This document shows, piece by piece, positions 1-50,315 of a stretch of 50,315 nt of DNA. The stretch covers positions 1-50,315 of the forward strand of contig CAZQOY010000001.1 in assembly GCA_964595095.1 (NCBI GenBank), read 5' to 3'. The DNA comes from an uncultured bacterium. GTDB lineage: Bacteria; Fidelibacterota; Marinisomatia; SCGC-AAA003-L08; TS1B11. Every line of letters starts with the position of its first letter. Positions within the stretch are counted from its first letter, which is position 1. The translations under genes and the position numbers were made by a program. The notes under the pieces are model-generated. The model saw nothing but the letters and a program-made list of their open reading frames with translations, searched no databases and was not told where the DNA came from.

Positions 1-139
1 GGCTGGGCATGCCTACGAAGGGGCCGCTGGTCCCCTCGACAATCTTGAAGCCCTTTACTACCAGCCCCTCTTCGGTACGGAGGTCAAAGAAAGCCCGGAT
101 TTTACCCCACTGGCCCTTGTTGATGCGTTCGATATGCAT
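1..139 (-). CDS. SpoVG-family protein, N-terminal 46 codons (CDS continues beyond the window start)
   Basis: Not in the ORF track because it is open at the edge. Reverse-strand ATG at 139-137 with AGGAG 6 nt upstream (rc of 146-150). My translation MHIERINKGQWGKIRAFFDLRTEEGLVVKGFKIVEGTSGPFVGMPS follows the SpoVG N-terminal pattern (RA...VV...I..G..G.FV.MPS). Confidence 0.5.
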   Translation of the reverse strand, partial: MHIERINKGQWGKIRAFFDLRTEEGLVVKGFKIVEGTSGPFVGMPS

Positions 140-224
140 GAATTACTCCTGAAAATTGTAGGGGTGAAGGTAGGGGTGGGGAAAGGTGGCGGGCAAGGAG
201 AGAGGCGAGTTATTTGAGCATAAA

Positions 225-1172
225 TTAAAACGGCAGCCGCTCCAGATCCACATTCCCCCCGGAGAGGATGACCCCCACCCGCTTGCCGGTCACGTCCAGC
301 TCATCCCCCAGCACCGCCGCCACGGCCACCGCCGCCGAAGGCTCGATGATGATCTTCATCCGTTCCCATACGTGGCGCATGGCGCTGATAATGGCCTCCT
401 CGCTCACCGTGACGATCCGCTCCACCCGCTCCCTGATAATACCGAAGGTGAGCTGGCTCAGGGACATCAGCAGGCCGTCGGCGATGGTCCGGGGATCATC
501 CGACGGCACGACGCGGCCTTCCTTAAGCGAGCAGCAGGCATCATCGGCATTGGCCGGCTCGGCACCGATAATCCTGGTAGTCGGCGAAAGCTCGGAAACG
601 GCCACGGCTGTCCCGCTGAGCAGGCCGCCACCGCCTACAGGCGCAATGACTATATCCAGGTCCGGCACCTCCTCCACCAGCTCCGCCGCCGCCGTCCCCT
701 GCCCGGCGACGATGCGCGGGTCGTTATAAGAGGGGATGTATATGGCCCCCGCCTGCTCCATTACCGATTCCAGGGTGGACCGCCGTGACTCCTGGGTGGG
801 TTCGCTGAAGGTGATGATCCCGCCGTATCCCGCTACGGCCGCTTTTTTCGCCTCGGGTGCCGTGTGCGGCATGACGATATGGGCCGGGATGCCCCGCAGA
901 TTGGCCGCCAGCGCCAGGGCGGCGGCGTGATTGCCCGAGGAATGGGTGGCCACACCTTTTGCAGCCTCCTCTTCAGGCATGGAAAGCACCGCGTTGCAGG
1001 CCCCGCGGAACTTGAAGGCCCCGACTTTCTGAAAATTTTCGCACTTGAAGAAGAGACGGCCCCCGGTCATGTTATCCAGACCGGCGCAGGTGAGGACCGG
1101 CGTCCAGTGAGCATACGGACGGATACGCTCCGCTGCGGCTCTGATATGCTTAAGAGTAACAGGAAGGGTCAT
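225..1172 (-). CDS. PLP-dependent threonine/serine dehydratase family enzyme (serine racemase / hydroxyaspartate ammonia-lyase-like)
   Basis: ORF 225..1184. PLP-lysine motif FFKCENFQKVGAFKFRGA and glycine loop APVGGGGLLSG. I prefer the ATG at 1172 (MTLPVTLKHI...), which has GGGAG 5 nt upstream. Confidence 0.85.
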   Translation of the reverse strand: MTLPVTLKHIRAAAERIRPYAHWTPVLTCAGLDNMTGGRLFFKCENFQKVGAFKFRGACNAVLSMPEEEAAKGVATHSSGNHAAALALAANLRGIPAHIVMPHTAPEAKKAAVAGYGGIITFSEPTQESRRSTLESVMEQAGAIYIPSYNDPRIVAGQGTAAAELVEEVPDLDIVIAPVGGGGLLSGTAVAVSELSPTTRIIGAEPANADDACCSLKEGRVVPSDDPRTIADGLLMSLSQLTFGIIRERVERIVTVSEEAIISAMRHVWERMKIIIEPSAAVAVAAVLGDELDVTGKRVGVILSGGNVDLERLPF

Positions 1173-1340
1173 GAATACTCCCAATTTCAGTCAACAACAT
1201 GAAAAACTTACGGTCTCGTATAGTTCCGGTCTATACTTCGGGCATACTTTAAATAACGAGGAAACTGTACTTTGGCTTGCTTTTTGCAAGGACTCATATG
1301 TGCAAGCACAGTATGAGACTTTTTGCAAGGGAGAACTTTA

Positions 1341-1934
1341 ATGAGTGTTGCATCTTTTATTCAAGAACAGACCCAGAATCTACTGGCAGCCGTCCATTCC
1401 GCCGGGACTGATGACCTGGTTGTATCAGGGAGCTCTGCCCCGGGAGCTGGAGCAGACAGCCACCGGCCATGGGGCAGCGGGCTTTTCAGCCTGCCCAGTA
1501 TCCGGGCCTGGGTGCAGGACCGCATGATCCTCCTGCAGGAAACAATTACTACCCTCCTGCGCCATCTCCCCGCCAAAGCCGAGGGAGAACTTACGCTGGC
1601 AGTAGGGCCTGACGGAAATATAACGGCCGTAGGCGATCATCCTTACAGACATGCCCTGCTGGATTACTTCAACAGCTGCCTGGAGCTGCTTGATGACTTC
1701 GCCAGACTGGCTGCTACCGCCGGCTTCCTCCGCGGGGCCGACGATTCTCTTGAATTTCAGAAAGCTTACCGCAAGAATCCCGAGACGGCCATTATCCAAT
1801 ACCAACATTTGCTTCGAAAATATTCCTTTGGTCTATGCATCCTGGGCGGGTTTATCACTCCAACCTATTACGAACCCGTGGCGCTCCAGGCAACACCGGT
1901 TCCCTCAGGAATAGATCGACCGACTTTGCCCTGA
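1341..1934 (+). CDS. hypothetical protein
   Basis: ORF 1323..1934. Internal ATG at 1341 is preceded by GGGAG. No recognisable motif. Coding status rests on length and the lack of a better competing frame. Confidence 0.4.
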   Translation: MSVASFIQEQTQNLLAAVHSAGTDDLVVSGSSAPGAGADSHRPWGSGLFSLPSIRAWVQDRMILLQETITTLLRHLPAKAEGELTLAVGPDGNITAVGDHPYRHALLDYFNSCLELLDDFARLAATAGFLRGADDSLEFQKAYRKNPETAIIQYQHLLRKYSFGLCILGGFITPTYYEPVALQATPVPSGIDRPTLP

Positions 1935-1995
1935 ACCTCCAGCCTTAATCACCGGAATAGGTTAGAACGCAAGGCCAGGATTACCATGCCAGATT

Positions 1996-3459
1996 TTACT
2001 GCCTGTCCACCGAATCCAGGTAATTATCCAGGGGATCGGTTGACGAGGTATTCCTGACCCTGATCCACTCGATCACCGGGTCGCGCCAGTTGACGCTGGT
2101 ATAGTAGGGGTCGGGATCGTAGTCTTGCAGAGTGTTTGAACTGGAATACATGTAATCGTTGACCAGCACTACGTAGGAGGAATCAGCCGCTATGGGCGTG
2201 CCGTCGGTGCGGGTGTAGTCGCCGATAGTGGTCATCCCGCCTACTACCGGCTGGGCGGCCTCGATGTAGTTGATCAGCTGCGCACCGGTGAGGTCCAATT
2301 CCACGATGACGTTTTCAAAGGGAAGAACTCCCACGATTGTACCCAGGGTAACGTTGCCGGCAGGTATGTCCTGCCGGAAGCCGCCGCGGTTGGTGGCGGA
2401 GATATCGGCCAGGGGGAAGGCCGCCAGCCAGGCGTCGGTAACCATATTGTGCATTGCCGGTGAATATTGGCTGATGGTTGCTTCAGCGCAGCCGATTACC
2501 TCGGAGAGGGCCGTATCGGCCCGGGTCCGCCAGTAGGCCACCACCGTATGCACCGCCGGATCGGGCGTCCCTCCCGAATTATCCTGAATGCTGGGCATTA
2601 GAGAGACCACCGCGTCAGCCTCAATGTCGAAGGTCAGCTCTACTTTTGCATAAGTACGCAACCTGGAGCCGCTCTCGATAAGCGCCATGCCCTCCAACGT
2701 ATCGCTAACCCACTCATGACAGTGGCCGCCGCTGATGACAGAGATGCCCAATTCCGCAGCGGTGGGGACCAGGGCCCGCATTTCGTCGTAGCAGATATGT
2801 CCGAGGACTACGAGTAATTCCGCGCCCTCCGCCTTAACCTGTGGCACCACCTCTTCCAGGGCCTCCTCGTAGGGGATGAAATCGTAGTCCATGACATAGT
2901 CCGGAAAGGCGCTGGTGGGTGTGGTAGTGGTAGTCAATCCGATCAGCCCCACCTGCACACCGTTCACCTCCTGGACGGTATAGGGAGCGGCGAAATCGGG
3001 GATGTCGCCGGTAGTCTTCTCGCGAATATTTGCCGATAGGAACGGGAAATCCGATTGTTTAAGTCGTGTCTGGAGCTCATCCACACTGAAATCGAATTCG
3101 TGGTTACCGATCGCGGCGGCATCGTACTCCATGGCGTTCATCACTTCGGCCATGGACTCGCCCTGAAACCAGGTGGAGATGGCCGGGCCGGTCCACAGGT
3201 CACCACCACTGAGGATAAGGAAGGGACCGTCTGCCGTGTAGCCTTCCGTCTCTCGCCACAATCCCATCATTTCCGCGGCACCGCCGATGCCGGCAGTTGT
3301 GTCTACCGGCTCCATCCAGCCGTGCTCGTCATTGGTGTATAGAATGACCACCTGGCGGTAGGGGTCGCCGCGGTAACAAGCCGTAAAATACAGCCCGGTC
3401 AGGAGGGCAAGAGCAACAGTCCCGAAGGTGCGGCGGCAGCTTTTCCGGATCCGGCTCAA
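1996..3459 (-). CDS. 5'-nucleotidase / UshA-like calcineurin-type metallophosphoesterase, probable lipoprotein
   Basis: Motifs NDEHGW, GGDLWTG, GNHEFD and GGHCHE, plus a 5'-nucleotidase C-terminal-like half. The track ORF extends to 3615 but would overlap the upstream CDS. TTG at 3459 gives (M)SRIRKSCRRTFGTVALALLTGLYFTAC, a lipoprotein-like signal. Start uncertain. Confidence 0.8.
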   Translation of the reverse strand: MSRIRKSCRRTFGTVALALLTGLYFTACYRGDPYRQVVILYTNDEHGWMEPVDTTAGIGGAAEMMGLWRETEGYTADGPFLILSGGDLWTGPAISTWFQGESMAEVMNAMEYDAAAIGNHEFDFSVDELQTRLKQSDFPFLSANIREKTTGDIPDFAAPYTVQEVNGVQVGLIGLTTTTTPTSAFPDYVMDYDFIPYEEALEEVVPQVKAEGAELLVVLGHICYDEMRALVPTAAELGISVISGGHCHEWVSDTLEGMALIESGSRLRTYAKVELTFDIEADAVVSLMPSIQDNSGGTPDPAVHTVVAYWRTRADTALSEVIGCAEATISQYSPAMHNMVTDAWLAAFPLADISATNRGGFRQDIPAGNVTLGTIVGVLPFENVIVELDLTGAQLINYIEAAQPVVGGMTTIGDYTRTDGTPIAADSSYVVLVNDYMYSSSNTLQDYDPDPYYTSVNWRDPVIEWIRVRNTSSTDPLDNYLDSVDRQ

Positions 3460-3479
3460 TATCCCCGATGCATCCTTTA

Positions 3480-4619
3480 TCAGGACCCCTGTTGAATGGA
3501 TACCTCCACCCCCATCTTCTTTATGTCCTTGAGCATCCACGCCGGCTCCATGACGTGGGCCATGAAGTACAGGCCGGGCTGTGCAGCCGTCCCATCCAGG
3601 TACTGCACAATGCAAGCTACGGTGGGGGCGGCCGTGAGCAGGTAGCCGTCTTCGTGGGCGATGCGTACTTTCAGGGCTTTGGCCTGCCCCTCATCCTGAC
3701 CGCTGGCCTCCAGCTGCAGCACTATGCCGTAGGGCGGCCTGGAAAAGGTCTCCATACCCCAGAAAATGAGGCGCCCGACGGGCCGCAACGCCCTCCTGGG
3801 CCACAGGCGCAGGGCCAGCATACCCACGGGGAAGAGCACCCAGTCAACGAACCAGTTAAAGCCCGTGATGTAAAATCCGGTCTCCCGCAGGGAGGGAATC
3901 ATTTCCGGCAGGGCGCGCAGCTCCTCCAGCAGCATGGGCACGGCATAGGGGCGGCCGAAGGGCTCACCGTAGTCCATTCTGAGAAAGTCCCTGGTGCGCC
4001 ACATTTTGGCCTTGCGCCACTGACCATCCCGGTAAAGCAACGACTGGTAGTCCAGCATTTCGGACATAAACTCCTCGGCGGTCTCATCACCGACAGCAAA
4101 GGCTTCCCAATCGACCCTGAGGGCGCAACCCACCACGGCCCGCTCCAGCTGACCAACATTGTCTGCGGCATACCGCACCAGGGCCGCCGGCAGACCGGGA
4201 TGAAAGCCTCCGTCGGTGATGAAGCAGCGGCCTGATCCTTCGATCTTGCCCGCCAGCGCCTGCAGGGCCTTCACCTTGGCCGTGGAATACTGGATGTCCA
4301 GGTAGTCCACCTCCGCCGCCAGGGCTGCCGAGGCTACCTCCCCGGCATACTTGGCCGTGCTGGAGGCCACCACCAGCAGGTCCACGCCCACCAGGGCCCG
4401 TTTCAGATCGTCCTCGCTGGAAGCGTCGACCTGGATACCGGAAACCCGGAAGCCCTCGAACTGACCGTTGAGCTGAGCGGCGGCTTCCACAGCTTTAGAC
4501 TGACTCCGGCCGGCTAATATCAGACGGGCGTCTGTATATTCGAGGCAGAGCTTAGCGATGGCCAGACCGGCGTTGCCGTAGCCGCCCAGGATCAGGATGG
4601 ATTTTTCAGGCATGGTCAT
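3480..4619 (-). CDS. saccharopine dehydrogenase-like NAD(P)-binding oxidoreductase
   Basis: N-terminal Rossmann motif ILILGGYGNAGLAIAKL..ILAGRS. Size and layout are typical of the Sacchrp_dh_NADP family. GGAGG upstream of the start. Confidence 0.7.
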   Translation of the reverse strand: MTMPEKSILILGGYGNAGLAIAKLCLEYTDARLILAGRSQSKAVEAAAQLNGQFEGFRVSGIQVDASSEDDLKRALVGVDLLVVASSTAKYAGEVASAALAAEVDYLDIQYSTAKVKALQALAGKIEGSGRCFITDGGFHPGLPAALVRYAADNVGQLERAVVGCALRVDWEAFAVGDETAEEFMSEMLDYQSLLYRDGQWRKAKMWRTRDFLRMDYGEPFGRPYAVPMLLEELRALPEMIPSLRETGFYITGFNWFVDWVLFPVGMLALRLWPRRALRPVGRLIFWGMETFSRPPYGIVLQLEASGQDEGQAKALKVRIAHEDGYLLTAAPTVACIVQYLDGTAAQPGLYFMAHVMEPAWMLKDIKKMGVEVSIQQGS

Positions 4620-4646
4620 AGACCTCCGTTTGCAGTCCCGCGGAAA

Positions 4647-4853
4647 CTACGAAACAGCTATCTCCAGGACTTTATCCTTATCCGATGTCTCATAGTCCTT
4701 GGTATCTACTGACAGGCAGGCCTCGATTGCTTCGTGGATATTAGACATGAGTTCATCAATGGTTTCTCCTTGGGTAACACACCCGGTTATAGCGGGTACT
4801 TCGGCCCAATAGCCGCTTTCCTCTGCCTCATGGACGATCACTTTAAGTTTCAT
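4647..4853 (-). CDS. hicB: HicB-like (UPF0150) antitoxin-family protein
   Basis: 68 aa. MKLKVIVHEAEESGYWAEVPAITGCVTQGETIDELMSNIHEAIEACL matches the HicB N-terminal domain pattern. RBS AGGAGGG upstream. Confidence 0.65.
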   Translation of the reverse strand: MKLKVIVHEAEESGYWAEVPAITGCVTQGETIDELMSNIHEAIEACLSVDTKDYETSDKDKVLEIAVS

Positions 4854-5177
4854 TATCTTCCCTCCTGTGAAAAATCATCACAATGAACTCGCTATGAGAA
4901 CATCAATTTCAGGTTTGAGCGTTTCCATGCAGAGATTTCTCCCAGGGTCAAGTCCTAAATTAACAGGAGTTCCCCCGAAATATCCGATAAAACGGGGTCG
5001 CACCGGGGCCTGTTGGGGCACCCCATAAAAGGGGAAGCAAGGACCGGCGCAAAATTGAACAAAATCCATACAGAATTCGTTTTTTTCAAGGCTTCCCACG
5101 ACGAGAGCACTGTTGGGGTGGTGTACAGTTTGCCACTCAACATCCAGCGGAGCGATAGCGGCAACGGAGCGATATGG

Positions 5178-5250
5178 GGCATCATTATCATAGCGCCCGA
5201 ATATACGCCGCCGGCGGCGGCTTGTCGTTCGCGTGGTGCGCGGGGTTCGC
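5178..5250 (-). repeat. dispersed ~70-nt intergenic repeat, copy 1 (partner at 7732-7805)
   Basis: Read on the minus strand: ..ACCCCGCGCACC..GACAA..CCGG..GCGTATATTCGGGCGCTATGATAATGA. It shares an exact 12-mer and collinear blocks with 7732-7805 (+). About 70% identity by eye. Confidence 0.4.
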
Positions 5251-5254
5251 GGAA

Positions 5255-5303
5255 CTTGGGACTTGGGACTTGAGGCTTGAGTCTTGAGACTTGAGGCTTG
5301 GGG
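5255..5303. repeat. tandem heptanucleotide repeat, 7 x CTTGRGN
   Basis: Plus strand reads cttggga cttggga cttgagg cttgagt cttgaga cttgagg cttgggg, followed by GCAG-rich 6-7-nt stutter (5310-5337). Confidence 0.85.
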
Positions 5304-5336
5304 CTGATATAGCGGCAGTAGCAGCGGCAGTTGGCA

Positions 5337-5398
5337 GGAAAAGAGAAAAGAAGACAAACCGCAAAGGACGCCAAGGGGAGTAGTGATTAGTTTGCGGT
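5337..5398 (-). terminator. possible intrinsic terminator after the lipoprotein gene
   Basis: On the minus strand ACCGCAAA (5398-5391) pairs with TTTGCGGT (5365-5358), followed by the T-rich TTGTCTTCTTTTCTCTTTTCC. The loop is long (25 nt), so this is weak. Confidence 0.35.
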
Positions 5399-5424
5399 GA
5401 ATCTCAATATTCAAAGGGAAAGCA

Positions 5425-6573
5425 TTATTCCACTCCCGCTATGCGCCTTACTGCTTCGGCCAGTCCCTCCGTCAGTAAAAGGTTGATTGAGCCTTCAATA
5501 TCGTAGGAAGTGGTTTTCAAGATCCGACCGGTAGCCACGTCGATAATCCGCATGTCAATGGTATAGGCGGTACCGAGTTTCCCGAACGACCCCGCCAGCA
5601 TTTGCCCGGCGCCGATCAGTTGCCCGATCTCCACCGCGCACTCATTGGAAGTACACCCCGTCATCTGGAAATTCTGCTCCGTAAGGATTTGCTCCATCTG
5701 TCCCCGTTCGATGACCTGGTAGCGCCCCAATTGCACCATGTGGGTCCCCAGGCGGTTGGTCAGCACACGGGCCTCCTCGGCTGAGACGCCGATACCCTCG
5801 AAGTCGAGGATGGCGAGGGTGAGCAGACTGCTAATATCACCGGGCGGGGGCGGGGTCGATACCGGCTCAACATATGCTTCAGTAATCACTGGTGGTGCTG
5901 GACGATGAGCATCAAGCACCGTTGCCGGGACGGTGACGGTCGTGCTCTGGGACGTGTCTTCCTGCAGGGCGAAATGGATGGACAGCGGCTGGCCGGGGTC
6001 GGCCATATCCACCAGGGTCGAAACGTCCACGACCAGCCTGCCATCATCATCAGTCTGAATGGCCAAGGAAGAGGAACCGGCCGAGGCGACGATAGCCATG
6101 TTACCCGCCGGCAGGATCCTGGCGGGCAGGGTGCGGCTCTCCTGCTTCCATTCCTCGCCCCCCTCTGGCAGACCGGCGGTGATGATCTCGCCGGTAATCG
6201 GAACCAGCCCGCCGCTACCCATCGCCAGCAAGCCCAGCTGCACCAGACCGGTCTGGTCATACAAATAATAGCCGCCAGTCGCAATAGCCGCGCCCTCCAG
6301 CCAAAGGGCCGCCCGCGCACCGGGTTTGAGTGTGCGTTTCTCGATGTGACGGCGCTGGAAGGTCTCTTCCCTGGTCACCTGGCGTAGAACCGTAACCTCC
6401 AGATTTTGATTGCGGGTGCCGGCCCTTCGAGGCTCCTGAAACTGGATGGTGGCCGACTTCTCGGCAGTGACAGAGTCTCGGACGGTATCCGTGGGCTTAA
6501 GTGTGGTTGTGGTTAAGGAGGCGCAGGCGGAGAGGAGGATGGCGAGGCAGATTAAACGGCGGCTATATCGCAT
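5425..6573 (-). CDS. lipoprotein with C-terminal CsgG/LpoB-like (TolB-N-like) domain
   Basis: The ATG at 6573 gives MRYSRRLICLAILLSAC (lipobox). The C-terminal LAILDFEGIGVS..EARVLTNRL...GRYQVIERGQMEQILTEQ...AVEIGQLIGAGQMLAGSFGKLG..YTIDMRIIDVATGRI is the pattern of CsgG/LpoB-type lipoprotein domains. Confidence 0.6.
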   Translation of the reverse strand: MRYSRRLICLAILLSACASLTTTTLKPTDTVRDSVTAEKSATIQFQEPRRAGTRNQNLEVTVLRQVTREETFQRRHIEKRTLKPGARAALWLEGAAIATGGYYLYDQTGLVQLGLLAMGSGGLVPITGEIITAGLPEGGEEWKQESRTLPARILPAGNMAIVASAGSSSLAIQTDDDGRLVVDVSTLVDMADPGQPLSIHFALQEDTSQSTTVTVPATVLDAHRPAPPVITEAYVEPVSTPPPPGDISSLLTLAILDFEGIGVSAEEARVLTNRLGTHMVQLGRYQVIERGQMEQILTEQNFQMTGCTSNECAVEIGQLIGAGQMLAGSFGKLGTAYTIDMRIIDVATGRILKTTSYDIEGSINLLLTEGLAEAVRRIAGVE

Positions 6574-6766
6574 TGTTTTGATCCCGCTTCTGCGAGGCGG
6601 TAAACCACCTCGCTTAGTCAAAGAAACCCCGCTGAAGCGGGCTGTCTGATGACGACAGGCGGCTTTAGCCGTCTTTTTTTGATTTAGCGAACTCATTTAT
6701 GGGTTCGCGGATGGCTTCGCATTAATGGGTTCTTCCCCCCCCCTCACGGCAACCCCTTCGACAGGC

Positions 6767-7528
6767 TCACGGCAGCCCCGACACATCAAAAATCAGCAGG
6801 CCGCTGTAGTACCCACCCGCCACATAGGCGTAGCTGCCAGAGACGAACACGCCATTGGCATAGCCCGGCGTATTGTAGCTGCCGGCCGGGGTGGGGCTGG
6901 CGGGGTTGGAAACGTTGATGACCTGCAGGCCGCTATTTTTATCCGCCACGTAGGCGTAGCTGCCGGAGACGAAGACGCCCTGGGCCCAACCCGGCGTGTC
7001 GTAAGTGCCCGCCAGGGTGGGGCTGGCCGCGTTGGAGACGTTGATGACCTGCAGGCCGTTGTAGTACCCATCCGCCACGTAGGCGTAGTTGCCGGAGACG
7101 AAGACGTCCCAGGCATAGCCCGGCGTATCGTAAGAGCTGGCCAAAATCGGCGCCCAAATGGTCAGGTACCGGGACTTTTCGGCATGGTTCCCCGCCTGAT
7201 CGTAGGCGATAGCCTTGAAAGTCTTCGTTCCGGCGCTTTGGCCGGAAATATCAAGGTCGGCCTTGTAGGGAGCTTTCGTGAACTCATGAATCGAGACGTT
7301 GTCCAGGAATAGTTCGACCTTGGCAACACTCCGGTTGTCGGTAGCATCTATATCACAGGAAAGCGTGCCGACACAGGAAGCATCTTCCCTGGGAGAAACG
7401 ATCTCGATCTCCGGCGGGAAGATATCGAAGAAGTCGCAGCGATATAGGGCGAGGGTCGCCAAGAACAGAAGTGGGAGTCTCCTGAAAGCCCTGGAGGGGA
7501 AAGCCGGTCTGTAGTGAGTTACCCCCAT
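6767..7528 (-). CDS. LVIVD-repeat protein with N-terminal Ig-like domain
   Basis: Three ~41-aa repeats of the form G.YDTPG.A.GVFVSG.YAYVAD...GLQVINVSN...P (LVIVD repeat signature). Confidence 0.75.
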
Positions 7529-7731
7529 CGTGTGCGGTCCTTACGTAAGGTTATACAGTAGTTGGGTTGCCTGGTGTGTAAAATTAGGACGACATCCCCG
7601 TTTGAGCAAGTGTTCCAGCGCCCTTGCTACCTCTCCCCTATCCCGCCCTGATGGTCGGGATTCCCCTCCCTCAGCGAGGGAGGGGCCTTCACGCTTGTCC
7701 CGCCAACGGCGGGGGAGTGAGCGGGGTGGGT

Positions 7732-7805
7732 GGCGCACCCCGCGCACCCGGCGCAAGACAACAGGCTCCCCGGAGCGTATCTTCGGTCGGTATGGAATTG
7801 ACAGC
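7732..7805 (+). repeat. dispersed ~70-nt intergenic repeat, copy 2 (partner at 5178-5250)
   Basis: ACCCCGCGCACC..GACAA..CCGGAGCGTATCTTCGGTCGGTATGGAATTGA is collinear with the minus-strand reading of 5178-5250. Confidence 0.4.
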
Positions 7806-7960
7806 TCATAACGCCTTTATCCCTCCTGGTTCAGCCGGGCCGGCCGTGAGCCCCCCCTACCCCTGCCCCGGTGCCGCGCTCTACGTCGGGGACCATGGTA
7901 CTATCGTGGTACCGGCGTGACCCTGCCGGGGATGGCGAGGCGGGGGGCGAGGTCGTCTCA

Positions 7961-8953
7961 TCAGTCGCCCAGGGGGATGCCGTGGAGTTCTTTGCCTATC
8001 CGGCCGTCAAAATCGCGTGTGGTCTTAAACGGTTCGTACTCGCCTTCGGAAGCGGCTTCCTTCGTCTTCGCAAGCAGGACTTTTTGCTCTTCGTCAGACA
8101 TGGGTTTGAAGTTCCTGGCCAACGCCACGTTGGTCTCCAGAATATCCATGTCCCTCATGCCGGAGACCAGGGTGTCAATGGGCAGGTTCAGGACATAGTT
8201 GATCGCCTCTGCCGGCTGGACCACATTCGCGCGTTGAATAAACCCGCAGGCAAGACTCTTCATGGCAATCACGCCGATATTGCGCTCAAGGAGTATGGGC
8301 AGGATATTCTTCTGGAAGCTTTTGAAATGCGCATCCATGACGTTAAGGGGCATTTGAACCGCATCCCACTCGTAATCTCGATCCAGCATGTCCTTTAGAT
8401 AGGCGGGGTTCTTGTGGCCGGTGAAACCGATGAACCGAACCTTGCCGGCCTGCTTGGCCTCTTTGGCCGCTTCAATGCCTCCCAGGGTAAAGATCATCTC
8501 CGGGTCCCGGGGATATACGACCTCGTGGAACTGCCAGAGGTCGATGACGTCGGTCTGCAGACGCCGCAGGCTGTCGTCCAGATGCTTCAGCGCCGTCTGT
8601 TTATCACGGCCATGGTGCTTGGTCATGACGAATACCTTATTCCGATATCCGTCGCGCAGGGCCCGTCCCAAGATTTCCTCCGCCCTGCCCCGGCGGTACT
8701 CCCAGGCGTTGTCCATAAAGGTGATCCCCATGTCGATCGCTCTGCGGATAAACCGGATAGCTTCCGTATCATCCCTGATCCCAGCCGCGTCATTGCCGCC
8801 CAGCCCCAGTATGGACACTTCCGCGCCGGTTCTACCGAGAGTACGTTTGGGGATGCCCTCCGCCGCAATCGTCCTGCCCAGGGGCAGGAAAGTAGCCGCA
8901 CAGACACCTGAAACGGCCTGCCTGATGAATTCACGCCGGGTTGTAGGTCTCAT
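7961..8953 (-). CDS. aldo/keto reductase with twin-arginine signal
   Basis: N-terminus MRPTTRREFIRQAVSGVCAATFLP is Tat-like. AKR-type body (LGLGG.., DNAWEY, ..HEVV). AGGAGA RBS. Confidence 0.85.
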   Translation of the reverse strand: MRPTTRREFIRQAVSGVCAATFLPLGRTIAAEGIPKRTLGRTGAEVSILGLGGNDAAGIRDDTEAIRFIRRAIDMGITFMDNAWEYRRGRAEEILGRALRDGYRNKVFVMTKHHGRDKQTALKHLDDSLRRLQTDVIDLWQFHEVVYPRDPEMIFTLGGIEAAKEAKQAGKVRFIGFTGHKNPAYLKDMLDRDYEWDAVQMPLNVMDAHFKSFQKNILPILLERNIGVIAMKSLACGFIQRANVVQPAEAINYVLNLPIDTLVSGMRDMDILETNVALARNFKPMSDEEQKVLLAKTKEAASEGEYEPFKTTRDFDGRIGKELHGIPLGD

Positions 8954-9299
8954 GATTATTCTCCTTTTCGGTCTATACGCTCGTGGGATAATCGTAACAT
9001 TTTCTTACATAAGCAAGCATTTATCACACTGCCGGCCACCTGAGGGAGCGACGTGTGAGCAACCCGGAGATTCTGCTTTCCCATATCGGATTCAATCAGA
9101 TAAATTCACCAGACCATGTTCGTTCCGATAGCCCTGGAATCATCAGTCCCACCCTATATAGCGGGTAGCTCACACCTTATAGGCAGCCCTCGCGCCTATC
9201 GGGGGATCCTTGTGAAAGCACGCCGCCCTCATCCCGGGGGCTGGACGGACGATGTGGAATACTGCTTCAATCCCGACGCAAGTTAACAGGAGTAACGCC

Positions 9300-10361
9300 A
9301 TGAATAGATCACACCTGCTCACCAACGTTGCCGGGTTGGCCGTCGTGGCCGTCCTCATCATTGATTGTGGTTCCACCGGCAGGACGAGCACCACGGCGAA
9401 GGGTCAATCGTACCGCACTATCGGCCGCCTCGAGCGACTTGATCCGGCTATGGACCAGCTCGTGCCGCCGGGCGCCAAGTTGGAGGTACTGGCAGAGGGG
9501 TTCGACTGGTCGGAGGGGCCGGTCTGGATATCTCAGGGCAAGTACGTGTTGTTTTCGGACATTCCCGCCAACTCGATCTTCAAATGGAAGGAAGGCGAGG
9601 GCCATAGCCTTTACCTCAAGCCGGGGGGCTACACCGGGACCAAACCCCGGGGCGGGGAAATGGGCTCCAACGGCCTGTTGCTGGACCCCCAGGGCCGACT
9701 CGTGCTGTGTCAGCACGGTGATCGGCGCATAGCCCGGCTCGCCGCATCGCTCGACAATCCGGAGCCGGAGTTCATCACCCTGGCCGACCGTTACACGGGC
9801 AAGCGCTTCAATAGTCCCAACGACGCCACCTACCACAGCAGCGGCGATCTGTACTTCACCGATCCGCCCTACGGTCTGGAAAAAAACGTCAACGACCCGG
9901 CAAAGGAAATCGACTTCCAAGGCGTTTACCGTCTGTCCAAAGACGGCGAGGTGACGCTTTTGACCAGGGAACTGTCGCGCCCCAACGGCATCACCTTCTC
10001 ACCGGATGAGAAGACCCTGTATGTGGCTAACTCCGACCGGCAGCGCGCCATCTGGATGGCGTACGAGGTCCAGCCCGACGGCACCCTCGCCAACGGCCGC
10101 GTGTTCTTCGACGCTACAAAATTGGCAGGCCAACGTAGGGGGTCGCCGGACGGCATGACGGTCGACAAGCACGGCAACCTGTTTGCCACGGGGCCCGGCG
10201 GCGTGCTGGTCTTCGCCCCCGACGGCACGCACCTGGGCACCATCCAAACCGGTGAGGCCACCTCCAACTGCGCCTTCGGCGACGACGGCTCGACGCTGTA
10301 CATCACCGCCGACATGTACCTGCTGCGCATCAGGCTAAACACCACGGGTAAGGGGTTTTGA
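9300..10361 (+). CDS. SMP-30/gluconolactonase/LRE-family protein, secreted
   Basis: Motifs SEGPVW, NSPNDATYHSSGDLYFTDPPYG, PNGITFSPDEKTLYVANS and PDGMTVDKHGNLFATGPGG. The ATG at 9300 follows AGGAG and gives a signal-like N-terminus. Confidence 0.85.
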   Translation: MNRSHLLTNVAGLAVVAVLIIDCGSTGRTSTTAKGQSYRTIGRLERLDPAMDQLVPPGAKLEVLAEGFDWSEGPVWISQGKYVLFSDIPANSIFKWKEGEGHSLYLKPGGYTGTKPRGGEMGSNGLLLDPQGRLVLCQHGDRRIARLAASLDNPEPEFITLADRYTGKRFNSPNDATYHSSGDLYFTDPPYGLEKNVNDPAKEIDFQGVYRLSKDGEVTLLTRELSRPNGITFSPDEKTLYVANSDRQRAIWMAYEVQPDGTLANGRVFFDATKLAGQRRGSPDGMTVDKHGNLFATGPGGVLVFAPDGTHLGTIQTGEATSNCAFGDDGSTLYITADMYLLRIRLNTTGKGF

Positions 10362-10460
10362 CTCAGGCCTTACGCACAATCATATTTGTCCAGTAATCCC
10401 CACAGGTCTGCTGAAAGGCCTCGTGGACCTCGTGCTCCGTCTCTTCTGCCTCACGGGATG

Positions 10461-12674
10461 TTATCGTGATGATGCTTTTGGGATTTGCACTCGAATCAAA
10501 GTGTATGGCTGCAAATCAAGCACTAGACTATTATTCTGAATTTCGGCGAATGAGATGAACGGTTTTACCTTCTCCGGCTCCTCTAATGTGTTTGCCGCCC
10601 AGGGTACATCGGCCGAGAGCGTATGCAGCTCGGCCCGCCGTGAGGCATCAAAATCCTCAATGGAAATGGCTAATTGAATTGGCCCCGCAGTTCCCCGGTG
10701 GACGATAGAGATAAGCAGGTCGCCCTCGTTGGTCAGGGCGGCCAGGGCATCAACGGAACTGTACGTGTATTCCGAAACCACGTTACGGAGGTCCGGCAGT
10801 ACCAGGGGAGCTTGTTCCTTCAGTGATTCCAGTTCCATACCAACCGGCGTAGCTTCGGCGAAGCTGGCAAACATCGTCTGGGCATAGTGACAAGGCTCGG
10901 CATACACCCGTTCATGTCTTTTTCGCAGACCGCCGCCGTGATTGATGGTAGCCGAGTGAGTCACCATCTCAACAAACGGCGCCAGCCGAATCATGGCATG
11001 ATAGATCAGCACATTATACAGGGCCTCGGTAAGCGACTGGCTCCTGACGAGGTTTGCCCGGGTGAGTCGTTGGGGAGCATCGGGGCTGGCTGGACGACCA
11101 ATACGGGCGAACAGCTGCAGTTCGGTAACTGCCAGTCCCGGCTGCTGGATGCCTGCGTTTTTCATCTGCTGCTGGAGAGCCCCATACCTGTCTTCAAGCA
11201 CATTCGGCACGGCCATATAGTCCCGGTACACATCCAGCGGTTCCGCCTCGGGAGATACAGAACCTCCAATCAGCGGGTGAACGGTTATCCTTTTGAGCTC
11301 CGGCGCTGTTCCTCTAATCAATATACTGTTCCAGCTACCCCAGCCTTGATCCCAAATGATCGGCGCGCCGCAGGCGTAAAGCGTGATATTCGGATCGGCG
11401 GCCAGCATAGCTTTGGCGAAGTTCTGGTACCGATCTACATAGCCTGTGGCAGTCGTCCAATGAAACTGCCAGTCTCCCCACAGCTCGTTACCGATCTCCC
11501 AGTGACGCAGGTTGTAAGGTTCCGGATGGCCGTTGGCGGCGCGGAGTGCGCCCATCGGCGTATCGACCGAACCATTGCAGTACTCGACCCAGCGGGCGGC
11601 CTCATCGGGTGTGCCGCTGCCGGCATTGACGCAGATCATGGGGTCGCAGTCGACCGCACGACAGTAAGCGATAAACTCATCTGTGCCGAAGAGGTTTGTT
11701 TCCACACGGCCCCAGGCATAATTCGGCAGCATGGGTCGCGTCTCGGGGGATCCAATACCGTCTTCCCAATGATAGCTGCTCACGAAATTGCCACCAGGCC
11801 AGCGAAGAAGAGGTAGATGAGACTCTTTTAGAAAACGGATTACATCCGGGTCGGCTCCCCCGATGTGATCGGCCGGCCGCAGCAGAACCCGTTCGATTAC
11901 AAACTGCCCGGCCGCGTCGGCTTCGACCACGAACTTATACGCAGCGCCAGCCGGCAGGTCAGTGGGCACTTCCAGGGTTCCTCGCAGCGTCTCCCAGGCG
12001 TTTGAGAGGCCCCTGACCGTGATTTCAGTGCAGGGCGTTTCACTATTCGGTCCAGTGAGTGCAACCGATAGGGAGGAAAGGTCCGGTGAGCGGGCAATGA
12101 GCTCGAATTCATACCGTCTTACACGATGCAGGGGTAGATACGTCCACTGGGCGATTCCCTGCCCCGCAGCACTTACTTCTACGCGTTGTGCCCTTTGACC
12201 ATACTTCCCATTATCCGGGCTCACCCGAACAGCCTCGCGAGTACCCTCGCGGGTCCACCAGCACGCCATCCCATCTTCGTAGTCCTCGATCATGCGTTCA
12301 GTTTCATCGCCCGGCCAACCCCAATCGGATGCCTGACGACGAATCCTTGCGGCAATCTGCTCGAGGTCAAAATGGAACCTCACACCCCCGTCAGGGTTTG
12401 CCTCACCCGCACTGAAGCGATAATCGGCCAGGGTCGGGTTCACCAGAATCTGGGCATCCATGCCCTTGTAAATGTTGTACCCGAGGTGTTCACAGAACTT
12501 GCCGGTAATGTAACGGGGAATGGGATACGGTGAGCGCTCACCGACCCGAATTCGAAGCTTCGCTTGAGATGGGCTGACGGTCTCAGGGGGTGGGGGAGGA
12601 GGAGCCTCCCAAGCCAGGCATGAAAGCAAACTGATTAAGCAAGTGAATAACAATAAATATTTTGGTTTAATCAT
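10461..12674 (-). CDS. GH51-like alpha-L-arabinofuranosidase with N-terminal accessory domain
   Basis: LRWPGGNFVSSYHWEDGIG and HWEIGNELWGDWQ (GH51 acid/base region). The ATG at 12674 (MIKPKYLLLFTCLISLLSC) follows AGGAGA. Confidence 0.75.
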   Translation of the reverse strand: MIKPKYLLLFTCLISLLSCLAWEAPPPPPPETVSPSQAKLRIRVGERSPYPIPRYITGKFCEHLGYNIYKGMDAQILVNPTLADYRFSAGEANPDGGVRFHFDLEQIAARIRRQASDWGWPGDETERMIEDYEDGMACWWTREGTREAVRVSPDNGKYGQRAQRVEVSAAGQGIAQWTYLPLHRVRRYEFELIARSPDLSSLSVALTGPNSETPCTEITVRGLSNAWETLRGTLEVPTDLPAGAAYKFVVEADAAGQFVIERVLLRPADHIGGADPDVIRFLKESHLPLLRWPGGNFVSSYHWEDGIGSPETRPMLPNYAWGRVETNLFGTDEFIAYCRAVDCDPMICVNAGSGTPDEAARWVEYCNGSVDTPMGALRAANGHPEPYNLRHWEIGNELWGDWQFHWTTATGYVDRYQNFAKAMLAADPNITLYACGAPIIWDQGWGSWNSILIRGTAPELKRITVHPLIGGSVSPEAEPLDVYRDYMAVPNVLEDRYGALQQQMKNAGIQQPGLAVTELQLFARIGRPASPDAPQRLTRANLVRSQSLTEALYNVLIYHAMIRLAPFVEMVTHSATINHGGGLRKRHERVYAEPCHYAQTMFASFAEATPVGMELESLKEQAPLVLPDLRNVVSEYTYSSVDALAALTNEGDLLISIVHRGTAGPIQLAISIEDFDASRRAELHTLSADVPWAANTLEEPEKVKPFISFAEIQNNSLVLDLQPYTLIRVQIPKASSR

Positions 12675-13044
12675 CACCGGTCTCCTGTTCAAATAAGTTT
12701 GCTCTATTGATAATGTAATTAAAGTACTCCCTTCTGGCTGACGCCAGCAAGGTATGTGAAATAAATTATCCAATTAATATTAAAAGTCAAAGGCTTATAG
12801 TACTTTGTGAGAAGAAGAATGCAGTTGAACTTCCCCCATGTTTCAGGTCAATGGAAGGCCCCGCAGCACCCCCAGGGGCCTTCATGTTTCTAGCGGGAGT
12901 TGTTTCCGCTTCACTTCGCCGTCCCTGGCCGGCTGAATCACGGAGAGAAGCTACTCAAAAGGAGCATTTTTGATGCCCCGGTTTTGGAAAGTAACTAATA
13001 TGGACTGCAGCTGCACATATTTTAATCACTTTTTAACGTGCCTC

Positions 13045-13075
13045 TTTGCCAACCTTCAAATACTCACTAAGTTTG
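13045..13075 (+). promoter_or_regulatory. candidate ppdK promoter of Bacteroidota/FCB type (TTTG-N19-TAAGTTTG)
   Basis: TTTG at 13045-13048, a 19-nt spacer, then TAAGTTTG at 13068-13075 (consensus TAnnTTTG), about 30 nt upstream of the ppdK ATG. It can also be read as TTGCCA-N16-TAAGTT. Confidence 0.4.
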
Positions 13076-13104
13076 CGGGTCTTTTTTGAAGGGAGTTTAA
13101 GATA

Positions 13105-15819
13105 ATGAGCAAAAGCAAATACGTATACTTCTTCGGCGATGGCAAGGCCGAAGGTTCCGCCGAAATGAAAGAGCTGCTCGGTGGCAAGGGGGCCAACCTG
13201 GCCGAGATGGCCAGCATCGGCCTGCCGGTGCCCGCCGGGTTCACGATCTCAACGGAGGTGTGCACTTATTTCAACGCGCATGACCGGACCTTCCCCTCTA
13301 CTCTGGCCGCAGAGGTGGACGCCGCCATCAAGCGCACTGAGAAACTGATGGGGCGGAGCTTCGGTGATCCGAAAGATCCCCTGCTGGTTTCTGGCAGGTC
13401 CGGCGCTCGCGCATCCATGCCGGGCATGATGGAAACCGTGCTTAATATCGGGCTTACCTCTAAGACCCTGCCGGGACTGATCGCCCGTACCAATAACGAG
13501 CGCTTTGCCTGGGACTGCTACCGGCGGCTCATCACCATGTACAGCGATGTGGTTATGGAAAAGGGCGCCGGGATCAGCCCGCCCGAGGGCCAGGGCATTC
13601 GCCAGCAGCTGGACCGGCTGCTTGAAGACGTGAAAAAGAGGCAGGGATACAACTTCGACTATCAGCTCACAGTTGCCGATTTGCAGCAGCTCACCGATGC
13701 CTATAAAACCAGGATCAAGGAGGTCCTGGGGGAGATCTTCCCAGACGATCCCATGGAGCAGCTCTGGGGCGGCATCGGGGCAGTGTTCGCTTCGTGGGAC
13801 GGCAAGCGCGCCGTCTCCTACCGCCGGATCGAGGGCATCCCTGATGACTGGGGCACGGCCGTCAACGTCCAGGCGATGGTCTACGGCAACCTGGGCGAAA
13901 ACTCCGCCACCGGGGTAGGCTTTACCCGCAACCCAGCCACCGGTGAGGATGCCTTCTTCGGCGAGTGGCTGCCCAACGCCCAGGGCGAGGACGTAGTGGC
14001 CGGCACCCGCACCCCCAACCCCCTTAACGAAGCCAGCCGCAACGAAGGCAACACCCTGCCATCCCTGGAGAAGCTCACGCCTCAACTATACCAGGAACTG
14101 GCAGGCTACCGGGATACACTGGAAGACCATTACACCGATATGCAGGACCTCGAGTTCACCATTGAGGATAAAAAGCTCTACATGCTCCAGACCCGGACCG
14201 GTAAGCGGAACGGGATGGCGGCTCTGCGCATGGCGGTGGAAATGTGCCAGGATGGGCTGATCGACAAAACCACGGCCATCCAGCGGGTGAAGCCCTCCCA
14301 GCTGGACGAGCTGCTGCACCCCATGGTGGACCCGTTGGAGGAGCGCTCGCACCGGCCCCTGGCCAAGGGCCTGCCGGCCGGTCCCGGCGGTGCTGTCGGC
14401 AAGATCGTCCTTACCCCCGACCGGGCCGAGGCACAAGCCAAAGAAGGCGAAAAGGTTATTCTGGTACGCGCAGAGACCAGCCCCGAGGATGTGCACGGTA
14501 TGCACGCCGCCGAGGCGATCCTCACCTCACGGGGCGGCATGACCAGCCACGCCGCCCTGGTGGCCCGCGGCTGGGGCAAGTGCTGCATCGTCGGCTGCTC
14601 TGCCCTTGAGATCAACATGGACCAGGGTGAAGTCCGGGTGGACGGCACCGTCCTGCGCGAAGGGGACGTCATCACCCTCAACGGCACCAAGGGACTGGTC
14701 TACCAGGGAGAGCTGCCCCTTATCGCCATTGACCAGGCTAAAAACGAGCACCTCAAGACCTTCCTGGAATGGTGTGATGAGGTCCGCACTCTGGGCGTGA
14801 GAGCCAACGCCGACAGCCCGGAGGACGCGCAACAGGCCCGGAGTCTCGGCGCCGAAGGGATCGGTCTGACCCGCACCGAGCACATGTTCTTCGAGCCTGA
14901 GCGTATCAAGTTCATGCGCCAGATGATCTTGGCGGATAATCCCGAACAGCGTCGGCAGGCCATCATGCAGCTGCTCCCGTTCCAAAAGGACGACTTCCGC
15001 GGCATTCTGCTGGCCATGGAGGGCCTGCCGGTGACCATCCGCCTGCTGGATCCGCCCCTGCATGAGTTCGTCCCCCACGAGAAGGACCAGCAGGTCAGTT
15101 TGGCCGGTGAGATGGAGCGCACACCGGAAGAGATTCGCGCCAGGGTTGAAGCGCTGCATGAGTTCAATCCCATGCTGGGACATCGGGGCTGCCGGCTGGG
15201 TATCAGCTACCCTGAGATCACCGAGATGCAGGCCCGGGCCATCCTGGAGGCGGCGGCCGAGCTGGTCAAGGAGGGCAAAGACGCCCGCCCGGAGATCATG
15301 GTCCCCCTGGTGGGGCATTTCAAGGAACTGGTCCACCAGCGGAAGATTATTGAGAAAGTCTATGAGGAAGTGCGGCAGAACATAGGAGAGATCCCCCACC
15401 TCTCTATCGGCACCATGATCGAGGTCCCCCGGGGCGCCATCACCGCCGATGAGGTGGCCGAGGTGGCCGACTTCTTCAGCTTCGGCACCAACGACCTCAC
15501 CCAGATGGCCTGCGGCTTCTCCCGGGACGATTCCGGCACGTTCCTGCCCCACTACATTGACTCGGGCATTTACCCCGATGATCCCTTCCAGAGCCTGGAT
15601 CAGACCGGTGTCGGCGAGCTGGTACGGATAGCCGTCGAAAAGGGACGCCGAGTGAAGCCACATCTCAAGCTGGGCGTCTGCGGGGAGCACGGCGGCGATC
15701 CCGACTCGGTCCATTTCTTCCATAAGGTGGGCCTGGACTACGTGAGCTGCTCGCCGTTCAGGGTGCCGGTGGCCCGTTTGGCGGCGGCCCAGGCGGTGCT
15801 GGAGGAAGGGAGGGGATAG
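13105..15819 (+). CDS. ppdK: pyruvate, phosphate dikinase
   Basis: 904 aa. N-terminus GDGKAEGSAEMKELLGGKGANLAEM, phospho-His region TSRGGMTSHAALVARGWGKCCIVG, and PEP-utilising C-terminal domain (GLTRTEHMF, FFSFGTNDLTQ). Confidence 0.97.
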   Translation: MSKSKYVYFFGDGKAEGSAEMKELLGGKGANLAEMASIGLPVPAGFTISTEVCTYFNAHDRTFPSTLAAEVDAAIKRTEKLMGRSFGDPKDPLLVSGRSGARASMPGMMETVLNIGLTSKTLPGLIARTNNERFAWDCYRRLITMYSDVVMEKGAGISPPEGQGIRQQLDRLLEDVKKRQGYNFDYQLTVADLQQLTDAYKTRIKEVLGEIFPDDPMEQLWGGIGAVFASWDGKRAVSYRRIEGIPDDWGTAVNVQAMVYGNLGENSATGVGFTRNPATGEDAFFGEWLPNAQGEDVVAGTRTPNPLNEASRNEGNTLPSLEKLTPQLYQELAGYRDTLEDHYTDMQDLEFTIEDKKLYMLQTRTGKRNGMAALRMAVEMCQDGLIDKTTAIQRVKPSQLDELLHPMVDPLEERSHRPLAKGLPAGPGGAVGKIVLTPDRAEAQAKEGEKVILVRAETSPEDVHGMHAAEAILTSRGGMTSHAALVARGWGKCCIVGCSALEINMDQGEVRVDGTVLREGDVITLNGTKGLVYQGELPLIAIDQAKNEHLKTFLEWCDEVRTLGVRANADSPEDAQQARSLGAEGIGLTRTEHMFFEPERIKFMRQMILADNPEQRRQAIMQLLPFQKDDFRGILLAMEGLPVTIRLLDPPLHEFVPHEKDQQVSLAGEMERTPEEIRARVEALHEFNPMLGHRGCRLGISYPEITEMQARAILEAAAELVKEGKDARPEIMVPLVGHFKELVHQRKIIEKVYEEVRQNIGEIPHLSIGTMIEVPRGAITADEVAEVADFFSFGTNDLTQMACGFSRDDSGTFLPHYIDSGIYPDDPFQSLDQTGVGELVRIAVEKGRRVKPHLKLGVCGEHGGDPDSVHFFHKVGLDYVSCSPFRVPVARLAAAQAVLEEGRG

Positions 15820-15824
15820 CCGAG

Positions 15825-15857
15825 CTAGTAGGGGCCGACTCTGCGAGTCGCCCCTAG
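15825..15857 (+). terminator. imperfect hairpin downstream of ppdK
   Basis: CTAGTAGGGGCCGACTC-tgc-GAGTCGCCCCTAG starts 6 nt after the stop. There is no U-tract, so function is uncertain. Confidence 0.35.
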
Positions 15858-15983
15858 CACCAGGTTGATCGGGTGTAGCGGCTTGACGGCGGCCTGGTGG
15901 AATTTCACAGCTGGAAGTCAGGGGCTTAGACAGGCAAGTGCGAGAGGGAGCGCAGGGAAAATATATTAGGACGCACAATCAAT

Positions 15984-16538
15984 CTAGTGATGAGCAGGAA
16001 TTGCTTCTAGAGCAGGGACATGTTCCTCAAGTGTTGAGGTCTCTGGTACCTCAGTTAACAACTCCATAAGACGGTCCCACTTTCGCTTAAGATACTGCGC
16101 GGTTTCAATGGCTGCGAACAGATTCAATAGGGATATCTTCAACGTTGGATGACGATTTATGAAAAAGTACCCAAGAGCATAAATATATTTTTTGCGAATA
16201 TCTGCTAGAAATTTGTTAGAGGGCTTTTCCAGTTCGTGCTGTAAATACTCTCGCGCTGCAAGGAACCGGCGGTTTCGACGATAGGTTGCTGCAACAAAGA
16301 GTAGACGCCATAAATTAATATTCTTAAGATATCTTATGGTTTTCACAATAGAACTGTCTAAGTATTGGAATACCCAATTCTTCGGGTCGATTTCGCCTTT
16401 CAAGACAGCTTCTCGTAAATCGTCACGAAGTGCATAAAGAGCAAATTGGTGCTGCCGCACGATGGTATCGACACGCATCCTGCGCAGCCTATCAAGGAAA
16501 ATCAGCCCGAGAAGTGCAAATAACCAGAAGTATGCCAT
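15984..16538 (-). CDS. hypothetical N-terminally anchored helical protein (low-GC cassette, gene 2)
   Basis: 184 aa. N-terminal TM MAYFWLFALLGLIFL, then a helical K/R/L-rich body. No family recognised. Hand counts on two 60-nt lines gave about 30-45% G+C. Confidence 0.5.
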   Translation of the reverse strand: MAYFWLFALLGLIFLDRLRRMRVDTIVRQHQFALYALRDDLREAVLKGEIDPKNWVFQYLDSSIVKTIRYLKNINLWRLLFVAATYRRNRRFLAAREYLQHELEKPSNKFLADIRKKYIYALGYFFINRHPTLKISLLNLFAAIETAQYLKRKWDRLMELLTEVPETSTLEEHVPALEAIPAHH

Positions 16539-16567
16539 TGGTTAATCCCTCTTATGCGTTTTTATGC

Positions 16568-16972
16568 TTATGTGTGGTGTAGACCAATATCAATTTTACC
16601 TTCTTGATGATCACTCTTCCAGTCGGCAAGCCGCTTGATTTCATATTCTAGGACGCCAACTCTTTTCTTCCAGTGATAGCGTTGAGCTGCAAGCAACGCT
16701 GCAGCGATGATGCCGAGAATGATCAACGGATAAACCTCGGAAATTCCTACACCTAAAACATATTTCTCAATTATTGCTTGTTTTTGATCAGATGTCGCCC
16801 ATCGTTCAACGGATATGTACGCCAAGATTAGGAATGCTCCCGGCCAGCCAAATCTGTCAATGAGTACACTGAAAAGATCGATCACACCTGAAAGTAATTT
16901 TGAAAGATTCCCAGCTCTACGTCGACTCTTTCTTGATTTTTTTGGGGGGGTCTTAACTGAGGCTTGTCGCAC
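16568..16972 (-). CDS. hypothetical 2-TM protein with basic N-terminus (low-GC cassette, gene 1)
   Basis: 134 aa with a GTG start. N-terminus KTPPKKSRKSRRRAG. Two hydrophobic helices (WPGAFLILAYISV and VYPLIILGIIAAALLAA). No family recognised. Confidence 0.5.
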   Translation of the reverse strand: MRQASVKTPPKKSRKSRRRAGNLSKLLSGVIDLFSVLIDRFGWPGAFLILAYISVERWATSDQKQAIIEKYVLGVGISEVYPLIILGIIAAALLAAQRYHWKKRVGVLEYEIKRLADWKSDHQEGKIDIGLHHT

Positions 16973-17095
16973 TCCCTCTCTTTTTGTTGCTGGCGGTCAA
17001 TTTGAAGTCAACCGACTATTCATACGCTTTCAACTGCCAGGCTTTACTGTAGACGTTGCATTCAGATCTTACAGTATACAACGCGCAGAGCCGTC

Positions 17096-18013
17096 CTACT
17101 CCACCATCTCACCACTCAGGATATCGGCTATATTGATCTGGCCCGCGGCCTGCATCTTGCGGACCTGCTCCATGACCGACCGCCGGGCTTCGCCGACTTC
17201 CCGCTTGGAAAGGGCTTCCTCCACCGGTTCGTACATGGCCTGCTTCTTGTCCGGCAGTACCTTTATGGCCTGTTCCACCGTCTCCTCATCAATCCCTTTA
17301 ACGGCACGAGCGAGAACGTCCAGATCCATCACGTTAAGGACGTCCCTGAGAACCTCATCCGGCAGTTGGAAAATATCATCGAAGGTGAGGTAGAAACGCT
17401 TAACCTCCTTATACAGCTCCGGATTGTCCTGGCTGAGCTTATCCATGAACAGGTCGGCCTGCTCTAAGGGCATCCGGCCCAACATGTCGGCCAGTTTCTC
17501 GCCGCCGCCGCGCTCAAACTCCGACGCCTTGGGCAGGTAGCGCGCTTTTTCCTGTAGGTCAGCGGCAACGGTCGCTACGGCTTCCAGATTCAGGGCGTCG
17601 GTGTCGCCCAGCTCCATCAGGGCCTCGATCCGCTGATTGTGATCAAGGCGCTCGTAAATCTTCATCTGGCGCTCAGGACCCAACTGGGCCAGAACGATCC
17701 CCATGATCGCAGGGGGCTCCGCCAGTATCAAGTAACCGATTTGTTCATCAGACAGCTTATCCAGGAAAGCGAATGGTTTACGTGAATCGCCCTTGGATTC
17801 CCTGAACTTCTCCGTCAGGGAACTGAAATAGAACTCTTCCAGTACGGCTTTCTTGACCTTAAAGGGTACACCCGTCAGCTCCCTTGCCCGAACTCGAATC
17901 TTGCGCAGATCGGTATCACTGAGCTCCTTGAAAATGGTTACAGCCAGACCGTCACCCAGCACTTGGAACAGGATGGCGGACTTGTCTAGACCCGATAAAC
18001 CGGCATATTCCAT
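17096..18013 (-). CDS. fliG: FliG-family rotor/switch protein
   Basis: 305 aa. N-terminus LSGLDKSAILFQVLGDGLAVTIFKELSDTDLRKI. C-terminus FYLTFDDIFQLPDEVLRDVLNVMDLDVLARAVKGIDEETVEQAIKVLPDKKQAMYEPVEEAL...EARRSVMEQVRKMQAAGQI follows the FliG_M/FliG_C pattern. The ATG lies 1 nt after the upstream stop and GAGGAG lies inside the upstream gene. Confidence 0.75.
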   Translation of the reverse strand: MEYAGLSGLDKSAILFQVLGDGLAVTIFKELSDTDLRKIRVRARELTGVPFKVKKAVLEEFYFSSLTEKFRESKGDSRKPFAFLDKLSDEQIGYLILAEPPAIMGIVLAQLGPERQMKIYERLDHNQRIEALMELGDTDALNLEAVATVAADLQEKARYLPKASEFERGGGEKLADMLGRMPLEQADLFMDKLSQDNPELYKEVKRFYLTFDDIFQLPDEVLRDVLNVMDLDVLARAVKGIDEETVEQAIKVLPDKKQAMYEPVEEALSKREVGEARRSVMEQVRKMQAAGQINIADILSGEMVE

Positions 18014-18014
18014 G

Positions 18015-19745
18015 CTAGGACTCCTCTTCCTTCCCCTCCTGCAGGACCGCGGCTACGTCCGAAGCATCCTCGCTCTCAGGGGCGGCCACTTCTTCTTCCG
18101 GCTGCACTTCTTTCTGCTGGAGCCAGTCATTAATTATACGCGTGGCCGATTCTGGCCGGCCCACACTCATGGAGACCACCGACTGCCGTATGGACTTGAC
18201 TTCCGAGCGTAGTACCTCGGGGTCCTCTTCCACCTGGCTTGGGATGGGCCCTTTAGCTGCGGCTGGACTTACCTCCTCTGCCTCAGGAGTTGCCGCAGCC
18301 TCCTCTTTGGGTGCCGCTTCTTCCACCTCAGGAGCCGGCTTTACCTTCATGGGTTTGGCCTCCTCGGCAGTTTCTACCGGCTTGACTCTCTTTTTAACCT
18401 TCTTCCGCGGTTCGGTGGTGGGGCGTGGTGCCGGCCTGCGGCGCGGATAGGGCGCTGGACCGGGATAGACCATCCTCACGGGCGCTGTCTGGGCACGGCC
18501 GCGGGCGGCAGCTAAAACGATTACAACTATAACCAGAACCACCAGCAGTACTAATCCCACCAGCAGCAGGGCATTGTTTCCCAACACGCTCAGGCCCCGC
18601 GGCGGGGGTTGTTCCTTAGTGAGGGCCGCCTCGATCTGGGCCTGAAGTCGCTCTTTCTCGGTCTCAAAGGCCAGGCGCATGGCGTTCAGCGAATCCTCCA
18701 GGGAAGCGGCCTGGAGCGAGATGATGTCCTGCTCATCGGGAGGTAGCCGACCTGATGTGAGGTCCTTGCGCATCTCGTCGATCTGGGTGAGGAGCGCTTC
18801 CTGAAGCCTGGCGTTCTGATCTTCCCGCTGCTGCTGCAGAAAGATGAGGTCCCTGGCGCGTTCATTCTGCACCTGGGCCAGGTCGGCCAGGGCCTGTTTG
18901 CGTTCCTCCTCGGATCGCTGCAGGTACTCCAGCTCCCGCTCGCGCAGCTCTTTCATGAGCTCTTCGTTGCGGATCTGGACCTCCTTGAGTTTCTCCTGCA
19001 GCGCTTCTGTCTGCTCTATCTGTACCTGTGTAACGGGCAGATCGGCATCGGCCAGATACGAAGAAGGGCGGCGATCCTTGAAGGAGGCGGTAGTAATGGA
19101 GAGCAAATCGCCGCGGTCGCGGTCAAAGCGTGAGGCTACAAGTGCCACCTGGCGTACATTTTCAATAATTTGAGGAGACACGCCATCTTCCAGGATAATA
19201 CTGATGTCCAGGGACTTGATACTGGGCAGACCACCAGTAGTTTCGGTAGTCTCGGTGATCTCTGCCGCGCCGGGAACCAGCTCCGCTTCGATGGCTGCTT
19301 CTTCTTCCGTCAGCAAAGGCTCAGCCTCATCCAGGGTACGAATCGGTTCACCCTCTTCGATCATCTCCACGTCCGGGAAGCCTGGTATCGGGAATGGGTT
19401 GGTTACGGTCTTCCGGGCACGCTCAGCCTCAGTGCTGGGTACGGCGCCCTCCAGCTGGCGGCTTGCAGCCGCAGGGTCACTACCCCTGACCAAGCGCCCG
19501 TCGGGTGTGCGATAAACCTTTTCCACCTGGCGGGCCGAAGTGAATGCCAGATCGACTTTGACATTTACCACAAACCGGGATTCATCCAGAATCTTGGATA
19601 TTGCGTTAGTAACTCTCTGCTGAATCGTGTTTTCCAGCAGGAGCTTCTGGGATAGATAGCCCGACTCCTGGCTCCTGACCAGGGAAGCAATCCCTGCCAA
19701 TAAAACCAACAGCGTTACAGGTAACAATGCTGTGCGTAGACGCAT
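18015..19745 (-). CDS. divergent FliF-like MS-ring protein with inserted coiled coil
   Basis: Two-TM FliF topology. FliF-like islands are LLLENTIQQRVTNAISKILDESRFVVNVKVDL, IKSLDISIILEDG..VALVASRFDRDRGDLLSITTASF and the C-terminal RPESATRIINDWLQQ. A long E/Q/R/L coiled coil lies between the RGD segment and TM2. Confidence 0.55.
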   Translation of the reverse strand: MRLRTALLPVTLLVLLAGIASLVRSQESGYLSQKLLLENTIQQRVTNAISKILDESRFVVNVKVDLAFTSARQVEKVYRTPDGRLVRGSDPAAASRQLEGAVPSTEAERARKTVTNPFPIPGFPDVEMIEEGEPIRTLDEAEPLLTEEEAAIEAELVPGAAEITETTETTGGLPSIKSLDISIILEDGVSPQIIENVRQVALVASRFDRDRGDLLSITTASFKDRRPSSYLADADLPVTQVQIEQTEALQEKLKEVQIRNEELMKELRERELEYLQRSEEERKQALADLAQVQNERARDLIFLQQQREDQNARLQEALLTQIDEMRKDLTSGRLPPDEQDIISLQAASLEDSLNAMRLAFETEKERLQAQIEAALTKEQPPPRGLSVLGNNALLLVGLVLLVVLVIVVIVLAAARGRAQTAPVRMVYPGPAPYPRRRPAPRPTTEPRKKVKKRVKPVETAEEAKPMKVKPAPEVEEAAPKEEAAATPEAEEVSPAAAKGPIPSQVEEDPEVLRSEVKSIRQSVVSMSVGRPESATRIINDWLQQKEVQPEEEVAAPESEDASDVAAVLQEGKEEES

Positions 19746-19763
19746 CAGGGACTCCTGTGTGAG

Positions 19764-20474
19764 TTAGCCGATCGCAAGAAAAGTAATTTCCACCCGACGG
19801 TTTGCCGATCGAAGTTCTTCCGAGCTGTTTTCAGCCCGCACATACTCTTCGGTTATGTCCCCCCCCCGAGATTCAAACCAGCTGGTGCCGGCGGGGATCC
19901 ATTCGGCAAAGCCCACAGCCCGGAGCTTGCCTCCCGGCACGCCTCTTTCAATACAGTACCTGACTACACTGGCTGCCCGCGCAGCCGACAGCTCCCAGTT
20001 GGAGGGATATTTCCCAACCCAGGCCTCGGGAATGGGCAGATTATCCGTATGGCCTTCCACGGCGATGGGAAACCTGTTGCCCTCGTCCATCATGATGGGG
20101 ATAATGCTGTTAAGAAAGGGGTATATCACCGTCTTGAGGTCCGCGCTGCCGGACTCAAAGGCGAAGCGGCTGTCAATGGTAATACTGGTCCCTTTCGGGC
20201 TGTGGGTAACCTCGGCAACGTTCTGCATCTGCGTCTGCTCGATGGCCTCCAGGACCTCATCCCGGATCTCACTCTGGGTCTTCATTTGCCGCCTCTCTCT
20301 GCGCGCCCCCGTCGCACTTTCCTCCATGGCGGCCGCCATGTCGGCCATCTTCACCGGGTCCAGCGTTGACATGGAGAAGAGCAGGACGAAAAAGGTCATC
20401 AGGAGCGTCATCATATCGGCGAAGGTCGCGAAGTACTCGGGCAGGCCTTCGTCTACTCGCTTCTTGATAGCCAT
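19764..20474 (-). CDS. motB: flagellar-stator-type MotB (OmpA-like peptidoglycan-binding C-terminus)
   Basis: The YFATFADMMTLLMTFFVLLFSMS TM carries the conserved Asp. OmpA-like C-terminus: FESGSADL, VEGHTDN, SNWELSAARAASV and NRRVEI. Confidence 0.85.
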   Translation of the reverse strand: MAIKKRVDEGLPEYFATFADMMTLLMTFFVLLFSMSTLDPVKMADMAAAMEESATGARRERRQMKTQSEIRDEVLEAIEQTQMQNVAEVTHSPKGTSITIDSRFAFESGSADLKTVIYPFLNSIIPIMMDEGNRFPIAVEGHTDNLPIPEAWVGKYPSNWELSAARAASVVRYCIERGVPGGKLRAVGFAEWIPAGTSWFESRGGDITEEYVRAENSSEELRSANRRVEITFLAIG

Positions 20475-20483
20475 AGTAGTCTC

Positions 20484-21293
20484 CTAAGCTCCTGCTCCAG
20501 GTTCCATTCTCTTCCACTCGCGCGGTGGAATAAAGGAATTGATTTTCTCGCGCACGATCAGGGGATGCTTTTTCATCTGCAGCAGGCAGACCCCTTCAGT
20601 GATCATGTTCTGCTGGGTGCTCTTGCTGGAGACCTGGGTGAGGAGCTTTTCGGCCATCGGCAGGAAGAACAGGTTGGCCAGCAGCGCCCCGTAGAAGGTA
20701 GTGATCAGGGCGGTGGCCATACCGCTACCTATGGCGCCGGCCATATCCGCGCCGCCGCCCTCAGCGCTCATGCCCTTGAGCATGAATACCAGGCCGATGA
20801 GCGTACCGATAATACCGAAAGCCGGCGAGAACTTGCCCATGGCCTTGAACAGGTTAGCTTCCGTCATTTCCCTTTCCTCGCGGTATTCAACCCGGGTCCC
20901 CAGGATGTCACGAATCTCTTCAACCGAATAACCGTCCACCACCATTTGAAGGCCGTCTTTAAGGAAGGGATTTCGAACCCGGTCAAGGGCGTCTTCCAGG
21001 TCTTTGGGCCCCTTGCGGGCTACGGTACCCATATCAACAATCTCATCCACCAGGGGCCCGAGATCTTCTTTCCCGCCTTTGAAAACCGCACGCAGGATGG
21101 TAAATATGCGCATAACCTCCTTGAGGGGAAATGCGACGGACGTGGCTGCCAGGGTGCCACCAAGGACGATCATGAATGATATCGGCTCCGCAAACACTAT
21201 GAAACTAGTCTCCGACTGTATCGCCTGCATTCCAATGGCGCCGCCTATCAGGCCGACACCAACCAGAACACCGATAATGGTTGCAAAATCCAT
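20484..21293 (-). CDS. motA: flagellar-stator-type MotA/PomA proton-channel protein
   Basis: 269 aa with 2+2 TM and a large cytoplasmic loop. FLKDGLQMVVDGYSVEEIRDIL...FKAMGKFSPAFGIIGTLIGLV..ALITTFYGALLANLFFLPMAEKL closely parallels B. subtilis MotA as I recall it. Confidence 0.85.
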   Translation of the reverse strand: MDFATIIGVLVGVGLIGGAIGMQAIQSETSFIVFAEPISFMIVLGGTLAATSVAFPLKEVMRIFTILRAVFKGGKEDLGPLVDEIVDMGTVARKGPKDLEDALDRVRNPFLKDGLQMVVDGYSVEEIRDILGTRVEYREEREMTEANLFKAMGKFSPAFGIIGTLIGLVFMLKGMSAEGGGADMAGAIGSGMATALITTFYGALLANLFFLPMAEKLLTQVSSKSTQQNMITEGVCLLQMKKHPLIVREKINSFIPPREWKRMEPGAGA

Positions 21294-21302
21294 ATGACCC
21301 CG

Positions 21303-22691
21303 CTACTGTAGTTTAAGAGATGTTGTTTTAATGCGACCCTCTTTCAGTCCCCGGAGAATATTACGAACGTCGTCATATTCCGGGTCGAGTTTCAATGCCA
21401 GGTTCCAGTTAATCGTGGCACGCTGTACATCTCCCAACTTGAAATATATCGAACCCCGGCGGGCATATGCAATGGCTAGATCGGGGTTGAGCTGAATAGC
21501 CATTTCCACTTCCTGAAGCGCATCCCGGAAGTTCCCCTGGTAAAAATGGGTCCAACAGGCGGTAAGGTGGCGCATGGTATAATTCATATTCGATTTCATC
21601 ATCTGAATGCGCAGCTGCATATTGCGCGTCGAGTCAGCCAGGAACACGCCCTGCTGTTCAAGCATAGCCACCTGACTGTGCAGGTTGTCGATCTCGAAGG
21701 TGGCAATGCGCAGTGAGTCGCGCAGGGATGCCAGGAGAAAGTCCGCCGCCTGCAAGGTGGAATCCAGTTGGCTTGCCAGAAGTTCCCCCACATCTTCGGG
21801 TTCAATCCTTGCCCCCATAGCCGCTATCTCACCCTCGGCCCTGCCGACCGCCGGCCTTTTCTCAAGACGGGGCACGGATAGATTCAATCCAATCACAATT
21901 GCCGGCGGGGCGGACACACTGTCCGCCGTGCTGCCGAATTGTGGCAGGCTTTCCGCGTGAACAAGACCGACCTGGAGGCGATAATCGGAAGTAATTGGGA
22001 TTCGCACTCCAATATTTATCCCGTGCCCATCAAATTCTCCCATCACATCCAGGCCGCCTTTGCTGGCGAATATTGGCGTTTTCAACAGAAAACCGGCGTA
22101 GACGCCCAGCGTTAATTGGCCGGAGGGCTCGGACCCGTTACCGTCCGTTTCAAAACCACCGCCGGAGGTATCGGAAGCCGCCGCCGTGGCTCCCGCCAGG
22201 GCACCGGTGCCAAAGCCCATGTAGGAATTCAGCAAATAGCGTCCCACCTTTTGCTCGCTGGAAATAACGCCAAGAAAAGAGAGCAGATCGGAGTCCATTT
22301 CCAGTTTGCCGTTGGACTGGGTAAGCACAATGTCATGCAGACCAAGCGAGAAGCTGATATTCCCGTAGGCCCACAACCGCTGCTGCAGGTGGAAACCGAT
22401 CTCCAGGGTAGTGTCAATAGTTGATATCGACGACATACCCAGACGCAGCCGGGATATCTCCGAGTCGAAATAAATGCCGGTGGCGCTGTTGTATGGGGAG
22501 ACGTCCACTATTTCAGTGACAAAGCCTGCGCTGAACAGGTAGGGCGAGCGGACCACCGAGCTCATGGGAATCCGCATCATGGTTCCCGGCCGACTGTAGG
22601 ACAACCGTGAAATACCCTGAGCCGACTCCCACGTAAGCGTGATGAGAACGGCGAGTAAAATGACTGGCCAGTATCTACGGGTTTCGTACAT
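21303..22691 (-). CDS. secreted beta-rich (outer-membrane-like) + coiled-coil + TPR protein
   Basis: Signal-like N-terminus. About 270 aa with alternating hydrophobic beta-strand-like patterning, then a coiled coil, then C-terminal TPR (YQGNFRDALQEVEMAIQLNPDLAIAYARRGSIYFKLGDVQRATINWNLALKLDPEY). Confidence 0.6.
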   Translation of the reverse strand: MYETRRYWPVILLAVLITLTWESAQGISRLSYSRPGTMMRIPMSSVVRSPYLFSAGFVTEIVDVSPYNSATGIYFDSEISRLRLGMSSISTIDTTLEIGFHLQQRLWAYGNISFSLGLHDIVLTQSNGKLEMDSDLLSFLGVISSEQKVGRYLLNSYMGFGTGALAGATAAASDTSGGGFETDGNGSEPSGQLTLGVYAGFLLKTPIFASKGGLDVMGEFDGHGINIGVRIPITSDYRLQVGLVHAESLPQFGSTADSVSAPPAIVIGLNLSVPRLEKRPAVGRAEGEIAAMGARIEPEDVGELLASQLDSTLQAADFLLASLRDSLRIATFEIDNLHSQVAMLEQQGVFLADSTRNMQLRIQMMKSNMNYTMRHLTACWTHFYQGNFRDALQEVEMAIQLNPDLAIAYARRGSIYFKLGDVQRATINWNLALKLDPEYDDVRNILRGLKEGRIKTTSLKLQ

Positions 22692-22699
22692 TATGTATT

Positions 22700-23566
22700 C
22701 TAAAAGCGGTTTAACTCCTTGATGGTCAGCTCCGCCAAGCGCTGGTATTCGCTGGTCGGATACTTGCTGAGAATGGTCTGGAACTGGGTGCGTGCCTCCC
22801 GGACTCTTCCCTGTCTCAAATAAATCAGCCCCTGCAGAACGACGGCATCATCTCCCAGCTCATGATCAGCAGCCAGTACCTTTTCCAAGGCCAGCAGGGC
22901 CTCATCGAACTGACCTTGGTGAAAATAGGCATCAGCGCGCCAGTAGGCCATGTGGACCAGCTCTTCCGGGCTGAAGGCCGATTTGTCTATAACCTGGCAC
23001 AGCCTGATCAGGTCATCAAGTCGCCCGGCCCGATAGGCCTGAAGCAGGTGGCGAAATCCGGGATTGTCCGGCAGCGGCGACCGGGCCGTCTCTTCAGAAA
23101 AAGGCTCCACCCTAACCGGTGCATTCTCCACTGCCTGAGCGACTTCGCTTTCCTTGCGAACAGACTGGATCTTCCTGATCAAGCTCCGCAAACGCTCGTT
23201 CTCCAGCCGCACAGCTTCCACGTCCTGGTCTAATGAACTCTCTAACGAATTGATCTTCCCACTCAGATCATCCAGGGCTGACCGCAGCTCCCTGGTGGAT
23301 TCAATGTAAGCCGCACCAGGGGGTTCTTTCCCCACCATCAGATCAACACTACCCATCGCAGGCAGAGAGTCCGCCCCGGCGGCAGAGTCCTGGCGGCCGG
23401 GCTCGATGATAATGCCCAGGTCCATAAGGTAGACATCTTCATCCTGCTTGTCCTGGGCAGCCAGGTCACTTCCGGGGCTAAAAAATACACTGATTGCCAG
23501 CATCACCATAAGCCAGCCGGCGGGTGGTGCGGCAAATGCTCCTTTTCTCCAGCGCTTATACCCCAT
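22700..23566 (-). CDS. CpoB/YbgF-like coiled-coil + TPR periplasmic protein
   Basis: The track ORF starts at a TTG at 23671. The ATG at 23566 gives MGYKRWRKGAFAAPPAGWLMVMLAISVFF (signal). It continues with a coiled coil (LSGKINSLESSLDQDVEAVRLENERLRSLIRKIQ), then TPRs ending in ILSKYPTSEYQRLAEL, as in YbgF. Confidence 0.6.
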   Translation of the reverse strand: MGYKRWRKGAFAAPPAGWLMVMLAISVFFSPGSDLAAQDKQDEDVYLMDLGIIIEPGRQDSAAGADSLPAMGSVDLMVGKEPPGAAYIESTRELRSALDDLSGKINSLESSLDQDVEAVRLENERLRSLIRKIQSVRKESEVAQAVENAPVRVEPFSEETARSPLPDNPGFRHLLQAYRAGRLDDLIRLCQVIDKSAFSPEELVHMAYWRADAYFHQGQFDEALLALEKVLAADHELGDDAVVLQGLIYLRQGRVREARTQFQTILSKYPTSEYQRLAELTIKELNRF

Positions 23567-23667
23567 GCAACCTACAATTGCATCCTGCAAAAAGATAGTC
23601 CTATTGCACACCGGAGTAGGGGCGTATAGCAATACGCCCTTACACAAGGACATTACATAAGCAGGAA

Positions 23668-24639
23668 TCAATAGTAGTCTTCCCAGTCAATGGTATAGGA
23701 ATAGCCGATGTAACTGCCAAAGGATCTGGCCACGGGTAACTCGAAGGTTGCAGTAGCACCTGGAAGCAGGGAAGCGTCCGAAGTAACACCCGACTCAAAA
23801 GTGTGGAAGGAACCTTTGACGAACGTAGTCAGGGTCTTGGTATTGCCGCTCCAGTCCTTCCTAAAAACAAAATTCACTTTAACGAAGTCGGCACGCCGGC
23901 CGCCGATATTCTTTACCTCACCCCGGTATTTCAGGTTTCCCGAACGGTCCTTGGATTCGGCGATGGTCCCTACCAGGACCACATTGGGGGCATAGGCGGT
24001 TTTGGCGGCCCTTGTGGCCGGTCCGGTAGGCCTGGTTGCCACAACAGAGGGCTCCACCACCCGGTTGGCCGGTGAGGGGGGTGGCACGGACAGGCTTTCA
24101 GCGGCTCCCAGTGCGGCAGACCCTACCAGCGGCTCTTCGGGGATATTTTCCACGATGCGTACTACGGAAGGACGCTCTATAATAAGGTAACCGATAAGTG
24201 TTTCAACCCTGAGTATTTTCTCGTCCTGATAAACGATTTTCCCGAAGATGGTGCTGCCGTTGTCCAGTATGATCTCTTTACTGTAGATGGTCAGGGGATT
24301 GGCCCACATGGTGCTCTTGGCCTGAAGGTCCCGCAGCTCCGAGGCCAGATGGTTTACATCAGCACCCAGTTTCTTGACCTCAAAGTTGAGCTCATTGAGG
24401 ACATAGCTTTCGGTGGAACCGGGAGCAGCTGGCTGCTCCTCTCCGGTCGGAACACCAGGGGGCGCCATCTCTCCAGGTGGTACCTCGGCGGCCCGCGCAG
24501 AATCGCCTTCCGCCACTAGTTCGGTCTCTTTGGCGGCCTGTTCTTCAGCAGCTTCCTTCCTGGCGCGGCGCCCAGCGCAACCATCCAGGACAGCTAACGC
24601 CATGACCAGGATCAGCAGCTTTAAGTAGATGTTTTTCAT
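23668..24639 (-). CDS. lipoprotein (Pro-rich linker, coiled coil, C-terminal beta domain)
   Basis: MKNIYLKLLILVMALAVLDGC lipobox. No family recognised. First gene of the seven-gene operon. Confidence 0.6.
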   Translation of the reverse strand: MKNIYLKLLILVMALAVLDGCAGRRARKEAAEEQAAKETELVAEGDSARAAEVPPGEMAPPGVPTGEEQPAAPGSTESYVLNELNFEVKKLGADVNHLASELRDLQAKSTMWANPLTIYSKEIILDNGSTIFGKIVYQDEKILRVETLIGYLIIERPSVVRIVENIPEEPLVGSAALGAAESLSVPPPSPANRVVEPSVVATRPTGPATRAAKTAYAPNVVLVGTIAESKDRSGNLKYRGEVKNIGGRRADFVKVNFVFRKDWSGNTKTLTTFVKGSFHTFESGVTSDASLLPGATATFELPVARSFGSYIGYSYTIDWEDYY

Positions 24640-24665
24640 ATTATGCGCCTAATATATTACCTCGG

Positions 24666-24695
24666 ATTATACTGCAAGCAAAGCAACTTTCCCAA
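24666..24695 (-). promoter_or_regulatory. candidate sigma70-like promoter of the 24639->17096 operon
   Basis: On the minus strand TTGGGA (24695-24690), 18 nt, then TATAAT (24671-24666), which lies 26 nt upstream of the lipoprotein ATG. Confidence 0.35.
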
Positions 24696-25118
24696 TTGTT
24701 TAAAAAATGTAGTTGTCGTCTCATCGAATGTCAAGGTTTTTCAGCAGATTTTCCACTTTTCTTGAAGTAATACTTTCAGCGTATTCTACCCCCAAAACCG
24801 GGAATATTCCGCCCCGCAGAACCCCAGGAGGTATTAAAAAAGGAAACCCGCGTTTGTCCGCTGTTCATCCCGCTTTGCTCCTGATGTGATCTGGAGCACA
24901 AATCGTGCCAGGGGCAGGGTGAGAATACTTCTCCCTCGGCAAAAGCGGGTTTTGTGCAGCTCATGACAGCTAATAGGTTTACGACGATGGGAGGAATTGC
25001 CCGCAGGAGTGGCCATCTGGTCGGTCGATCAAGACACGGCCTGCCTGACGCCAGAAGTCAGAAGCCCTACCGCGAGGGGGAGGGCTTCCTGCGCTTCCTT
25101 CAAGATCAGATCTGGAGA

Positions 25119-27899
25119 CTAGAATTGCAATGCCAGGCCCACATTGAAGCTTCTCGGCAGCCCGAAGAATACCTCGGCATCGTCGGCGTCGTGGTCATTA
25201 TCCCAGGAATTGTATGAACTGTTGTCCGTAGCGTCCTGGATATACTGGGTGTCGAGTAGATTGAACACATGCGCGAATGCCTGGATCTTGACACCCCCGA
25301 AGTCGAACGGCAGGTCATAGCTACCATGCAGGTCGAGGACCGTATATGAGGGCGCCTTCCAGCTCTGCGCCCGGTCATCGGAATCGTTTCTCGTGAAAGG
25401 ACTGAAGCCCGCATAGTGATTTGCGTAGGACTTGACCACGAGTTGAGCCGTTACGCCCTTCACCGGGAAGAGCGATACACCGAGCGCAATCTGCGTCTGC
25501 GGCGCGTCGCCCACCTTCAGATCCTTAATGTAGAAAGTGGCCGAAACGCTGGTATCCTTTCCGGCGATCCGGAAGTCACCGGTGGCATCATCCGTATAGA
25601 CCCAATTGCCGAGTGAGGCCGCGGCATCCAGACGGAACAGGCTCAGGGGCTGGTAAGCGGCCTCCAGCTCGATGCCGCTGTGATTGGCGTCCACACCGAA
25701 CAGGAAGACCAGCACTTCTTCACCCCCCAGATCGAACTCCTCCTCTTTGAATGCCCGATTCTTCCACGAAGTGAAGTAAGCGTTACCCCTGAGGGTCAGA
25801 GAGCGGTCGCTCGAGGTGAAGAGGGCCCCGGCCTCGAGAGAGGTAAAATCCTCGTTGCTGGATTGCTCGTTTTTAATACCGGTACGGTCATCAATAACTT
25901 CGTCAAAGATCGGTACCTTCGATACCAGTCCGAAGTTGGCGTATACCCGCAACGGTTCCATCAGCCGGTAGCTGAGGCCCCCCTTGACCTGGTAGCCACT
26001 GATCCAACCGGATTCAGCGGAAAGCTCGTTTCCGGAGGCATCCTTCTTGAAGTGGTTCGTGTATGAATAGGCGATGGTGGAATAACCCGCCATGCCGTAG
26101 GCTGTTATCGGGCCGCCCGTGTATTCACCTTGACCAAAGAAGCCGATCCAGTCGACGGTGTTGGTGAAATCGTAGTCGATCTTATCACCCAGGCGCTTCT
26201 TCTGCATTTCCGGAGTAGTATCAAAGTCATTCCCCTTGAACACGTAGTAACTGCCACCCAGTAGGTCGCGCACCTCACGATAGTGGAAGATGTTAGCTTT
26301 ACGCCAATCGATACCAGCAGTCACCTTCAAGGCATCAGAAAGCTGGTAGTAGGCCTTGGAGATGGCTCCGATCGTCCACTGGTTGTTCCGACTGTTACGG
26401 AGAATGCCGATGGATTCACCGGTTTCCTTAGTATACTCCGATTTGTCAATATAGAAGTGGGTGGAATCGCGGTTGATGGCGATAGTGGCGTCCCAATCCC
26501 AACTCCAGGGAGCTCCGAAATAATAATATTTCCCCGTCTGATGATCATAGGAACCTTCAAAAGACTGATGAACCAGACTTCCGTAGGTTCCCGTGCCGCC
26601 GCCCGTGCCGCCGGAGTAGTACGCAACCGATGAAATCCGAAGATTCTCCGACAGGGTTGTGAACCAGTTCAGGTTCATAACCGGCTTGTTGTAGAAGTTC
26701 TCCCTTTCATTCAGCCGGTCGCCCGCGTGGCGGTCGAAGGTCTTGAAACCCACCGACTGCTTCCCGGTATAGGACTCACTGACGGGAGACCAGTTCTGAT
26801 TGTAGGTCTGGCCGACCTCGTGGTACTTCTCAAAGACGTCCGGAGTACCATCACTGTTCTCATCCGTCAAGTCATAATCCTTGAGGTCTTTCGCAAAGTC
26901 CTGACTGTATACAGCGATGTTCTGCCGGTAGCTGTTCTGGCCGTGACGCTGGGGGGCCCCTAAGGCGTACAACTCAAATCTGTTCTTGGCGTTAAGGGTG
27001 TAGCTGGTCCCCAGGTAATAGGCCCAAGCATCGGTCCAGACCGCGTCGATCAATCCACCACCGGTCTTTCTCACAAGCGCCCCGCTAAAGGCGAGTTTGT
27101 CATTGATCAGACCGCTGTTGGCCATGAGGGTAGTCTTCAGGAACCGGCCAGCGCCCACTTCCTGCTTGAATCGGAAGCCCCGCCTGAGGGAAGCGGGATC
27201 AGTGATGACATTCATGGTGCCGCCAATGGACGGTGTCGCCAGATTGACTGCGCTGAGCCCGCGCTGCATCTGGATCGATGAGGTGGCGTCACCCACACCG
27301 TCCCAGTTAGACCAGTAGACCCAGCCATTCTCCATATCATTGATGGGAACACCGTTTATCATGATGGCGATATTTTGCTGGTTGAATCCCCGAACATTAA
27401 TGCGAGCATCACCGGCGCCGCCCCCCTGCTGAGTAGCATAAACGCTCGGTGTAGTATTCAACACCAGCGGAATGTCCCTCGAACCGAGACGCAGCTCCAT
27501 ATCCACTTTTTCCACATTAGTGAACGCAACCGGTGTCTCCCGTGTCGCCCGGCTGGCAAGTACTTCGAGAGCCGACAACCTGATGGCGGTTGCCTCCAGG
27601 GAAAAGTTTACCTCTACATAACCGTCGGCAGGGACGTTCACAGTCTGGCTGACCTTCTCGTACCCTATAACGGAGGCCGTGATGGTATAGGTGCCAGCCG
27701 GCACGTTTGCGATATTGAAGTTGCCAAAAGCGGCGGCGGCGGCGCCGAGGGTGGTCCCCTCGATAATCACATTCGCTGCGATAAGGGCGTCTCCCGTCTC
27801 GGCGTCCGTGACCCGGCCCGTAACCGTGCCCGTCTGGGCCATGAGCAGAAACGGAAACGCGAGGACAGCAAGCAATATTGCTAATACGCGATAATTCAT
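25119..27899 (-). CDS. TonB-dependent receptor with N-terminal CarboxypepD_reg-like domain
   Basis: Signal peptide. TGTVTGRVTDAETGDALIAANVII..GNFNIANVPAGTYTITASVIGY (CarboxypepD_reg). Plug region (ARINVRGFNQQNIAIMINGVPIND). Long beta-barrel ending ..NVGLALQF. Confidence 0.9.
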   Translation of the reverse strand: MNYRVLAILLAVLAFPFLLMAQTGTVTGRVTDAETGDALIAANVIIEGTTLGAAAAAFGNFNIANVPAGTYTITASVIGYEKVSQTVNVPADGYVEVNFSLEATAIRLSALEVLASRATRETPVAFTNVEKVDMELRLGSRDIPLVLNTTPSVYATQQGGGAGDARINVRGFNQQNIAIMINGVPINDMENGWVYWSNWDGVGDATSSIQMQRGLSAVNLATPSIGGTMNVITDPASLRRGFRFKQEVGAGRFLKTTLMANSGLINDKLAFSGALVRKTGGGLIDAVWTDAWAYYLGTSYTLNAKNRFELYALGAPQRHGQNSYRQNIAVYSQDFAKDLKDYDLTDENSDGTPDVFEKYHEVGQTYNQNWSPVSESYTGKQSVGFKTFDRHAGDRLNERENFYNKPVMNLNWFTTLSENLRISSVAYYSGGTGGGTGTYGSLVHQSFEGSYDHQTGKYYYFGAPWSWDWDATIAINRDSTHFYIDKSEYTKETGESIGILRNSRNNQWTIGAISKAYYQLSDALKVTAGIDWRKANIFHYREVRDLLGGSYYVFKGNDFDTTPEMQKKRLGDKIDYDFTNTVDWIGFFGQGEYTGGPITAYGMAGYSTIAYSYTNHFKKDASGNELSAESGWISGYQVKGGLSYRLMEPLRVYANFGLVSKVPIFDEVIDDRTGIKNEQSSNEDFTSLEAGALFTSSDRSLTLRGNAYFTSWKNRAFKEEEFDLGGEEVLVFLFGVDANHSGIELEAAYQPLSLFRLDAAASLGNWVYTDDATGDFRIAGKDTSVSATFYIKDLKVGDAPQTQIALGVSLFPVKGVTAQLVVKSYANHYAGFSPFTRNDSDDRAQSWKAPSYTVLDLHGSYDLPFDFGGVKIQAFAHVFNLLDTQYIQDATDNSSYNSWDNDHDADDAEVFFGLPRSFNVGLALQF

Positions 27900-28134
27900 T
27901 AATCAGCTCCTGAGCGTTTTGGTTGAATGGAATGAGTGTTGTGAACGACAAGCCGGCGTGAATCGGCTCACGCTAATCCCCCATTTTGGTATGAAGCAAA
28001 ATAGTCCCAATGAGGTAGCTCGTTCGCTGGAAAAACCGCTTCTCAACTAAGAATAAATTTAGACGGGCGGCTTTATTCGGCACAAGCAAATTACCGGACC
28101 CTGATGCCCCCGGATCAGACGGCAGTCGAGCTAT

Positions 28135-28275
28135 CAGCTCCGGACGGACATCCATCGACGGGGCGCTGTGCGTCAGGGCCCCGATAGAGATGCCGTCTAC
28201 CCCTGTCCGGGTATACTTGTGCGCATTGCCCAGCTCAATGCCCCCGGAGGCCTCCACTCCTGCCGCCAGACCGAC
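28135..28275 (-). pseudogene. nadC 3'-end fragment (internally deleted duplicate)
   Basis: VGLAAGVEASGGIELGNAHKYTRTGVDGISIGALTHSAPSMDVRPEL compares with intact NadC ..GLAAGVDAF[..38 aa..]VEASGGIELGNAHKYARTGVDGISVGALTHSARSVDIRLEL. At the DNA level 28141-28265 aligns with 31795-31915 at high identity. Confidence 0.75.
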
Positions 28276-28423
28276 GAGAATGATCACGGGCGCGCTGAAA
28301 AACCGCTCTCGGCTCTTGCCTCCAACGTGGAACGGCAGCAACTTTGACAGCCTGCAACGCAGGTGATTCTGTAACTTGCCTGCTGGCAGCCTGTTAACCG
28401 GAAAGGATCATGATAGTCTTAAG

Positions 28424-28789
28424 ATGAACCTGGTAACCATTCTCAAGGGCAAAATCCACCGGGCAACCATTACCGATTCGGACCCGGACTACGAGGGCTC
28501 GATCACCCTGGATCCGCAGCTGATGGCAGCGGCGGGAATCGTCGAGTACGAGAAAATCCTGGTGGCGGATATCACCAATGGGAACCGGCTGGAAACGTAC
28601 GTCATCGCCGGTAGGGAAGGGACCGGCCAGGTGGGCATCAACGGAGCTGCTACGCAGCTAATAAACTTAGGCGACTTGGTCATCCTGCTTACATTTTGCG
28701 CCGTGCCGGCTGAAGACGTAAGCAACTACCCCCCGAAAATTATCCTGGTTGACGAGCAAAACCGCATCCTAGACAGCGGTAAGGAGTAG
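28424..28789 (+). CDS. panD: aspartate 1-decarboxylase
   Basis: MNLVTILKGKIHRATITDSDPDYEGSITLD (Gly-Ser self-processing site) starting from the ATG at 28424. Confidence 0.9.
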   Translation: MNLVTILKGKIHRATITDSDPDYEGSITLDPQLMAAAGIVEYEKILVADITNGNRLETYVIAGREGTGQVGINGAATQLINLGDLVILLTFCAVPAEDVSNYPPKIILVDEQNRILDSGKE

Positions 28790-28791
28790 GC

Positions 28792-29574
28792 ATGGGCCGA
28801 ACCGTAAAGCTCTTTCACGAAGCCAAGCAGAGCGGCACACCCCTGGCCCTGGTCACCGCCTACGACGCCACCATGGCCGCCCTGGCCATGGCCGCCGGTG
28901 TGGACGCCCTGCTGGTAGGCGACTCACTGGGCATGGTAATCCAGGGGGACGATACCACGCTGTCAGTATCCCTCGATGATATGGAGTATCACTCCCGGCT
29001 AGTGGTCCACGGAGCGCCCGATATATTCGTCGTAGCGGATATGCCTTTCATGTCGTACCAGGTATCGCCGGCACAGGCCTTGGTGTCCGCCGGTCGACTG
29101 ATGAAGGAGAGCCGGGTTCAAGGGGTCAAGCTGGAAGGCGGGCGGGTGATCATCCCCCAGGTGGAAACGCTGGTGAAGGCCGGCATACCGGTAATGGGGC
29201 ACCTCGGCCTACTGCCCCAGAAGATCCACGTCTATGGCGGCTACGCCAAGCAGGCCAAATCGGCCACTGAGCAAGAGGAGTTGCTCGCCGACGCTCAGGC
29301 TTTGCAGACCGCGGGATCTTTCTCCCTGGTCCTGGAAAATGTTCCCCACGAGCTTGCCAAAGAAGTCACCGCGGCTCTATCCATCCCGACTATCGGCATC
29401 GGAGCCGGACCGCATTGCGACGGCCAGATCCAGGTCCTCCACGACCTGTTCGGCCTCCAACCCGATTTTCAGCCCCGACACACCCGGCGCTACGGCAACC
29501 TCGGGCAGGCCATAATCAAAGGACTGACGCAATACGTTCAGGACGTGCGGGCCGGCAAATTCCTGTCCCAATGA
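28792..29574 (+). CDS. panB: 3-methyl-2-oxobutanoate hydroxymethyltransferase
   Basis: LVTAYDATMAALAMAAGVDALLVGDSLGMVIQG, VVADMPFMSY and KLEGG motifs. Starts 2 nt after the panD stop. Confidence 0.92.
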   Translation: MGRTVKLFHEAKQSGTPLALVTAYDATMAALAMAAGVDALLVGDSLGMVIQGDDTTLSVSLDDMEYHSRLVVHGAPDIFVVADMPFMSYQVSPAQALVSAGRLMKESRVQGVKLEGGRVIIPQVETLVKAGIPVMGHLGLLPQKIHVYGGYAKQAKSATEQEELLADAQALQTAGSFSLVLENVPHELAKEVTAALSIPTIGIGAGPHCDGQIQVLHDLFGLQPDFQPRHTRRYGNLGQAIIKGLTQYVQDVRAGKFLSQ

Positions 29575-30398
29575 AGGTCTGCCGCACCGTCCGGGACCTG
29601 CGCGCCTGGACCGGTGAGCAGGCTCACAGCCCGCTGGGTTTCGTGCCTACCATGGGTGCCCTCCACGAGGGCCACCTATCCCTGATCCGCCAGGCCCGGC
29701 GGGAATGCCCGACCGTCGTCGCTTCGATCTACGTCAACCCCACCCAGTTCGGCGAGTCGGCGGATCTGGAAAGCTATCGCCGCACCTGGCAGACCGACCG
29801 TAAGCAGCTTCAGTCACTCTCCGTGGACGCCGTTTTCCTCCCCTCGGATGAGGAGATCTACCCCGACGGCTTCTCCACCGCCGTCAAACCCGGCAGCGTA
29901 GCCCGGCGCTGGGAGGAGGAGTACCGCCCGGGACACTTCGAGGGCGTCTGCACGGTCGTCCTCAAGCTGCTGGATATCGTTCAGCCGCAGGTGGCCTACT
30001 TCGGCGAGAAAGATTACCAGCAGTTGCAGGTGATAAGGGCCATGGTCCGGGATTTCGACTTGCCCGTCTGGATCGACAGCGGCCAGACCATTCGGGATGA
30101 GGACGGCCTGGCCCTCTCCAGCCGCAACGACCTGCTCCCGCCCGAGGATCGCCGGCGCGCGCCCCGCCTGGCGGCTACCCTGAGGCACCTGGCAGAGATC
30201 ATCCGCAGCGGCAAGGACATCGACTGGGCGCTGAAGGAGGCCGTCGCTCGGCTCACCGATAGTGGCTTTCGGGTGGAATATCTCGCATTCGTCGACGGCG
30301 CTACTCTGGAACCCATCGACGCTCCCCGAGAGGGTGCCCGCCTGATTGCCGCTGCATGCCTCGGAGAAGTACGCCTGATCGACAACTGGCCGCTCTAG
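29571..30398 (+). CDS. panC: pantoate--beta-alanine ligase
   Basis: The ATG at 29571 overlaps the panB stop (ATGA). GFVPTMGALHEGHLSLI HIGH-type motif. ..YFGEKDYQQL. Confidence 0.92.
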   Translation: MKVCRTVRDLRAWTGEQAHSPLGFVPTMGALHEGHLSLIRQARRECPTVVASIYVNPTQFGESADLESYRRTWQTDRKQLQSLSVDAVFLPSDEEIYPDGFSTAVKPGSVARRWEEEYRPGHFEGVCTVVLKLLDIVQPQVAYFGEKDYQQLQVIRAMVRDFDLPVWIDSGQTIRDEDGLALSSRNDLLPPEDRRRAPRLAATLRHLAEIIRSGKDIDWALKEAVARLTDSGFRVEYLAFVDGATLEPIDAPREGARLIAAACLGEVRLIDNWPL

Positions 30399-30470
30399 CC
30401 GCGCACCCACTGCCGCCCGAAAGCGATCGATCACAGGAATCAGTAAGGAAGGTCTCCGGGGACGGCTGCG

Positions 30471-31670
30471 CTAGCCCGGGGAAGGGACGATGCGCCGCAG
30501 GATCTCCCGCGCCACCGCGTCTTTACCAGCCGGGGGAATCTCCACTTCTTCCTCGGACGCTGATAGCAGCCATACATGGTTGGTTTCAGTCTCGAAGCCC
30601 GCGCCGGGCTCGTCGTATCGGTTGACGACCAGGAAGTCGGCCTGCTTCTCTTGCAGCTTGTCGCGGGCCGCTTCCAGGGTGTCGCCCGCCTGCAGGCTGA
30701 ATGCCACCAGGGTGCCCGGGTACTTTCCCCGGATAGTCTTGAGAATGTCGGGTGTCGGCTCCAATGAGATGGCCTGTGGCTGGCTGGCCCTGGGGATCTT
30801 GTCTTCAGTCGGGCAGGAGGGACGAAAATCGGCCACCGCCGCCGCCATGATAAGGATATCCTGCCCCGAGATCGCGTCTTCCACTGCTGAAAGCAGCTCC
30901 TCGGCGGTGGTGACAGGCACCATCCGGCAGCCGGGAACCGGGTCCAGTGCAACCGGTCCGCTGATGAGGGTCACCTCCGCGCCGAAATCTCTCGCCGCCG
31001 CCGCCAGGGCGTACCCCATTTTGCCGCTACTCCGGTTGGAAAGGTATCGCACGGGATCAAGGGGCTCGCAGGTAGGGCCAGCCGTGACCAGGACACGTTT
31101 CCCGCTGTAAAGCTGCGGAACGTCCAGCATCCCCCGGATCTCGGCCACAATATGTTCAATCTCCGGAAAGCGCCCTACACCAACATGACGGGTGGCCAGC
31201 TCCCCTACATCCGGGTCAAGCACTCGCCGGTCCCAACCGCGGAGGCGGGATACCGCATCCCTCGTGGCGGGGTTACGCCACATGCGATGATTCATAGCAG
31301 GGACGAACAGGACCGGGCAGTCAACAATATTCAACAGAGTAGACAGGAGATCATCGGCAATGGCGTGGGCCGCTTTGCCAAGAATGTTGGCGGTGGCGGG
31401 CGCTATCACCACCGCGTCGCAGTTTTCAGCGATGTCCACGTGGGGAACGCCGGTACCAGGTTCAGGCGGAAACTGCTCGAGCATAACCGGGCGGCCGGTA
31501 AAAGCGGCGAAGGTGGCGAGCCCCACAAAGTGGGTAGCCGACCTGGTCATGGCGACGGTGACCTCAGCGCCTTCCCTGCGCAGGGCACGGACCAGTTCAC
31601 AGGCCTTGAAGGCGGCGATGGAACCGCATACCCCTACCAGGATGCGTTTATCTTTCAGACTATTCGGCAT
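30471..31670 (-). CDS. coaBC: bifunctional phosphopantothenoylcysteine decarboxylase / phosphopantothenate--cysteine ligase
   Basis: From the ATG at 31670: MPNSLKDKRILVGVCGSIAAFKACELVR (flavoprotein N-terminal domain), PAMNHRMW, and the CoaB half LVTAGPTCEPLDPVRYLSNRSSGKMG. Confidence 0.92.
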   Translation of the reverse strand: MPNSLKDKRILVGVCGSIAAFKACELVRALRREGAEVTVAMTRSATHFVGLATFAAFTGRPVMLEQFPPEPGTGVPHVDIAENCDAVVIAPATANILGKAAHAIADDLLSTLLNIVDCPVLFVPAMNHRMWRNPATRDAVSRLRGWDRRVLDPDVGELATRHVGVGRFPEIEHIVAEIRGMLDVPQLYSGKRVLVTAGPTCEPLDPVRYLSNRSSGKMGYALAAAARDFGAEVTLISGPVALDPVPGCRMVPVTTAEELLSAVEDAISGQDILIMAAAVADFRPSCPTEDKIPRASQPQAISLEPTPDILKTIRGKYPGTLVAFSLQAGDTLEAARDKLQEKQADFLVVNRYDEPGAGFETETNHVWLLSASEEEVEIPPAGKDAVAREILRRIVPSPG

Positions 31671-31772
31671 AAAATGATGACCGTTATGGCGTTTCTGAAT
31701 CCCTATTTTACAACAGTATCCGCCCCGGAGCCATACTCGGTAGTCTGGCAACCCCTGGCACCTGTCCGGCCG

Positions 31773-32645
31773 TCACGGCTTCAGCTCCAAGCGGATATCC
31801 ACCGACCGGGCGCTGTGCGTCAGCGCCCCGACGGAGATGCCGTCCACTCCTGTCCGGGCATACTTGTGCGCATTGCCCAGCTCAATGCCACCGGAGGCCT
31901 CCACAAAGATATCCTCAACGCCGGGATGTGCCCGGATAAGGGCCACACAGTCCCGCACCTGCTCAACAGACATGTTGTCCAGCAGAAAGGCGTCCACTCC
32001 TGCCGCCAACCCCGCTTTAACCTGGGCCTCATCCTCCGCTTCGACCTCGATGGGCATATGGGGCTGGCTCTGCCGGAGGCTTTTCACAGCGGCGGCGATG
32101 CTGCCAACCGCCTGCAGATGATTGTCTTTCATCAGGATTCCGGAGGAAAGGTCCATCCGGTGATTGGTGCCGCCACCTGCCGCAACCGCGTATTTTTCCA
32201 GGCGTCGGAGACCAGGGGTCGTTTTGCGGGTATCGAGGATCTTGACGCCAAAGGGAGCCACTTGGTCGACAAAGGCCCGGGTGAGGGTGGCGATACCCGA
32301 CAGTCGCTGAACCAGGTTCAGCATTACCCGTTCCCGGGTCAGAATCTGCCTGGCGGGGCCGGTAACGGTGCCGATGAGCTCCCCTGCCGCTATGCTCTGG
32401 CCATCGATGACGTTCAAGTTGACCTCACAGGGGTGGTCGAAACAGTTGGGTACAACCGCGGCACCGGCAAAAACGAGCTTCTCCCCGGCCTCTATCTGGG
32501 CTGCAGCGGTAAGATTCTCCGGCACGACCGCTTCGGTGGTAGCGTCGCCTTCAGGGGCGTCTTCGAGCAGAAACCGGGCTACCTGCCAGCGTACCCAGTC
32601 GGGGTCGATTATTGTCTCCTGGAATAGCGCCTGGTTTAACATCAT
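31773..32645 (-). CDS. nadC: nicotinate-nucleotide diphosphorylase (carboxylating)
   Basis: 290 aa. ..ILDTRKTTPGLRRLEKYAVAAGGGTNHR..LMKDNH.. and the C-terminal EASGGI..GVDGISVGALTHS pattern. Confidence 0.92.
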   Translation of the reverse strand: MMLNQALFQETIIDPDWVRWQVARFLLEDAPEGDATTEAVVPENLTAAAQIEAGEKLVFAGAAVVPNCFDHPCEVNLNVIDGQSIAAGELIGTVTGPARQILTRERVMLNLVQRLSGIATLTRAFVDQVAPFGVKILDTRKTTPGLRRLEKYAVAAGGGTNHRMDLSSGILMKDNHLQAVGSIAAAVKSLRQSQPHMPIEVEAEDEAQVKAGLAAGVDAFLLDNMSVEQVRDCVALIRAHPGVEDIFVEASGGIELGNAHKYARTGVDGISVGALTHSARSVDIRLELKP

Positions 32646-33115
32646 GGAATACTCACAGGAACAGGTTGTTTTCCGGTTAGAGCTTGCCAGGCCTGGGCCA
32701 GGGCGGCGGCCACCTGCTCCAGCTCCCGCCGGTCAGCTTCATCAAAGGCCGCAGGGGTGTCGCTGTCCAGGTCCAGGACGCCGACTACCCGCTCCCCGGC
32801 CATAATTGGCACTACGATCTCCGACCGAACCAACAGGCTGCAGGCAATGTAGCGGCTGTCTTCGTGCACGTCATCGATCACCAGCGTCTCACCATCCGTG
32901 GCCGAGACCCCGCAAATCCCGCTGCCCAAGGGGATGCGGGTATGCACGGTGGGCTGGCCCAGGTAGTGGTCATCCTGCAGGGTCAATACGTCCCCCTCCA
33001 GCAGGTAGACCCCCACCCAGTCGTAGTATGGCCGCATGGCCTTCACCCCGGCGATGGCGGTGCGGATGGCAGCATCGAAGGTGGGTTGGGTGAGGATGTC
33101 GTCGGTCAGGGGCAT
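32642..33115 (-). CDS. GAF-domain protein (free methionine-R-sulfoxide reductase MsrC/YebR-like)
   Basis: WVGVYLLEGDVLTL..GICGVSATDGETLVIDDVHEDSRYIAC...SEIVVPI..GERVVGVLDLDS pattern. The stop overlaps the nadC start (ATGA). Confidence 0.7.
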   Translation of the reverse strand: MPLTDDILTQPTFDAAIRTAIAGVKAMRPYYDWVGVYLLEGDVLTLQDDHYLGQPTVHTRIPLGSGICGVSATDGETLVIDDVHEDSRYIACSLLVRSEIVVPIMAGERVVGVLDLDSDTPAAFDEADRRELEQVAAALAQAWQALTGKQPVPVSIP

Positions 33116-33157
33116 AGTGAGGGGAATTTAGGCATTGTTTTGATGAGAGGGAAAGTA

Positions 33158-33220
33158 GTCGGTTGTCAGCAATCAGCGGTCAGCCACATCCAGTATCCGG
33201 TCTACAGTAACAACAACATT
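33158..33220. repeat. phase-locked heptanucleotide tract
   Basis: gtcggtt gtcagca atcagcg gtcagcc acatcca gtatccg gtctaca gtaacaa caacatt. Its reverse complement carries the CTGAYNG units seen in the other tracts. Confidence 0.7.
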
Positions 33221-33370
33221 TTCCTAAAAGCAGTTAAGAGCCGGTTATTTTTAATCAAAACAGCTACCGCTCAGAATAGCCTAATAGTGGTGCTAGAATA
33301 ATGGCGGGTAGCCGAAATCCTTTTTCTCACCAAGAGGTAGGTTAAATATACCCTAACAGGGATCACTTCG

Positions 33371-34234
33371 CTACAAAAGACCGAAAACATAACCAAAGAA
33401 GGCGGTCAGTGCAGCTAAGGCGACCGCACCCAGGATAGCCCAGTACACTTTGGATACCGTAACAGCAGCTCTAATTTTTTCGAGAGTACTTTCAACAGAT
33501 TCCTGTCTGCGTTCAAGTTCCTCGTCGGTTCCTTTTCGAATCTGTTGTTCCATTTTCAAGTCTGAAGTTAGCTCTGTAACACTTTCCTTTAACTCTCTTA
33601 GACCTTCTCTAAATTCATTCCGCCAGCGTTCCCCCTCACGAATCGTTTCTTCAAGTTTTGAAAATCGTTTTTTTAAGCCCTCTATTGTCTCATCGAACTG
33701 CTCGGGCGAAAATGGTGAATACTCCCTCATTAAGGCTACGACTTCATCCGGAAAAGCATTGATAGGATCTGGTTCCTTACGAACTTCTGAAACCTCATTT
33801 GCTTCCAAACGATAGAACATTCCGGCAATGATTTTATTCCCAGGCCTTAGCGGAAATCGTGTACTGGAAAAGTTATAGAGAAGAAGTACCAGCCATCCCT
33901 TATAAAGAGGGTCAACACAGAAACCACCTCCAATGAGAATGCCGCAATGGCTCAATTTTCTCTTGTGGCTCAATTCTACCTTGATGTCATTGGGCAAATT
34001 CAACCTCTCTTGGGATAGAGCAAAAGCCATCTCACCAGGCTCAAGAGCAAGCTCAGCTCTTTCTGCTTCTGAAAGCTTTTCGGTATCTAGTTGCCGCGCA
34101 CCCGCCATAAGAATTTGCGTTCCCATATGAAAATCGTACTTGATCCCTTCGACACTTTCATCCAATCCATTCTCGATAATTTCCCCAGCAGCGACAATTT
34201 CTTGGAGTTCGGGTTCAGTCAGTATCTTCGCCAT
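33371..34234 (-). CDS. Dcd/dUTPase-fold protein fused to a long coiled coil and a C-terminal TM anchor
   Basis: The N-terminal ~165 aa align by eye with dCTP deaminase (ILTEPELQ..G.I.., LEPGEMAFALSQERLNLPNDI, CVDPLYKGWLVLLLYNFSSTRFPLRPGNKIIAGMFY). Then about 100 aa of E/K/R coiled coil, ending VYWAILGAVALAALTAFFGYVFGLL. ATG at 34234 preferred; 34249 is possible. Low-GC segment, about 47% on two hand-counted lines. Confidence 0.7.
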   Translation of the reverse strand: MAKILTEPELQEIVAAGEIIENGLDESVEGIKYDFHMGTQILMAGARQLDTEKLSEAERAELALEPGEMAFALSQERLNLPNDIKVELSHKRKLSHCGILIGGGFCVDPLYKGWLVLLLYNFSSTRFPLRPGNKIIAGMFYRLEANEVSEVRKEPDPINAFPDEVVALMREYSPFSPEQFDETIEGLKKRFSKLEETIREGERWRNEFREGLRELKESVTELTSDLKMEQQIRKGTDEELERRQESVESTLEKIRAAVTVSKVYWAILGAVALAALTAFFGYVFGLL

Positions 34235-34463
34235 TCTGAAGACCCCCATTATTATTATCTTTTACGTTTGAATCGGATGAGCGCAAGAGTGTTCCCTCAC
34301 GCAGAAGCTCTTTAATCCCACTCGTTATTAACCGCTCGGAAGCCTCCGCAGGATTTTTCCCGTACAAACCTGTGTCAACTAACTTATCAAGATAAGCCTG
34401 TACCAGGGGTGTAGTTGAAATCCTTATCTGAACAGTTTGGAGCGAGTTAGGTTTGCGGGCCAT
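34215..34463 (-). CDS. small ribbon-helix-helix-like protein
   Basis: 82 aa. TVQIRISTTPLVQAYLDKLVDTGLYGKNPAEASERLITSGIKELL fits a beta-strand/helix/helix (CopG/Arc-like) layout. The 3' end overlaps the Dcd-like start by about 20 nt. Confidence 0.5.
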   Translation of the reverse strand: MARKPNSLQTVQIRISTTPLVQAYLDKLVDTGLYGKNPAEASERLITSGIKELLREGTLLRSSDSNVKDNNNGGLQNGEDTD

Positions 34464-34541
34464 TGTAAAGACAATCTTATGGCTTACTTATGTCAAAGTT
34501 AAGAAAAATCGAAGGCAATGGGTACATTTAATAGAAAATTC

Positions 34542-35567
34542 TCACCCCAGCGCCTTCGCCACTATCTCCAGGCTGACTTTGTAGCGGTAGTTGATGCCGA
34601 AGTGACCATTGGAGAACTCCTCGTAATGGTAGGGGATGTCCAGGGCTTTGAGGCGCTCGAGGAATATACGCGCTCCCAGGTGCAAGGCATACTCGTCGCG
34701 TTCGCCGGCATCCAGGTAGAGCAGCTTTAGTCCGCGCAGGGCTTTGGCAAACGGCTCCTGCTCCACCATGCGCACCGGGTCGCGGGCCAGCCAGCGCTCC
34801 CATACCTCGGGCGCCAGCTCCCCCGTGGGCAGCTCGAAGGGGAGGCGGGGCTGGTTCCCCTCACCGGAGGAAAGCCCTTCGAAGTCCGGCGAATAGGCCG
34901 CGGCCATGGCGATGATGTTCAGGGTGGGGATAAGGGGCCCTTTCTTCGTGGCCCCGTCGAATTCTTTAAGGAAGCCCTCCACGCCCCCATATTGGTTCAG
35001 GGCATCAACCGTCCTGGGGAAGTCCCGCAGATAGGCGTACTCGAAGTACAGGTCACCACTGTGGCAGGCCGCCGCAGCGAAGAGGTCGGGGTGCTTCATG
35101 GCCAGGGTAAGGGCTCCGTAGCCCCCGCTGGACTTGCCGATGATTCCGCGGCGTTCACTTTCCGCTAGAGTGCGCAGCTCACCATCCACAAAGGGGATGA
35201 CTTCTCTGGCGAGGTAGTCCTCGTAGGGGCCCGTGGCAGGCGAGTTGACGTACTGGCTGCCCCCCAGGCGGGTGAAGCAGTCGGGCATAACCAGGATGAC
35301 CGGCGGGCAGCCGTTGCGCACAATCAGGTCGTCTATCTGCTCGGGGAGGCTTTCCTCCCACACCGAGAAGCCGGCCATGTTCAGGCCGGTGCCGGTAAAG
35401 CCCGCCAGGGCGTATATCACCGGGTAGCGTGTATCACTCTCATCATAGCCCGGCGGCAGGTAGACGGGGAAGGTGCGCACGTGGGGGTCGCCCAGGGGGT
35501 TGCCCTTGAGCAGAGCGCTGTCCAGGGTCAGGTGCTTAACGTAGCCGGATAGGGAGCGGTTGTACAT
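34542..35567 (-). CDS. putative esterase (esterase D / enterochelin-esterase-like alpha/beta hydrolase)
   Basis: YPVIYALAGF, nucleophile elbow GKSSGGYGAL, and the ..CHSGD.. pattern of the PF00756-type esterases. Confidence 0.8.
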   Translation of the reverse strand: MYNRSLSGYVKHLTLDSALLKGNPLGDPHVRTFPVYLPPGYDESDTRYPVIYALAGFTGTGLNMAGFSVWEESLPEQIDDLIVRNGCPPVILVMPDCFTRLGGSQYVNSPATGPYEDYLAREVIPFVDGELRTLAESERRGIIGKSSGGYGALTLAMKHPDLFAAAACHSGDLYFEYAYLRDFPRTVDALNQYGGVEGFLKEFDGATKKGPLIPTLNIIAMAAAYSPDFEGLSSGEGNQPRLPFELPTGELAPEVWERWLARDPVRMVEQEPFAKALRGLKLLYLDAGERDEYALHLGARIFLERLKALDIPYHYEEFSNGHFGINYRYKVSLEIVAKALG

Positions 35568-35580
35568 GGGACCTCGGGAA

Positions 35581-35711
35581 TGATGAATGTTGAATGGGAT
35601 TGTCCGTGGTTAGTTGTCTGTGGTCCGTTGCTGATGGCTGATCGCTGATCCGCCAGCTGGCGGACTGATCGCTGACTGCTCGAAACCAGGAACTCGAAAC
35701 TCGAAACTCAT
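35581..35711. repeat. 131-nt phase-locked heptanucleotide mosaic tract
   Basis: One reading phase gives tgatgaa tgttgaa tgggatt gtccgtg gttagtt gtctgtg gtccgtt gctgatg gctgatc gctgatc cgccagc tggcgga ctgatcg ctgactg ctcgaaa ccaggaa ctcgaaa ctcgaaa ctcattt. Confidence 0.85.
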
Positions 35712-35780
35712 TTACTCCCACACCCCCGGAATAGCCGTCCCGCAGTTAGGGGAGGCATCGTCGGGTGTTTTTCGAGAGGA
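35712..35780 (-). pseudogene. displaced 3'-terminal fragment of an AmmeMemoRadiSam radical SAM gene
   Basis: The reverse strand translates to VSSRKTPDDASPNCGTAIPGVWE*, versus the intact gene end ..LTPDGKCPECGTAIPGVWE* at 37250. The 18-mer ttactcccacacccccgg is identical at 35712-35729 and 37250-37267. Confidence 0.65.
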
Positions 35781-35786
35781 TACGCT

Positions 35787-36923
35787 CTAGCCTACCCCTA
35801 GTTTGTGGAGCCAGATTCGGAAGAATCGATCAGCTATGATAGGCGAACCGTTGTCATAGTCGATAACATCACGCTCTAAAAGCGACTGAACGACTCTCTG
35901 TACATTCGAAGGACTCCCTAAGCCATAGCTCTGAATAAAGTCAGCTTCAAAGGGCCTAATTCTACCCGGCTCGTTTGCCAAACCCTTCAAAAAACGCCGC
36001 TGATTCATAGAGAATGATTCCCAGAGGAGTATATAGGCCGTACTCTCACGGTCAAGTAGCGTCTGAACTGCAGCCTCTATCAAATCTGCAGTAACTTCGT
36101 TTGGCTCCTCACACAATTCCCAAAGAACATGACACAGATGCTGGGTATAGAACGGATGCCCTTCGGTTAGGACACAAACTGAACGAATTTGTTTATCGGT
36201 AATCCCTTTGCCCGCATCCTGGAATCTTTTCCGAATGAATGGTAGCCAATGCTTTTCTTTAATGGGACCTAATGGATAATGTCCGGCGGCTCGATAAAGT
36301 GGATGTGATTTGTCGAGAAACATTCTTTTTATCAAGTGTTTCCTGCTGCCGAGAAAAATGTATGATACATTTTCATGCGTCTGGATAATACTCCGCAAGT
36401 ACCTTTCAACAAAATCGCTACCGTACTCTAAAATCTGCTGAAACTCATCAAAGACGATCACTGCATTATGCTTGCGCTTAGCGGCAATTTTAGCTGGAGC
36501 TGCAAGCGCTTCCTCCAGTGATGCCTCCTGTCCGCTTTCTCTCCTGATCCCAAATGTGACCACCGGTCTACCTTCATCGTCAACGGTTACGCTGGGTGCC
36601 AGCTGCCGGAAGAACGCCTTCGCCACATCGAGCATTTTATCAGCAGTCGTGCTCATAGACTGTACAATTGCTTTCGCGGTAGCAGTCGTAAAGGATAGTT
36701 CTCCGTCTGTAGGCAACAGGTCCACGTAGGCACTTAGATATTGTTTTCCCGGCAGTCCTTGAAGAGCCCGCAGGATCAACGAGGTCTTCCCAATTCTCCG
36801 TTCTGAGTAGAGAAACATATTTTGACCATTCTTCATGGCCCCTACCAAGTCTGAAAGTTCATTCTTACGGTTACAGAATGAATCCCCACTGATGACGCTG
36901 CCATATTTAAATGGATTCTTCAT
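35787..36923 (-). CDS. Arch_ATPase-type AAA/STAND-like ATPase with C-terminal winged-helix-like region
   Basis: FCNRKNELSDL...FLYSERRIGKTSL (Walker A), NAVIVFDEFQ (Walker B), and C-terminal GSPSNVQRVVQSLLERDVI. Low GC, about 38% on one hand-counted line. Confidence 0.8.
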   Translation of the reverse strand: MKNPFKYGSVISGDSFCNRKNELSDLVGAMKNGQNMFLYSERRIGKTSLILRALQGLPGKQYLSAYVDLLPTDGELSFTTATAKAIVQSMSTTADKMLDVAKAFFRQLAPSVTVDDEGRPVVTFGIRRESGQEASLEEALAAPAKIAAKRKHNAVIVFDEFQQILEYGSDFVERYLRSIIQTHENVSYIFLGSRKHLIKRMFLDKSHPLYRAAGHYPLGPIKEKHWLPFIRKRFQDAGKGITDKQIRSVCVLTEGHPFYTQHLCHVLWELCEEPNEVTADLIEAAVQTLLDRESTAYILLWESFSMNQRRFLKGLANEPGRIRPFEADFIQSYGLGSPSNVQRVVQSLLERDVIDYDNGSPIIADRFFRIWLHKLGVG

Positions 36924-37016
36924 GTTGTCTGTCTTACATAGGATACTTTGTGTAATCTAGTCTTAAGAGCTGCCTCTTGAATAGATTGTACTGGAATTAG
37001 AGATAATAAATCTTGT

Positions 37017-37145
37017 ATTACGCAACGAGCGTAACGCATCATGCGTAGTTTAACTCCATTACGCAACGTTTAAAACAATTTGATGCTGGGATTAGAGCCA
37101 GCAGATTTAGCATTACGCACCATGCGTAACGCACCATGCGTAATC
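37017..37145. repeat. array of TTACGCA / TGCGTAA heptamers and palindromes upstream of the ATPase gene
   Basis: TTACGCA at 37018 and 37059. ACGCATCATGCGT at 37034-37046. TTACGCA-CCA-TGCGTAA at 37113-37129, immediately duplicated (cgcaccatgcgtaa x2) to 37144. Confidence 0.8.
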
Positions 37146-37249
37146 TGACTTGTGCCGGGCTGACCGCTGACTTGTCCGGCGTAGCGAAGCGCAGACGGAT
37201 CGCTGATCGCTGAATGCTCGAAACTCGAAACTCGGAACTCGCAACTAAC
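37146..37249. repeat. mosaic repeat tract (CTGACTTGTSCCGG x2, then 7-nt phase-locked units)
   Basis: ctgacttgtgccggg / ctgacttgtccggcg, then ggatcgc tgatcgc tgaatgc tcgaaac tcgaaac tcggaac tcgcaac. 37164-37183 recurs at 44395-44412, and 37203-37224 recurs at 35665-35686 (21/22). Confidence 0.85.
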
Positions 37250-38329
37250 TTACTCCCACACCCCCGGTATGGCTGTCCCACACTCAGGGCATTTGCCGTC
37301 AGGGGTGAGGTGGTTGTCAAGGATGTAGTAGCCCACGCGGCGGATGAGGGGGGCGTCACAGCCGGGGCAGCAGGTGTTCTCCATTTCCGGTACTTCACCG
37401 GGCAGGTTGCCGCCGTAGACGTAGTTCAATCCCGCCTGGCGGCCCAGGTCCCAGGCCCGCAGCAGCTGCCGGACGGAGGTGTTCTTCTCACGGAGGAGCT
37501 TGTAGTCCCGGTGAAAGGCCGTTACGTGCCAGGGGATGTCCGGCGAGACACCGGCGATGAAGGCCGCGATGGATTGCAGTTCCTCGTCCGAGTCGTTCAG
37601 GCCAGGGACTACCAGGGTGACCACCTCTACCCAGAAACCCAGGTCCCAGGCCCGCTGGATGGAATCCAGCACGTTGTACAGCACGCCGCCCAGCTGGCGG
37701 TAGGTGCGGTCGTTCATGGACTTGAGGTCCACCTTGAAACCGTCGGTGTGAGGGCGGAGGTAGTCCAACACCTCCGGGGTGGCGTTGCCGTTGGAGACAC
37801 AGGCGGTTCTGAGACCGGCTTCCCGGGCCTGTTTGAAGATCTCCACAGCCCACTCGGCGGTGATCAGGGGCTCATTGTAGGAGCTTACCACGGCGCTGGA
37901 GCGGGCACGCCGGGCCGTTTCCACCACCTGCTCAGCGGTGATCTCGTCGGGAGGGATGCTCGCCCGCTCGTCCCGCAGGGCCTGCGAGCTAAGCCAGTTC
38001 TGGCAGAATGGGCAGTGCAGGCAGCAACCCAGCATACCGAAGGTGAGGGCGTTGGTGCCGGGGAGAAAATGGTAGAAGGGCTTCTTCTCGATGGGATCGT
38101 TGTGCAGACCCGCCACGTAGCCGTAGGGTGCCTTGAGAGTGCCACCGTCGTTGTAGCGCACCAGGCATATCCCGCGGCGGCCGTCGGGGATGCGGCAGCG
38201 GTGCCCACAGGCCAGGCAGCGGACGCGGTTCTCTTCCAGCTGCTCCACCAGCTGCGCCGGCCGGGTCAGCCGGTCGAGGGTGGCCTGTAAGCTGGAGGCC
38301 GCAGTAGTTCGGGTGTTGGATACGGGCAT
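37250..38329 (-). CDS. amrS: AmmeMemoRadiSam system radical SAM enzyme
   Basis: N-terminal VRCLACGHRCRIPDGRRGIC, radical SAM cluster GCCLHCPFCQNW, and C-terminal zinc-ribbon-like CPGC...CPECG. Confidence 0.85.
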   Translation of the reverse strand: MPVSNTRTTAASSLQATLDRLTRPAQLVEQLEENRVRCLACGHRCRIPDGRRGICLVRYNDGGTLKAPYGYVAGLHNDPIEKKPFYHFLPGTNALTFGMLGCCLHCPFCQNWLSSQALRDERASIPPDEITAEQVVETARRARSSAVVSSYNEPLITAEWAVEIFKQAREAGLRTACVSNGNATPEVLDYLRPHTDGFKVDLKSMNDRTYRQLGGVLYNVLDSIQRAWDLGFWVEVVTLVVPGLNDSDEELQSIAAFIAGVSPDIPWHVTAFHRDYKLLREKNTSVRQLLRAWDLGRQAGLNYVYGGNLPGEVPEMENTCCPGCDAPLIRRVGYYILDNHLTPDGKCPECGTAIPGVWE

Positions 38330-38505
38330 GATGCAATAGCCGCTTAGAGTTGCATACTAACCGCCAAGAAAATGGGCTGATGTTATAGGGTAATACCTGA
38401 ACGGGAAAATGTCAAGGGTGATAAATCGCCGCCCGCAAGAGCTCAGCAGCTTTTCAATATCGGCCCCGATCCGGCGGGTCCAGGCGCAGCTGAGGGCTGC
38501 CGCTT

Positions 38506-38997
38506 TCAAGCCGATCCTCGATGTCGGAGCAGCCGGATGATCCCGGCCGGGAGATTCAGCCCGGGCACGGAGGCTTTATAGAAGTGATAGGGCACACCGA
38601 ATTTCTCGATCAGGCGCTTGTCCTCCTGGGAGGCAATAAAACAAAGACAAACCATCCCCGCCAGGCCCGCGATCCCCTGCGGCCAGTGTGGATTGAACAG
38701 AAAAACGGCCAGGTACATCAACAGCCAGCCCAGGTACTGGGGGTGCCGGACGGCGGCGTAGAGGCCGGTGCTGACCATGGTATGAGTCTCGGCAAAACTT
38801 TTCCCTTTCGGGACATTACCCTTTGCACGCAAAACGTACATTGGAATGAACAGCAGGACTATGCTCACGATCCAGACGGCCCATGCTATGTAGTTGAGCC
38901 AAATATAATCAACAGACTTATCCAGAAACACCACCAGCAGGAATTCCGCCAGCAGCAGGACAGCCGCGACGTAGTATAAAAAGCCGTGTTTCATCAC
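38506..38997 (-). CDS. isoprenylcysteine carboxyl / phospholipid methyltransferase-family membrane protein
   Basis: Multi-TM, with TGLYAAVRHPQYLGWLLMYLAVFL (RHP.Y.G signature). Confidence 0.75.
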   Translation of the reverse strand: MMKHGFLYYVAAVLLLAEFLLVVFLDKSVDYIWLNYIAWAVWIVSIVLLFIPMYVLRAKGNVPKGKSFAETHTMVSTGLYAAVRHPQYLGWLLMYLAVFLFNPHWPQGIAGLAGMVCLCFIASQEDKRLIEKFGVPYHFYKASVPGLNLPAGIIRLLRHRGSA

Positions 38998-39307
38998 CGA
39001 TCCTTTAACGTGGTACGCAATTTACAGACCATCGACCCCGTTTTACGGCGTTTATGCCGCTTATCCTTGCGCAAACTTAGGGGCCTGGCCGCTCTCCTAT
39101 AACTGTTTCCCCCCTTTGAGATCAGAAGCAGCGTGCGCTAAGCGTCAATGGTACAACGGGGTGAAAGGGCAGCTTTGGCCGATTGAGCTTCCCCCAATTC
39201 CTAGATAGATTTTACACTGAAATAAGATAGTTTTCACCAACCTTAGCCGAATGTCCCGGAAAGGGATCTCTTCGGGACAGGTAAACTTCTTCGTATTTCA
39301 CCTCTCG

Positions 39308-40723
39308 TTAGTCGGGAGCCACTTCCTGGAGCCACTTCCTATGCTCGCGGATGATGTCGGCATATTCGGATTTCGTCGCGAGGTTTGTCCACTCCCAGGG
39401 ATCGTTGGTGTGGTCGTAAAGTTCCTCGGTACCGTCACTGTAGCGTATGTACCGCCACCGGTCGGATCGTACGGCGTGGTTGCCTTTTCCCATGGTCATC
39501 AATGCCGGATGCCAGTTCCGCGTGGGATCCTTGAGCAACGGAACGAGGCTCGTGCCGTCAAGGTCCTTTTTCGGCGGGAGCCCGGCCAGTTCGACGAGTG
39601 TGGGGTAGATGTCAATCAGCCCGACCGGTCTGTCGCAACGGCTGCCGGGACGGGTCACGCCGGGCGCAACGATAATGAACGGTACGCGGTTGGCTTTTTC
39701 CCAGAGTGTAAACTTTACGCACGACTCCTTGTCGCCGAGATGATAGCCGTGATCCGCCCACAGAACGATGATAGTATTGTCCGCCTTTCCCGTCGCATCT
39801 AGCTTGTCCACCAGACGTCCCACCATCTCGTCGGCAAAGTCTGCGGACGCTTGGTAGCACTGAACCATCTTCTTGAGACTTCCGGGGCTTCGTTCCGGTT
39901 GGGCCACCGTCGTTCGATAGACGAAACCCTCCGTGTGTGCCATTCTCACGCCTATCGGCGGGACGTCATCGAGATCGTTCTCCTTCATTGGCGGCAACTC
40001 GGTCTCATCAAACGGATACTTTTTAAACGTCTCGGGTGGTGCGTAGAAAGGAAGATGGGGCTTGAATATTCCAGCGGCCAGGAAAATCGGTTCCAGTTCG
40101 TCACGATCCATGACGGCTTCACACCACTCTACGGTGTCGAGATCGATCATCTTCTGCCGATGCTCGCCCCAGTCGAACCAGAACGATCCCAGTTCACCCT
40201 CGGTATAACCGGTGTAGTTCTTCTCGGGATGGCGCGCGAGGAGCATGGGAAAAAACTCCTGGAAGGGTTGTCCCGGAATATCCCCACGACCTCCTCCTGC
40301 TGCGTTATTATGATCCCAGACTTTGCCGGCACCACGGGTCCGGTAACCGTTGAACATGAAGTAACGGGGTAGGGTAGTAACGTCGTCGGGCACCGTCCTC
40401 CAGCCATACGCGCCGCTGGTCGTCTTCCAAGGCCTCAGTCCCGTCAGCACCGCTGCTCGGGACGGACCGCATATCGGCGCAGCACAGTAACCCCGGGTGA
40501 AAAACATCCCGCGTTTGGCCAGCCGCACAATATTGGGAGTCTAGATCGGGTTCTGTGGGTCGAACACCGTTGTCCAGTCGTTCATGTCGTCTATCGCGAT
40601 GAACAACACGTTTGGCCGTTTGCCTCCAGGCCAACCGCCGGTCATCAGGTAACCGGGGTAAGCCAAGCCGGCCATTCCGACCGAGAGGTATCTCAGAAAA
40701 CCGCGCCGATTCATCTGTTCCAT
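39308..40723 (-). pseudogene. sulfatase (formylglycine type, Tat-like signal) interrupted by one in-frame TAG
   Basis: ORFs 40541..40723 and 39308..40528 are in the same frame: ..NVLFIAIDDMNDWTTVFDPQNPI*TPNIVRLAKRGMFFTRGYCAAPICGPSRAAVLTG. The TAG at 40543-40541 sits where sulfatases usually have K/H/R before TPN(I/L)D. Confidence 0.8.
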
Positions 40724-40835
40724 GCTTGACTCTCCTGTTTTTACCTTTCTCTTGCGGTTATTATTAGGACCGCGGATTCTAAGCCATCGGAAGAGGCGGT
40801 AAGCTTGATCGTGCCCGGAATACGTTCAACGCTAA

Positions 40836-40920
40836 CAGCGCGCAGCCCAACGACGGCTCAAAGCCGCGAAGTTACCCATCATCAAGACGCTTGATACATT
40901 CGAGTTCACCGCCCAGCCCA
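40836..40920 (+). mobile_element. IS21-family IstB helper-ATPase relic (about 28 codons)
   Basis: Plus-strand frame QRAAQRRLKAAKLPIIKTLDTFEFTAQP matches the IstB N-terminal signature RRLK.A.FP..KTLE.FDF..QP. No ATPase domain follows. Confidence 0.45.
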
Positions 40921-41002
40921 GAAACACCCCCGTTGATTTCTTGCGCCATCGGCCGGCACGCGCCAAATCCGTCTAAGGCGACATGCATCAAAACTGCTTC
41001 AC

Positions 41003-43237
41003 TCAGTTCCAGATTGACTTTAGCTCGCGGACCTTAAGTGAACCGATTTTGATGTTGCCGCCTTTTGTGAAGACTTCAAGCCCTTTTTCGTCTCCCTTGG
41101 GGATCGCACGGACCGGCATGTATAGCCTACCGCCGTTGGCAAAGATCTCAATCGAAACCCGGTCGACCAGGATGCGCAGCCGGATCTTCCCCTCGACAGG
41201 TTTGAGTTCTGCCGTCGGGCGTCCACGTCTCCGTCCAGGGGCAACGGGAACAACTCCGGATGACAACTCGTTGTCATCTACGTTGTATACAACCGGCACA
41301 CCATTGAGCACAAATCCGAATTCATCCGCTTCACCGATCTCGAACTCCGCATCAATATCAAAAAGTTCACCCTCTACGTTGGAGAGAATGTTCTGTCCCG
41401 GTTTGAGTTGTGTGTCAATCCAGATGTGTTCCTTTCCGTAGATTTTCTCGATCTCTTCCACCGGATAGGGAAACATTCGCAGCCCTTCGTCAGTTGTGCG
41501 CAGCGTAAGCTCCACAGGGAACATCATTTGCTGGTTGAACGGCATGTCTTGCATCGGGACCGTCCCCCATGCCATCTGGATGCGTCGGCCATCTTCTTCG
41601 GGCATATTGCTGAACGTCTGCGACGCGTAGAAACAGTTGCCGTAGCTGTACCGTATCGCCTGGGTCTCGGGCGTGTACTTCTTGCCGTCGAAATCACCCA
41701 CGAAATACGCGCCGTTGCCACCGTATAGAATCCATTTTTTGTTCCGCTCGTCGCCGTCAACGGGCAACTGGAACAGTTCCGGACAGTCGGAGAAGGAGCG
41801 GGTTTCTAACTCGCTCTGGAACTCCCACGATTTAAGGTCCTTGGACGTGAAAAATGCCATGGCGCGCCCGACTTGGTGCACGATCACCCATTGGTTGGTT
41901 GGCTCATGCCAGATGGCTTTCGGATCTCGGTTGATGTATTTGATATTTGGCTGGACAGGGTTGCCCTCGTAAGGGGTGAACGTGCGGCCTCGGTCGTTGC
42001 TATATGCAATCGACTGGCTGAAGGGTTTCCCCTCCGACCAGGGACTTCTCTTACCGGCGGATGTATAGACGGCTACGATCGCTTTTTCTTTGCCCGTCTG
42101 GAAGCCGGTAGTGTTGTGCTCGTCCACCACGGCGGAACCCGAATAGATCGTGCCCAGATGGTCCGGATGAATCACGCCGGGCAGCTCGGTCCAATGGACC
42201 AGATCGGTGCTGATCGCATGGCCCCAGGTCTTGTTGTAGTCGTTTCGGCTGTGGTCCCAACCGTAGGGATTGTGCTGATAGTAGAGGTGATACTCACCGT
42301 CGTAGTAGACCAGGCCGTTGGGGTCGTTGATCCATCCCCGTTTGGACGAGAAGTGGAACTGGGGCCTGAGGGCCTCGCGGTAGAGATCGTCCGCGTCGCG
42401 GATGCCGTCTTCGACCGAAATCCGATCAAGGATATGCGGATTACCCAAGGGATGCAGGCGCGTGCGAATGAGCACTTCCTTGCCCAGCCAGGGGCTGAGG
42501 TCGGTGACCACCCAGTAATCGATGTCGTCGGTGGCCAGTTCAACGTCCATGGCGCGCACCTGTTTACCGTCCACAACAAGCTCAATGTAGTGCCGGACTG
42601 CGCCGGTCTTGAGAGGGAAGTTCAGTACGGGTTTCGTAACGGCGATCGTGCGTTCAAGCGGAGGCCGTTCAGCTGGGATGTCGCTCTGAACTATGTGGTC
42701 GACGCTGATGCTTGCCCAGCTACTGTTGTCGACGATCCTAAACCGGCCGGCCTCCCCCTTGAATTCGGTGACGTCCCATGCCTCCCAGAACATGGCGTGA
42801 AACTTGGACGATCGGCTGGATGGGACTGTTGTGCGGACGACTTCATCGTTCACGAGAAGTTGAAAGGCCAAGTCACCCGCGGAACCGTCAACGCCGCTTT
42901 CGGCGGTTCCAAAGAGGAAATGAATCGCATCGCGCTCGATGGTGAATGGGGGCGAAGTGAGCGCGCCGGTTCCGCCCGTGCTTGCCGCGAACCCACTACC
43001 CAGGGCGCCGACCATCCTACCCTGCCTGGGACCTTCTCCGAACGCATCTCCTTCGACCGTCCATTCCCCGTACGATGCCGCCTCGAAATCCTCGATGAGG
43101 ATGATGTCGTCAGCATGACCGGTAATGGCGGACATTGCAGGCGCGAGGCTAATTCTGCCAGCACAACCCCCAAGTGCCAGAATGCCCAGCCCTATAACCA
43201 TATCGTGCAAAAGCTTGCGCCAAGTTTTATTCGCCAT
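41003..43237 (-). CDS. GH32 beta-fructofuranosidase/levanase-like enzyme with N-terminal accessory domain
   Basis: WINDPNGLVYYDGEYHLYYQHNPYG (nucleophile motif), INRDPK (RDP) and FSDCPELF (EC motif). Signal or lipoprotein-like N-terminus ..LALGGCAG. Confidence 0.88.
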   Translation of the reverse strand: MANKTWRKLLHDMVIGLGILALGGCAGRISLAPAMSAITGHADDIILIEDFEAASYGEWTVEGDAFGEGPRQGRMVGALGSGFAASTGGTGALTSPPFTIERDAIHFLFGTAESGVDGSAGDLAFQLLVNDEVVRTTVPSSRSSKFHAMFWEAWDVTEFKGEAGRFRIVDNSSWASISVDHIVQSDIPAERPPLERTIAVTKPVLNFPLKTGAVRHYIELVVDGKQVRAMDVELATDDIDYWVVTDLSPWLGKEVLIRTRLHPLGNPHILDRISVEDGIRDADDLYREALRPQFHFSSKRGWINDPNGLVYYDGEYHLYYQHNPYGWDHSRNDYNKTWGHAISTDLVHWTELPGVIHPDHLGTIYSGSAVVDEHNTTGFQTGKEKAIVAVYTSAGKRSPWSEGKPFSQSIAYSNDRGRTFTPYEGNPVQPNIKYINRDPKAIWHEPTNQWVIVHQVGRAMAFFTSKDLKSWEFQSELETRSFSDCPELFQLPVDGDERNKKWILYGGNGAYFVGDFDGKKYTPETQAIRYSYGNCFYASQTFSNMPEEDGRRIQMAWGTVPMQDMPFNQQMMFPVELTLRTTDEGLRMFPYPVEEIEKIYGKEHIWIDTQLKPGQNILSNVEGELFDIDAEFEIGEADEFGFVLNGVPVVYNVDDNELSSGVVPVAPGRRRGRPTAELKPVEGKIRLRILVDRVSIEIFANGGRLYMPVRAIPKGDEKGLEVFTKGGNIKIGSLKVRELKSIWN

Positions 43238-43290
43238 ATTATTTTCTCCGATCTATTTGCTGACTGTGAAACGAATTTAAGTTACCGAAT

Positions 43291-43640
43291 TGAACTGCAC
43301 CCTTCAAGCTGGACAGATTTCCTAATAGGTTAATTCATCTTTGATGCCCGTTGTAATTGATTTCGTACTTCGCTGGACTGACATAACCCAGCGCTGAGTG
43401 CAACCTTTCTTTGTTATAGACCTGTTCGATAAACTCCCCGAGCCGATCCCTTACTTCCTTCATGGAGCGATACTCCGTCAGGCAAACCTCTTCGCTCTTC
43501 AGAGTCTTGAAGAAACTTTCTGCCTGAGCGTCCTGACCGGACAGGTTATCGTAGGGGTTGCCCTTCCGCGACATGCTGCTCCTGAATCCGTATTCCAGCA
43601 GGAGACCGGCGGATGTCGCGCGCTGGATCCGGTGAGCCAA
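43291..43640 (-). mobile_element. IS3-family element remnant (transposase C-terminal ~100 codons plus terminal inverted repeat)
   Basis: ..SMSRKGNPYDN..AESFFKTLKSEEV...ERLHSALGYVSPAKYE is the rve C-terminal region; the upstream DD residues are absent. TGAACTGCACCCTTCAAGCTGGACAG at 43291 looks like an IS3/IS407-type terminal IR starting with TGA. Confidence 0.75.
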
Positions 43641-43806
43641 CCTTCAGCGTTTCGCTGCCGGTGAAGATGATACCTTGCTGACGGGCATCGATGATGCATA
43701 CCGAACGATGGCCCTGGTCGAGGCGCTCTATGAATCTGGCGCCAACGGCGCCATCCCCATTCCTGATCAGGTTGGAGAGACGTACCCTGGAAAATCAAAT
43801 CGATAG
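43636..43806 (+). pseudogene. 3' fragment of a Gfo/Idh/MocA-type oxidoreductase truncated at the IS3 junction
   Basis: The plus frame gives ..FAAGEDDTLLTGIDDAYRTMALVEALYESGANGAIPIP..* , which resembles the C-terminal helix region of Gfo/Idh/MocA enzymes. The frame opens at 43636, exactly where the IS3 homology ends. Confidence 0.45.
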
Positions 43807-44106
43807 GGAGAGGACCAGATGAGCAACAGGTTAAAGCATAAAACGGTCATCCTGAGTGCCGCCGGTTAGATGTCACCGATGCCACTGCGGCCACCCGGCC
43901 TGCCCGGCGGTGAGACGGGAACACCCGGCACTGACGGACGTAGGTCTGATTGCCTTGATTCAGCTTAGCCCATTAGCCCACGGTTTTCCCGTCCCGAAGG
44001 GATCCCTGCGGGAGAGGGACTCCTCTGGAGCAACCGTGGGGTTGGGGAGGCCTTCACCAATTCTCACTCTACGCCTTCTGCGCCCTCGGCGGTTTTCTTA
44101 TTCTTT

Positions 44107-44176
44107 GCTGATGGCTGACAGCTGACCGCCACCGGCAAAATACGAACAACCAATAACTAACGACTAACAACTAATT
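44107..44176. repeat. phase-locked heptanucleotide tract
   Basis: gctgatg gctgaca gctgacc gccaccg gcaaaat acgaaca accaata actaacg actaaca actaatt. The first ~28 nt (ttgctgatggctgacagctgaccgcc) are homologous to 35627-35653. Confidence 0.8.
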
Positions 44177-44401
44177 TTCGCGCACCAGGCGAACGACAAA
44201 CCTTCCCGACTCCCCTAACCTCAGGCACCATGACAATGGCGATAACATATTACTCCCATCACCTCCTACGCTCTGGAACGGGATTCAGCGAAAAGGGCAA
44301 AATTCCACACTCTGTATTCGCCCTGTCGACGGAAACTTTTTTGAAAATGGGGAATTTTGTAGGGATTTTGTTGAATTTTGGAACGTCAGGCTGGCCGCTG
44401 A

Positions 44402-44520
44402 CTTGTCCGGCGCTTGTCCGGCGCTTGTCCGGCGTAACGTAGTGTAGCCGGGTAACGTAGTGTAGCCGGGTAACGTACGGATCGCTCCACGCTATTCGCT
44501 CTTCTATCTTCGCTATTCGC
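44402..44520. repeat. compound tandem repeats directly upstream of proS
   Basis: cttgtccggcg x3 (44402-44434). taacgtagtgtagccggg x2 plus a partial copy (44435-44480). gctattc gctcttc tatcttc gctattc (44491-44518). Confidence 0.9.
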
Positions 44521-44537
44521 CCCCTAAATTCGGCCCT

Positions 44538-46025
44538 ATGTCCAAAGGCGTCACACCACGATCAAAAGACTACGCCCGCTGGTACACCGACGTGATCCGG
44601 AAGGCGGAGCTGGCCGACTACGGCCCGGTAAAGGGGACCATGGTCATCCGGCCCTATGGCTACGCCATCTGGGAGCTCCTGCAGGGAGCCTTTGACCGTC
44701 GCTTCAAGGCCACCGGCCACGTAAACGCCTACTTCCCCCTGTTAATACCTAAATCTTTCCTTGCCAAAGAAGCCGAGCACGTGGAGGGGTTCGCCAAGGA
44801 GTGCGCCGTTGTGACCCATTACCGGCTGCGTTCAGCTCCCGGGGGCGGTTTGGAGGTGGACCCCGAATCAAAGCTCGAGGAGGAACTTGTCATTCGACCC
44901 ACCAGCGAGACCGTCATTTGGGCCATGTACAAGCAGTGGATCAACTCCTACCGCGACTTGCCTATACTAATAAACCAGTGGGCCAACATTGTACGATGGG
45001 AGATGCGCACCCGGCTGTTTCTGCGCACAACCGAATTCCTCTGGCAGGAGGGACACACGGCCCACGCCACCGAAGAGGAGGCCCGGGAGGAGACTCTGCG
45101 CATCCTGGACCTGTACAAGGAGGTTGTAGAGACCGAGATGGCCCTGCCGGTTATCGCGAGCATCAAGACCGAGGCGGAGAAGTTCCCCGGCGCCGTAGAG
45201 ACCTGGTCCATTGAAGCAATGATGGGAGACGGACGGGCCCTGCAGGCCGGTACTTCGCATTTCCTGGGACAGAATTTCGCCAAGGCTTTCGATGTTACCT
45301 TCCGCAACGAGGCCAACGAAGAAGAATACGTTTGGGCTACCAGCTGGGGCGTATCCACCCGCCTGGTGGGCGCTTTAATCATGGCCCACGGTGATGACAA
45401 GGGATTGCGCCTGCCGCCCCACGTTGCCCCGATACAGGTGGTAATTGTCCCTATTTACACCGATGAAAGCAAGGCCACGGTAATGGAAGCTGCCAGGAAA
45501 CTCACGGCGGGCATTGAACAGTTCCGAATGGATCCCTCCGGGACTGGCGTGCGGGTAAAGTTTGACGACCGTGAAACCGTTACACCCGGCTACAAGTTCA
45601 ACGACTGGGAGATGAAGGGGGTCCCACTGCGGGTGGAAATCGGGCCCCGGGACGTAGCCGCCGGTCAGGCGGTAGTGGTGCGAAGGGACATAGACCAGAA
45701 ACAAACCCTTATCCTGGATTCCCTGCCAGCAGCCGTGCCAGACCTGCTCGAAGAGATCCAGGGCAGCCTCTATCAGCAGGCTGAGGAATACCGAACGTCA
45801 AACACCAGGCAGCTTAACGACATGAAAGCGCTTATAGACCTGATGGCAACGGGCGGCTTCGCAGTTTGTGGCTGGGATGGCGATCCGGATACCGAGGCCG
45901 CCATCAAGGAGGAGACCAAAGCCACTATCCGCTGTATTCTCCAGGATGAGGACCTGGCCGGCTTAAGCTGCATCTACACCGGCAAGCCCGCCAGATTCAA
46001 GGTAATACTGGCCCGGGCTTATTGA
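44538..46025 (+). CDS. proS: proline--tRNA ligase (archaeal/eukaryote-like type)
   Basis: 495 aa. N-terminus DYARWYTDVIRKAELADYGPVKGTMVIRPYGYAIWE, class II motifs (RPTSET, FLRTTEFLWQEGHT, GTSHFLGQNF), and C-terminal ..ARFKVILARAY. Confidence 0.95.
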   Translation: MSKGVTPRSKDYARWYTDVIRKAELADYGPVKGTMVIRPYGYAIWELLQGAFDRRFKATGHVNAYFPLLIPKSFLAKEAEHVEGFAKECAVVTHYRLRSAPGGGLEVDPESKLEEELVIRPTSETVIWAMYKQWINSYRDLPILINQWANIVRWEMRTRLFLRTTEFLWQEGHTAHATEEEAREETLRILDLYKEVVETEMALPVIASIKTEAEKFPGAVETWSIEAMMGDGRALQAGTSHFLGQNFAKAFDVTFRNEANEEEYVWATSWGVSTRLVGALIMAHGDDKGLRLPPHVAPIQVVIVPIYTDESKATVMEAARKLTAGIEQFRMDPSGTGVRVKFDDRETVTPGYKFNDWEMKGVPLRVEIGPRDVAAGQAVVVRRDIDQKQTLILDSLPAAVPDLLEEIQGSLYQQAEEYRTSNTRQLNDMKALIDLMATGGFAVCGWDGDPDTEAAIKEETKATIRCILQDEDLAGLSCIYTGKPARFKVILARAY

Positions 46026-46070
46026 GACGGCCGCAACAGCCCGGACAGGCTACAGCTGACCATAAGCAAC

Positions 46071-46967
46071 ATGAATAGCACGTCTTTTTCCCGCACCGTT
46101 ACGATCTGGCTGTTTTGGGGTCTGGTGCTAACGGTCGCACCGATCCCTGGTTTGTCATTTGCGCAGGAGAACGGAGAATCTCGGTCAAGCGGCAGCGCCC
46201 TGTCCGGGCAGATTGTCGACCGGTTCCTGCCCCACCCCCTGCCCGGGACAACGGCCACGACGACGACACTTTACCTCGGCGAGGAGCGGGTCTGGGTCCA
46301 CGTGCACGAGGGTCCGACGCCAGGCCTTACCTTTGTGAATCTGCACGACAACGAAAATACCAGCGCCGAGGCGGCGAAGGCGCATATTCTCAAGCACGGC
46401 GGTCGGTTGGTGGAGCTGGTACACGGCCGGGGGCGTGAGGTTGTTATCCGGCGACACGGTATTCTTCATCGCTTCGACCCCAACCGGATGTTTACCGAAA
46501 AAGGATTAAGACAAACACTGGATTTTTACCACAACTTAAACGCTGAGAATATCAGAATTGCTGCTGATTTCGCACAGAAACTGGCGGGCATTGTAAACAT
46601 CGTGAAGGACAAAGCCATTATCTCCGTCCATAACAACACCCCCGGTAAGCTCACCATCAAGGACTTCAAGCCCGGCCAGTGGTACGGCAAGGATGCCCGC
46701 GAAGTATTTATCAGCCCGGCTGAAGACCCCGACGATTTCTTCTTCACCAACTCACCCACCATATACCGTGCGCTCAGGACCCTGCGCTATAACGTTGCGC
46801 TTATGGCTGCCAATCCACCAGACCGAGGCACGCTGGTCAATTACGTGACAAAAAACGGGGGCATTTATGTCCTGGTTGAAGCAGAACACGGACATTTGAA
46901 TCGCCAAATAAGGATGCTGGAGGATCTTGATCTTCTATTGTCAGGCAATCCCCCGGCCACTGACTGA
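46071..46967 (+). CDS. hypothetical secreted protein
   Basis: Signal peptide TVTIWLFWGLVLTVAPIPGLSFAQE. The conserved-looking LHDNENTS...FDPNRMF segment hints at a hydrolase or amidase-like fold, but I cannot place the family. Confidence 0.55.
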   Translation: MNSTSFSRTVTIWLFWGLVLTVAPIPGLSFAQENGESRSSGSALSGQIVDRFLPHPLPGTTATTTTLYLGEERVWVHVHEGPTPGLTFVNLHDNENTSAEAAKAHILKHGGRLVELVHGRGREVVIRRHGILHRFDPNRMFTEKGLRQTLDFYHNLNAENIRIAADFAQKLAGIVNIVKDKAIISVHNNTPGKLTIKDFKPGQWYGKDAREVFISPAEDPDDFFFTNSPTIYRALRTLRYNVALMAANPPDRGTLVNYVTKNGGIYVLVEAEHGHLNRQIRMLEDLDLLLSGNPPATD

Positions 46968-47009
46968 AACAACACTAGCAAAAAAAACCAACTGAACCGA
47001 TTTAAAGTA

Positions 47010-47063
47010 TTGCGAATATTTCATGGGCAAATTATATTCTAGTATTCAAACGAATAGTAGAAT
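47010..47063 (+). promoter_or_regulatory. candidate promoter plus 12-4-12 inverted-repeat operator of the ArsR-rhodanese gene
   Basis: TTGCGA (47010-15), 17 nt, TATATT (47033-38). ATTCTAGTATTC (47036-47), aaac, GAATAGTAGAAT (47052-63) match in 11/12 positions as an inverted repeat that ends 6 nt before the GTG start. Confidence 0.55.
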
Positions 47064-47069
47064 TGTTCC

Positions 47070-47747
47070 GTGGAAACCAATTATAAAACGGTAAATAACA
47101 CTATATACTGCGAAATCGCACGTGTTGGTAAGGCTCTGGCAAACCCCATCCGTCTTGAACTGCTTCATCTTTTATGCCAAGCGCCGCGCACCGTGGAAAC
47201 CCTGGCTCAACTGACCGGACAATCGGTAGCTACCACATCCCATCATTTAAGGAAACTCCTGACAGCACGACTGTTAACCGCTGAGAAACGCGGGCTTTAT
47301 GTAACATATCGTCCTTCGGGCAATGACATAGGGAGCTTCTGGGAGCGGCTTCTTGACCTGGCGCATAATCACCTGGTTGATCTTCAACGACTGGTAAAAG
47401 CCGACCTCAATGAAACCGACTTATACCAGTCCGCTGAGCGCGTAACCCTGATGGCCAAAATGCGACGTGATGAAGTTGCTCTCATTGACGTACGTCCCGT
47501 TGAAGAATACAAGTCAGGACATATTCCCGGGGCTATATCAGTGCCACTGGAAAATTTGGAAGAAATGCTGCCATCACTACCCTGGAATCGCCAGATTGTC
47601 CTTTATGGCCGGGGACCTTTCTGTAATATATCACTGATGGCGATGAAGATTATCCGTCGCCATAACCGGAAAGCTAAATGCCTGACCGATGGCATTCTAC
47701 AGTGGCAAGCGGCTGGATTGCCATTAAGTGCCGGGGTTGATGATTAG
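47070..47747 (+). CDS. ArsR/SmtB-family transcriptional regulator fused to a rhodanese domain
   Basis: KALANPIRLELLHLL...TVETLAQLTGQSVATTSHHLRKLLTARLLTAEKRGLYVTY (wHTH). C-terminal ALIDVRPVEEYKSGHIPGAISVP...QIVLYGRGPFC (rhodanese). GTG start. Confidence 0.85.
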   Translation: METNYKTVNNTIYCEIARVGKALANPIRLELLHLLCQAPRTVETLAQLTGQSVATTSHHLRKLLTARLLTAEKRGLYVTYRPSGNDIGSFWERLLDLAHNHLVDLQRLVKADLNETDLYQSAERVTLMAKMRRDEVALIDVRPVEEYKSGHIPGAISVPLENLEEMLPSLPWNRQIVLYGRGPFCNISLMAMKIIRRHNRKAKCLTDGILQWQAAGLPLSAGVDD

Positions 47748-47806
47748 AAAAAATGTTTACTATTAGGTAAGGATAGAGCATTAAACCCCAAACCCCCGGT
47801 AAGCAG

Positions 47807-48829
47807 ATTCAGATAACCCGGCACGGTGGTCCTCGCGTACTACAAGTTGTAAAAGGCCCTCAAGCGCAACCACAGAGCGGGGAAATCATCATCCGAAGCC
47901 ACTTTGCCGGCATCAACTTCGCAGATATTATGACCCGCCTGGGACTTTATGCCGGCGCTCCAAGTCTACCATTTGTCCCGGGATTCGAAGTTGCCGGGGA
48001 GGTAATGCAAACGGGGCCGGGAGTGAACGACTATCGCCCTACTGACAGGGTTCTTGCCATTACCCGTTTTGGCGGTTACAGCAGCCACGTAGTGGTTCCC
48101 GTGGAACAGGTTCGGAAGATCCCTCAGGGCATTACGCTGGAGGCAGCCGCAGCCCTACCGGTTGCATACCTAACCGCCTATCTGATGATGTTTGATTTGG
48201 GCAACCTCCGTCCGGGACAGACCGTCCTGATCCACAATGCCGGCGGCGGAGTAGGCACTGCGGCGGTCCAACTGGCGAAGCTTGCCGAGGCGCGCATCTT
48301 CGGCACATCCTCGCGGGCCAAGCAGGAGCGCCTGCGTCGCATGGGTGTGGATCTATGCATTGACTACCGCAAAGAAGATTTCGTCCGCCTGGTGCGGGAC
48401 GCCACCGCCGGCCGGGGCGTGAACCTGATACTGGACGCCCAGGGCCCGGCTCATTTCAGGCGCAGCCTGAAGGCCCTCGCGCCCCTGGGCACCCTAGTCA
48501 TGTACGGCGTGCAGCAAAATATCGGAACGACCCGGCTGCTGTCGGCGCCCCTCAAGCTCATGTGGGAGCTGCTGGCTGTGCGGTTCACACCGCTGCGCCT
48601 GATGAACACCAACCGGGGCATTTACGGCTTTCACCTGGGACGTCTGTGGCATCACCCCGAGCCGGCAGCAAGGGCACTGGAACGGTTGGTCTCCTGGCAA
48701 GGGGAAGGCAAAATTGATCCCATAGTAGACCGCATCTTCCCCTATCATCAAGCCGCCAACGCCCATGCCTACATTCAGGACCGCCGGAACTTCGGCAAAG
48801 TGTTGTTGGATTTCAGGGAAACGAGATGA
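47807..48829 (+). CDS. MDR-family quinone oxidoreductase / zinc-type alcohol dehydrogenase-like protein (start codon unresolved)
   Basis: The track ORF starts at the ATG at 47930, but the same frame upstream encodes IQITRHGGPRVLQVVKGPQAQPQSGEIIIRSHFAGINFADI, the conserved MDR N-terminus. There is no ATG, GTG or TTG between the stop at 47774-47776 and 47930. 47807 is an ATT codon. The NAD(P) site LIHNAGGGVGTAAVQLAK is present. Confidence 0.75.
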   Translation: MQITRHGGPRVLQVVKGPQAQPQSGEIIIRSHFAGINFADIMTRLGLYAGAPSLPFVPGFEVAGEVMQTGPGVNDYRPTDRVLAITRFGGYSSHVVVPVEQVRKIPQGITLEAAAALPVAYLTAYLMMFDLGNLRPGQTVLIHNAGGGVGTAAVQLAKLAEARIFGTSSRAKQERLRRMGVDLCIDYRKEDFVRLVRDATAGRGVNLILDAQGPAHFRRSLKALAPLGTLVMYGVQQNIGTTRLLSAPLKLMWELLAVRFTPLRLMNTNRGIYGFHLGRLWHHPEPAARALERLVSWQGEGKIDPIVDRIFPYHQAANAHAYIQDRRNFGKVLLDFRETR

Positions 48830-48847
48830 GAACTGGTCGGTTAAAGA

Positions 48848-49093
48848 TTATTCGTGACCTGAGTGTTCGTATCGCTTCACCGCTAAAACGAGAATTCCCG
48901 CCCATTTTCTCTCAAACCGTGCCAGGGAGTGGTTCGCTACAACATACCGCCGGGCTTCTAAGCCCAAGGTCTTGGACAGATCCGGAATTTTCTCCAGCAG
49001 GTGCATTTTCTCACGCAGGCAGGCCACGTCGGATGACATGAAGCCGTTCTTCCCATCCACTATGGGCGCTATGGCAAAACTTTCCCTTGTCTC
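48848..49093 (-). pseudogene. C-terminal remnant of a GT1/GT4-type glycosyltransferase
   Basis: ..ESFAIAPIVDGKNGFMSSDVACLREKMHLLEKIPDLSKTLGLEARRYVVANHSLARFERKW resembles the ..E.FG....EAMA.G.PV......E.V.DG.NG.L....D...L...I..L......R..+...AR..... tail, but with the EAMA-G-PV block deleted. No N-terminal domain. Confidence 0.45.
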
Positions 49094-49139
49094 TCAGGCT
49101 CCGTACTGCCAAGATTCATGCCTGGCAGGATAAGTAATA

Positions 49140-50315
49140 ATGGCCGAAAAACATGCACTGGTTATCGTTGAGTCTCCCTCCAAGGCAAGAACCCTGCAGA
49201 AAGTTCTGGGGGACGAGTACAAAATAGTCGCCTCTGTAGGCCATATACGCGATCTGCCAGAGCGAGAAATGGGCGTTGACGCCGACCATGACTTCAAAGT
49301 CACCTACCAGGTATCCCCCGACAAGAAAAAGATAATCGCAGAGTTAAAAAAGGCAGTAAAAGAGGCGGAAGTGGTCTATCTGGCAACCGATCCGGACCGC
49401 GAGGGCGAAGCCATCAGCTGGCACCTGGTAGAGGCCCTAAAAATCACCGTTCCGACCCACCGCCTGGTCTTCCACGAAGTAACCAGTACGGCTATCCGCA
49501 ACGCTTTTCAGTCGCTGCGGGACATCGATATGCGCCTAGTGAAGGCCCAGGAAACCCGCCGTATACTCGACCGGCTGGTAGGCTATGAAATTTCTCCTAT
49601 CCTGTGGCGTAAGATCGCGCCCCGCCTGTCTGCCGGGAGAGTACAGAGTGCGGCTATCCGCCTGATTGTGGACCGGGAGCGAGGACGGGCACGTTTTAAG
49701 ACCGGTGAATGGTGGGATCTCGCTGCTGATTTTACTACCGGTGAAAGTAAAAGCTTCAACGCCTCGCTGATTCAGGTTGAAGGAAAACGTCTAGTAACCA
49801 GCAAGAACTTTGATCGAGTCACCGGCGAACTTAAAGCGGGAGCGGCGACCATCAAGCTTGACAAGCCTAAGGCTGAACGCTTGGCAAGTGAGCTAACCGG
49901 CCGCAATTGGCAAATAAGTGCCCTTGAAGAGAAGCCTTCCCGCCAGAATCCCTCACCACCCTTCACCACCAGCACCCTGCAGCAGGAGGCCTACCGAAAA
50001 ATGCGCTTCACTGCAAAAAGGACTATGATGGCAGCGCAGCGGCTGTATGAAGGGGGCTACATCACCTATATGCGCACCGACTCCACCAGCCTCTCTCAGG
50101 AAGCCCTTACCGCAGCAAGGAAGCTGATAAAAGAGAAATTCGGCGGGGAGTATCTGCCTGGCAAACCGCGGGTTTACAAAACCAAGGTAAAAAACGCCCA
50201 AGAGGCCCACGAGGCTATCAGACCCGCCGGAGCCCAATTCCGTGACCCGGAAGAAATTGCCAACCTGGAGAGGGACTTACAACGCCTCTATGAACTTATC
50301 TACCGGAGGGCCCTG
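49140..50315 (+). CDS. topA: DNA topoisomerase I, N-terminal 392 codons (continues past the window end)
   Basis: Not in the ORF track because it is open-ended. ATG at 49140. MAEKHALVIVESPSKARTLQKVLGDEYKIVASVGHIRDLP (TOPRIM), YLATDPDREGEAISWHL, RILDRLVGYEISPILW and GYITYMRTDST (active-site Tyr region). Confidence 0.95.
   Translation, partial: MAEKHALVIVESPSKARTLQKVLGDEYKIVASVGHIRDLPEREMGVDADHDFKVTYQVSPDKKKIIAELKKAVKEAEVVYLATDPDREGEAISWHLVEALKITVPTHRLVFHEVTSTAIRNAFQSLRDIDMRLVKAQETRRILDRLVGYEISPILWRKIAPRLSAGRVQSAAIRLIVDRERGRARFKTGEWWDLAADFTTGESKSFNASLIQVEGKRLVTSKNFDRVTGELKAGAATIKLDKPKAERLASELTGRNWQISALEEKPSRQNPSPPFTTSTLQQEAYRKMRFTAKRTMMAAQRLYEGGYITYMRTDSTSLSQEALTAARKLIKEKFGGEYLPGKPRVYKTKVKNAQEAHEAIRPAGAQFRDPEEIANLERDLQRLYELIYRRAL

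What the first reader, a model, noticed from the sequence alone, without database searches (positions are those of the whole stretch)
17096..24639. Seven-gene operon couples a minimal rotor-stator set (MotA, MotB, FliF-like, FliG-like) to TPR, beta-rich and lipoprotein envelope proteins, with no other flagellar genes in the window
Seven minus-strand CDSs run from 24639 to 17096. The gaps between them range from an overlap up to about 100 nt. In order they are:
- an LDGC-lipobox lipoprotein
- a CpoB/YbgF-like coiled-coil plus TPR protein
- a secreted beta-rich, coiled-coil and TPR protein
- a flagellar-type MotA with 2+2 TM helices and a large cytoplasmic loop
- a MotB with the conserved Asp helix and an OmpA-like domain
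- a FliF-like protein
- a FliG-like protein whose ATG lies 1 nt after the FliF-like stop

Canonical loci place fliF-fliG with fliE, fliH, fliI and fliJ. They place motAB elsewhere, or with che or fliMN genes. Here no C-ring (FliM/N), export gate (FlhA/B, FliPQR), rod, hook or flagellin gene occurs anywhere in 50 kb. The operon partners look like Tol-Pal CpoB or spirochaete-collar-type TPR proteins instead.

The locus is therefore one of two things. It may be an unusually organised flagellar sub-operon, or it may be a flagellum-independent ion-driven rotor-stator envelope machine. The second option would be new biology.
Basis: partly seen in the sequence, partly recalled or inferred. Interest (0 to 1): 0.8.

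Follow-up and report, generated by a model that had tools for sequence, protein, structure and literature searches.

The report
Flagellar motor core without a flagellum
A seven-gene operon conserved across the abundant ocean phylum Fidelibacterota (SAR406/Marinimicrobia) encodes the torque-making core of the flagellar motor (MotA/MotB stator, FliG, a stripped-down FliF) together with outer-membrane TPR proteins, in bacteria whose surveyed genomes show no other flagellar parts, so it is probably an undescribed ion-driven envelope machine.

Summary
Seven tightly packed minus-strand genes (24639-17096) encode a lipoprotein, a periplasmic coiled-coil/TPR protein, an outer-membrane beta-barrel with a long helix and TPR, a flagellar-type MotA, a MotB, a FliF-like protein and a FliG-like protein.

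- **Organism and conservation:** it is a Fidelibacterota. The block keeps the same order in every one of about 60 species-level genomes whose contig spans it, and all seven genes are under purifying selection (dN/dS 0.10-0.27).
- **Rotor proteins are trimmed:** FliF-like keeps only the RBM3 ring domain and lacks RBM1/RBM2, which in FliF surround the export gate. FliG-like keeps three domains and most torque-helix charges but has lost the EHPQR FliM-binding motif.
- **No other flagellar genes found:** none in the window or in 1.38 Mb of related flanks. In a published HMM screen, 14 Marinisomatota MAGs show fliG in 9, fliM in 0 and fliN in 0.
- **Relatives elsewhere:** proteobacterial MAGs carry natural FliF::FliG fusions next to a TPR lipoprotein, some also next to MotAB.

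Best reading: a flagellum-independent rotor-stator machine coupled to the outer membrane. Rotation and output are inferred, and whole genomes could not be scanned. No prior description was found.

The parts
24666..24734 (-). Two sigma-70-like promoter matches in the 480-nt gap upstream of gene 1; putative operon promoter
   Evidence: TTGACA-17-TACATT (24734-24706) and TTGGGA-18-TATAAT (24695-24666). These are consensus matches only. The promoter type used by this phylum is unknown.
23668..24639 (-). Gene 1: lipoprotein (lipobox LDGC) with an acidic/Pro-rich linker, a coiled-coil helix, an SH3-like beta domain and a C-terminal beta-sandwich. In other clades the N-terminus is a signal peptide plus a CarboxypepD_reg domain.
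   Evidence: (alignment A4, about 70 invariant columns). dN/dS 0.15-0.16.
22700..23671 (-). Gene 2: periplasmic protein with a signal peptide, the conserved motif (F/Y)(F/L)xDLGI(V/I)IEP, a coiled coil and C-terminal TPR repeats. The likely true start is the ATG at 23566.
   Evidence: A5. It is the most divergent member (23-30% identity between clades) but always sits at this position.
21303..22691 (-). Gene 3: predicted outer-membrane beta-barrel (about 13 strands, residues ~50-275), a long helix (306-385) and a TPR domain (388-451)
   Evidence: AlphaFold model with pLDDT 74. Foldseek matches OpcA, OmpG, a designed 12-strand barrel and FapF at E 5e-5 to 1e-3. TPR Pfam hits. The helix+TPR part matches the TPR lipoproteins next to FliF::FliG fusions at E 1e-13 to 1e-23.
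20484..21293 (-). Gene 4: flagellar-type MotA (stator A subunit) with 2+2 TM helices and a large cytoplasmic loop
   Evidence: Full-length match to Clostridium sporogenes MotA (6YSF/8UCS) at 3e-44. Invariant R93, E100, P157 and P212; three correspond to E. coli E98, P173 and P222, and R93 lies one position from R90.
19764..20474 (-). Gene 5: MotB with one TM helix carrying Asp20 (E. coli Asp32), a plug region and an OmpA-like peptidoglycan-binding domain
18015..19745 (-). Gene 6: FliF-like rotor membrane protein. In order: TM1, an RBM3-like domain with a disordered insertion carrying the invariant NPFPIPGFP motif, a conserved periplasmic coiled coil (residues 240-376), TM2 (391-416), a basic Pro-rich tail, and two C-terminal helices with invariant W541 that resemble the FliG-binding end of FliF. 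No RBM1/RBM2.
   Evidence: PF08345, 27.5 bits. Alignment A2. Model. The Foldseek top 10 are all FliF S-ring/RBM3 structures at E 0.04-0.4. C-terminal comparison with E. coli FliF.
17096..18013 (-). Gene 7: FliG-like protein with N, M and C domains. EHPQR is replaced by E-P-P-A...E, the Gly-Gly linker is kept, and the torque helix carries K239, K256/K257, E262, E265 and R271.
   Evidence: Profile against PDB FliG 3HJL, full length, E 1e-33. Residue mapping. dN/dS 0.07-0.10.

Best explanation
The operon encodes a self-contained, flagellum-independent rotor-stator machine that spans the cell envelope.

**Shown**
- A flagellar-type MotA/MotB ion channel with all its catalytic and peptidoglycan-anchoring hallmarks.
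- A three-domain FliG-like protein.
- A two-TM FliF-like protein reduced to the RBM3 ring domain plus a FliG-binding-like tail.
- Three envelope partners, one of them a predicted outer-membrane barrel carrying a helix and a TPR domain.
- The whole set is inherited as a fixed block under purifying selection across Fidelibacterota.

**Inferred**
- FliF-like forms an inner-membrane ring through RBM3.
- Its C-terminal helices hold a ring of FliG-like subunits.
- Peptidoglycan-anchored MotA5B2 units, driven by H+ or Na+ flow, push on the FliG-like torque helix and turn the ring.
- With no RBM1/RBM2, no export gate, no FliM/FliN and no rod, the torque is not passed to a filament.
- Instead it acts through the periplasmic part of FliF-like (the conserved coiled coil and the PG-phi-P loop motif) on the TPR proteins anchored in or near the outer membrane (genes 1-3).
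- The most likely output is movement or remodelling of outer-membrane or surface components, in the manner of gliding or Tol-like energy transfer. The output itself is unknown.
For: **Domain assignments:**

**Functional residues kept**
- MotA R93, E100, P157, P212 and MotB D20 are invariant or nearly so in about 70 orthologues.
- FliG-like K239, K257, E262, E265 and R271 are invariant.
- FliF-like ends in IR...P...I..W, as E. coli FliF does.

**Conservation**
- 155 GTDB species genomes carry a relative. In the 80 loci fetched, plus 4 fetched earlier, the seven genes keep the same order wherever the contig reaches, while the flanks differ.
- dN/dS is 0.10-0.27 for all seven genes.

**Independence from a flagellum**
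- RBM1/RBM2 are absent from FliF-like.
- EHPQR is lost from FliG-like.
- tblastn with 39 E. coli flagellar and chemotaxis proteins finds only motA, motB and fliG in 1.38 Mb.
- In PMC10359470 supplementary file 4, 14 Marinisomatota MAGs have fliG 9/14, fliM 0/14, fliNY 0/14 and cheA/B/R 0/14. All 7 MAGs that are at least 78% complete have fliG.

**A wider family**
- About 48 natural FliF-like::FliG-like fusions (580-724 aa) appear in Pseudomonadota and 'Deltaproteobacteria' MAGs.
- They group with the Fidelibacterota proteins, apart from canonical FliG, in a rough neighbour-joining tree.
- They share the E-x-P-R/K substitution and the PG-phi-P loop motif.
- They sit next to a TPR lipoprotein like the gene 3 C-terminus, and in two loci next to MotA-MotB.
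Against: - Nothing here shows ring formation, rotation or an output.
- The FliF relationship is weak. It rests on a 27.5-bit Pfam hit, no PDB sequence hit for the family profile, Foldseek E 0.04-0.4, and a model with pLDDT about 55-70 in that domain.
- In the FliG-like torque helix, E. coli D289 is replaced by an invariant Pro and R297 is not aligned exactly.
- MotA R93 is offset by one residue from E. coli R90.
- Absence of flhA, fliPQR, flgE and fliC from whole genomes was not tested. The MAG evidence covers only fliM, fliN and che genes in 14 incomplete MAGs of one class.
- One paper states that Marinimicrobia MAGs carry 'flagellar assembly' genes without listing them.
- In one closed genome (CP070787.1) the block is broken and gene 3 is partial, so it is dispensable at least there.
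- Whether the only isolate, non-motile Fidelibacter multiformis, carries the module is unknown.
Confidence: 0.6

Rival explanations
1. The proteins assemble, but the machine is not rotary. The FliF-like/FliG-like assembly is a static platform that docks and gates MotAB-type ion channels. It would act as an envelope tether, a force or PMF sensor, or a Tol-Pal-like energiser of outer-membrane proteins through the TPR partners.
For: - The partners resemble Tol-Pal accessories in architecture: coiled coil plus TPR, with weak TIGR02795/CpoB hits.
- The torque helix is altered (D289 to Pro).
- No FliM/FliN switch is present.
- In two fusion loci motAB is not adjacent.
Against: - MotA is of the flagellar type over its full length, including the cytoplasmic domain that contacts FliG (3e-44 to 6YSF), with the conserved Arg and Glu.
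- TolQ scores only E 0.02.
- The RBM3 fold is a ring-building module.
- All known 5:2 stators work by rotation (established knowledge, cited in PMC12505986).
Confidence: 0.2
2. It is an unusually arranged sub-operon of a real flagellum whose other genes lie elsewhere in the genome.
For: - JGI annotation calls the proteins FliG and FliF.
- One paper says Marinimicrobia MAGs carry flagellar assembly genes.
- Flagellar genes are often scattered.
- I could not scan whole genomes.
Against: - FliF-like has no RBM1/RBM2 to house an export gate.
- FliG-like has lost the FliM-binding EHPQR motif.
- fliM and fliN are absent from 14 of 14 Marinisomatota MAGs, while 9 have fliG.
- No flagellar gene lies within 10 kb in 84 loci.
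- TIGR00207 and TIGR00206 equivalog cut-offs are missed by a wide margin.
- The only isolate of the phylum is non-motile (PMC11652737).
Confidence: 0.07
3. It is a decaying relic of an ancestral flagellar motor with no present function.
For: - Non-functional flagellar remnants are known in several lineages (PMC12199754).
- The block is broken in one closed genome.
Against: - All seven ORFs are intact, with dN/dS 0.10-0.27.
- Order is fixed across lineages that share only about 45% FliG-like identity.
- Catalytic residues are invariant.
- The non-flagellar partners co-evolve with the block.
- A parallel fused family exists in other phyla.
Confidence: 0.05

Closest known systems
Core of the bacterial flagellar motor (FliF MS-ring, FliG, MotA5B2 stator)
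   Same: The four proteins are homologous. MotA/MotB are of the flagellar type with the ion-path and rotor-contact residues. FliG has three domains. FliF keeps RBM3 and a C-terminal tail resembling the FliG-binding end. fliF-fliG adjacency is kept.
   Different: There is no RBM1/RBM2 and no EHPQR motif. No FliM/FliN, export apparatus, rod, hook or filament was found in what could be searched. FliF-like has a 135-residue conserved periplasmic coiled coil and a PG-phi-P loop where FliF has its beta-collar. motAB lies in the same operon, upstream of fliF.
Periplasmic scaffolds of high-torque motors (Campylobacter PflA/PflB, spirochaete collar FlcA-C, Vibrio MotX/MotY and FlgO/P/T). Named from my own knowledge, not tested.
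   Same: TPR or Sel1-repeat and outer-membrane-associated proteins surround a rotor-stator core. The 352-377 aa proteins in fusion loci give weak FlgO hits (E 8.5e-4 and 6e-3).
   Different: No sequence match of genes 1-3 to those families was found. Here the scaffold proteins accompany a motor with no axial structure.
Tol-Pal system with CpoB/YbgF
   Same: A MotAB-family ion motor is linked to outer-membrane proteins through periplasm-spanning coiled-coil and TPR proteins.
   Different: The stator is MotA/MotB type, not TolQ/TolR (TolQ E 0.02). There is no TolA, TolB or Pal. Gene 2 scores 34.7 bits against a cut-off of 90.1 for YbgF. A FliG/FliF rotor is present.
GldLM/PorLM motor of the type IX secretion and gliding system
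   Same: An ion-driven 5:2 motor in an FCB-group bacterium transmits force across the periplasm to outer-membrane components. One fusion locus carries a PorP/SprF-like barrel.
   Different: No GldL or GldM homology was found. Torque would be taken up by a cytoplasmic FliG ring rather than by a periplasmic GldM shaft.
Partial flagellar gene sets in non-flagellated bacteria (Lysobacter enzymogenes FT3SS-like system, PMC7688988; Buchnera basal bodies, PMC8109811)
   Same: A subset of flagellar genes is retained and apparently put to another use.
   Different: Those retain the type III export part. This module retains the opposite half, the torque generator, and none of the export part.
Engineered FliF-FliG fusion proteins (Vibrio, PMC11481574; PDB 8Z4D/8Z4G)
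   Same: They show that a covalent 1:1 FliF-FliG chain can still form an S-ring. The natural fusions found here have the same layout.
   Different: The natural fusions carry only RBM3, belong to a separate FliG clade, and sit next to a TPR lipoprotein (two of them also next to motAB) away from flagellar genes.
Zorya anti-phage system (ZorAB)
   Same: A MotAB-family channel used outside motility.
   Different: ZorA scores only 17-18.5 bits, against 155 bits for flagellar MotA. There is no ZorC or ZorD, and no long ZorA tail.

Membership tests
Flagellar-type stator MotA/MotB (the 'FIT' group of PMC12505986) | MotA with 4 TM helices and an expanded cytoplasmic torque-generating domain | tested here: met
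   Full-length alignment to C. sporogenes MotA 6YSF/8UCS at 3e-44, residues 5-260. TM segments at 1-25, 30-57, 154-177 and 193-214.
Flagellar-type stator MotA/MotB (the 'FIT' group of PMC12505986) | Conserved rotor-contact charges (E. coli MotA R90, E98) and channel prolines (P173, P222) | tested here: met
   R93 (one-residue offset from R90), E100, P157 and P212 are invariant in 68 orthologues.
Flagellar-type stator MotA/MotB (the 'FIT' group of PMC12505986) | MotB with the conserved TM Asp, a plug and an OmpA-like peptidoglycan-binding domain | tested here: met
   D20 corresponds to E. coli D32. MotB_plug 3.7e-15, OmpA 2e-13, NRRVE motif.
Flagellar-type stator MotA/MotB (the 'FIT' group of PMC12505986) | Score above the curated NCBIfam equivalog cut-offs for MotA/PomA/MotP and MotB/MotS | tested here: not met
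   Best MotA score is 181.5 bits against a cut-off of 394. Best MotB score is 125.8 against 283.
FliG (flagellar motor switch protein) | Three domains: FliG_N, FliG_M and FliG_C | tested here: met
   Pfam 1.4e-13, 1.5e-6 and 1.6e-18. Family profile against A. aeolicus FliG 3HJL, residues 1-300, E 1e-33.
FliG (flagellar motor switch protein) | EHPQR motif of FliG_M that binds FliM | tested here: not met
   E125/H126/P127/Q128/R160 map to E99/P100/P101/A102/E134. The family consensus is E-x-P-R/K, against EHPQ in 66 canonical FliG proteins.
FliG (flagellar motor switch protein) | Charged residues of the torque helix (E. coli K264, R281, D288, D289, R297) | tested here: inconclusive
   K239, K256/K257 and E262 are kept or conservatively replaced. 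D289 becomes an invariant Pro263. R297 is not aligned, though K270/R271 lie next to it.
FliG (flagellar motor switch protein) | Score above the TIGR00207 equivalog cut-off | tested here: not met
   98.8 bits against 226.7. NCBI names relatives only 'FliG C-terminal domain-containing protein'.
FliF (MS-ring protein) | RBM1 and RBM2 (Pfam PF01514, YscJ_FliF) | tested here: not met
   No PF01514 hit. The RBM3-like domain starts about 30 residues after TM1, which leaves no room for RBM1/RBM2.
FliF (MS-ring protein) | RBM3/S-ring domain (PF08345) | tested here: met
   27.5 bits against a cut-off of 23.8, covering the whole profile. The ten best Foldseek matches are all FliF S-ring structures, but at E 0.04-0.4 and from a low-confidence model.
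FliF (MS-ring protein) | Two TM helices flanking the periplasmic part, and a C-terminal FliG-binding segment | tested here: inconclusive
   The TM helices are clear. The C-terminus forms two helices and shares the pattern IR..P...I..W with E. coli FliF. There is no significant sequence match to PDB FliF peptides. Binding was not modelled.
Complete bacterial flagellum | C-ring proteins FliM and FliN in the same genome | tested here: not met
   Absent from the window and from 1.38 Mb of flanks. fliM 0/14 and fliNY 0/14 in Marinisomatota MAGs (PMC10359470 supplementary file 4). The MAGs are incomplete and belong to one class.
Complete bacterial flagellum | Export gate (FlhA/B, FliPQR), rod, hook and filament genes in the same genome | not testable with these tools
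   Only flanks of up to 10 kb could be read, and none was found there. Whole chromosomes CP070638.1, CP070656.1 and CP070787.1 could not be fetched.
Tol-Pal / CpoB (YbgF) | TolQ/TolR-type stator and a YbgF equivalog | tested here: not met
   TolQ E 0.02. YbgF 34.7 bits against 90.1. CpoB E 0.0046 against a cut-off of 383 bits.
Zorya defence system | ZorA with a long tail, ZorB, and ZorC/ZorD or ZorE | tested here: not met
   ZorA 17-18.5 bits only. There are no hits for the other five proteins. The ZorB hits reflect general MotB homology.

The most novel reading that the evidence does not exclude
This is a free-standing rotary engine of a new class. A FliG/RBM3-FliF rotor is turned by MotAB without any type III secretion core, and its work is delivered to outer-membrane TPR and barrel proteins. 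It is present across SAR406 and, as single-chain FliF::FliG rotors, in scattered Proteobacteria.

If its FliG and MotA branch outside rather than inside the flagellar clades, it would be a living example of a rotor-stator module that exists independently of the export apparatus. That bears directly on how the flagellar motor was assembled in evolution.
Probability: 0.4. Interest if true: 0.92.

Novelty: new variant of a known kind. Interest (0 to 1): 0.8.

Why it matters
- **Ecology.** SAR406/Fidelibacterota is among the most abundant bacterial groups of the dark ocean, and almost nothing is known of its cell biology. FliG hits in its MAGs can be read as 'motility genes' in surveys, and that reading may be wrong. 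At least one paper credits Marinimicrobia MAGs with flagellar assembly genes without listing them.
- **Mechanism.** All other known uses of 5:2 ion motors outside the flagellum (Ton, Tol, Gld, Agl, Zorya) lack FliG. A FliG rotor without a flagellum would be a new way of using the torque interface.
[quoted passage not shown] It also offers a test of whether the rotor-stator pair can work apart from the type III export core.

Tried and rejected
1. **Direct test for flagellar genes in whole Fidelibacterota genomes.** This was not possible. The single genome-contig scan went to mapping the module, and loci are limited to 10-kb flanks. I substituted tblastn over 1.38 Mb of flanks and a published MAG table.
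2. **Literature search for a prior description.** None found this module. They returned only general remarks on rotor proteins in non-motile species (PMC12199754) and engineered FliF-FliG fusions.
3. **Supplements checked for Marinimicrobia flagellar genes.** The supplements of PMC12199754 and PMC8163782 held nothing usable.
4. **PDB sequence searches.** FliF-like, alone or as a profile, gave no FliF hit. Gene 3 gave only TPR hits, and gene 1 only the CarboxypepD_reg/NOMO-like N-terminal domain of relatives.
5. **Source record of the window.** An exact-sequence look-up found nothing.
6. **The two small ORFs downstream (15984-16972).** They are not conserved in any related locus and were dropped from the module.
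7. **Zorya, Tol-Pal and Ton identities for the stator.** Rejected on scores.
8. **IS insertion as the cause of the broken block in L009.** Rejected: the neighbours are an Nramp transporter and a glycoside hydrolase.
9. **The neighbour-joining tree.** It is rough, with no support values and no root, so I draw no conclusion on whether the clade is derived from flagellar FliG or is sister to it.

Full report
**1. The observation**

The window carries seven co-oriented minus-strand ORFs between 24639 and 17096. The gaps are 8-18 nt, and the FliG-like ATG lies 1 nt after the FliF-like stop. The exception is the junction of genes 1 and 2. There the longest ORF (TTG at 23671) overlaps gene 1 by 4 nt, but orthologue N-termini point to the ATG at 23566, which gives a gap of about 100 nt. 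A 480-nt gap with two sigma-70-like matches precedes gene 1. No other flagellar gene is encoded among the window ORFs of at least 90 aa that were scanned against Pfam. The neighbours are pyruvate phosphate dikinase, a TonB-dependent receptor, GH32, a sulfatase, ProRS and panC/panD. tblastn with E. coli flagellar proteins also finds none anywhere in the window.

**2. The proteins**

- **MotA (20484-21293).** It matches PF01618 and, over its full length, flagellar MotA/PomA/MotP models (1e-47 to 1e-53) and C. sporogenes MotA structures (3e-44). R93, E100, P157 and P212 are invariant in 68 orthologues. E100, P157 and P212 map to E. coli E98, P173 and P222; R93 is offset by one residue from R90.
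- **MotB (19764-20474).** It has the plug, Asp20 (E. coli D32) and an OmpA-like domain.
- **FliG-like (17096-18013).**
  - It has all three FliG domains, and its family profile aligns end to end with A. aeolicus FliG 3HJL (E 1e-33).
  - The Gly-Gly linker is kept, and so are several torque-helix charges (K239, K256/K257, E262, E265, R271).
  - E. coli D289 is an invariant Pro, and the EHPQR motif that binds FliM reads E-P-P-A...E.
- **FliF-like (18015-19745).**
  - It passes the Pfam threshold only for PF08345, the RBM3/S-ring part (27.5 bits against 23.8), and has no PF01514.
  - Its layout in order: TM1; an RBM3-like alpha/beta domain split by a disordered acidic loop carrying the invariant NPFPIPGFP; a strongly conserved coiled coil at 240-376 (pLDDT above 90); TM2; a basic Pro-rich stretch; and two C-terminal helices.
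  - The C-terminal helices end in a pattern, IR..P...I..W, close to the FliG-binding end of E. coli FliF.
  - The model is poor in the RBM region, yet its ten best Foldseek matches are all FliF S-ring structures at E 0.04-0.4.
  - Sequence searches of the PDB give no FliF hit, so this is the weakest assignment.
- **Gene 3 (21303-22691).** The model (pLDDT 74) shows about 13 long antiparallel strands that match outer-membrane barrels (OpcA, OmpG, a designed 12-strand barrel, FapF; E 5e-5 to 1e-3). An 80-residue helix and a TPR domain follow.
- **Gene 2.** It has a signal peptide, a conserved DLGI(V/I)IEP motif, a coiled coil and TPR repeats. Its likeness to YbgF/CpoB falls far below the cut-off.
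- **Gene 1.** It is a lipoprotein here. In other clades it is a secreted protein with a CarboxypepD_reg domain. Both forms share a highly conserved coiled coil, an SH3-like domain and a C-terminal beta-sandwich.

**3. Organism and conservation**

- Every close homologue of the FliG-like, FliF-like and gene 3 proteins comes from Fidelibacterota (Marinimicrobia, SAR406, GTDB Marinisomatota), down to about 45% identity.
- A scan of one genome per GTDB species found 155 genomes with a relative. The 80 best loci include three closed chromosomes.
- tblastn shows genes 1-7 in the same order and orientation wherever the contig reaches; about 60 loci hold all seven. The flanking genes differ, and the two small ORFs downstream in the window are not conserved.
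- Against the closest relatives with unsaturated dS (0.3-0.7), dN/dS is 0.10-0.27 for all seven genes.
- In one closed genome (CP070787.1) the block is interrupted and gene 3 is annotated as partial elsewhere.

**4. Is there a flagellum?**

I could not read whole genomes. The indirect evidence is consistent.

- FliF-like lacks RBM1/RBM2, the parts that in FliF surround the export gate.
- FliG-like lacks the FliM-binding motif.
- tblastn with 39 E. coli flagellar and chemotaxis proteins against the window plus 84 Fidelibacterota loci (1.38 Mb) and six fusion loci detects only motA, motB and fliG.
- A published HMM screen of oxygen-deficient-zone MAGs (PMC10359470, supplementary file 4) lists, for the 14 Marinisomatota MAGs I could read, fliG in 9, fliM in 0, fliNY in 0 and cheA/B/R in 0.
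  - All seven MAGs of at least 78% completeness have fliG.
  - Krumholzibacteriota and Latescibacterota MAGs in the same table have all three motor genes.
- The only isolate of the phylum is non-motile (PMC11652737), but I do not know whether it has the block.
- One paper reports 'flagellar assembly' genes in Marinimicrobia MAGs without detail. The four genes described here would account for that statement.

**5. A wider family**

- A profile search of 1.84 billion representative proteins with the FliG-like family returned the Fidelibacterota clusters first. Next came about 48 proteins of 580-724 residues whose C-terminal 300 residues are a complete FliG-like protein. These score above canonical FliG.
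- Their N-terminal halves have a signal/TM segment, a weak PF08345 match, a PG-phi-P loop motif (LPGLP) and a second TM helix. They are natural FliF-like::FliG-like fusions.
- Named members come from Saccharospirillaceae/Pseudomonadales, Pseudomonadota and 'Deltaproteobacteria' MAGs.
- Six loci were read, five of them distinct.
  - Two distinct loci read: 352-377 aa protein, TPR lipoprotein, fusion, MotA, MotB.
  - Two read: TPR lipoprotein, fusion, a protein of about 210 aa.
  - One adds a TraF/PorP-SprF-like barrel.
- The TPR lipoproteins match the helix+TPR end of gene 3 (E 1e-13 to 1e-23), and the MotA/MotB match genes 4 and 5 (1e-38 to 1e-51).
- Fusions and Fidelibacterota proteins share the E-x-P-R/K replacement of EHPQ. 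In a rough neighbour-joining tree they fall on one side of a split from 61 canonical FliG proteins.

**6. Mechanism**

- **Shown.** The parts list, the retained functional residues, the membrane topology, the conservation, and the loss of the interfaces to FliM and to the export gate.
- **Inferred from established flagellar biology.**
  - RBM3 builds a ring.
  - The FliF-like tail holds a FliG-like ring.
  - Peptidoglycan-anchored MotA5B2 units turn that ring by ion flow.
- **Further inferred.**
  - With no rod, the moving part seen by the periplasm is the FliF-like coiled coil and loop.
  - The TPR domains of genes 2 and 3 are natural receptors for such a Pro-rich peptide.
  - Gene 3 would then link the ring to the outer membrane, either as a bearing or scaffold, or as the driven element.
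- I put 0.6 on a flagellum-independent rotor-stator machine of this kind. The nature of the output (surface movement, outer-membrane maintenance, secretion) is open.

**7. Comparison with known systems**

[quoted passage not shown] It fails the defining tests for membership of a flagellum (no FliM/FliN, no RBM1/RBM2, no EHPQR) and misses the curated equivalog cut-offs for FliG, FliF and MotA/B.
- It is not Tol-Pal, Ton, Gld or Zorya on scores.
- It is the mirror image of the reduced sets of Lysobacter, and Buchnera, which keep the export half.
- Engineered FliF-FliG fusions that still form S-rings (PMC11481574; PDB 8Z4D and 8Z4G appear) make the natural fusions plausible as rotors.

**8. Novelty and limits**

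- Ten literature searches found no description of this module or of natural FliF::FliG fusions. The library is not exhaustive.
- I rate it a new variant of a known kind, with a substantial chance that it deserves to be called a new class of envelope machine.
- Main limits:
  - no whole-genome check;
  - weak FliF homology;
  - no complex modelling;
  - no rooted phylogeny;
  - no expression or structural data.

Noticed in passing
L085 10001-11920; L086; L087; L088 5349-7283; L089; L090 (proteins P0319, P0323, P0329, P0341, P0358, P0380 and others): Natural single-chain FliF-like::FliG-like fusion proteins (580-724 aa; about 48 clusters at 50% identity) occur in Pseudomonadota and 'Deltaproteobacteria' MAGs. 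Each sits next to a TPR lipoprotein, and in two distinct loci next to MotA-MotB, away from flagellar genes.
   Followed up: partly
window 18015-19745, residues 114-122 (NPFPIPGFP); fusions P0319, P0323, P0329, P0341: A (F/L/I)PG(F/L/I)P motif in the disordered loop inserted in the RBM3-like domain is invariant in Fidelibacterota and recurs (LPGLP, LPGIP) in the distant fusion family. It is a candidate ligand for the co-occurring TPR domains.
   Followed up: no
L009 (CP070787.1, closed chromosome), 1-7000: The block is broken. MotA, MotB, FliF-like and FliG-like are intact, but genes 1 and 2 are missing upstream, where an Nramp transporter and a glycoside hydrolase lie instead. Gene 3 is annotated as partial about 400 genes away (JSW54_12365 against JSW54_10290).
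   Followed up: partly
L031 and L060 (contigs PBTS01000039.1 and PBTS01000042.1 of MAG NP55): One MAG carries two copies of the module on separate contigs. This is either a true duplication or two strains binned together.
   Followed up: no
L075 (labelled Terriglobia MAG, 2.5 kb); P0449 (labelled Woesearchaeota); P0058 and P0122 (labelled Calditrichaeota); Fu_MAG_26 in PMC10359470: Marinimicrobia-type FliG-like or FliF-like genes appear on short contigs assigned to unrelated taxa, including archaea. This is most likely mis-binning or mislabelling. It can create false fliG calls in surveys.
   Followed up: no
L085 8243-9301; L089 8168-9301: The 352-377 aa secreted proteins at the head of two fusion loci give weak hits to FlgO, a Vibrio H-ring lipoprotein family (E 8.5e-4 and 6e-3, below the cut-off).
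   Followed up: no
L088 7303-8715: A TraF_2/PorP-SprF-like outer-membrane barrel gene directly follows a FliF::FliG fusion gene. This hints at a link with type IX secretion or gliding-type outer-membrane proteins.
   Followed up: no
L090 8456-8797: A PilZ-domain gene lies divergently upstream of a TPR-fusion pair in the 'Deltaproteobacteria' locus. It could mean c-di-GMP control.
   Followed up: no
window 15984-16972: Two small ORFs (134 and 184 aa; a TM segment is predicted in the 134-aa one) lie just downstream of the FliG-like gene. They have no Pfam hit and no counterpart in any related locus.
   Followed up: yes
window 43335-43640: A 101-aa fragment of a transposase/integrase core (rve_3, rve_2) lies next to a GH32 gene. 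It is a probable IS remnant.
   Followed up: no
window 13105-15819; L001 18081-20783: A pyruvate phosphate dikinase gene lies within a few kb downstream of the module in both the window and a relative with 46% FliG-like identity, although the rest of the flanks differ.
   Followed up: no

Follow-up and report, generated by a model that had tools for sequence, protein, structure and literature searches.

Results

A low-GC islet with two overlapping genes

The window analyzed here, 50,315 nucleotides of contig CAZQOY010000001.1 (assembly GCA_964595095.1) from an uncultured bacterium of the Marinisomatia, contains a short segment of low GC content, first noticed in a reading of the sequence alone as lying between nadC/GAF and an esterase gene. 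Measured in 200-nt windows, GC is 0.40-0.46 between about 33,120 and 34,560 as against 0.58-0.69 in the flanks, and the GC3 of both genes in the islet is 0.40-0.42 as against 0.70-0.82 in the esterase, GAF, nadC and coaBC genes. Pfam assigns the esterase flank to PF00756 and finds GAF and nadC on the other flank. The features of the islet are:

33120 to 34560, no strand: low-GC islet flanked by GAF/nadC/coaBC on one side and the esterase gene on the other (contrast in GC and GC3)
34470 to 34502, minus strand: promoter/operator of the small gene (sequence reading and conserved repeat)
34215 to 34463, minus strand: small gene, 82 aa (ORF call)
34243 to 34247, minus strand: Shine-Dalgarno-like GGGGG, 8 nt 5' of the large-gene ATG (34234) and within the 3' end of the small gene
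33371 to 34234, minus strand: large gene, here called DCD-TM, 287 aa plus stop (start taken from homologues)

The contrast in GC and GC3 supports the view that the islet, noted in the sequence-only reading as a low-GC two-gene cassette, is foreign-looking and was acquired by horizontal transfer. In related genomes (L049-L051 and L055) the equivalent slot also houses a gene pair, encoding a 95-aa protein and a DUF3800 protein.

Read from its first ATG, the large frame spans 33371 to 34249 on the minus strand (292 aa). Its homologues start with MAKILT or MSKILT and a 287-aa database entry agrees; because the database homologues begin MAKILT, we take the gene to be 287 aa long, from 33371 to 34234. 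With this start the two genes overlap by 20 nt, so that the ORFs and the homologue starts reproduce the sizes (82 and 287 aa) and the overlap of about 20 nt that had been read by eye. Given this overlap and the GGGGG inside the end of the small gene, translational coupling of the large gene to the small gene is suggested by the sequence.

A tail-anchored protein with a DCD/dUTPase-fold head

The product of the large gene is a tail-anchored, coiled-coil DCD/dUTPase-fold protein. The Pfam DCD family (PF22769) matches residues 9-145 of the 292-aa ORF (E 2e-11; 44.6 bits, cut-off 27 bits), Foldseek relates the protein to Dcd structures with a probability of 1.00, and the AF2 model has a pLDDT of 85.9, exceeding 90 in the head; the Dcd fold recognized earlier is thus borne out. 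The same holds for the coiled coil and C-terminal TM segment, as residues 177-286 form a single helix in the AF2 model and the last ~26 residues are hydrophobic. The parts of the protein are:

33785 to 34234, minus strand: head, residues 1-150, DCD/dUTPase beta-fold (PF22769, AF2, Foldseek)
33707 to 33784, minus strand: linker or putative lid, residues 151-176 (conservation and AF2 model)
33461 to 33706, minus strand: coiled-coil stalk, residues 177-258 (single long AF2 helix, conservation table)
33374 to 33451, minus strand: C-terminal TM anchor, residues 262-287, with no residues beyond it (hydropathy)

The linker consists of F161-P162, a short helix (163-171) and Y172-x-P174, in which F161 and Y172 are invariant and P162 and P174 nearly so; it may correspond to the lid that Dcd and dUTPases form with their C terminus. 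Along the stalk, conserved hydrophobic residues recur at a spacing of 3-4, and W204, F208, L212, E229 and R233 are invariant or nearly invariant. Searches of the stalk against Pfam, PADLOC and NCBIfam return generic coiled-coil matches only, and the stalk+TM module searched alone gives no matches. A single C-terminal TM segment is present in 104/106 full-length family members, at the very end of the protein in 87, and a TM segment follows the head in 169 of the 178 proteins with a complete head. In the two members lacking a TM segment an adjacent 2-TM protein comes next, with a 4-nt gene overlap at one locus (L045). The membrane link is a defining feature of the DCD-TM family. As had been suspected, this architecture is not described in Pfam, NCBIfam, PADLOC, PHROGs, PDB, BFVD or the searchable literature.

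The head has replaced the deaminase residues and kept the dUTPase aspartate

In HMMER sequence and profile alignments, S111, R115, H121 and E138 of E. coli Dcd correspond in the family to R92, H96, (L,G)102 and (G,L)118. The window protein has L118 at the position of the Dcd catalytic Glu (Glu138), where 93/105 relatives have Gly, and the Dcd loop GRSSLARLG reads SHKRKLSHCG; both of these substitutions had been seen by eye and the alignments to E. coli Dcd agree. Because Arg, His, Leu/Gly and Gly/Leu stand family-wide in place of Ser111, Arg115, His121 and Glu138, deamination of dCTP by the head is, on these alignments, excluded. In line with this, the dCTP_deam model TIGR02274 scores 50.7 bits (E 1.7e-13), below its cut-off of 92.8 bits. 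By sequence as well as by Foldseek, 9ln0 and 8y1w come closest among solved structures, and both are archaeal DCD-type dUTPases without the Glu; judged by these alignments, its absence is not a sign of degeneration and is the normal state in the closest solved relatives.

Motif I of the head is K32-Y33-D34 and motif III is D108-P-x-Y111-x-G113. D34 is found in 104/105 members and D108 in 102/105, and the two align with Y-D-L and V-D-P of 9ln0 and 8y1w. The dUTPase motif II R-S-S is not found in the head, where the nearly invariant K91-R92-K93 stands instead and the downstream Arg is His96, resulting in a remodelled phosphate loop, K91-R92-K93-L94-S95-H96-x-G98. The family alignment shows little or no variation at D34, D108, Y111 and K91-R92-K93-S95-H96. 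In dUTPases catalysis depends on the motif III Asp, the catalytic residue, whose replacement by Asn abolishes hydrolysis and keeps binding (PMC5519681, PMC4827122). Since the head retains the Asp of dUTPase catalysis, the Tyr that stacks on deoxyribose and a phosphate loop of strongly basic character, it should bind a dNTP-like ligand and perhaps hydrolyse it. Of the earlier suggestion that the domain binds nucleotides rather than deaminates them, the loss of deamination stands, all four Dcd deaminase residues being replaced, whereas a lack of any catalysis cannot be concluded from it, the Asp of dUTPase catalysis being retained. This Asp would suit an enzyme no less than a sensor. By analogy with its relatives, we infer that the head is trimeric.

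A rare and patchy family with two kinds of output

The DCD-TM family comprises 113 representative clusters (E<=1e-30) in 1.84 billion proteins, patchily distributed over more than 10 phyla, and several sources name its members "dCTP deaminase" or "dUTPase". In nearly all loci the DCD-TM gene is poorer in GC than its flanks. No neighbour or partner gene is conserved across the family loci, the scanned neighbours include no nucleotide-metabolism genes, and most of them are ordinary housekeeping genes. Some copies adjoin Fic, BrnT or NYN genes, and one belongs to an element that also carries a serine recombinase, SMODS+S_4TM and a TrwB-like gene. PADLOC models (OLD/GajA, RmrA-like, mad2/3, PDC) match about 10-20 of 212 neighbours; this is a raw count, so that enrichment of DCD-TM genes in defence islands is unproven. 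For the large protein itself PADLOC yields coiled-coil noise only and no defence-system model. The candidacy for defence raised in the sequence-only reading therefore survives in part: a role in conflict is plausible, with TA, CBASS-like, OLD/Gabija-like or Rosmer-like genes beside some copies, but no PADLOC model fits and the neighbourhoods are mostly housekeeping.

In one close relative, P0217, the DCD head is joined to SIR2_2 (PF13289) in place of coil and anchor. Over 210 aa this head shares 55% identity with that of the TM-type member P0192, and the SIR2 domain of P0217 matches FAM118B (4e-8) and ThsA (5e-6) in the PDB. P0217 is found on 5 contigs, 3 of them from 3 samples, adjoining a NikA-like gene; it is a single 50%-identity cluster among the ~178 proteins with a complete head. 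One head type is thus found with either output, TM in the window protein and P0192 or SIR2 in P0217.

Phage-borne copies

The DCD-TM gene occurs in 7 of 2.9 million IMG/VR contigs and is absent from all 50,697 cultured phage genomes. On two phage contigs, L037 and L041, it lies directly upstream of two different endolysins (phrog_822 amidase, 9.7e-30; phrog_465 endolysin, 1.4e-36), between an Ant/Rha (anti-repressor) regulator and the terminase/portal genes. A third contig, L042, has the same module order, with a downstream gene lacking a confirmed endolysin match, and on L036 and L038 the DCD-TM gene adjoins a tail gene. The adjacency to endolysins stems from one group of related phages, and the spot between late regulator and lysis genes is a common moron site as well. 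The first residues of the L041 endolysin, judged by eye, show no obvious signal sequence at the N terminus. A further small protein with an N-terminal TM segment and a coiled coil, a possible holin or spanin, is encoded in each of the three phages.

The small gene and its portable operator motif

The small gene is real: its homologues form 34 clusters and recur in 178 metagenome stretches that were confirmed, which removes the doubt raised earlier as to whether the 82-aa ORF is conserved. The protein starts with the basic sequence MARKPN and has a strand-like VQIRIS segment, an invariant TGLYGKN turn and a disordered acidic tail; in the AF2 monomer residues 1-18 are extended and residues 19-31 and 38-56 are helical, and a strand would take shape in a dimer only. 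S16, T17, L25, T31, G32, L33, Y34, G35, K36, N37, A39, R44 and L45 are invariant over the 34 clusters, and the C-terminal tail is not conserved, even in DCD-linked copies. The assignment to RHH/CopG made from the sequence pattern finds no profile or fold-search match: the protein has no match in Pfam, none among PDB profiles and none in Foldseek with E<1, and among 30 members scanned with the RHH families of Pfam not one gives a match at E<=5. An RHH fold is therefore unproven.

Upstream of the small gene we read by eye two hexamers with a 17-nt spacer between them, the -35-like TTAACT (34502-34497) and the -10-like TAAGAT (34479-34474), a promoter that a generic sigma-70 scan does not call. 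The -10 box lies inside an imperfect inverted repeat, GCCATAAGATTGTC (34483-34470). The gene has no Shine-Dalgarno sequence, and because 10 nt separate the -10 box from the ATG its mRNA would be nearly leaderless. The repeat GCCA-N6-TG(G/T)C is present in 27/27 distinct upstream sequences of small-gene homologues, at -20 in 26, and in the strict form GCCA-N6-TGGC in 22 of the 27 (chance ~0.004 per sequence). It is found across different operon types, lies over the -10 box in every context, and is retained in variant form in divergent contexts. The promoter-operator-regulator unit is a portable operon leader, and the small protein is probably a DNA-binding autoregulator, DNA binding being suggested by the operator motif only.

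Discussion

We tentatively propose, with a probability of about 0.4, that DCD-TM is an autoregulated, nucleotide-responsive sensor-effector at the membrane that takes part in phage-host conflict. Its SIR2-bearing or endolysin-adjacent relatives suggest a nucleotide-sensing switch for suicide or lysis. The islet would be a mobile, self-regulated two-gene operon, in which the small protein would bind GCCA-N6-TG(G/T)C around its own -10 box and repress the operon. In this sensor-effector made of a single protein, the head, cytoplasmic and trimeric by homology, would be the part that senses or regulates. Whether nucleotide is bound at the trimer interfaces would be relayed by the conserved lid (F161-P162...Y172-x-P174) to the stalk, and the stalk signal would alter the state of the membrane anchor, leading to membrane damage, growth arrest or lysis; in P0217 the output would be a SIR2 NADase instead. 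In cells this would amount to abortive infection, and the small number of carrier phages might use it for the control of lysis. A more specific version, in which the head acts as an immune sensor that reads the dNTP pool directly and gates a membrane lesion or SIR2 NADase via lid and stalk, we regard as rather unlikely. In that version the cues might be, for example, dUTP, phage-made hydroxymethyl-dUTP or hydroxymethyl-dCTP, or the collapse of normal dNTPs. Some temperate phages may have borrowed the DCD-TM device, coupling lysis to the state of DNA replication.

Is the head a switch, or is it an enzyme whose product matters? DCD-TM could be a membrane-held, active dNTP pyrophosphatase of the dUTPase type, with stalk and anchor serving localisation or sequestration only, which would deplete pyrimidine dNTP against phage or clear dUTP or a modified dNTP to the benefit of a mobile element. 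Among solved structures the closest ones belong to true dUTPases, D34, D108 and the Tyr and Gly of motif III vary little or not at all, the literature identifies the Asp as catalytic, the head has many invariant charged residues, as in active sites, and nucleotide depletion is an established defence strategy. We nevertheless consider this alternative somewhat unlikely, as the motif II serines have become R92 and K93, the equivalent of Arg115 is His, the family has no dUTPase motif V (which is likewise missing from all DCD-type enzymes) and nucleotide-metabolism genes are absent from the neighbourhood. Moreover, a stalk used for localisation only leaves the invariant W204, F208, L212, E229 and R233 unexplained, as it does the replacement of stalk and anchor by SIR2 in a close relative.

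The phage-borne copies raise another possibility, that DCD-TM is a lysis protein, holin-like or accessory to a holin, which times or licenses the release of endolysin; the chromosomal copies would then be prophage remnants, or domesticated lysis genes silenced by the small repressor. Such a role accords with the position directly upstream of an endolysin in L037 and L041, the same module order in L042, the adjoining tail genes in L036 and L038 and the seeming lack of a signal sequence, by eye, in the L041 endolysin. It also accords with a weak match of the C-terminal half to phrog_937 "hemolysin", over its whole length at E 3e-5, the sole match of holin or XhlA type. Conversely, Pfam XhlA has 0 matches in 30 C-terminal halves of the family, the scanned flanks of the chromosomal copies, including that in the window, contain no lysis genes, and Amidase_2 is present in 2/212 scanned neighbours, consistent with the two phage endolysins. 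Given also the scarcity of the gene in IMG/VR and its absence from cultured phages, the other candidate holin or spanin in each of the three phages, the downstream gene of L042 without confirmed endolysin identity and the SIR2 variant, which does not fit lysis, we find this explanation decidedly unlikely.

Still more doubtful is a type II TA pair, in which the small protein, as an RHH antitoxin, would neutralise a membrane-acting DCD-TM toxin and autoregulate the operon. The arrangement is reminiscent of such modules: the upstream gene is the small one and shares 20 nt with the larger gene behind it, the promoter coincides with an operator-like palindrome, and the pair is kept in all close DCD-TM homologues (57-87% identity). 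These lie in two kinds of chromosomal context, one of which has BrnT/BrnA and Fic neighbours. Nonetheless, the small gene is missing from all 42 loci of more distant DCD-TM members, and in 56/81 loci with a callable downstream gene it heads an unrelated operon for a stand-alone receiver-domain protein; the core of the small protein is highly conserved. Its other partners include MotA/ExbB-like and MinC-like genes (both recognized by eye) and further genes. Since the small protein pairs with many unrelated genes, its function is partner-independent. In antitoxins the C-terminal tail is usually the part that binds the toxin, and in the small protein this tail is unconserved; nor does the protein match any RHH or antitoxin profile. 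A classical TA pair is thus unlikely, because among DCD homologues the small gene is confined to the company of the closest ones and is more frequent at the head of other operons, and the TA-like module suggested from the sequence alone has become a weak proposal. Lastly, that DCD-TM is a housekeeping paralogue of pyrimidine metabolism, an ordinary Dcd or Dut, has next to no chance: homologues bear these names and the DCD domain is genuine, yet all deaminase catalytic residues are replaced, TIGR02274 stays at 50.7 of the 92.8 bits required, stalk and membrane anchor are additional, and the gene is rare, patchy, foreign in GC and without nucleotide-metabolism neighbours.

If the head of the proposed sensor-effector is a ligand-gated switch, the dUTPase-superfamily fold joins SLOG, SAVED, CARF and Macro among the sensors of prokaryotic immunity, sensing a primary metabolite pool instead of a dedicated second messenger, and the idea of the "moonlighting dUTPase" switch extends from staphylococcal phages to a membrane effector. 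If the head indeed reads the dNTP pool, a metabolic enzyme fold would constitute a new class of infection sensor. Regardless, more than 100 clusters labelled "dCTP deaminase" or "dUTPase" are, by their residues, unable to deaminate, a label that needs correcting; the DCD-SIR2 fusion is a ready candidate for a single-gene defence system; and the small regulator with its GCCA-N6-TGGC promoter/operator may offer a compact genetic part and a marker for cargo genes. Because the cultured Kordiimonas sp. SCSIO 12610 carries DCD-TM (WP_255936179.1), these questions are directly testable.

Comparison with known systems

The best sequence matches of DCD-TM are archaeal DCD-type dUTPases, P. furiosus P45 (9ln0/9ln3) and the T. 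pacificus enzyme (8y1w), with E values of 2.4e-11 and 9e-8; they match the head at a profile E of 6e-13 and are the top Foldseek matches, with a TM-score on the target of 0.79-0.84. They share with the head motif I Y-D-(L/F), motif III V-D-P...G and L-Y-N-x-S, and they have Met at the position of the Dcd Glu, which is also non-Glu in DCD-TM. The phosphate loop, on the other hand, is R-S-S-L-A-R-E-G in the archaeal proteins and K-R-K-L-S-H-x-G in DCD-TM, and the aromatic residue of motif III is Trp in the former and Tyr in the latter. The archaeal proteins are soluble housekeeping enzymes of ~155 aa without stalk or anchor, whereas DCD-TM is encoded by a rare bacterial accessory gene. With Dcd and Dcd:Dut (E. 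coli 1xs1, M. tuberculosis 2qlp, M. jannaschii 1ogh; Foldseek E ~1e-10) DCD-TM shares the beta-fold, the trimer family and Pfam DCD, but it differs from Dcd in lacking the deaminase residues, in its added stalk and TM segment and in its non-metabolic genomic context.

The sequence-only reading had drawn an analogy to anti-phage dCTP deaminases. In these a kinase domain at the N terminus is fused to a cytidine-deaminase domain that depends on zinc (Tal et al., bioRxiv 10.1101/2021.04.26.441389). Because this deaminase fold differs from that of Dcd, the analogy fails. Models of the defensive dCTP deaminases in PADLOC and Pfam do not match the large protein, which has in common with them and with AvcD only the enzyme name and the theme of defence through the deoxynucleotide pool. 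Closer in design are sensor-effectors of abortive infection, of one or two parts, in which SIR2 and TM effectors are interchangeable: Thoeris ThsA (SIR2-SLOG), the macro-domain ThsA effectors (PMC11204291) and the TM effectors of Pycsar and CBASS. They join a cytoplasmic domain for a small ligand to a membrane-spanning segment or a SIR2 NADase, as the DCD-TM family would, and like the genes of these abortive-infection systems those for DCD-TM are mobile and patchily distributed. Unlike them, DCD-TM has a putative sensing domain of dUTPase/DCD fold instead of SLOG, Macro, SAVED or CARF, no conserved adjacent enzyme that generates a signal, and a single TM segment after a long coiled coil.

XhlA-type proteins and holins likewise have a cytoplasmic coiled coil and one C-terminal TM segment, and share with DCD-TM the vicinity of an endolysin in L037 and L041; they differ from it in that DCD-TM has an enzyme-like head of 150 residues and most of its copies lie outside phages. 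The small protein, in turn, resembles RHH (CopG/Arc/MetJ) repressors in size, in its basic N-terminal arm and in having an operator palindrome over its own promoter, as well as in an alternating, strand-like VQIRIS/VQITVS segment followed by two helices with a Gly-containing turn, even though this TGLYGKN turn looks longer than is usual in RHH proteins. Finally, the trimeric dUTPases of staphylococcal phages are signalling switches that derepress SaPIs via Stl (PMC5593958). They are classical Dut proteins with motifs IV-VI, soluble and repressor-binding, and are related to DCD-TM by superfamily only, yet they set the precedent for a dUTPase-fold trimer whose nucleotide state drives a non-metabolic output in phage-host conflict.

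A horizontally acquired two-gene operon

The low-GC segment that the sequence-only reading had placed between nadC/GAF and an esterase is real and correctly located. In 200-nt windows, G+C across about 33,100-34,600 is 0.40-0.46, against 0.58-0.69 before and 0.62-0.69 after, and GC3 of the two genes inside is 0.40-0.42, against 0.70-0.82 for the flanking esterase (PF00756) on one side and GAF, nadC and coaBC on the other. The two genes were also recovered as described, with products of 82 and 287 aa and an overlap of 20 nt when counted from the second ATG of the large gene, a start that fits the MAKILT homologues and has a GGGGG run 8 nt 5' of it.

Features of the islet
34483-34470, minus strand: putative operator GCCATAAGATTGTC, in the upstream sequence of the small gene
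34215-34463, minus strand: small ORF, 82 aa (ORF call)
33371-34249, minus strand: large ORF, 292 aa from the first ATG (ORF call)
33371-34234, minus strand: large gene, 287 aa from the second ATG (MAKILT), the start of an identical database protein and of all close homologues

The order esterase, cassette, GAF, nadC, coaBC is common to four related metagenomic contigs (L049-L051 and L055), whose cassette proteins are 82-87% and flanking proteins 78-87% identical to those of the window. The cassette is therefore older than the split of these genomes, yet it has kept its low GC3. A repeat search of the islet gave no flanking direct repeats marking an integration site, the window contains no tRNA, no integrase was found, and a generic sigma-70 and terminator scan called no minus-strand promoter or terminator in the islet. 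That the insert is a horizontally acquired two-gene operon is firmly established.

The related contigs carry in the esterase/GAF slot an extra overlapping pair (95 aa and a 316-aa DUF3800 protein, GC 0.34; L049:4090-5317, also L050, L051 and L055). Just past the esterase the window holds a second GC-poor islet (35787-36923, minus strand, about 0.40-0.50) encoding a 378-aa ATPase_2 protein (PF01637, 'archaeal ATPase') whose matches to PADLOC candidate PDC-S27 (1.5e-5) and phrog_6841 are weak; this gene is missing from L049. Given the DUF3800 pair in the same slot of relatives and the separate ATPase_2 gene in the window, the esterase/GAF neighbourhood is a small hot spot for accessory genes and cassettes. 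A third GC-poor islet (15950-17050, minus strand, about 0.41-0.46 against 0.6 in its flanks), between pyruvate-phosphate-dikinase-like and FliG-like genes (both named by eye from translations), holds two small predicted membrane proteins of 184 aa (15984-16538) and 134 aa (16568-16972).

A tail-anchored protein with a dUTPase-type head

We refer to the large protein and its family as DCD-TM. The Dcd-like N-terminal head proposed from sequence is borne out by Pfam DCD (PF22769), which matches residues 9-145 of the 292-aa ORF above its gathering score (E 2e-11); the dCTP-deaminase equivalog TIGR02274 also matches, well under its cut-off. By sequence and by fold the nearest solved relatives are archaeal DCD-type dUTPases, not deaminases, namely P45 of P. 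furiosus (9ln0/9ln3) and the T. pacificus dUTPase with dUMP (8y1w). The proposed coiled coil and C-terminal TM likewise stand: an AlphaFold2 model built on 29 family members (mean pLDDT 85.9, beta-domain above 90) has a short helix at 163-171 and then a single unbroken helix at 177-286, and the final 26 or so residues are hydrophobic and reach the C-terminus, so that the protein is tail-anchored with its head in the cytoplasm. The stalk is more than mere filler: along it, W204, F208, L212, E229 and R233 are invariant or nearly so across the family and hydrophobic residues are conserved with 3-4 heptad spacing over about 184-254. Searched by itself against a 5.8-billion-protein database, the stalk plus TM returned nothing at E<=1e-3, family members included. 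PADLOC, NCBIfam and PHROGs hold no defence-system model for either protein of the cassette, and matches of the large one to LeoC, LmuB, JetC, Rad50 and SMC in these scans were set aside as coiled-coil noise.

The catalytic set of E. coli Dcd was placed on the family by profile-to-sequence alignment. Ser111 falls on R92, Arg115 on H96, His121 on Leu/Gly102, and Glu138 on Gly in 93 of 105 members and on Leu in the subclade of the window. What the sequence-only reading had said of the catalytic Glu and the changed loop in the window protein is therefore correct. With all four replaced family-wide, dCTP deamination is, as judged from the alignment, excluded for the entire family. The archaeal dUTPases P45 and 8y1w similarly lack the deaminase Glu (LTLMLYN against IVLEFYN in E. 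coli Dcd). Motif I Asp D34 is kept within an invariant K-Y-D, motif III is kept as D108-P-x-Y111-x-G113, and the scaffold positions E76, L94, G98, N121, S123, F140, L143 and E147 are common to the family and P45; the R-S-S loop of motif II is replaced by a nearly invariant, more basic K91-R92-K93-L94-S95-H96. Because the motif I and III residues are kept and the motif II loop is more basic, the head very likely binds a nucleotide. It is firmly established that the large gene encodes a tail-anchored coiled-coil protein whose DCD head is of the dUTPase type and unable to deaminate.

Our preferred reading, to which we give a probability of about 0.4, is that DCD-TM is a single-protein sensor-effector of phage-host conflict, in which the ligand state of the head would act through lid and stalk on the membrane anchor. 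The strongest alternative is a membrane-tethered dNTP pyrophosphatase acting catalytically. In dUTPases the motif III Asp holds the nucleophilic water, and its change to Asn kills catalysis while substrate binding stays (PMC5519681, PMC4827122). As judged from sequence, hydrolysis by the head is possible, and we regard a catalytic role as the less likely reading.

Family members and phage contigs

A word-indexed search returned 115 clusters, nearly all of 280-340 aa, and an exhaustive HMMER search 113 representative clusters at E<=1e-30 in 1.84 billion proteins; the family is rare. A single C-terminal TM is present in 104 of 106 full-length members, at the very end in 87, and a TM follows the head in 169 of 178 proteins having a complete head and at least 90 further residues. 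Short 'stalk-only' proteins from the exhaustive search look like N-terminally truncated gene calls rather than stand-alone modules. Two TM-less members, P0011 (L045:6001-7592) and P0010 (L052:6001-7590), are followed by an adjacent gene for a 253-aa 2-TM protein, with a 4-nt overlap in L045; the partner has no detectable PDB homologue, and the pair looks like a split version of the head-stalk/anchor arrangement.

Seven IMG/VR contigs carry a DCD-TM gene, and a second scan with phage-type sequences gave the same seven. On two temperate-phage contigs (L037:7983-9418 and L041:8001-9398) it lies directly upstream of the endolysin gene, in the order anti-repressor/Rha, two small ORFs, DCD-TM, endolysin, further genes, terminase, portal; one endolysin is a phrog_822 amidase (9.7e-30), the other comes from a different family, phrog_465 (1.4e-36). 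A third contig, L042, has the same module order with a 128-aa gene downstream of DCD-TM, for which we found no PDB relative, no informative annotated-phage match and no similarity to the L041 endolysin. This position would suit a role in phage lysis, as lysis protein or holin accessory, in which case the chromosomal copies would be remnants or have been domesticated. All three contigs also encode a further small protein, with a TM at its N-terminus and a coiled coil, and this protein could be the actual holin or a spanin. The C-terminal half of the window protein does match phrog_937 'hemolysin' (3e-5); since Pfam XhlA is found in 0 of 30 members, which match only generic coiled-coil families, we treat the resemblance to XhlA and holins as an architectural analogy, not homology. 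On two other contigs (L036 and L038) the neighbours of the gene are a tail gene on one side and an HTH-metalloprotease regulator on the other, as is typical of morons. A lysis function is, in our view, unlikely. On three loci (L021:9195-10217, L039:9266-10222, L040:8917-9909) a phrog_25593-like protein of about 330 aa recurs next to DCD-TM; no relative of it is in the PDB, and the phage records that it matches are all unannotated.

The small protein is a modular operon leader

The 82-aa ORF is real, with homologues in 34 clusters and 178 confirmed metagenome stretches; the RHH/CopG fold proposed for it found no support. Pfam matched none of 30 members, a PDB profile search gave nothing significant (best E 0.03, an unrelated protein), and Foldseek on its AF2 model gave no match. 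The protein has a nearly invariant N-terminus MARKPN, a strand-like VQI(R/T)(I/V)S, an invariant T-G-L-Y-G-K-N turn and two helices, and this beta-alpha-alpha pattern, together with the operator, is compatible with an RHH repressor.

All 27 distinct upstream sequences carry an inverted repeat, GCCA-N6-TG(G/T)C, just 5' of the ATG of the small gene; in 26 it begins at -20. Its strict form occurs in 22 of the 27, against a chance expectation of about 0.004 per sequence, the sequences being not all phylogenetically independent. The repeat encloses an A/T-rich -10-like hexamer (TATTAT, TAAGAT, TAGGAA, TGTTAT), recurs in at least five unrelated operon contexts and is retained as variants in more divergent ones. 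In the window a -35-like TTAACT is followed after 17 nt by TAAGAT, with 10 nt from the -10 to the ATG and no Shine-Dalgarno.

Gene downstream of the small-protein homologue, callable in 81 of 93 loci
133-aa stand-alone response-regulator receiver domain: 56 of 81 (L047:748-1388 and 55 further, L062-L127)
DCD-TM: 16 of 81
MotA/ExbB-like protein (by eye): 2 of 81
MinC-like protein (by eye): 1 of 81
234-aa protein, then AAA ATPase and HhH-GPD, near an integrase: 1 of 81
Short ORFs without assignment: 5 of 81

In the receiver-domain operon of the L047 type the two genes overlap by 4 nt and a perfect palindrome, GCCATTATTATGGC, stands at -20; among the retrieved metagenome contigs (JGI Ga.../JGI... 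and WGS records) such operons abound. Beside a tyrosine integrase (L054:59-5200), the small-protein homologue heads genes for the 234-aa protein, which by eye resembles a nucleoside deoxyribosyltransferase, a 645-aa AAA ATPase and an HhH-GPD glycosylase, another nucleotide/DNA-related cargo under a regulator of this type.

As a modular operon leader, the small product comes with a conserved palindromic promoter element of its own; this much is firmly established. The simplest interpretation is that gene and element would form a portable promoter-operator-autorepressor unit driving varied cargo genes, which speaks against an antitoxin specific to one partner. As expected of a type II TA pair, the small gene immediately precedes DCD-TM in every close homologue (57-87% identity), and does so in two different chromosomal contexts; however, the small gene heads unrelated operons and is found in 0 of 42 loci of more distant members. 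A TA pair is accordingly improbable.

A scattered family, with hints of a defence setting

The 35 genome loci with DCD-TM are spread over Parcubacteria, Eisenbacteria, Planctomycetota, Bacteroidota, Acidobacteriota, Alpha-, Beta- and Gammaproteobacteria and Bacillota. In almost every locus the G+C of the gene is below that of its flanks (e.g. 0.50 vs 0.66, 0.49 vs 0.68). Around 42 loci there is no conserved neighbour, the only recurring ORFs being antisense shadows inside the gene itself. The 212 flanking genes are mostly unrelated housekeeping genes, with scattered transposases, HTH_3 regulators, RadC and AAA_15; that DCD-TM is itself a housekeeping enzyme is hardly credible. About 10-20 of the 212 match PADLOC models (OLD/GajA-type ATPases, RmrA-like HTH-peptidases, mad2/mad3, PDC candidates), a hint at a defence setting that is suggestive only. 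Relatives at 57-58% identity adjoin Fic, BrnT/BrnA and NYN genes, and the cultured Kordiimonas sp. SCSIO 12610 has a solitary copy (WP_255936179.1) between a helicase gene and rpmB. One copy (L137:5250-13804) lies inside an integrative element that encodes, besides a serine recombinase, DUF932 and a TrwB/DUF87-like coupling protein, a minimal CBASS-like system consisting of a SMODS nucleotidyltransferase paired with S_4TM. Neither 50,697 cultured phage genomes nor 72,556 plasmids yielded a full-length homologue, and BFVD gave domain-level matches only.

The sequence-only reading had based its case for defence on dCTP-deaminase-type proteins being established anti-phage effectors. That rationale is inapplicable, because the known defensive proteins are zinc cytidine-deaminase/kinase proteins. 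A DefensePredictor 'dUTPase' candidate, a nucleotide-modification cluster of MazG-C kinase, dUTPase and aGPT-Pplase, is also of a different architecture. The impression that the architecture was undescribed was borne out: Pfam, NCBIfam, PADLOC, PHROGs, PDB, BFVD and the searchable literature gave no account of a DCD/dUTPase head fused either to SIR2 or to a coiled coil with TM. That proteins of DCD-TM architecture constitute a family, one that is rare, widely scattered and as yet without a name, we consider firmly established.

A proposed sensor head with exchangeable outputs

Can the same head be coupled to another output? One cluster, and one only, is a DCD-SIR2 fusion. Its protein P0217 (512 aa; L145:1074-2612, also L146 and L147) has a head 55% identical over 210 residues to that of the TM-type member P0192, first stalk turns included, and 33% identical to the window protein, followed by a SIR2_2 domain (precomputed Pfam PF13289) that in the PDB matches FAM118B (4e-8) and Thoeris ThsA (5e-6). 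It is seen on five contigs, the three shown coming from three samples, and adjoins a NikA-like gene, so that it is no assembly artefact. SIR2 NADases and TM segments are two classic swappable outputs of abortive-infection sensor-effector proteins, and P0217 is a candidate single-gene defence system by itself.

The DCD-head theme is broader than the DCD-TM family, as distant relatives show. In P0276 and P0283 (about 455 aa) DCD heads in tandem precede a coiled coil, and the hydrophobic stretch at the C-terminus could accommodate two TMs; in a sister clade (P0257, P0258, P0265, P0267, P0273 and P0277; 337-376 aa) the DCD head is followed by a longer coiled coil, a TM and a Pro/Ser/Thr-rich tail.

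If DCD-TM is a sensor-effector, as we favour, its trimeric head would bind a deoxynucleotide-like ligand and may turn it over. The ligand state of the head would be relayed through the conserved putative lid (residues 151-176, F161-P162...Y172-x-P174) and the stalk as far as the membrane anchor or, in the fusion relative, SIR2; the output would be membrane damage, arrest or lysis in phage-host conflict, and the small protein, as a repressor, would hold the operon under tight control. The known kind of system that DCD-TM most resembles is that of ligand-binding sensors with swappable TM or SIR2 effectors, and among these its sensing fold would be new.
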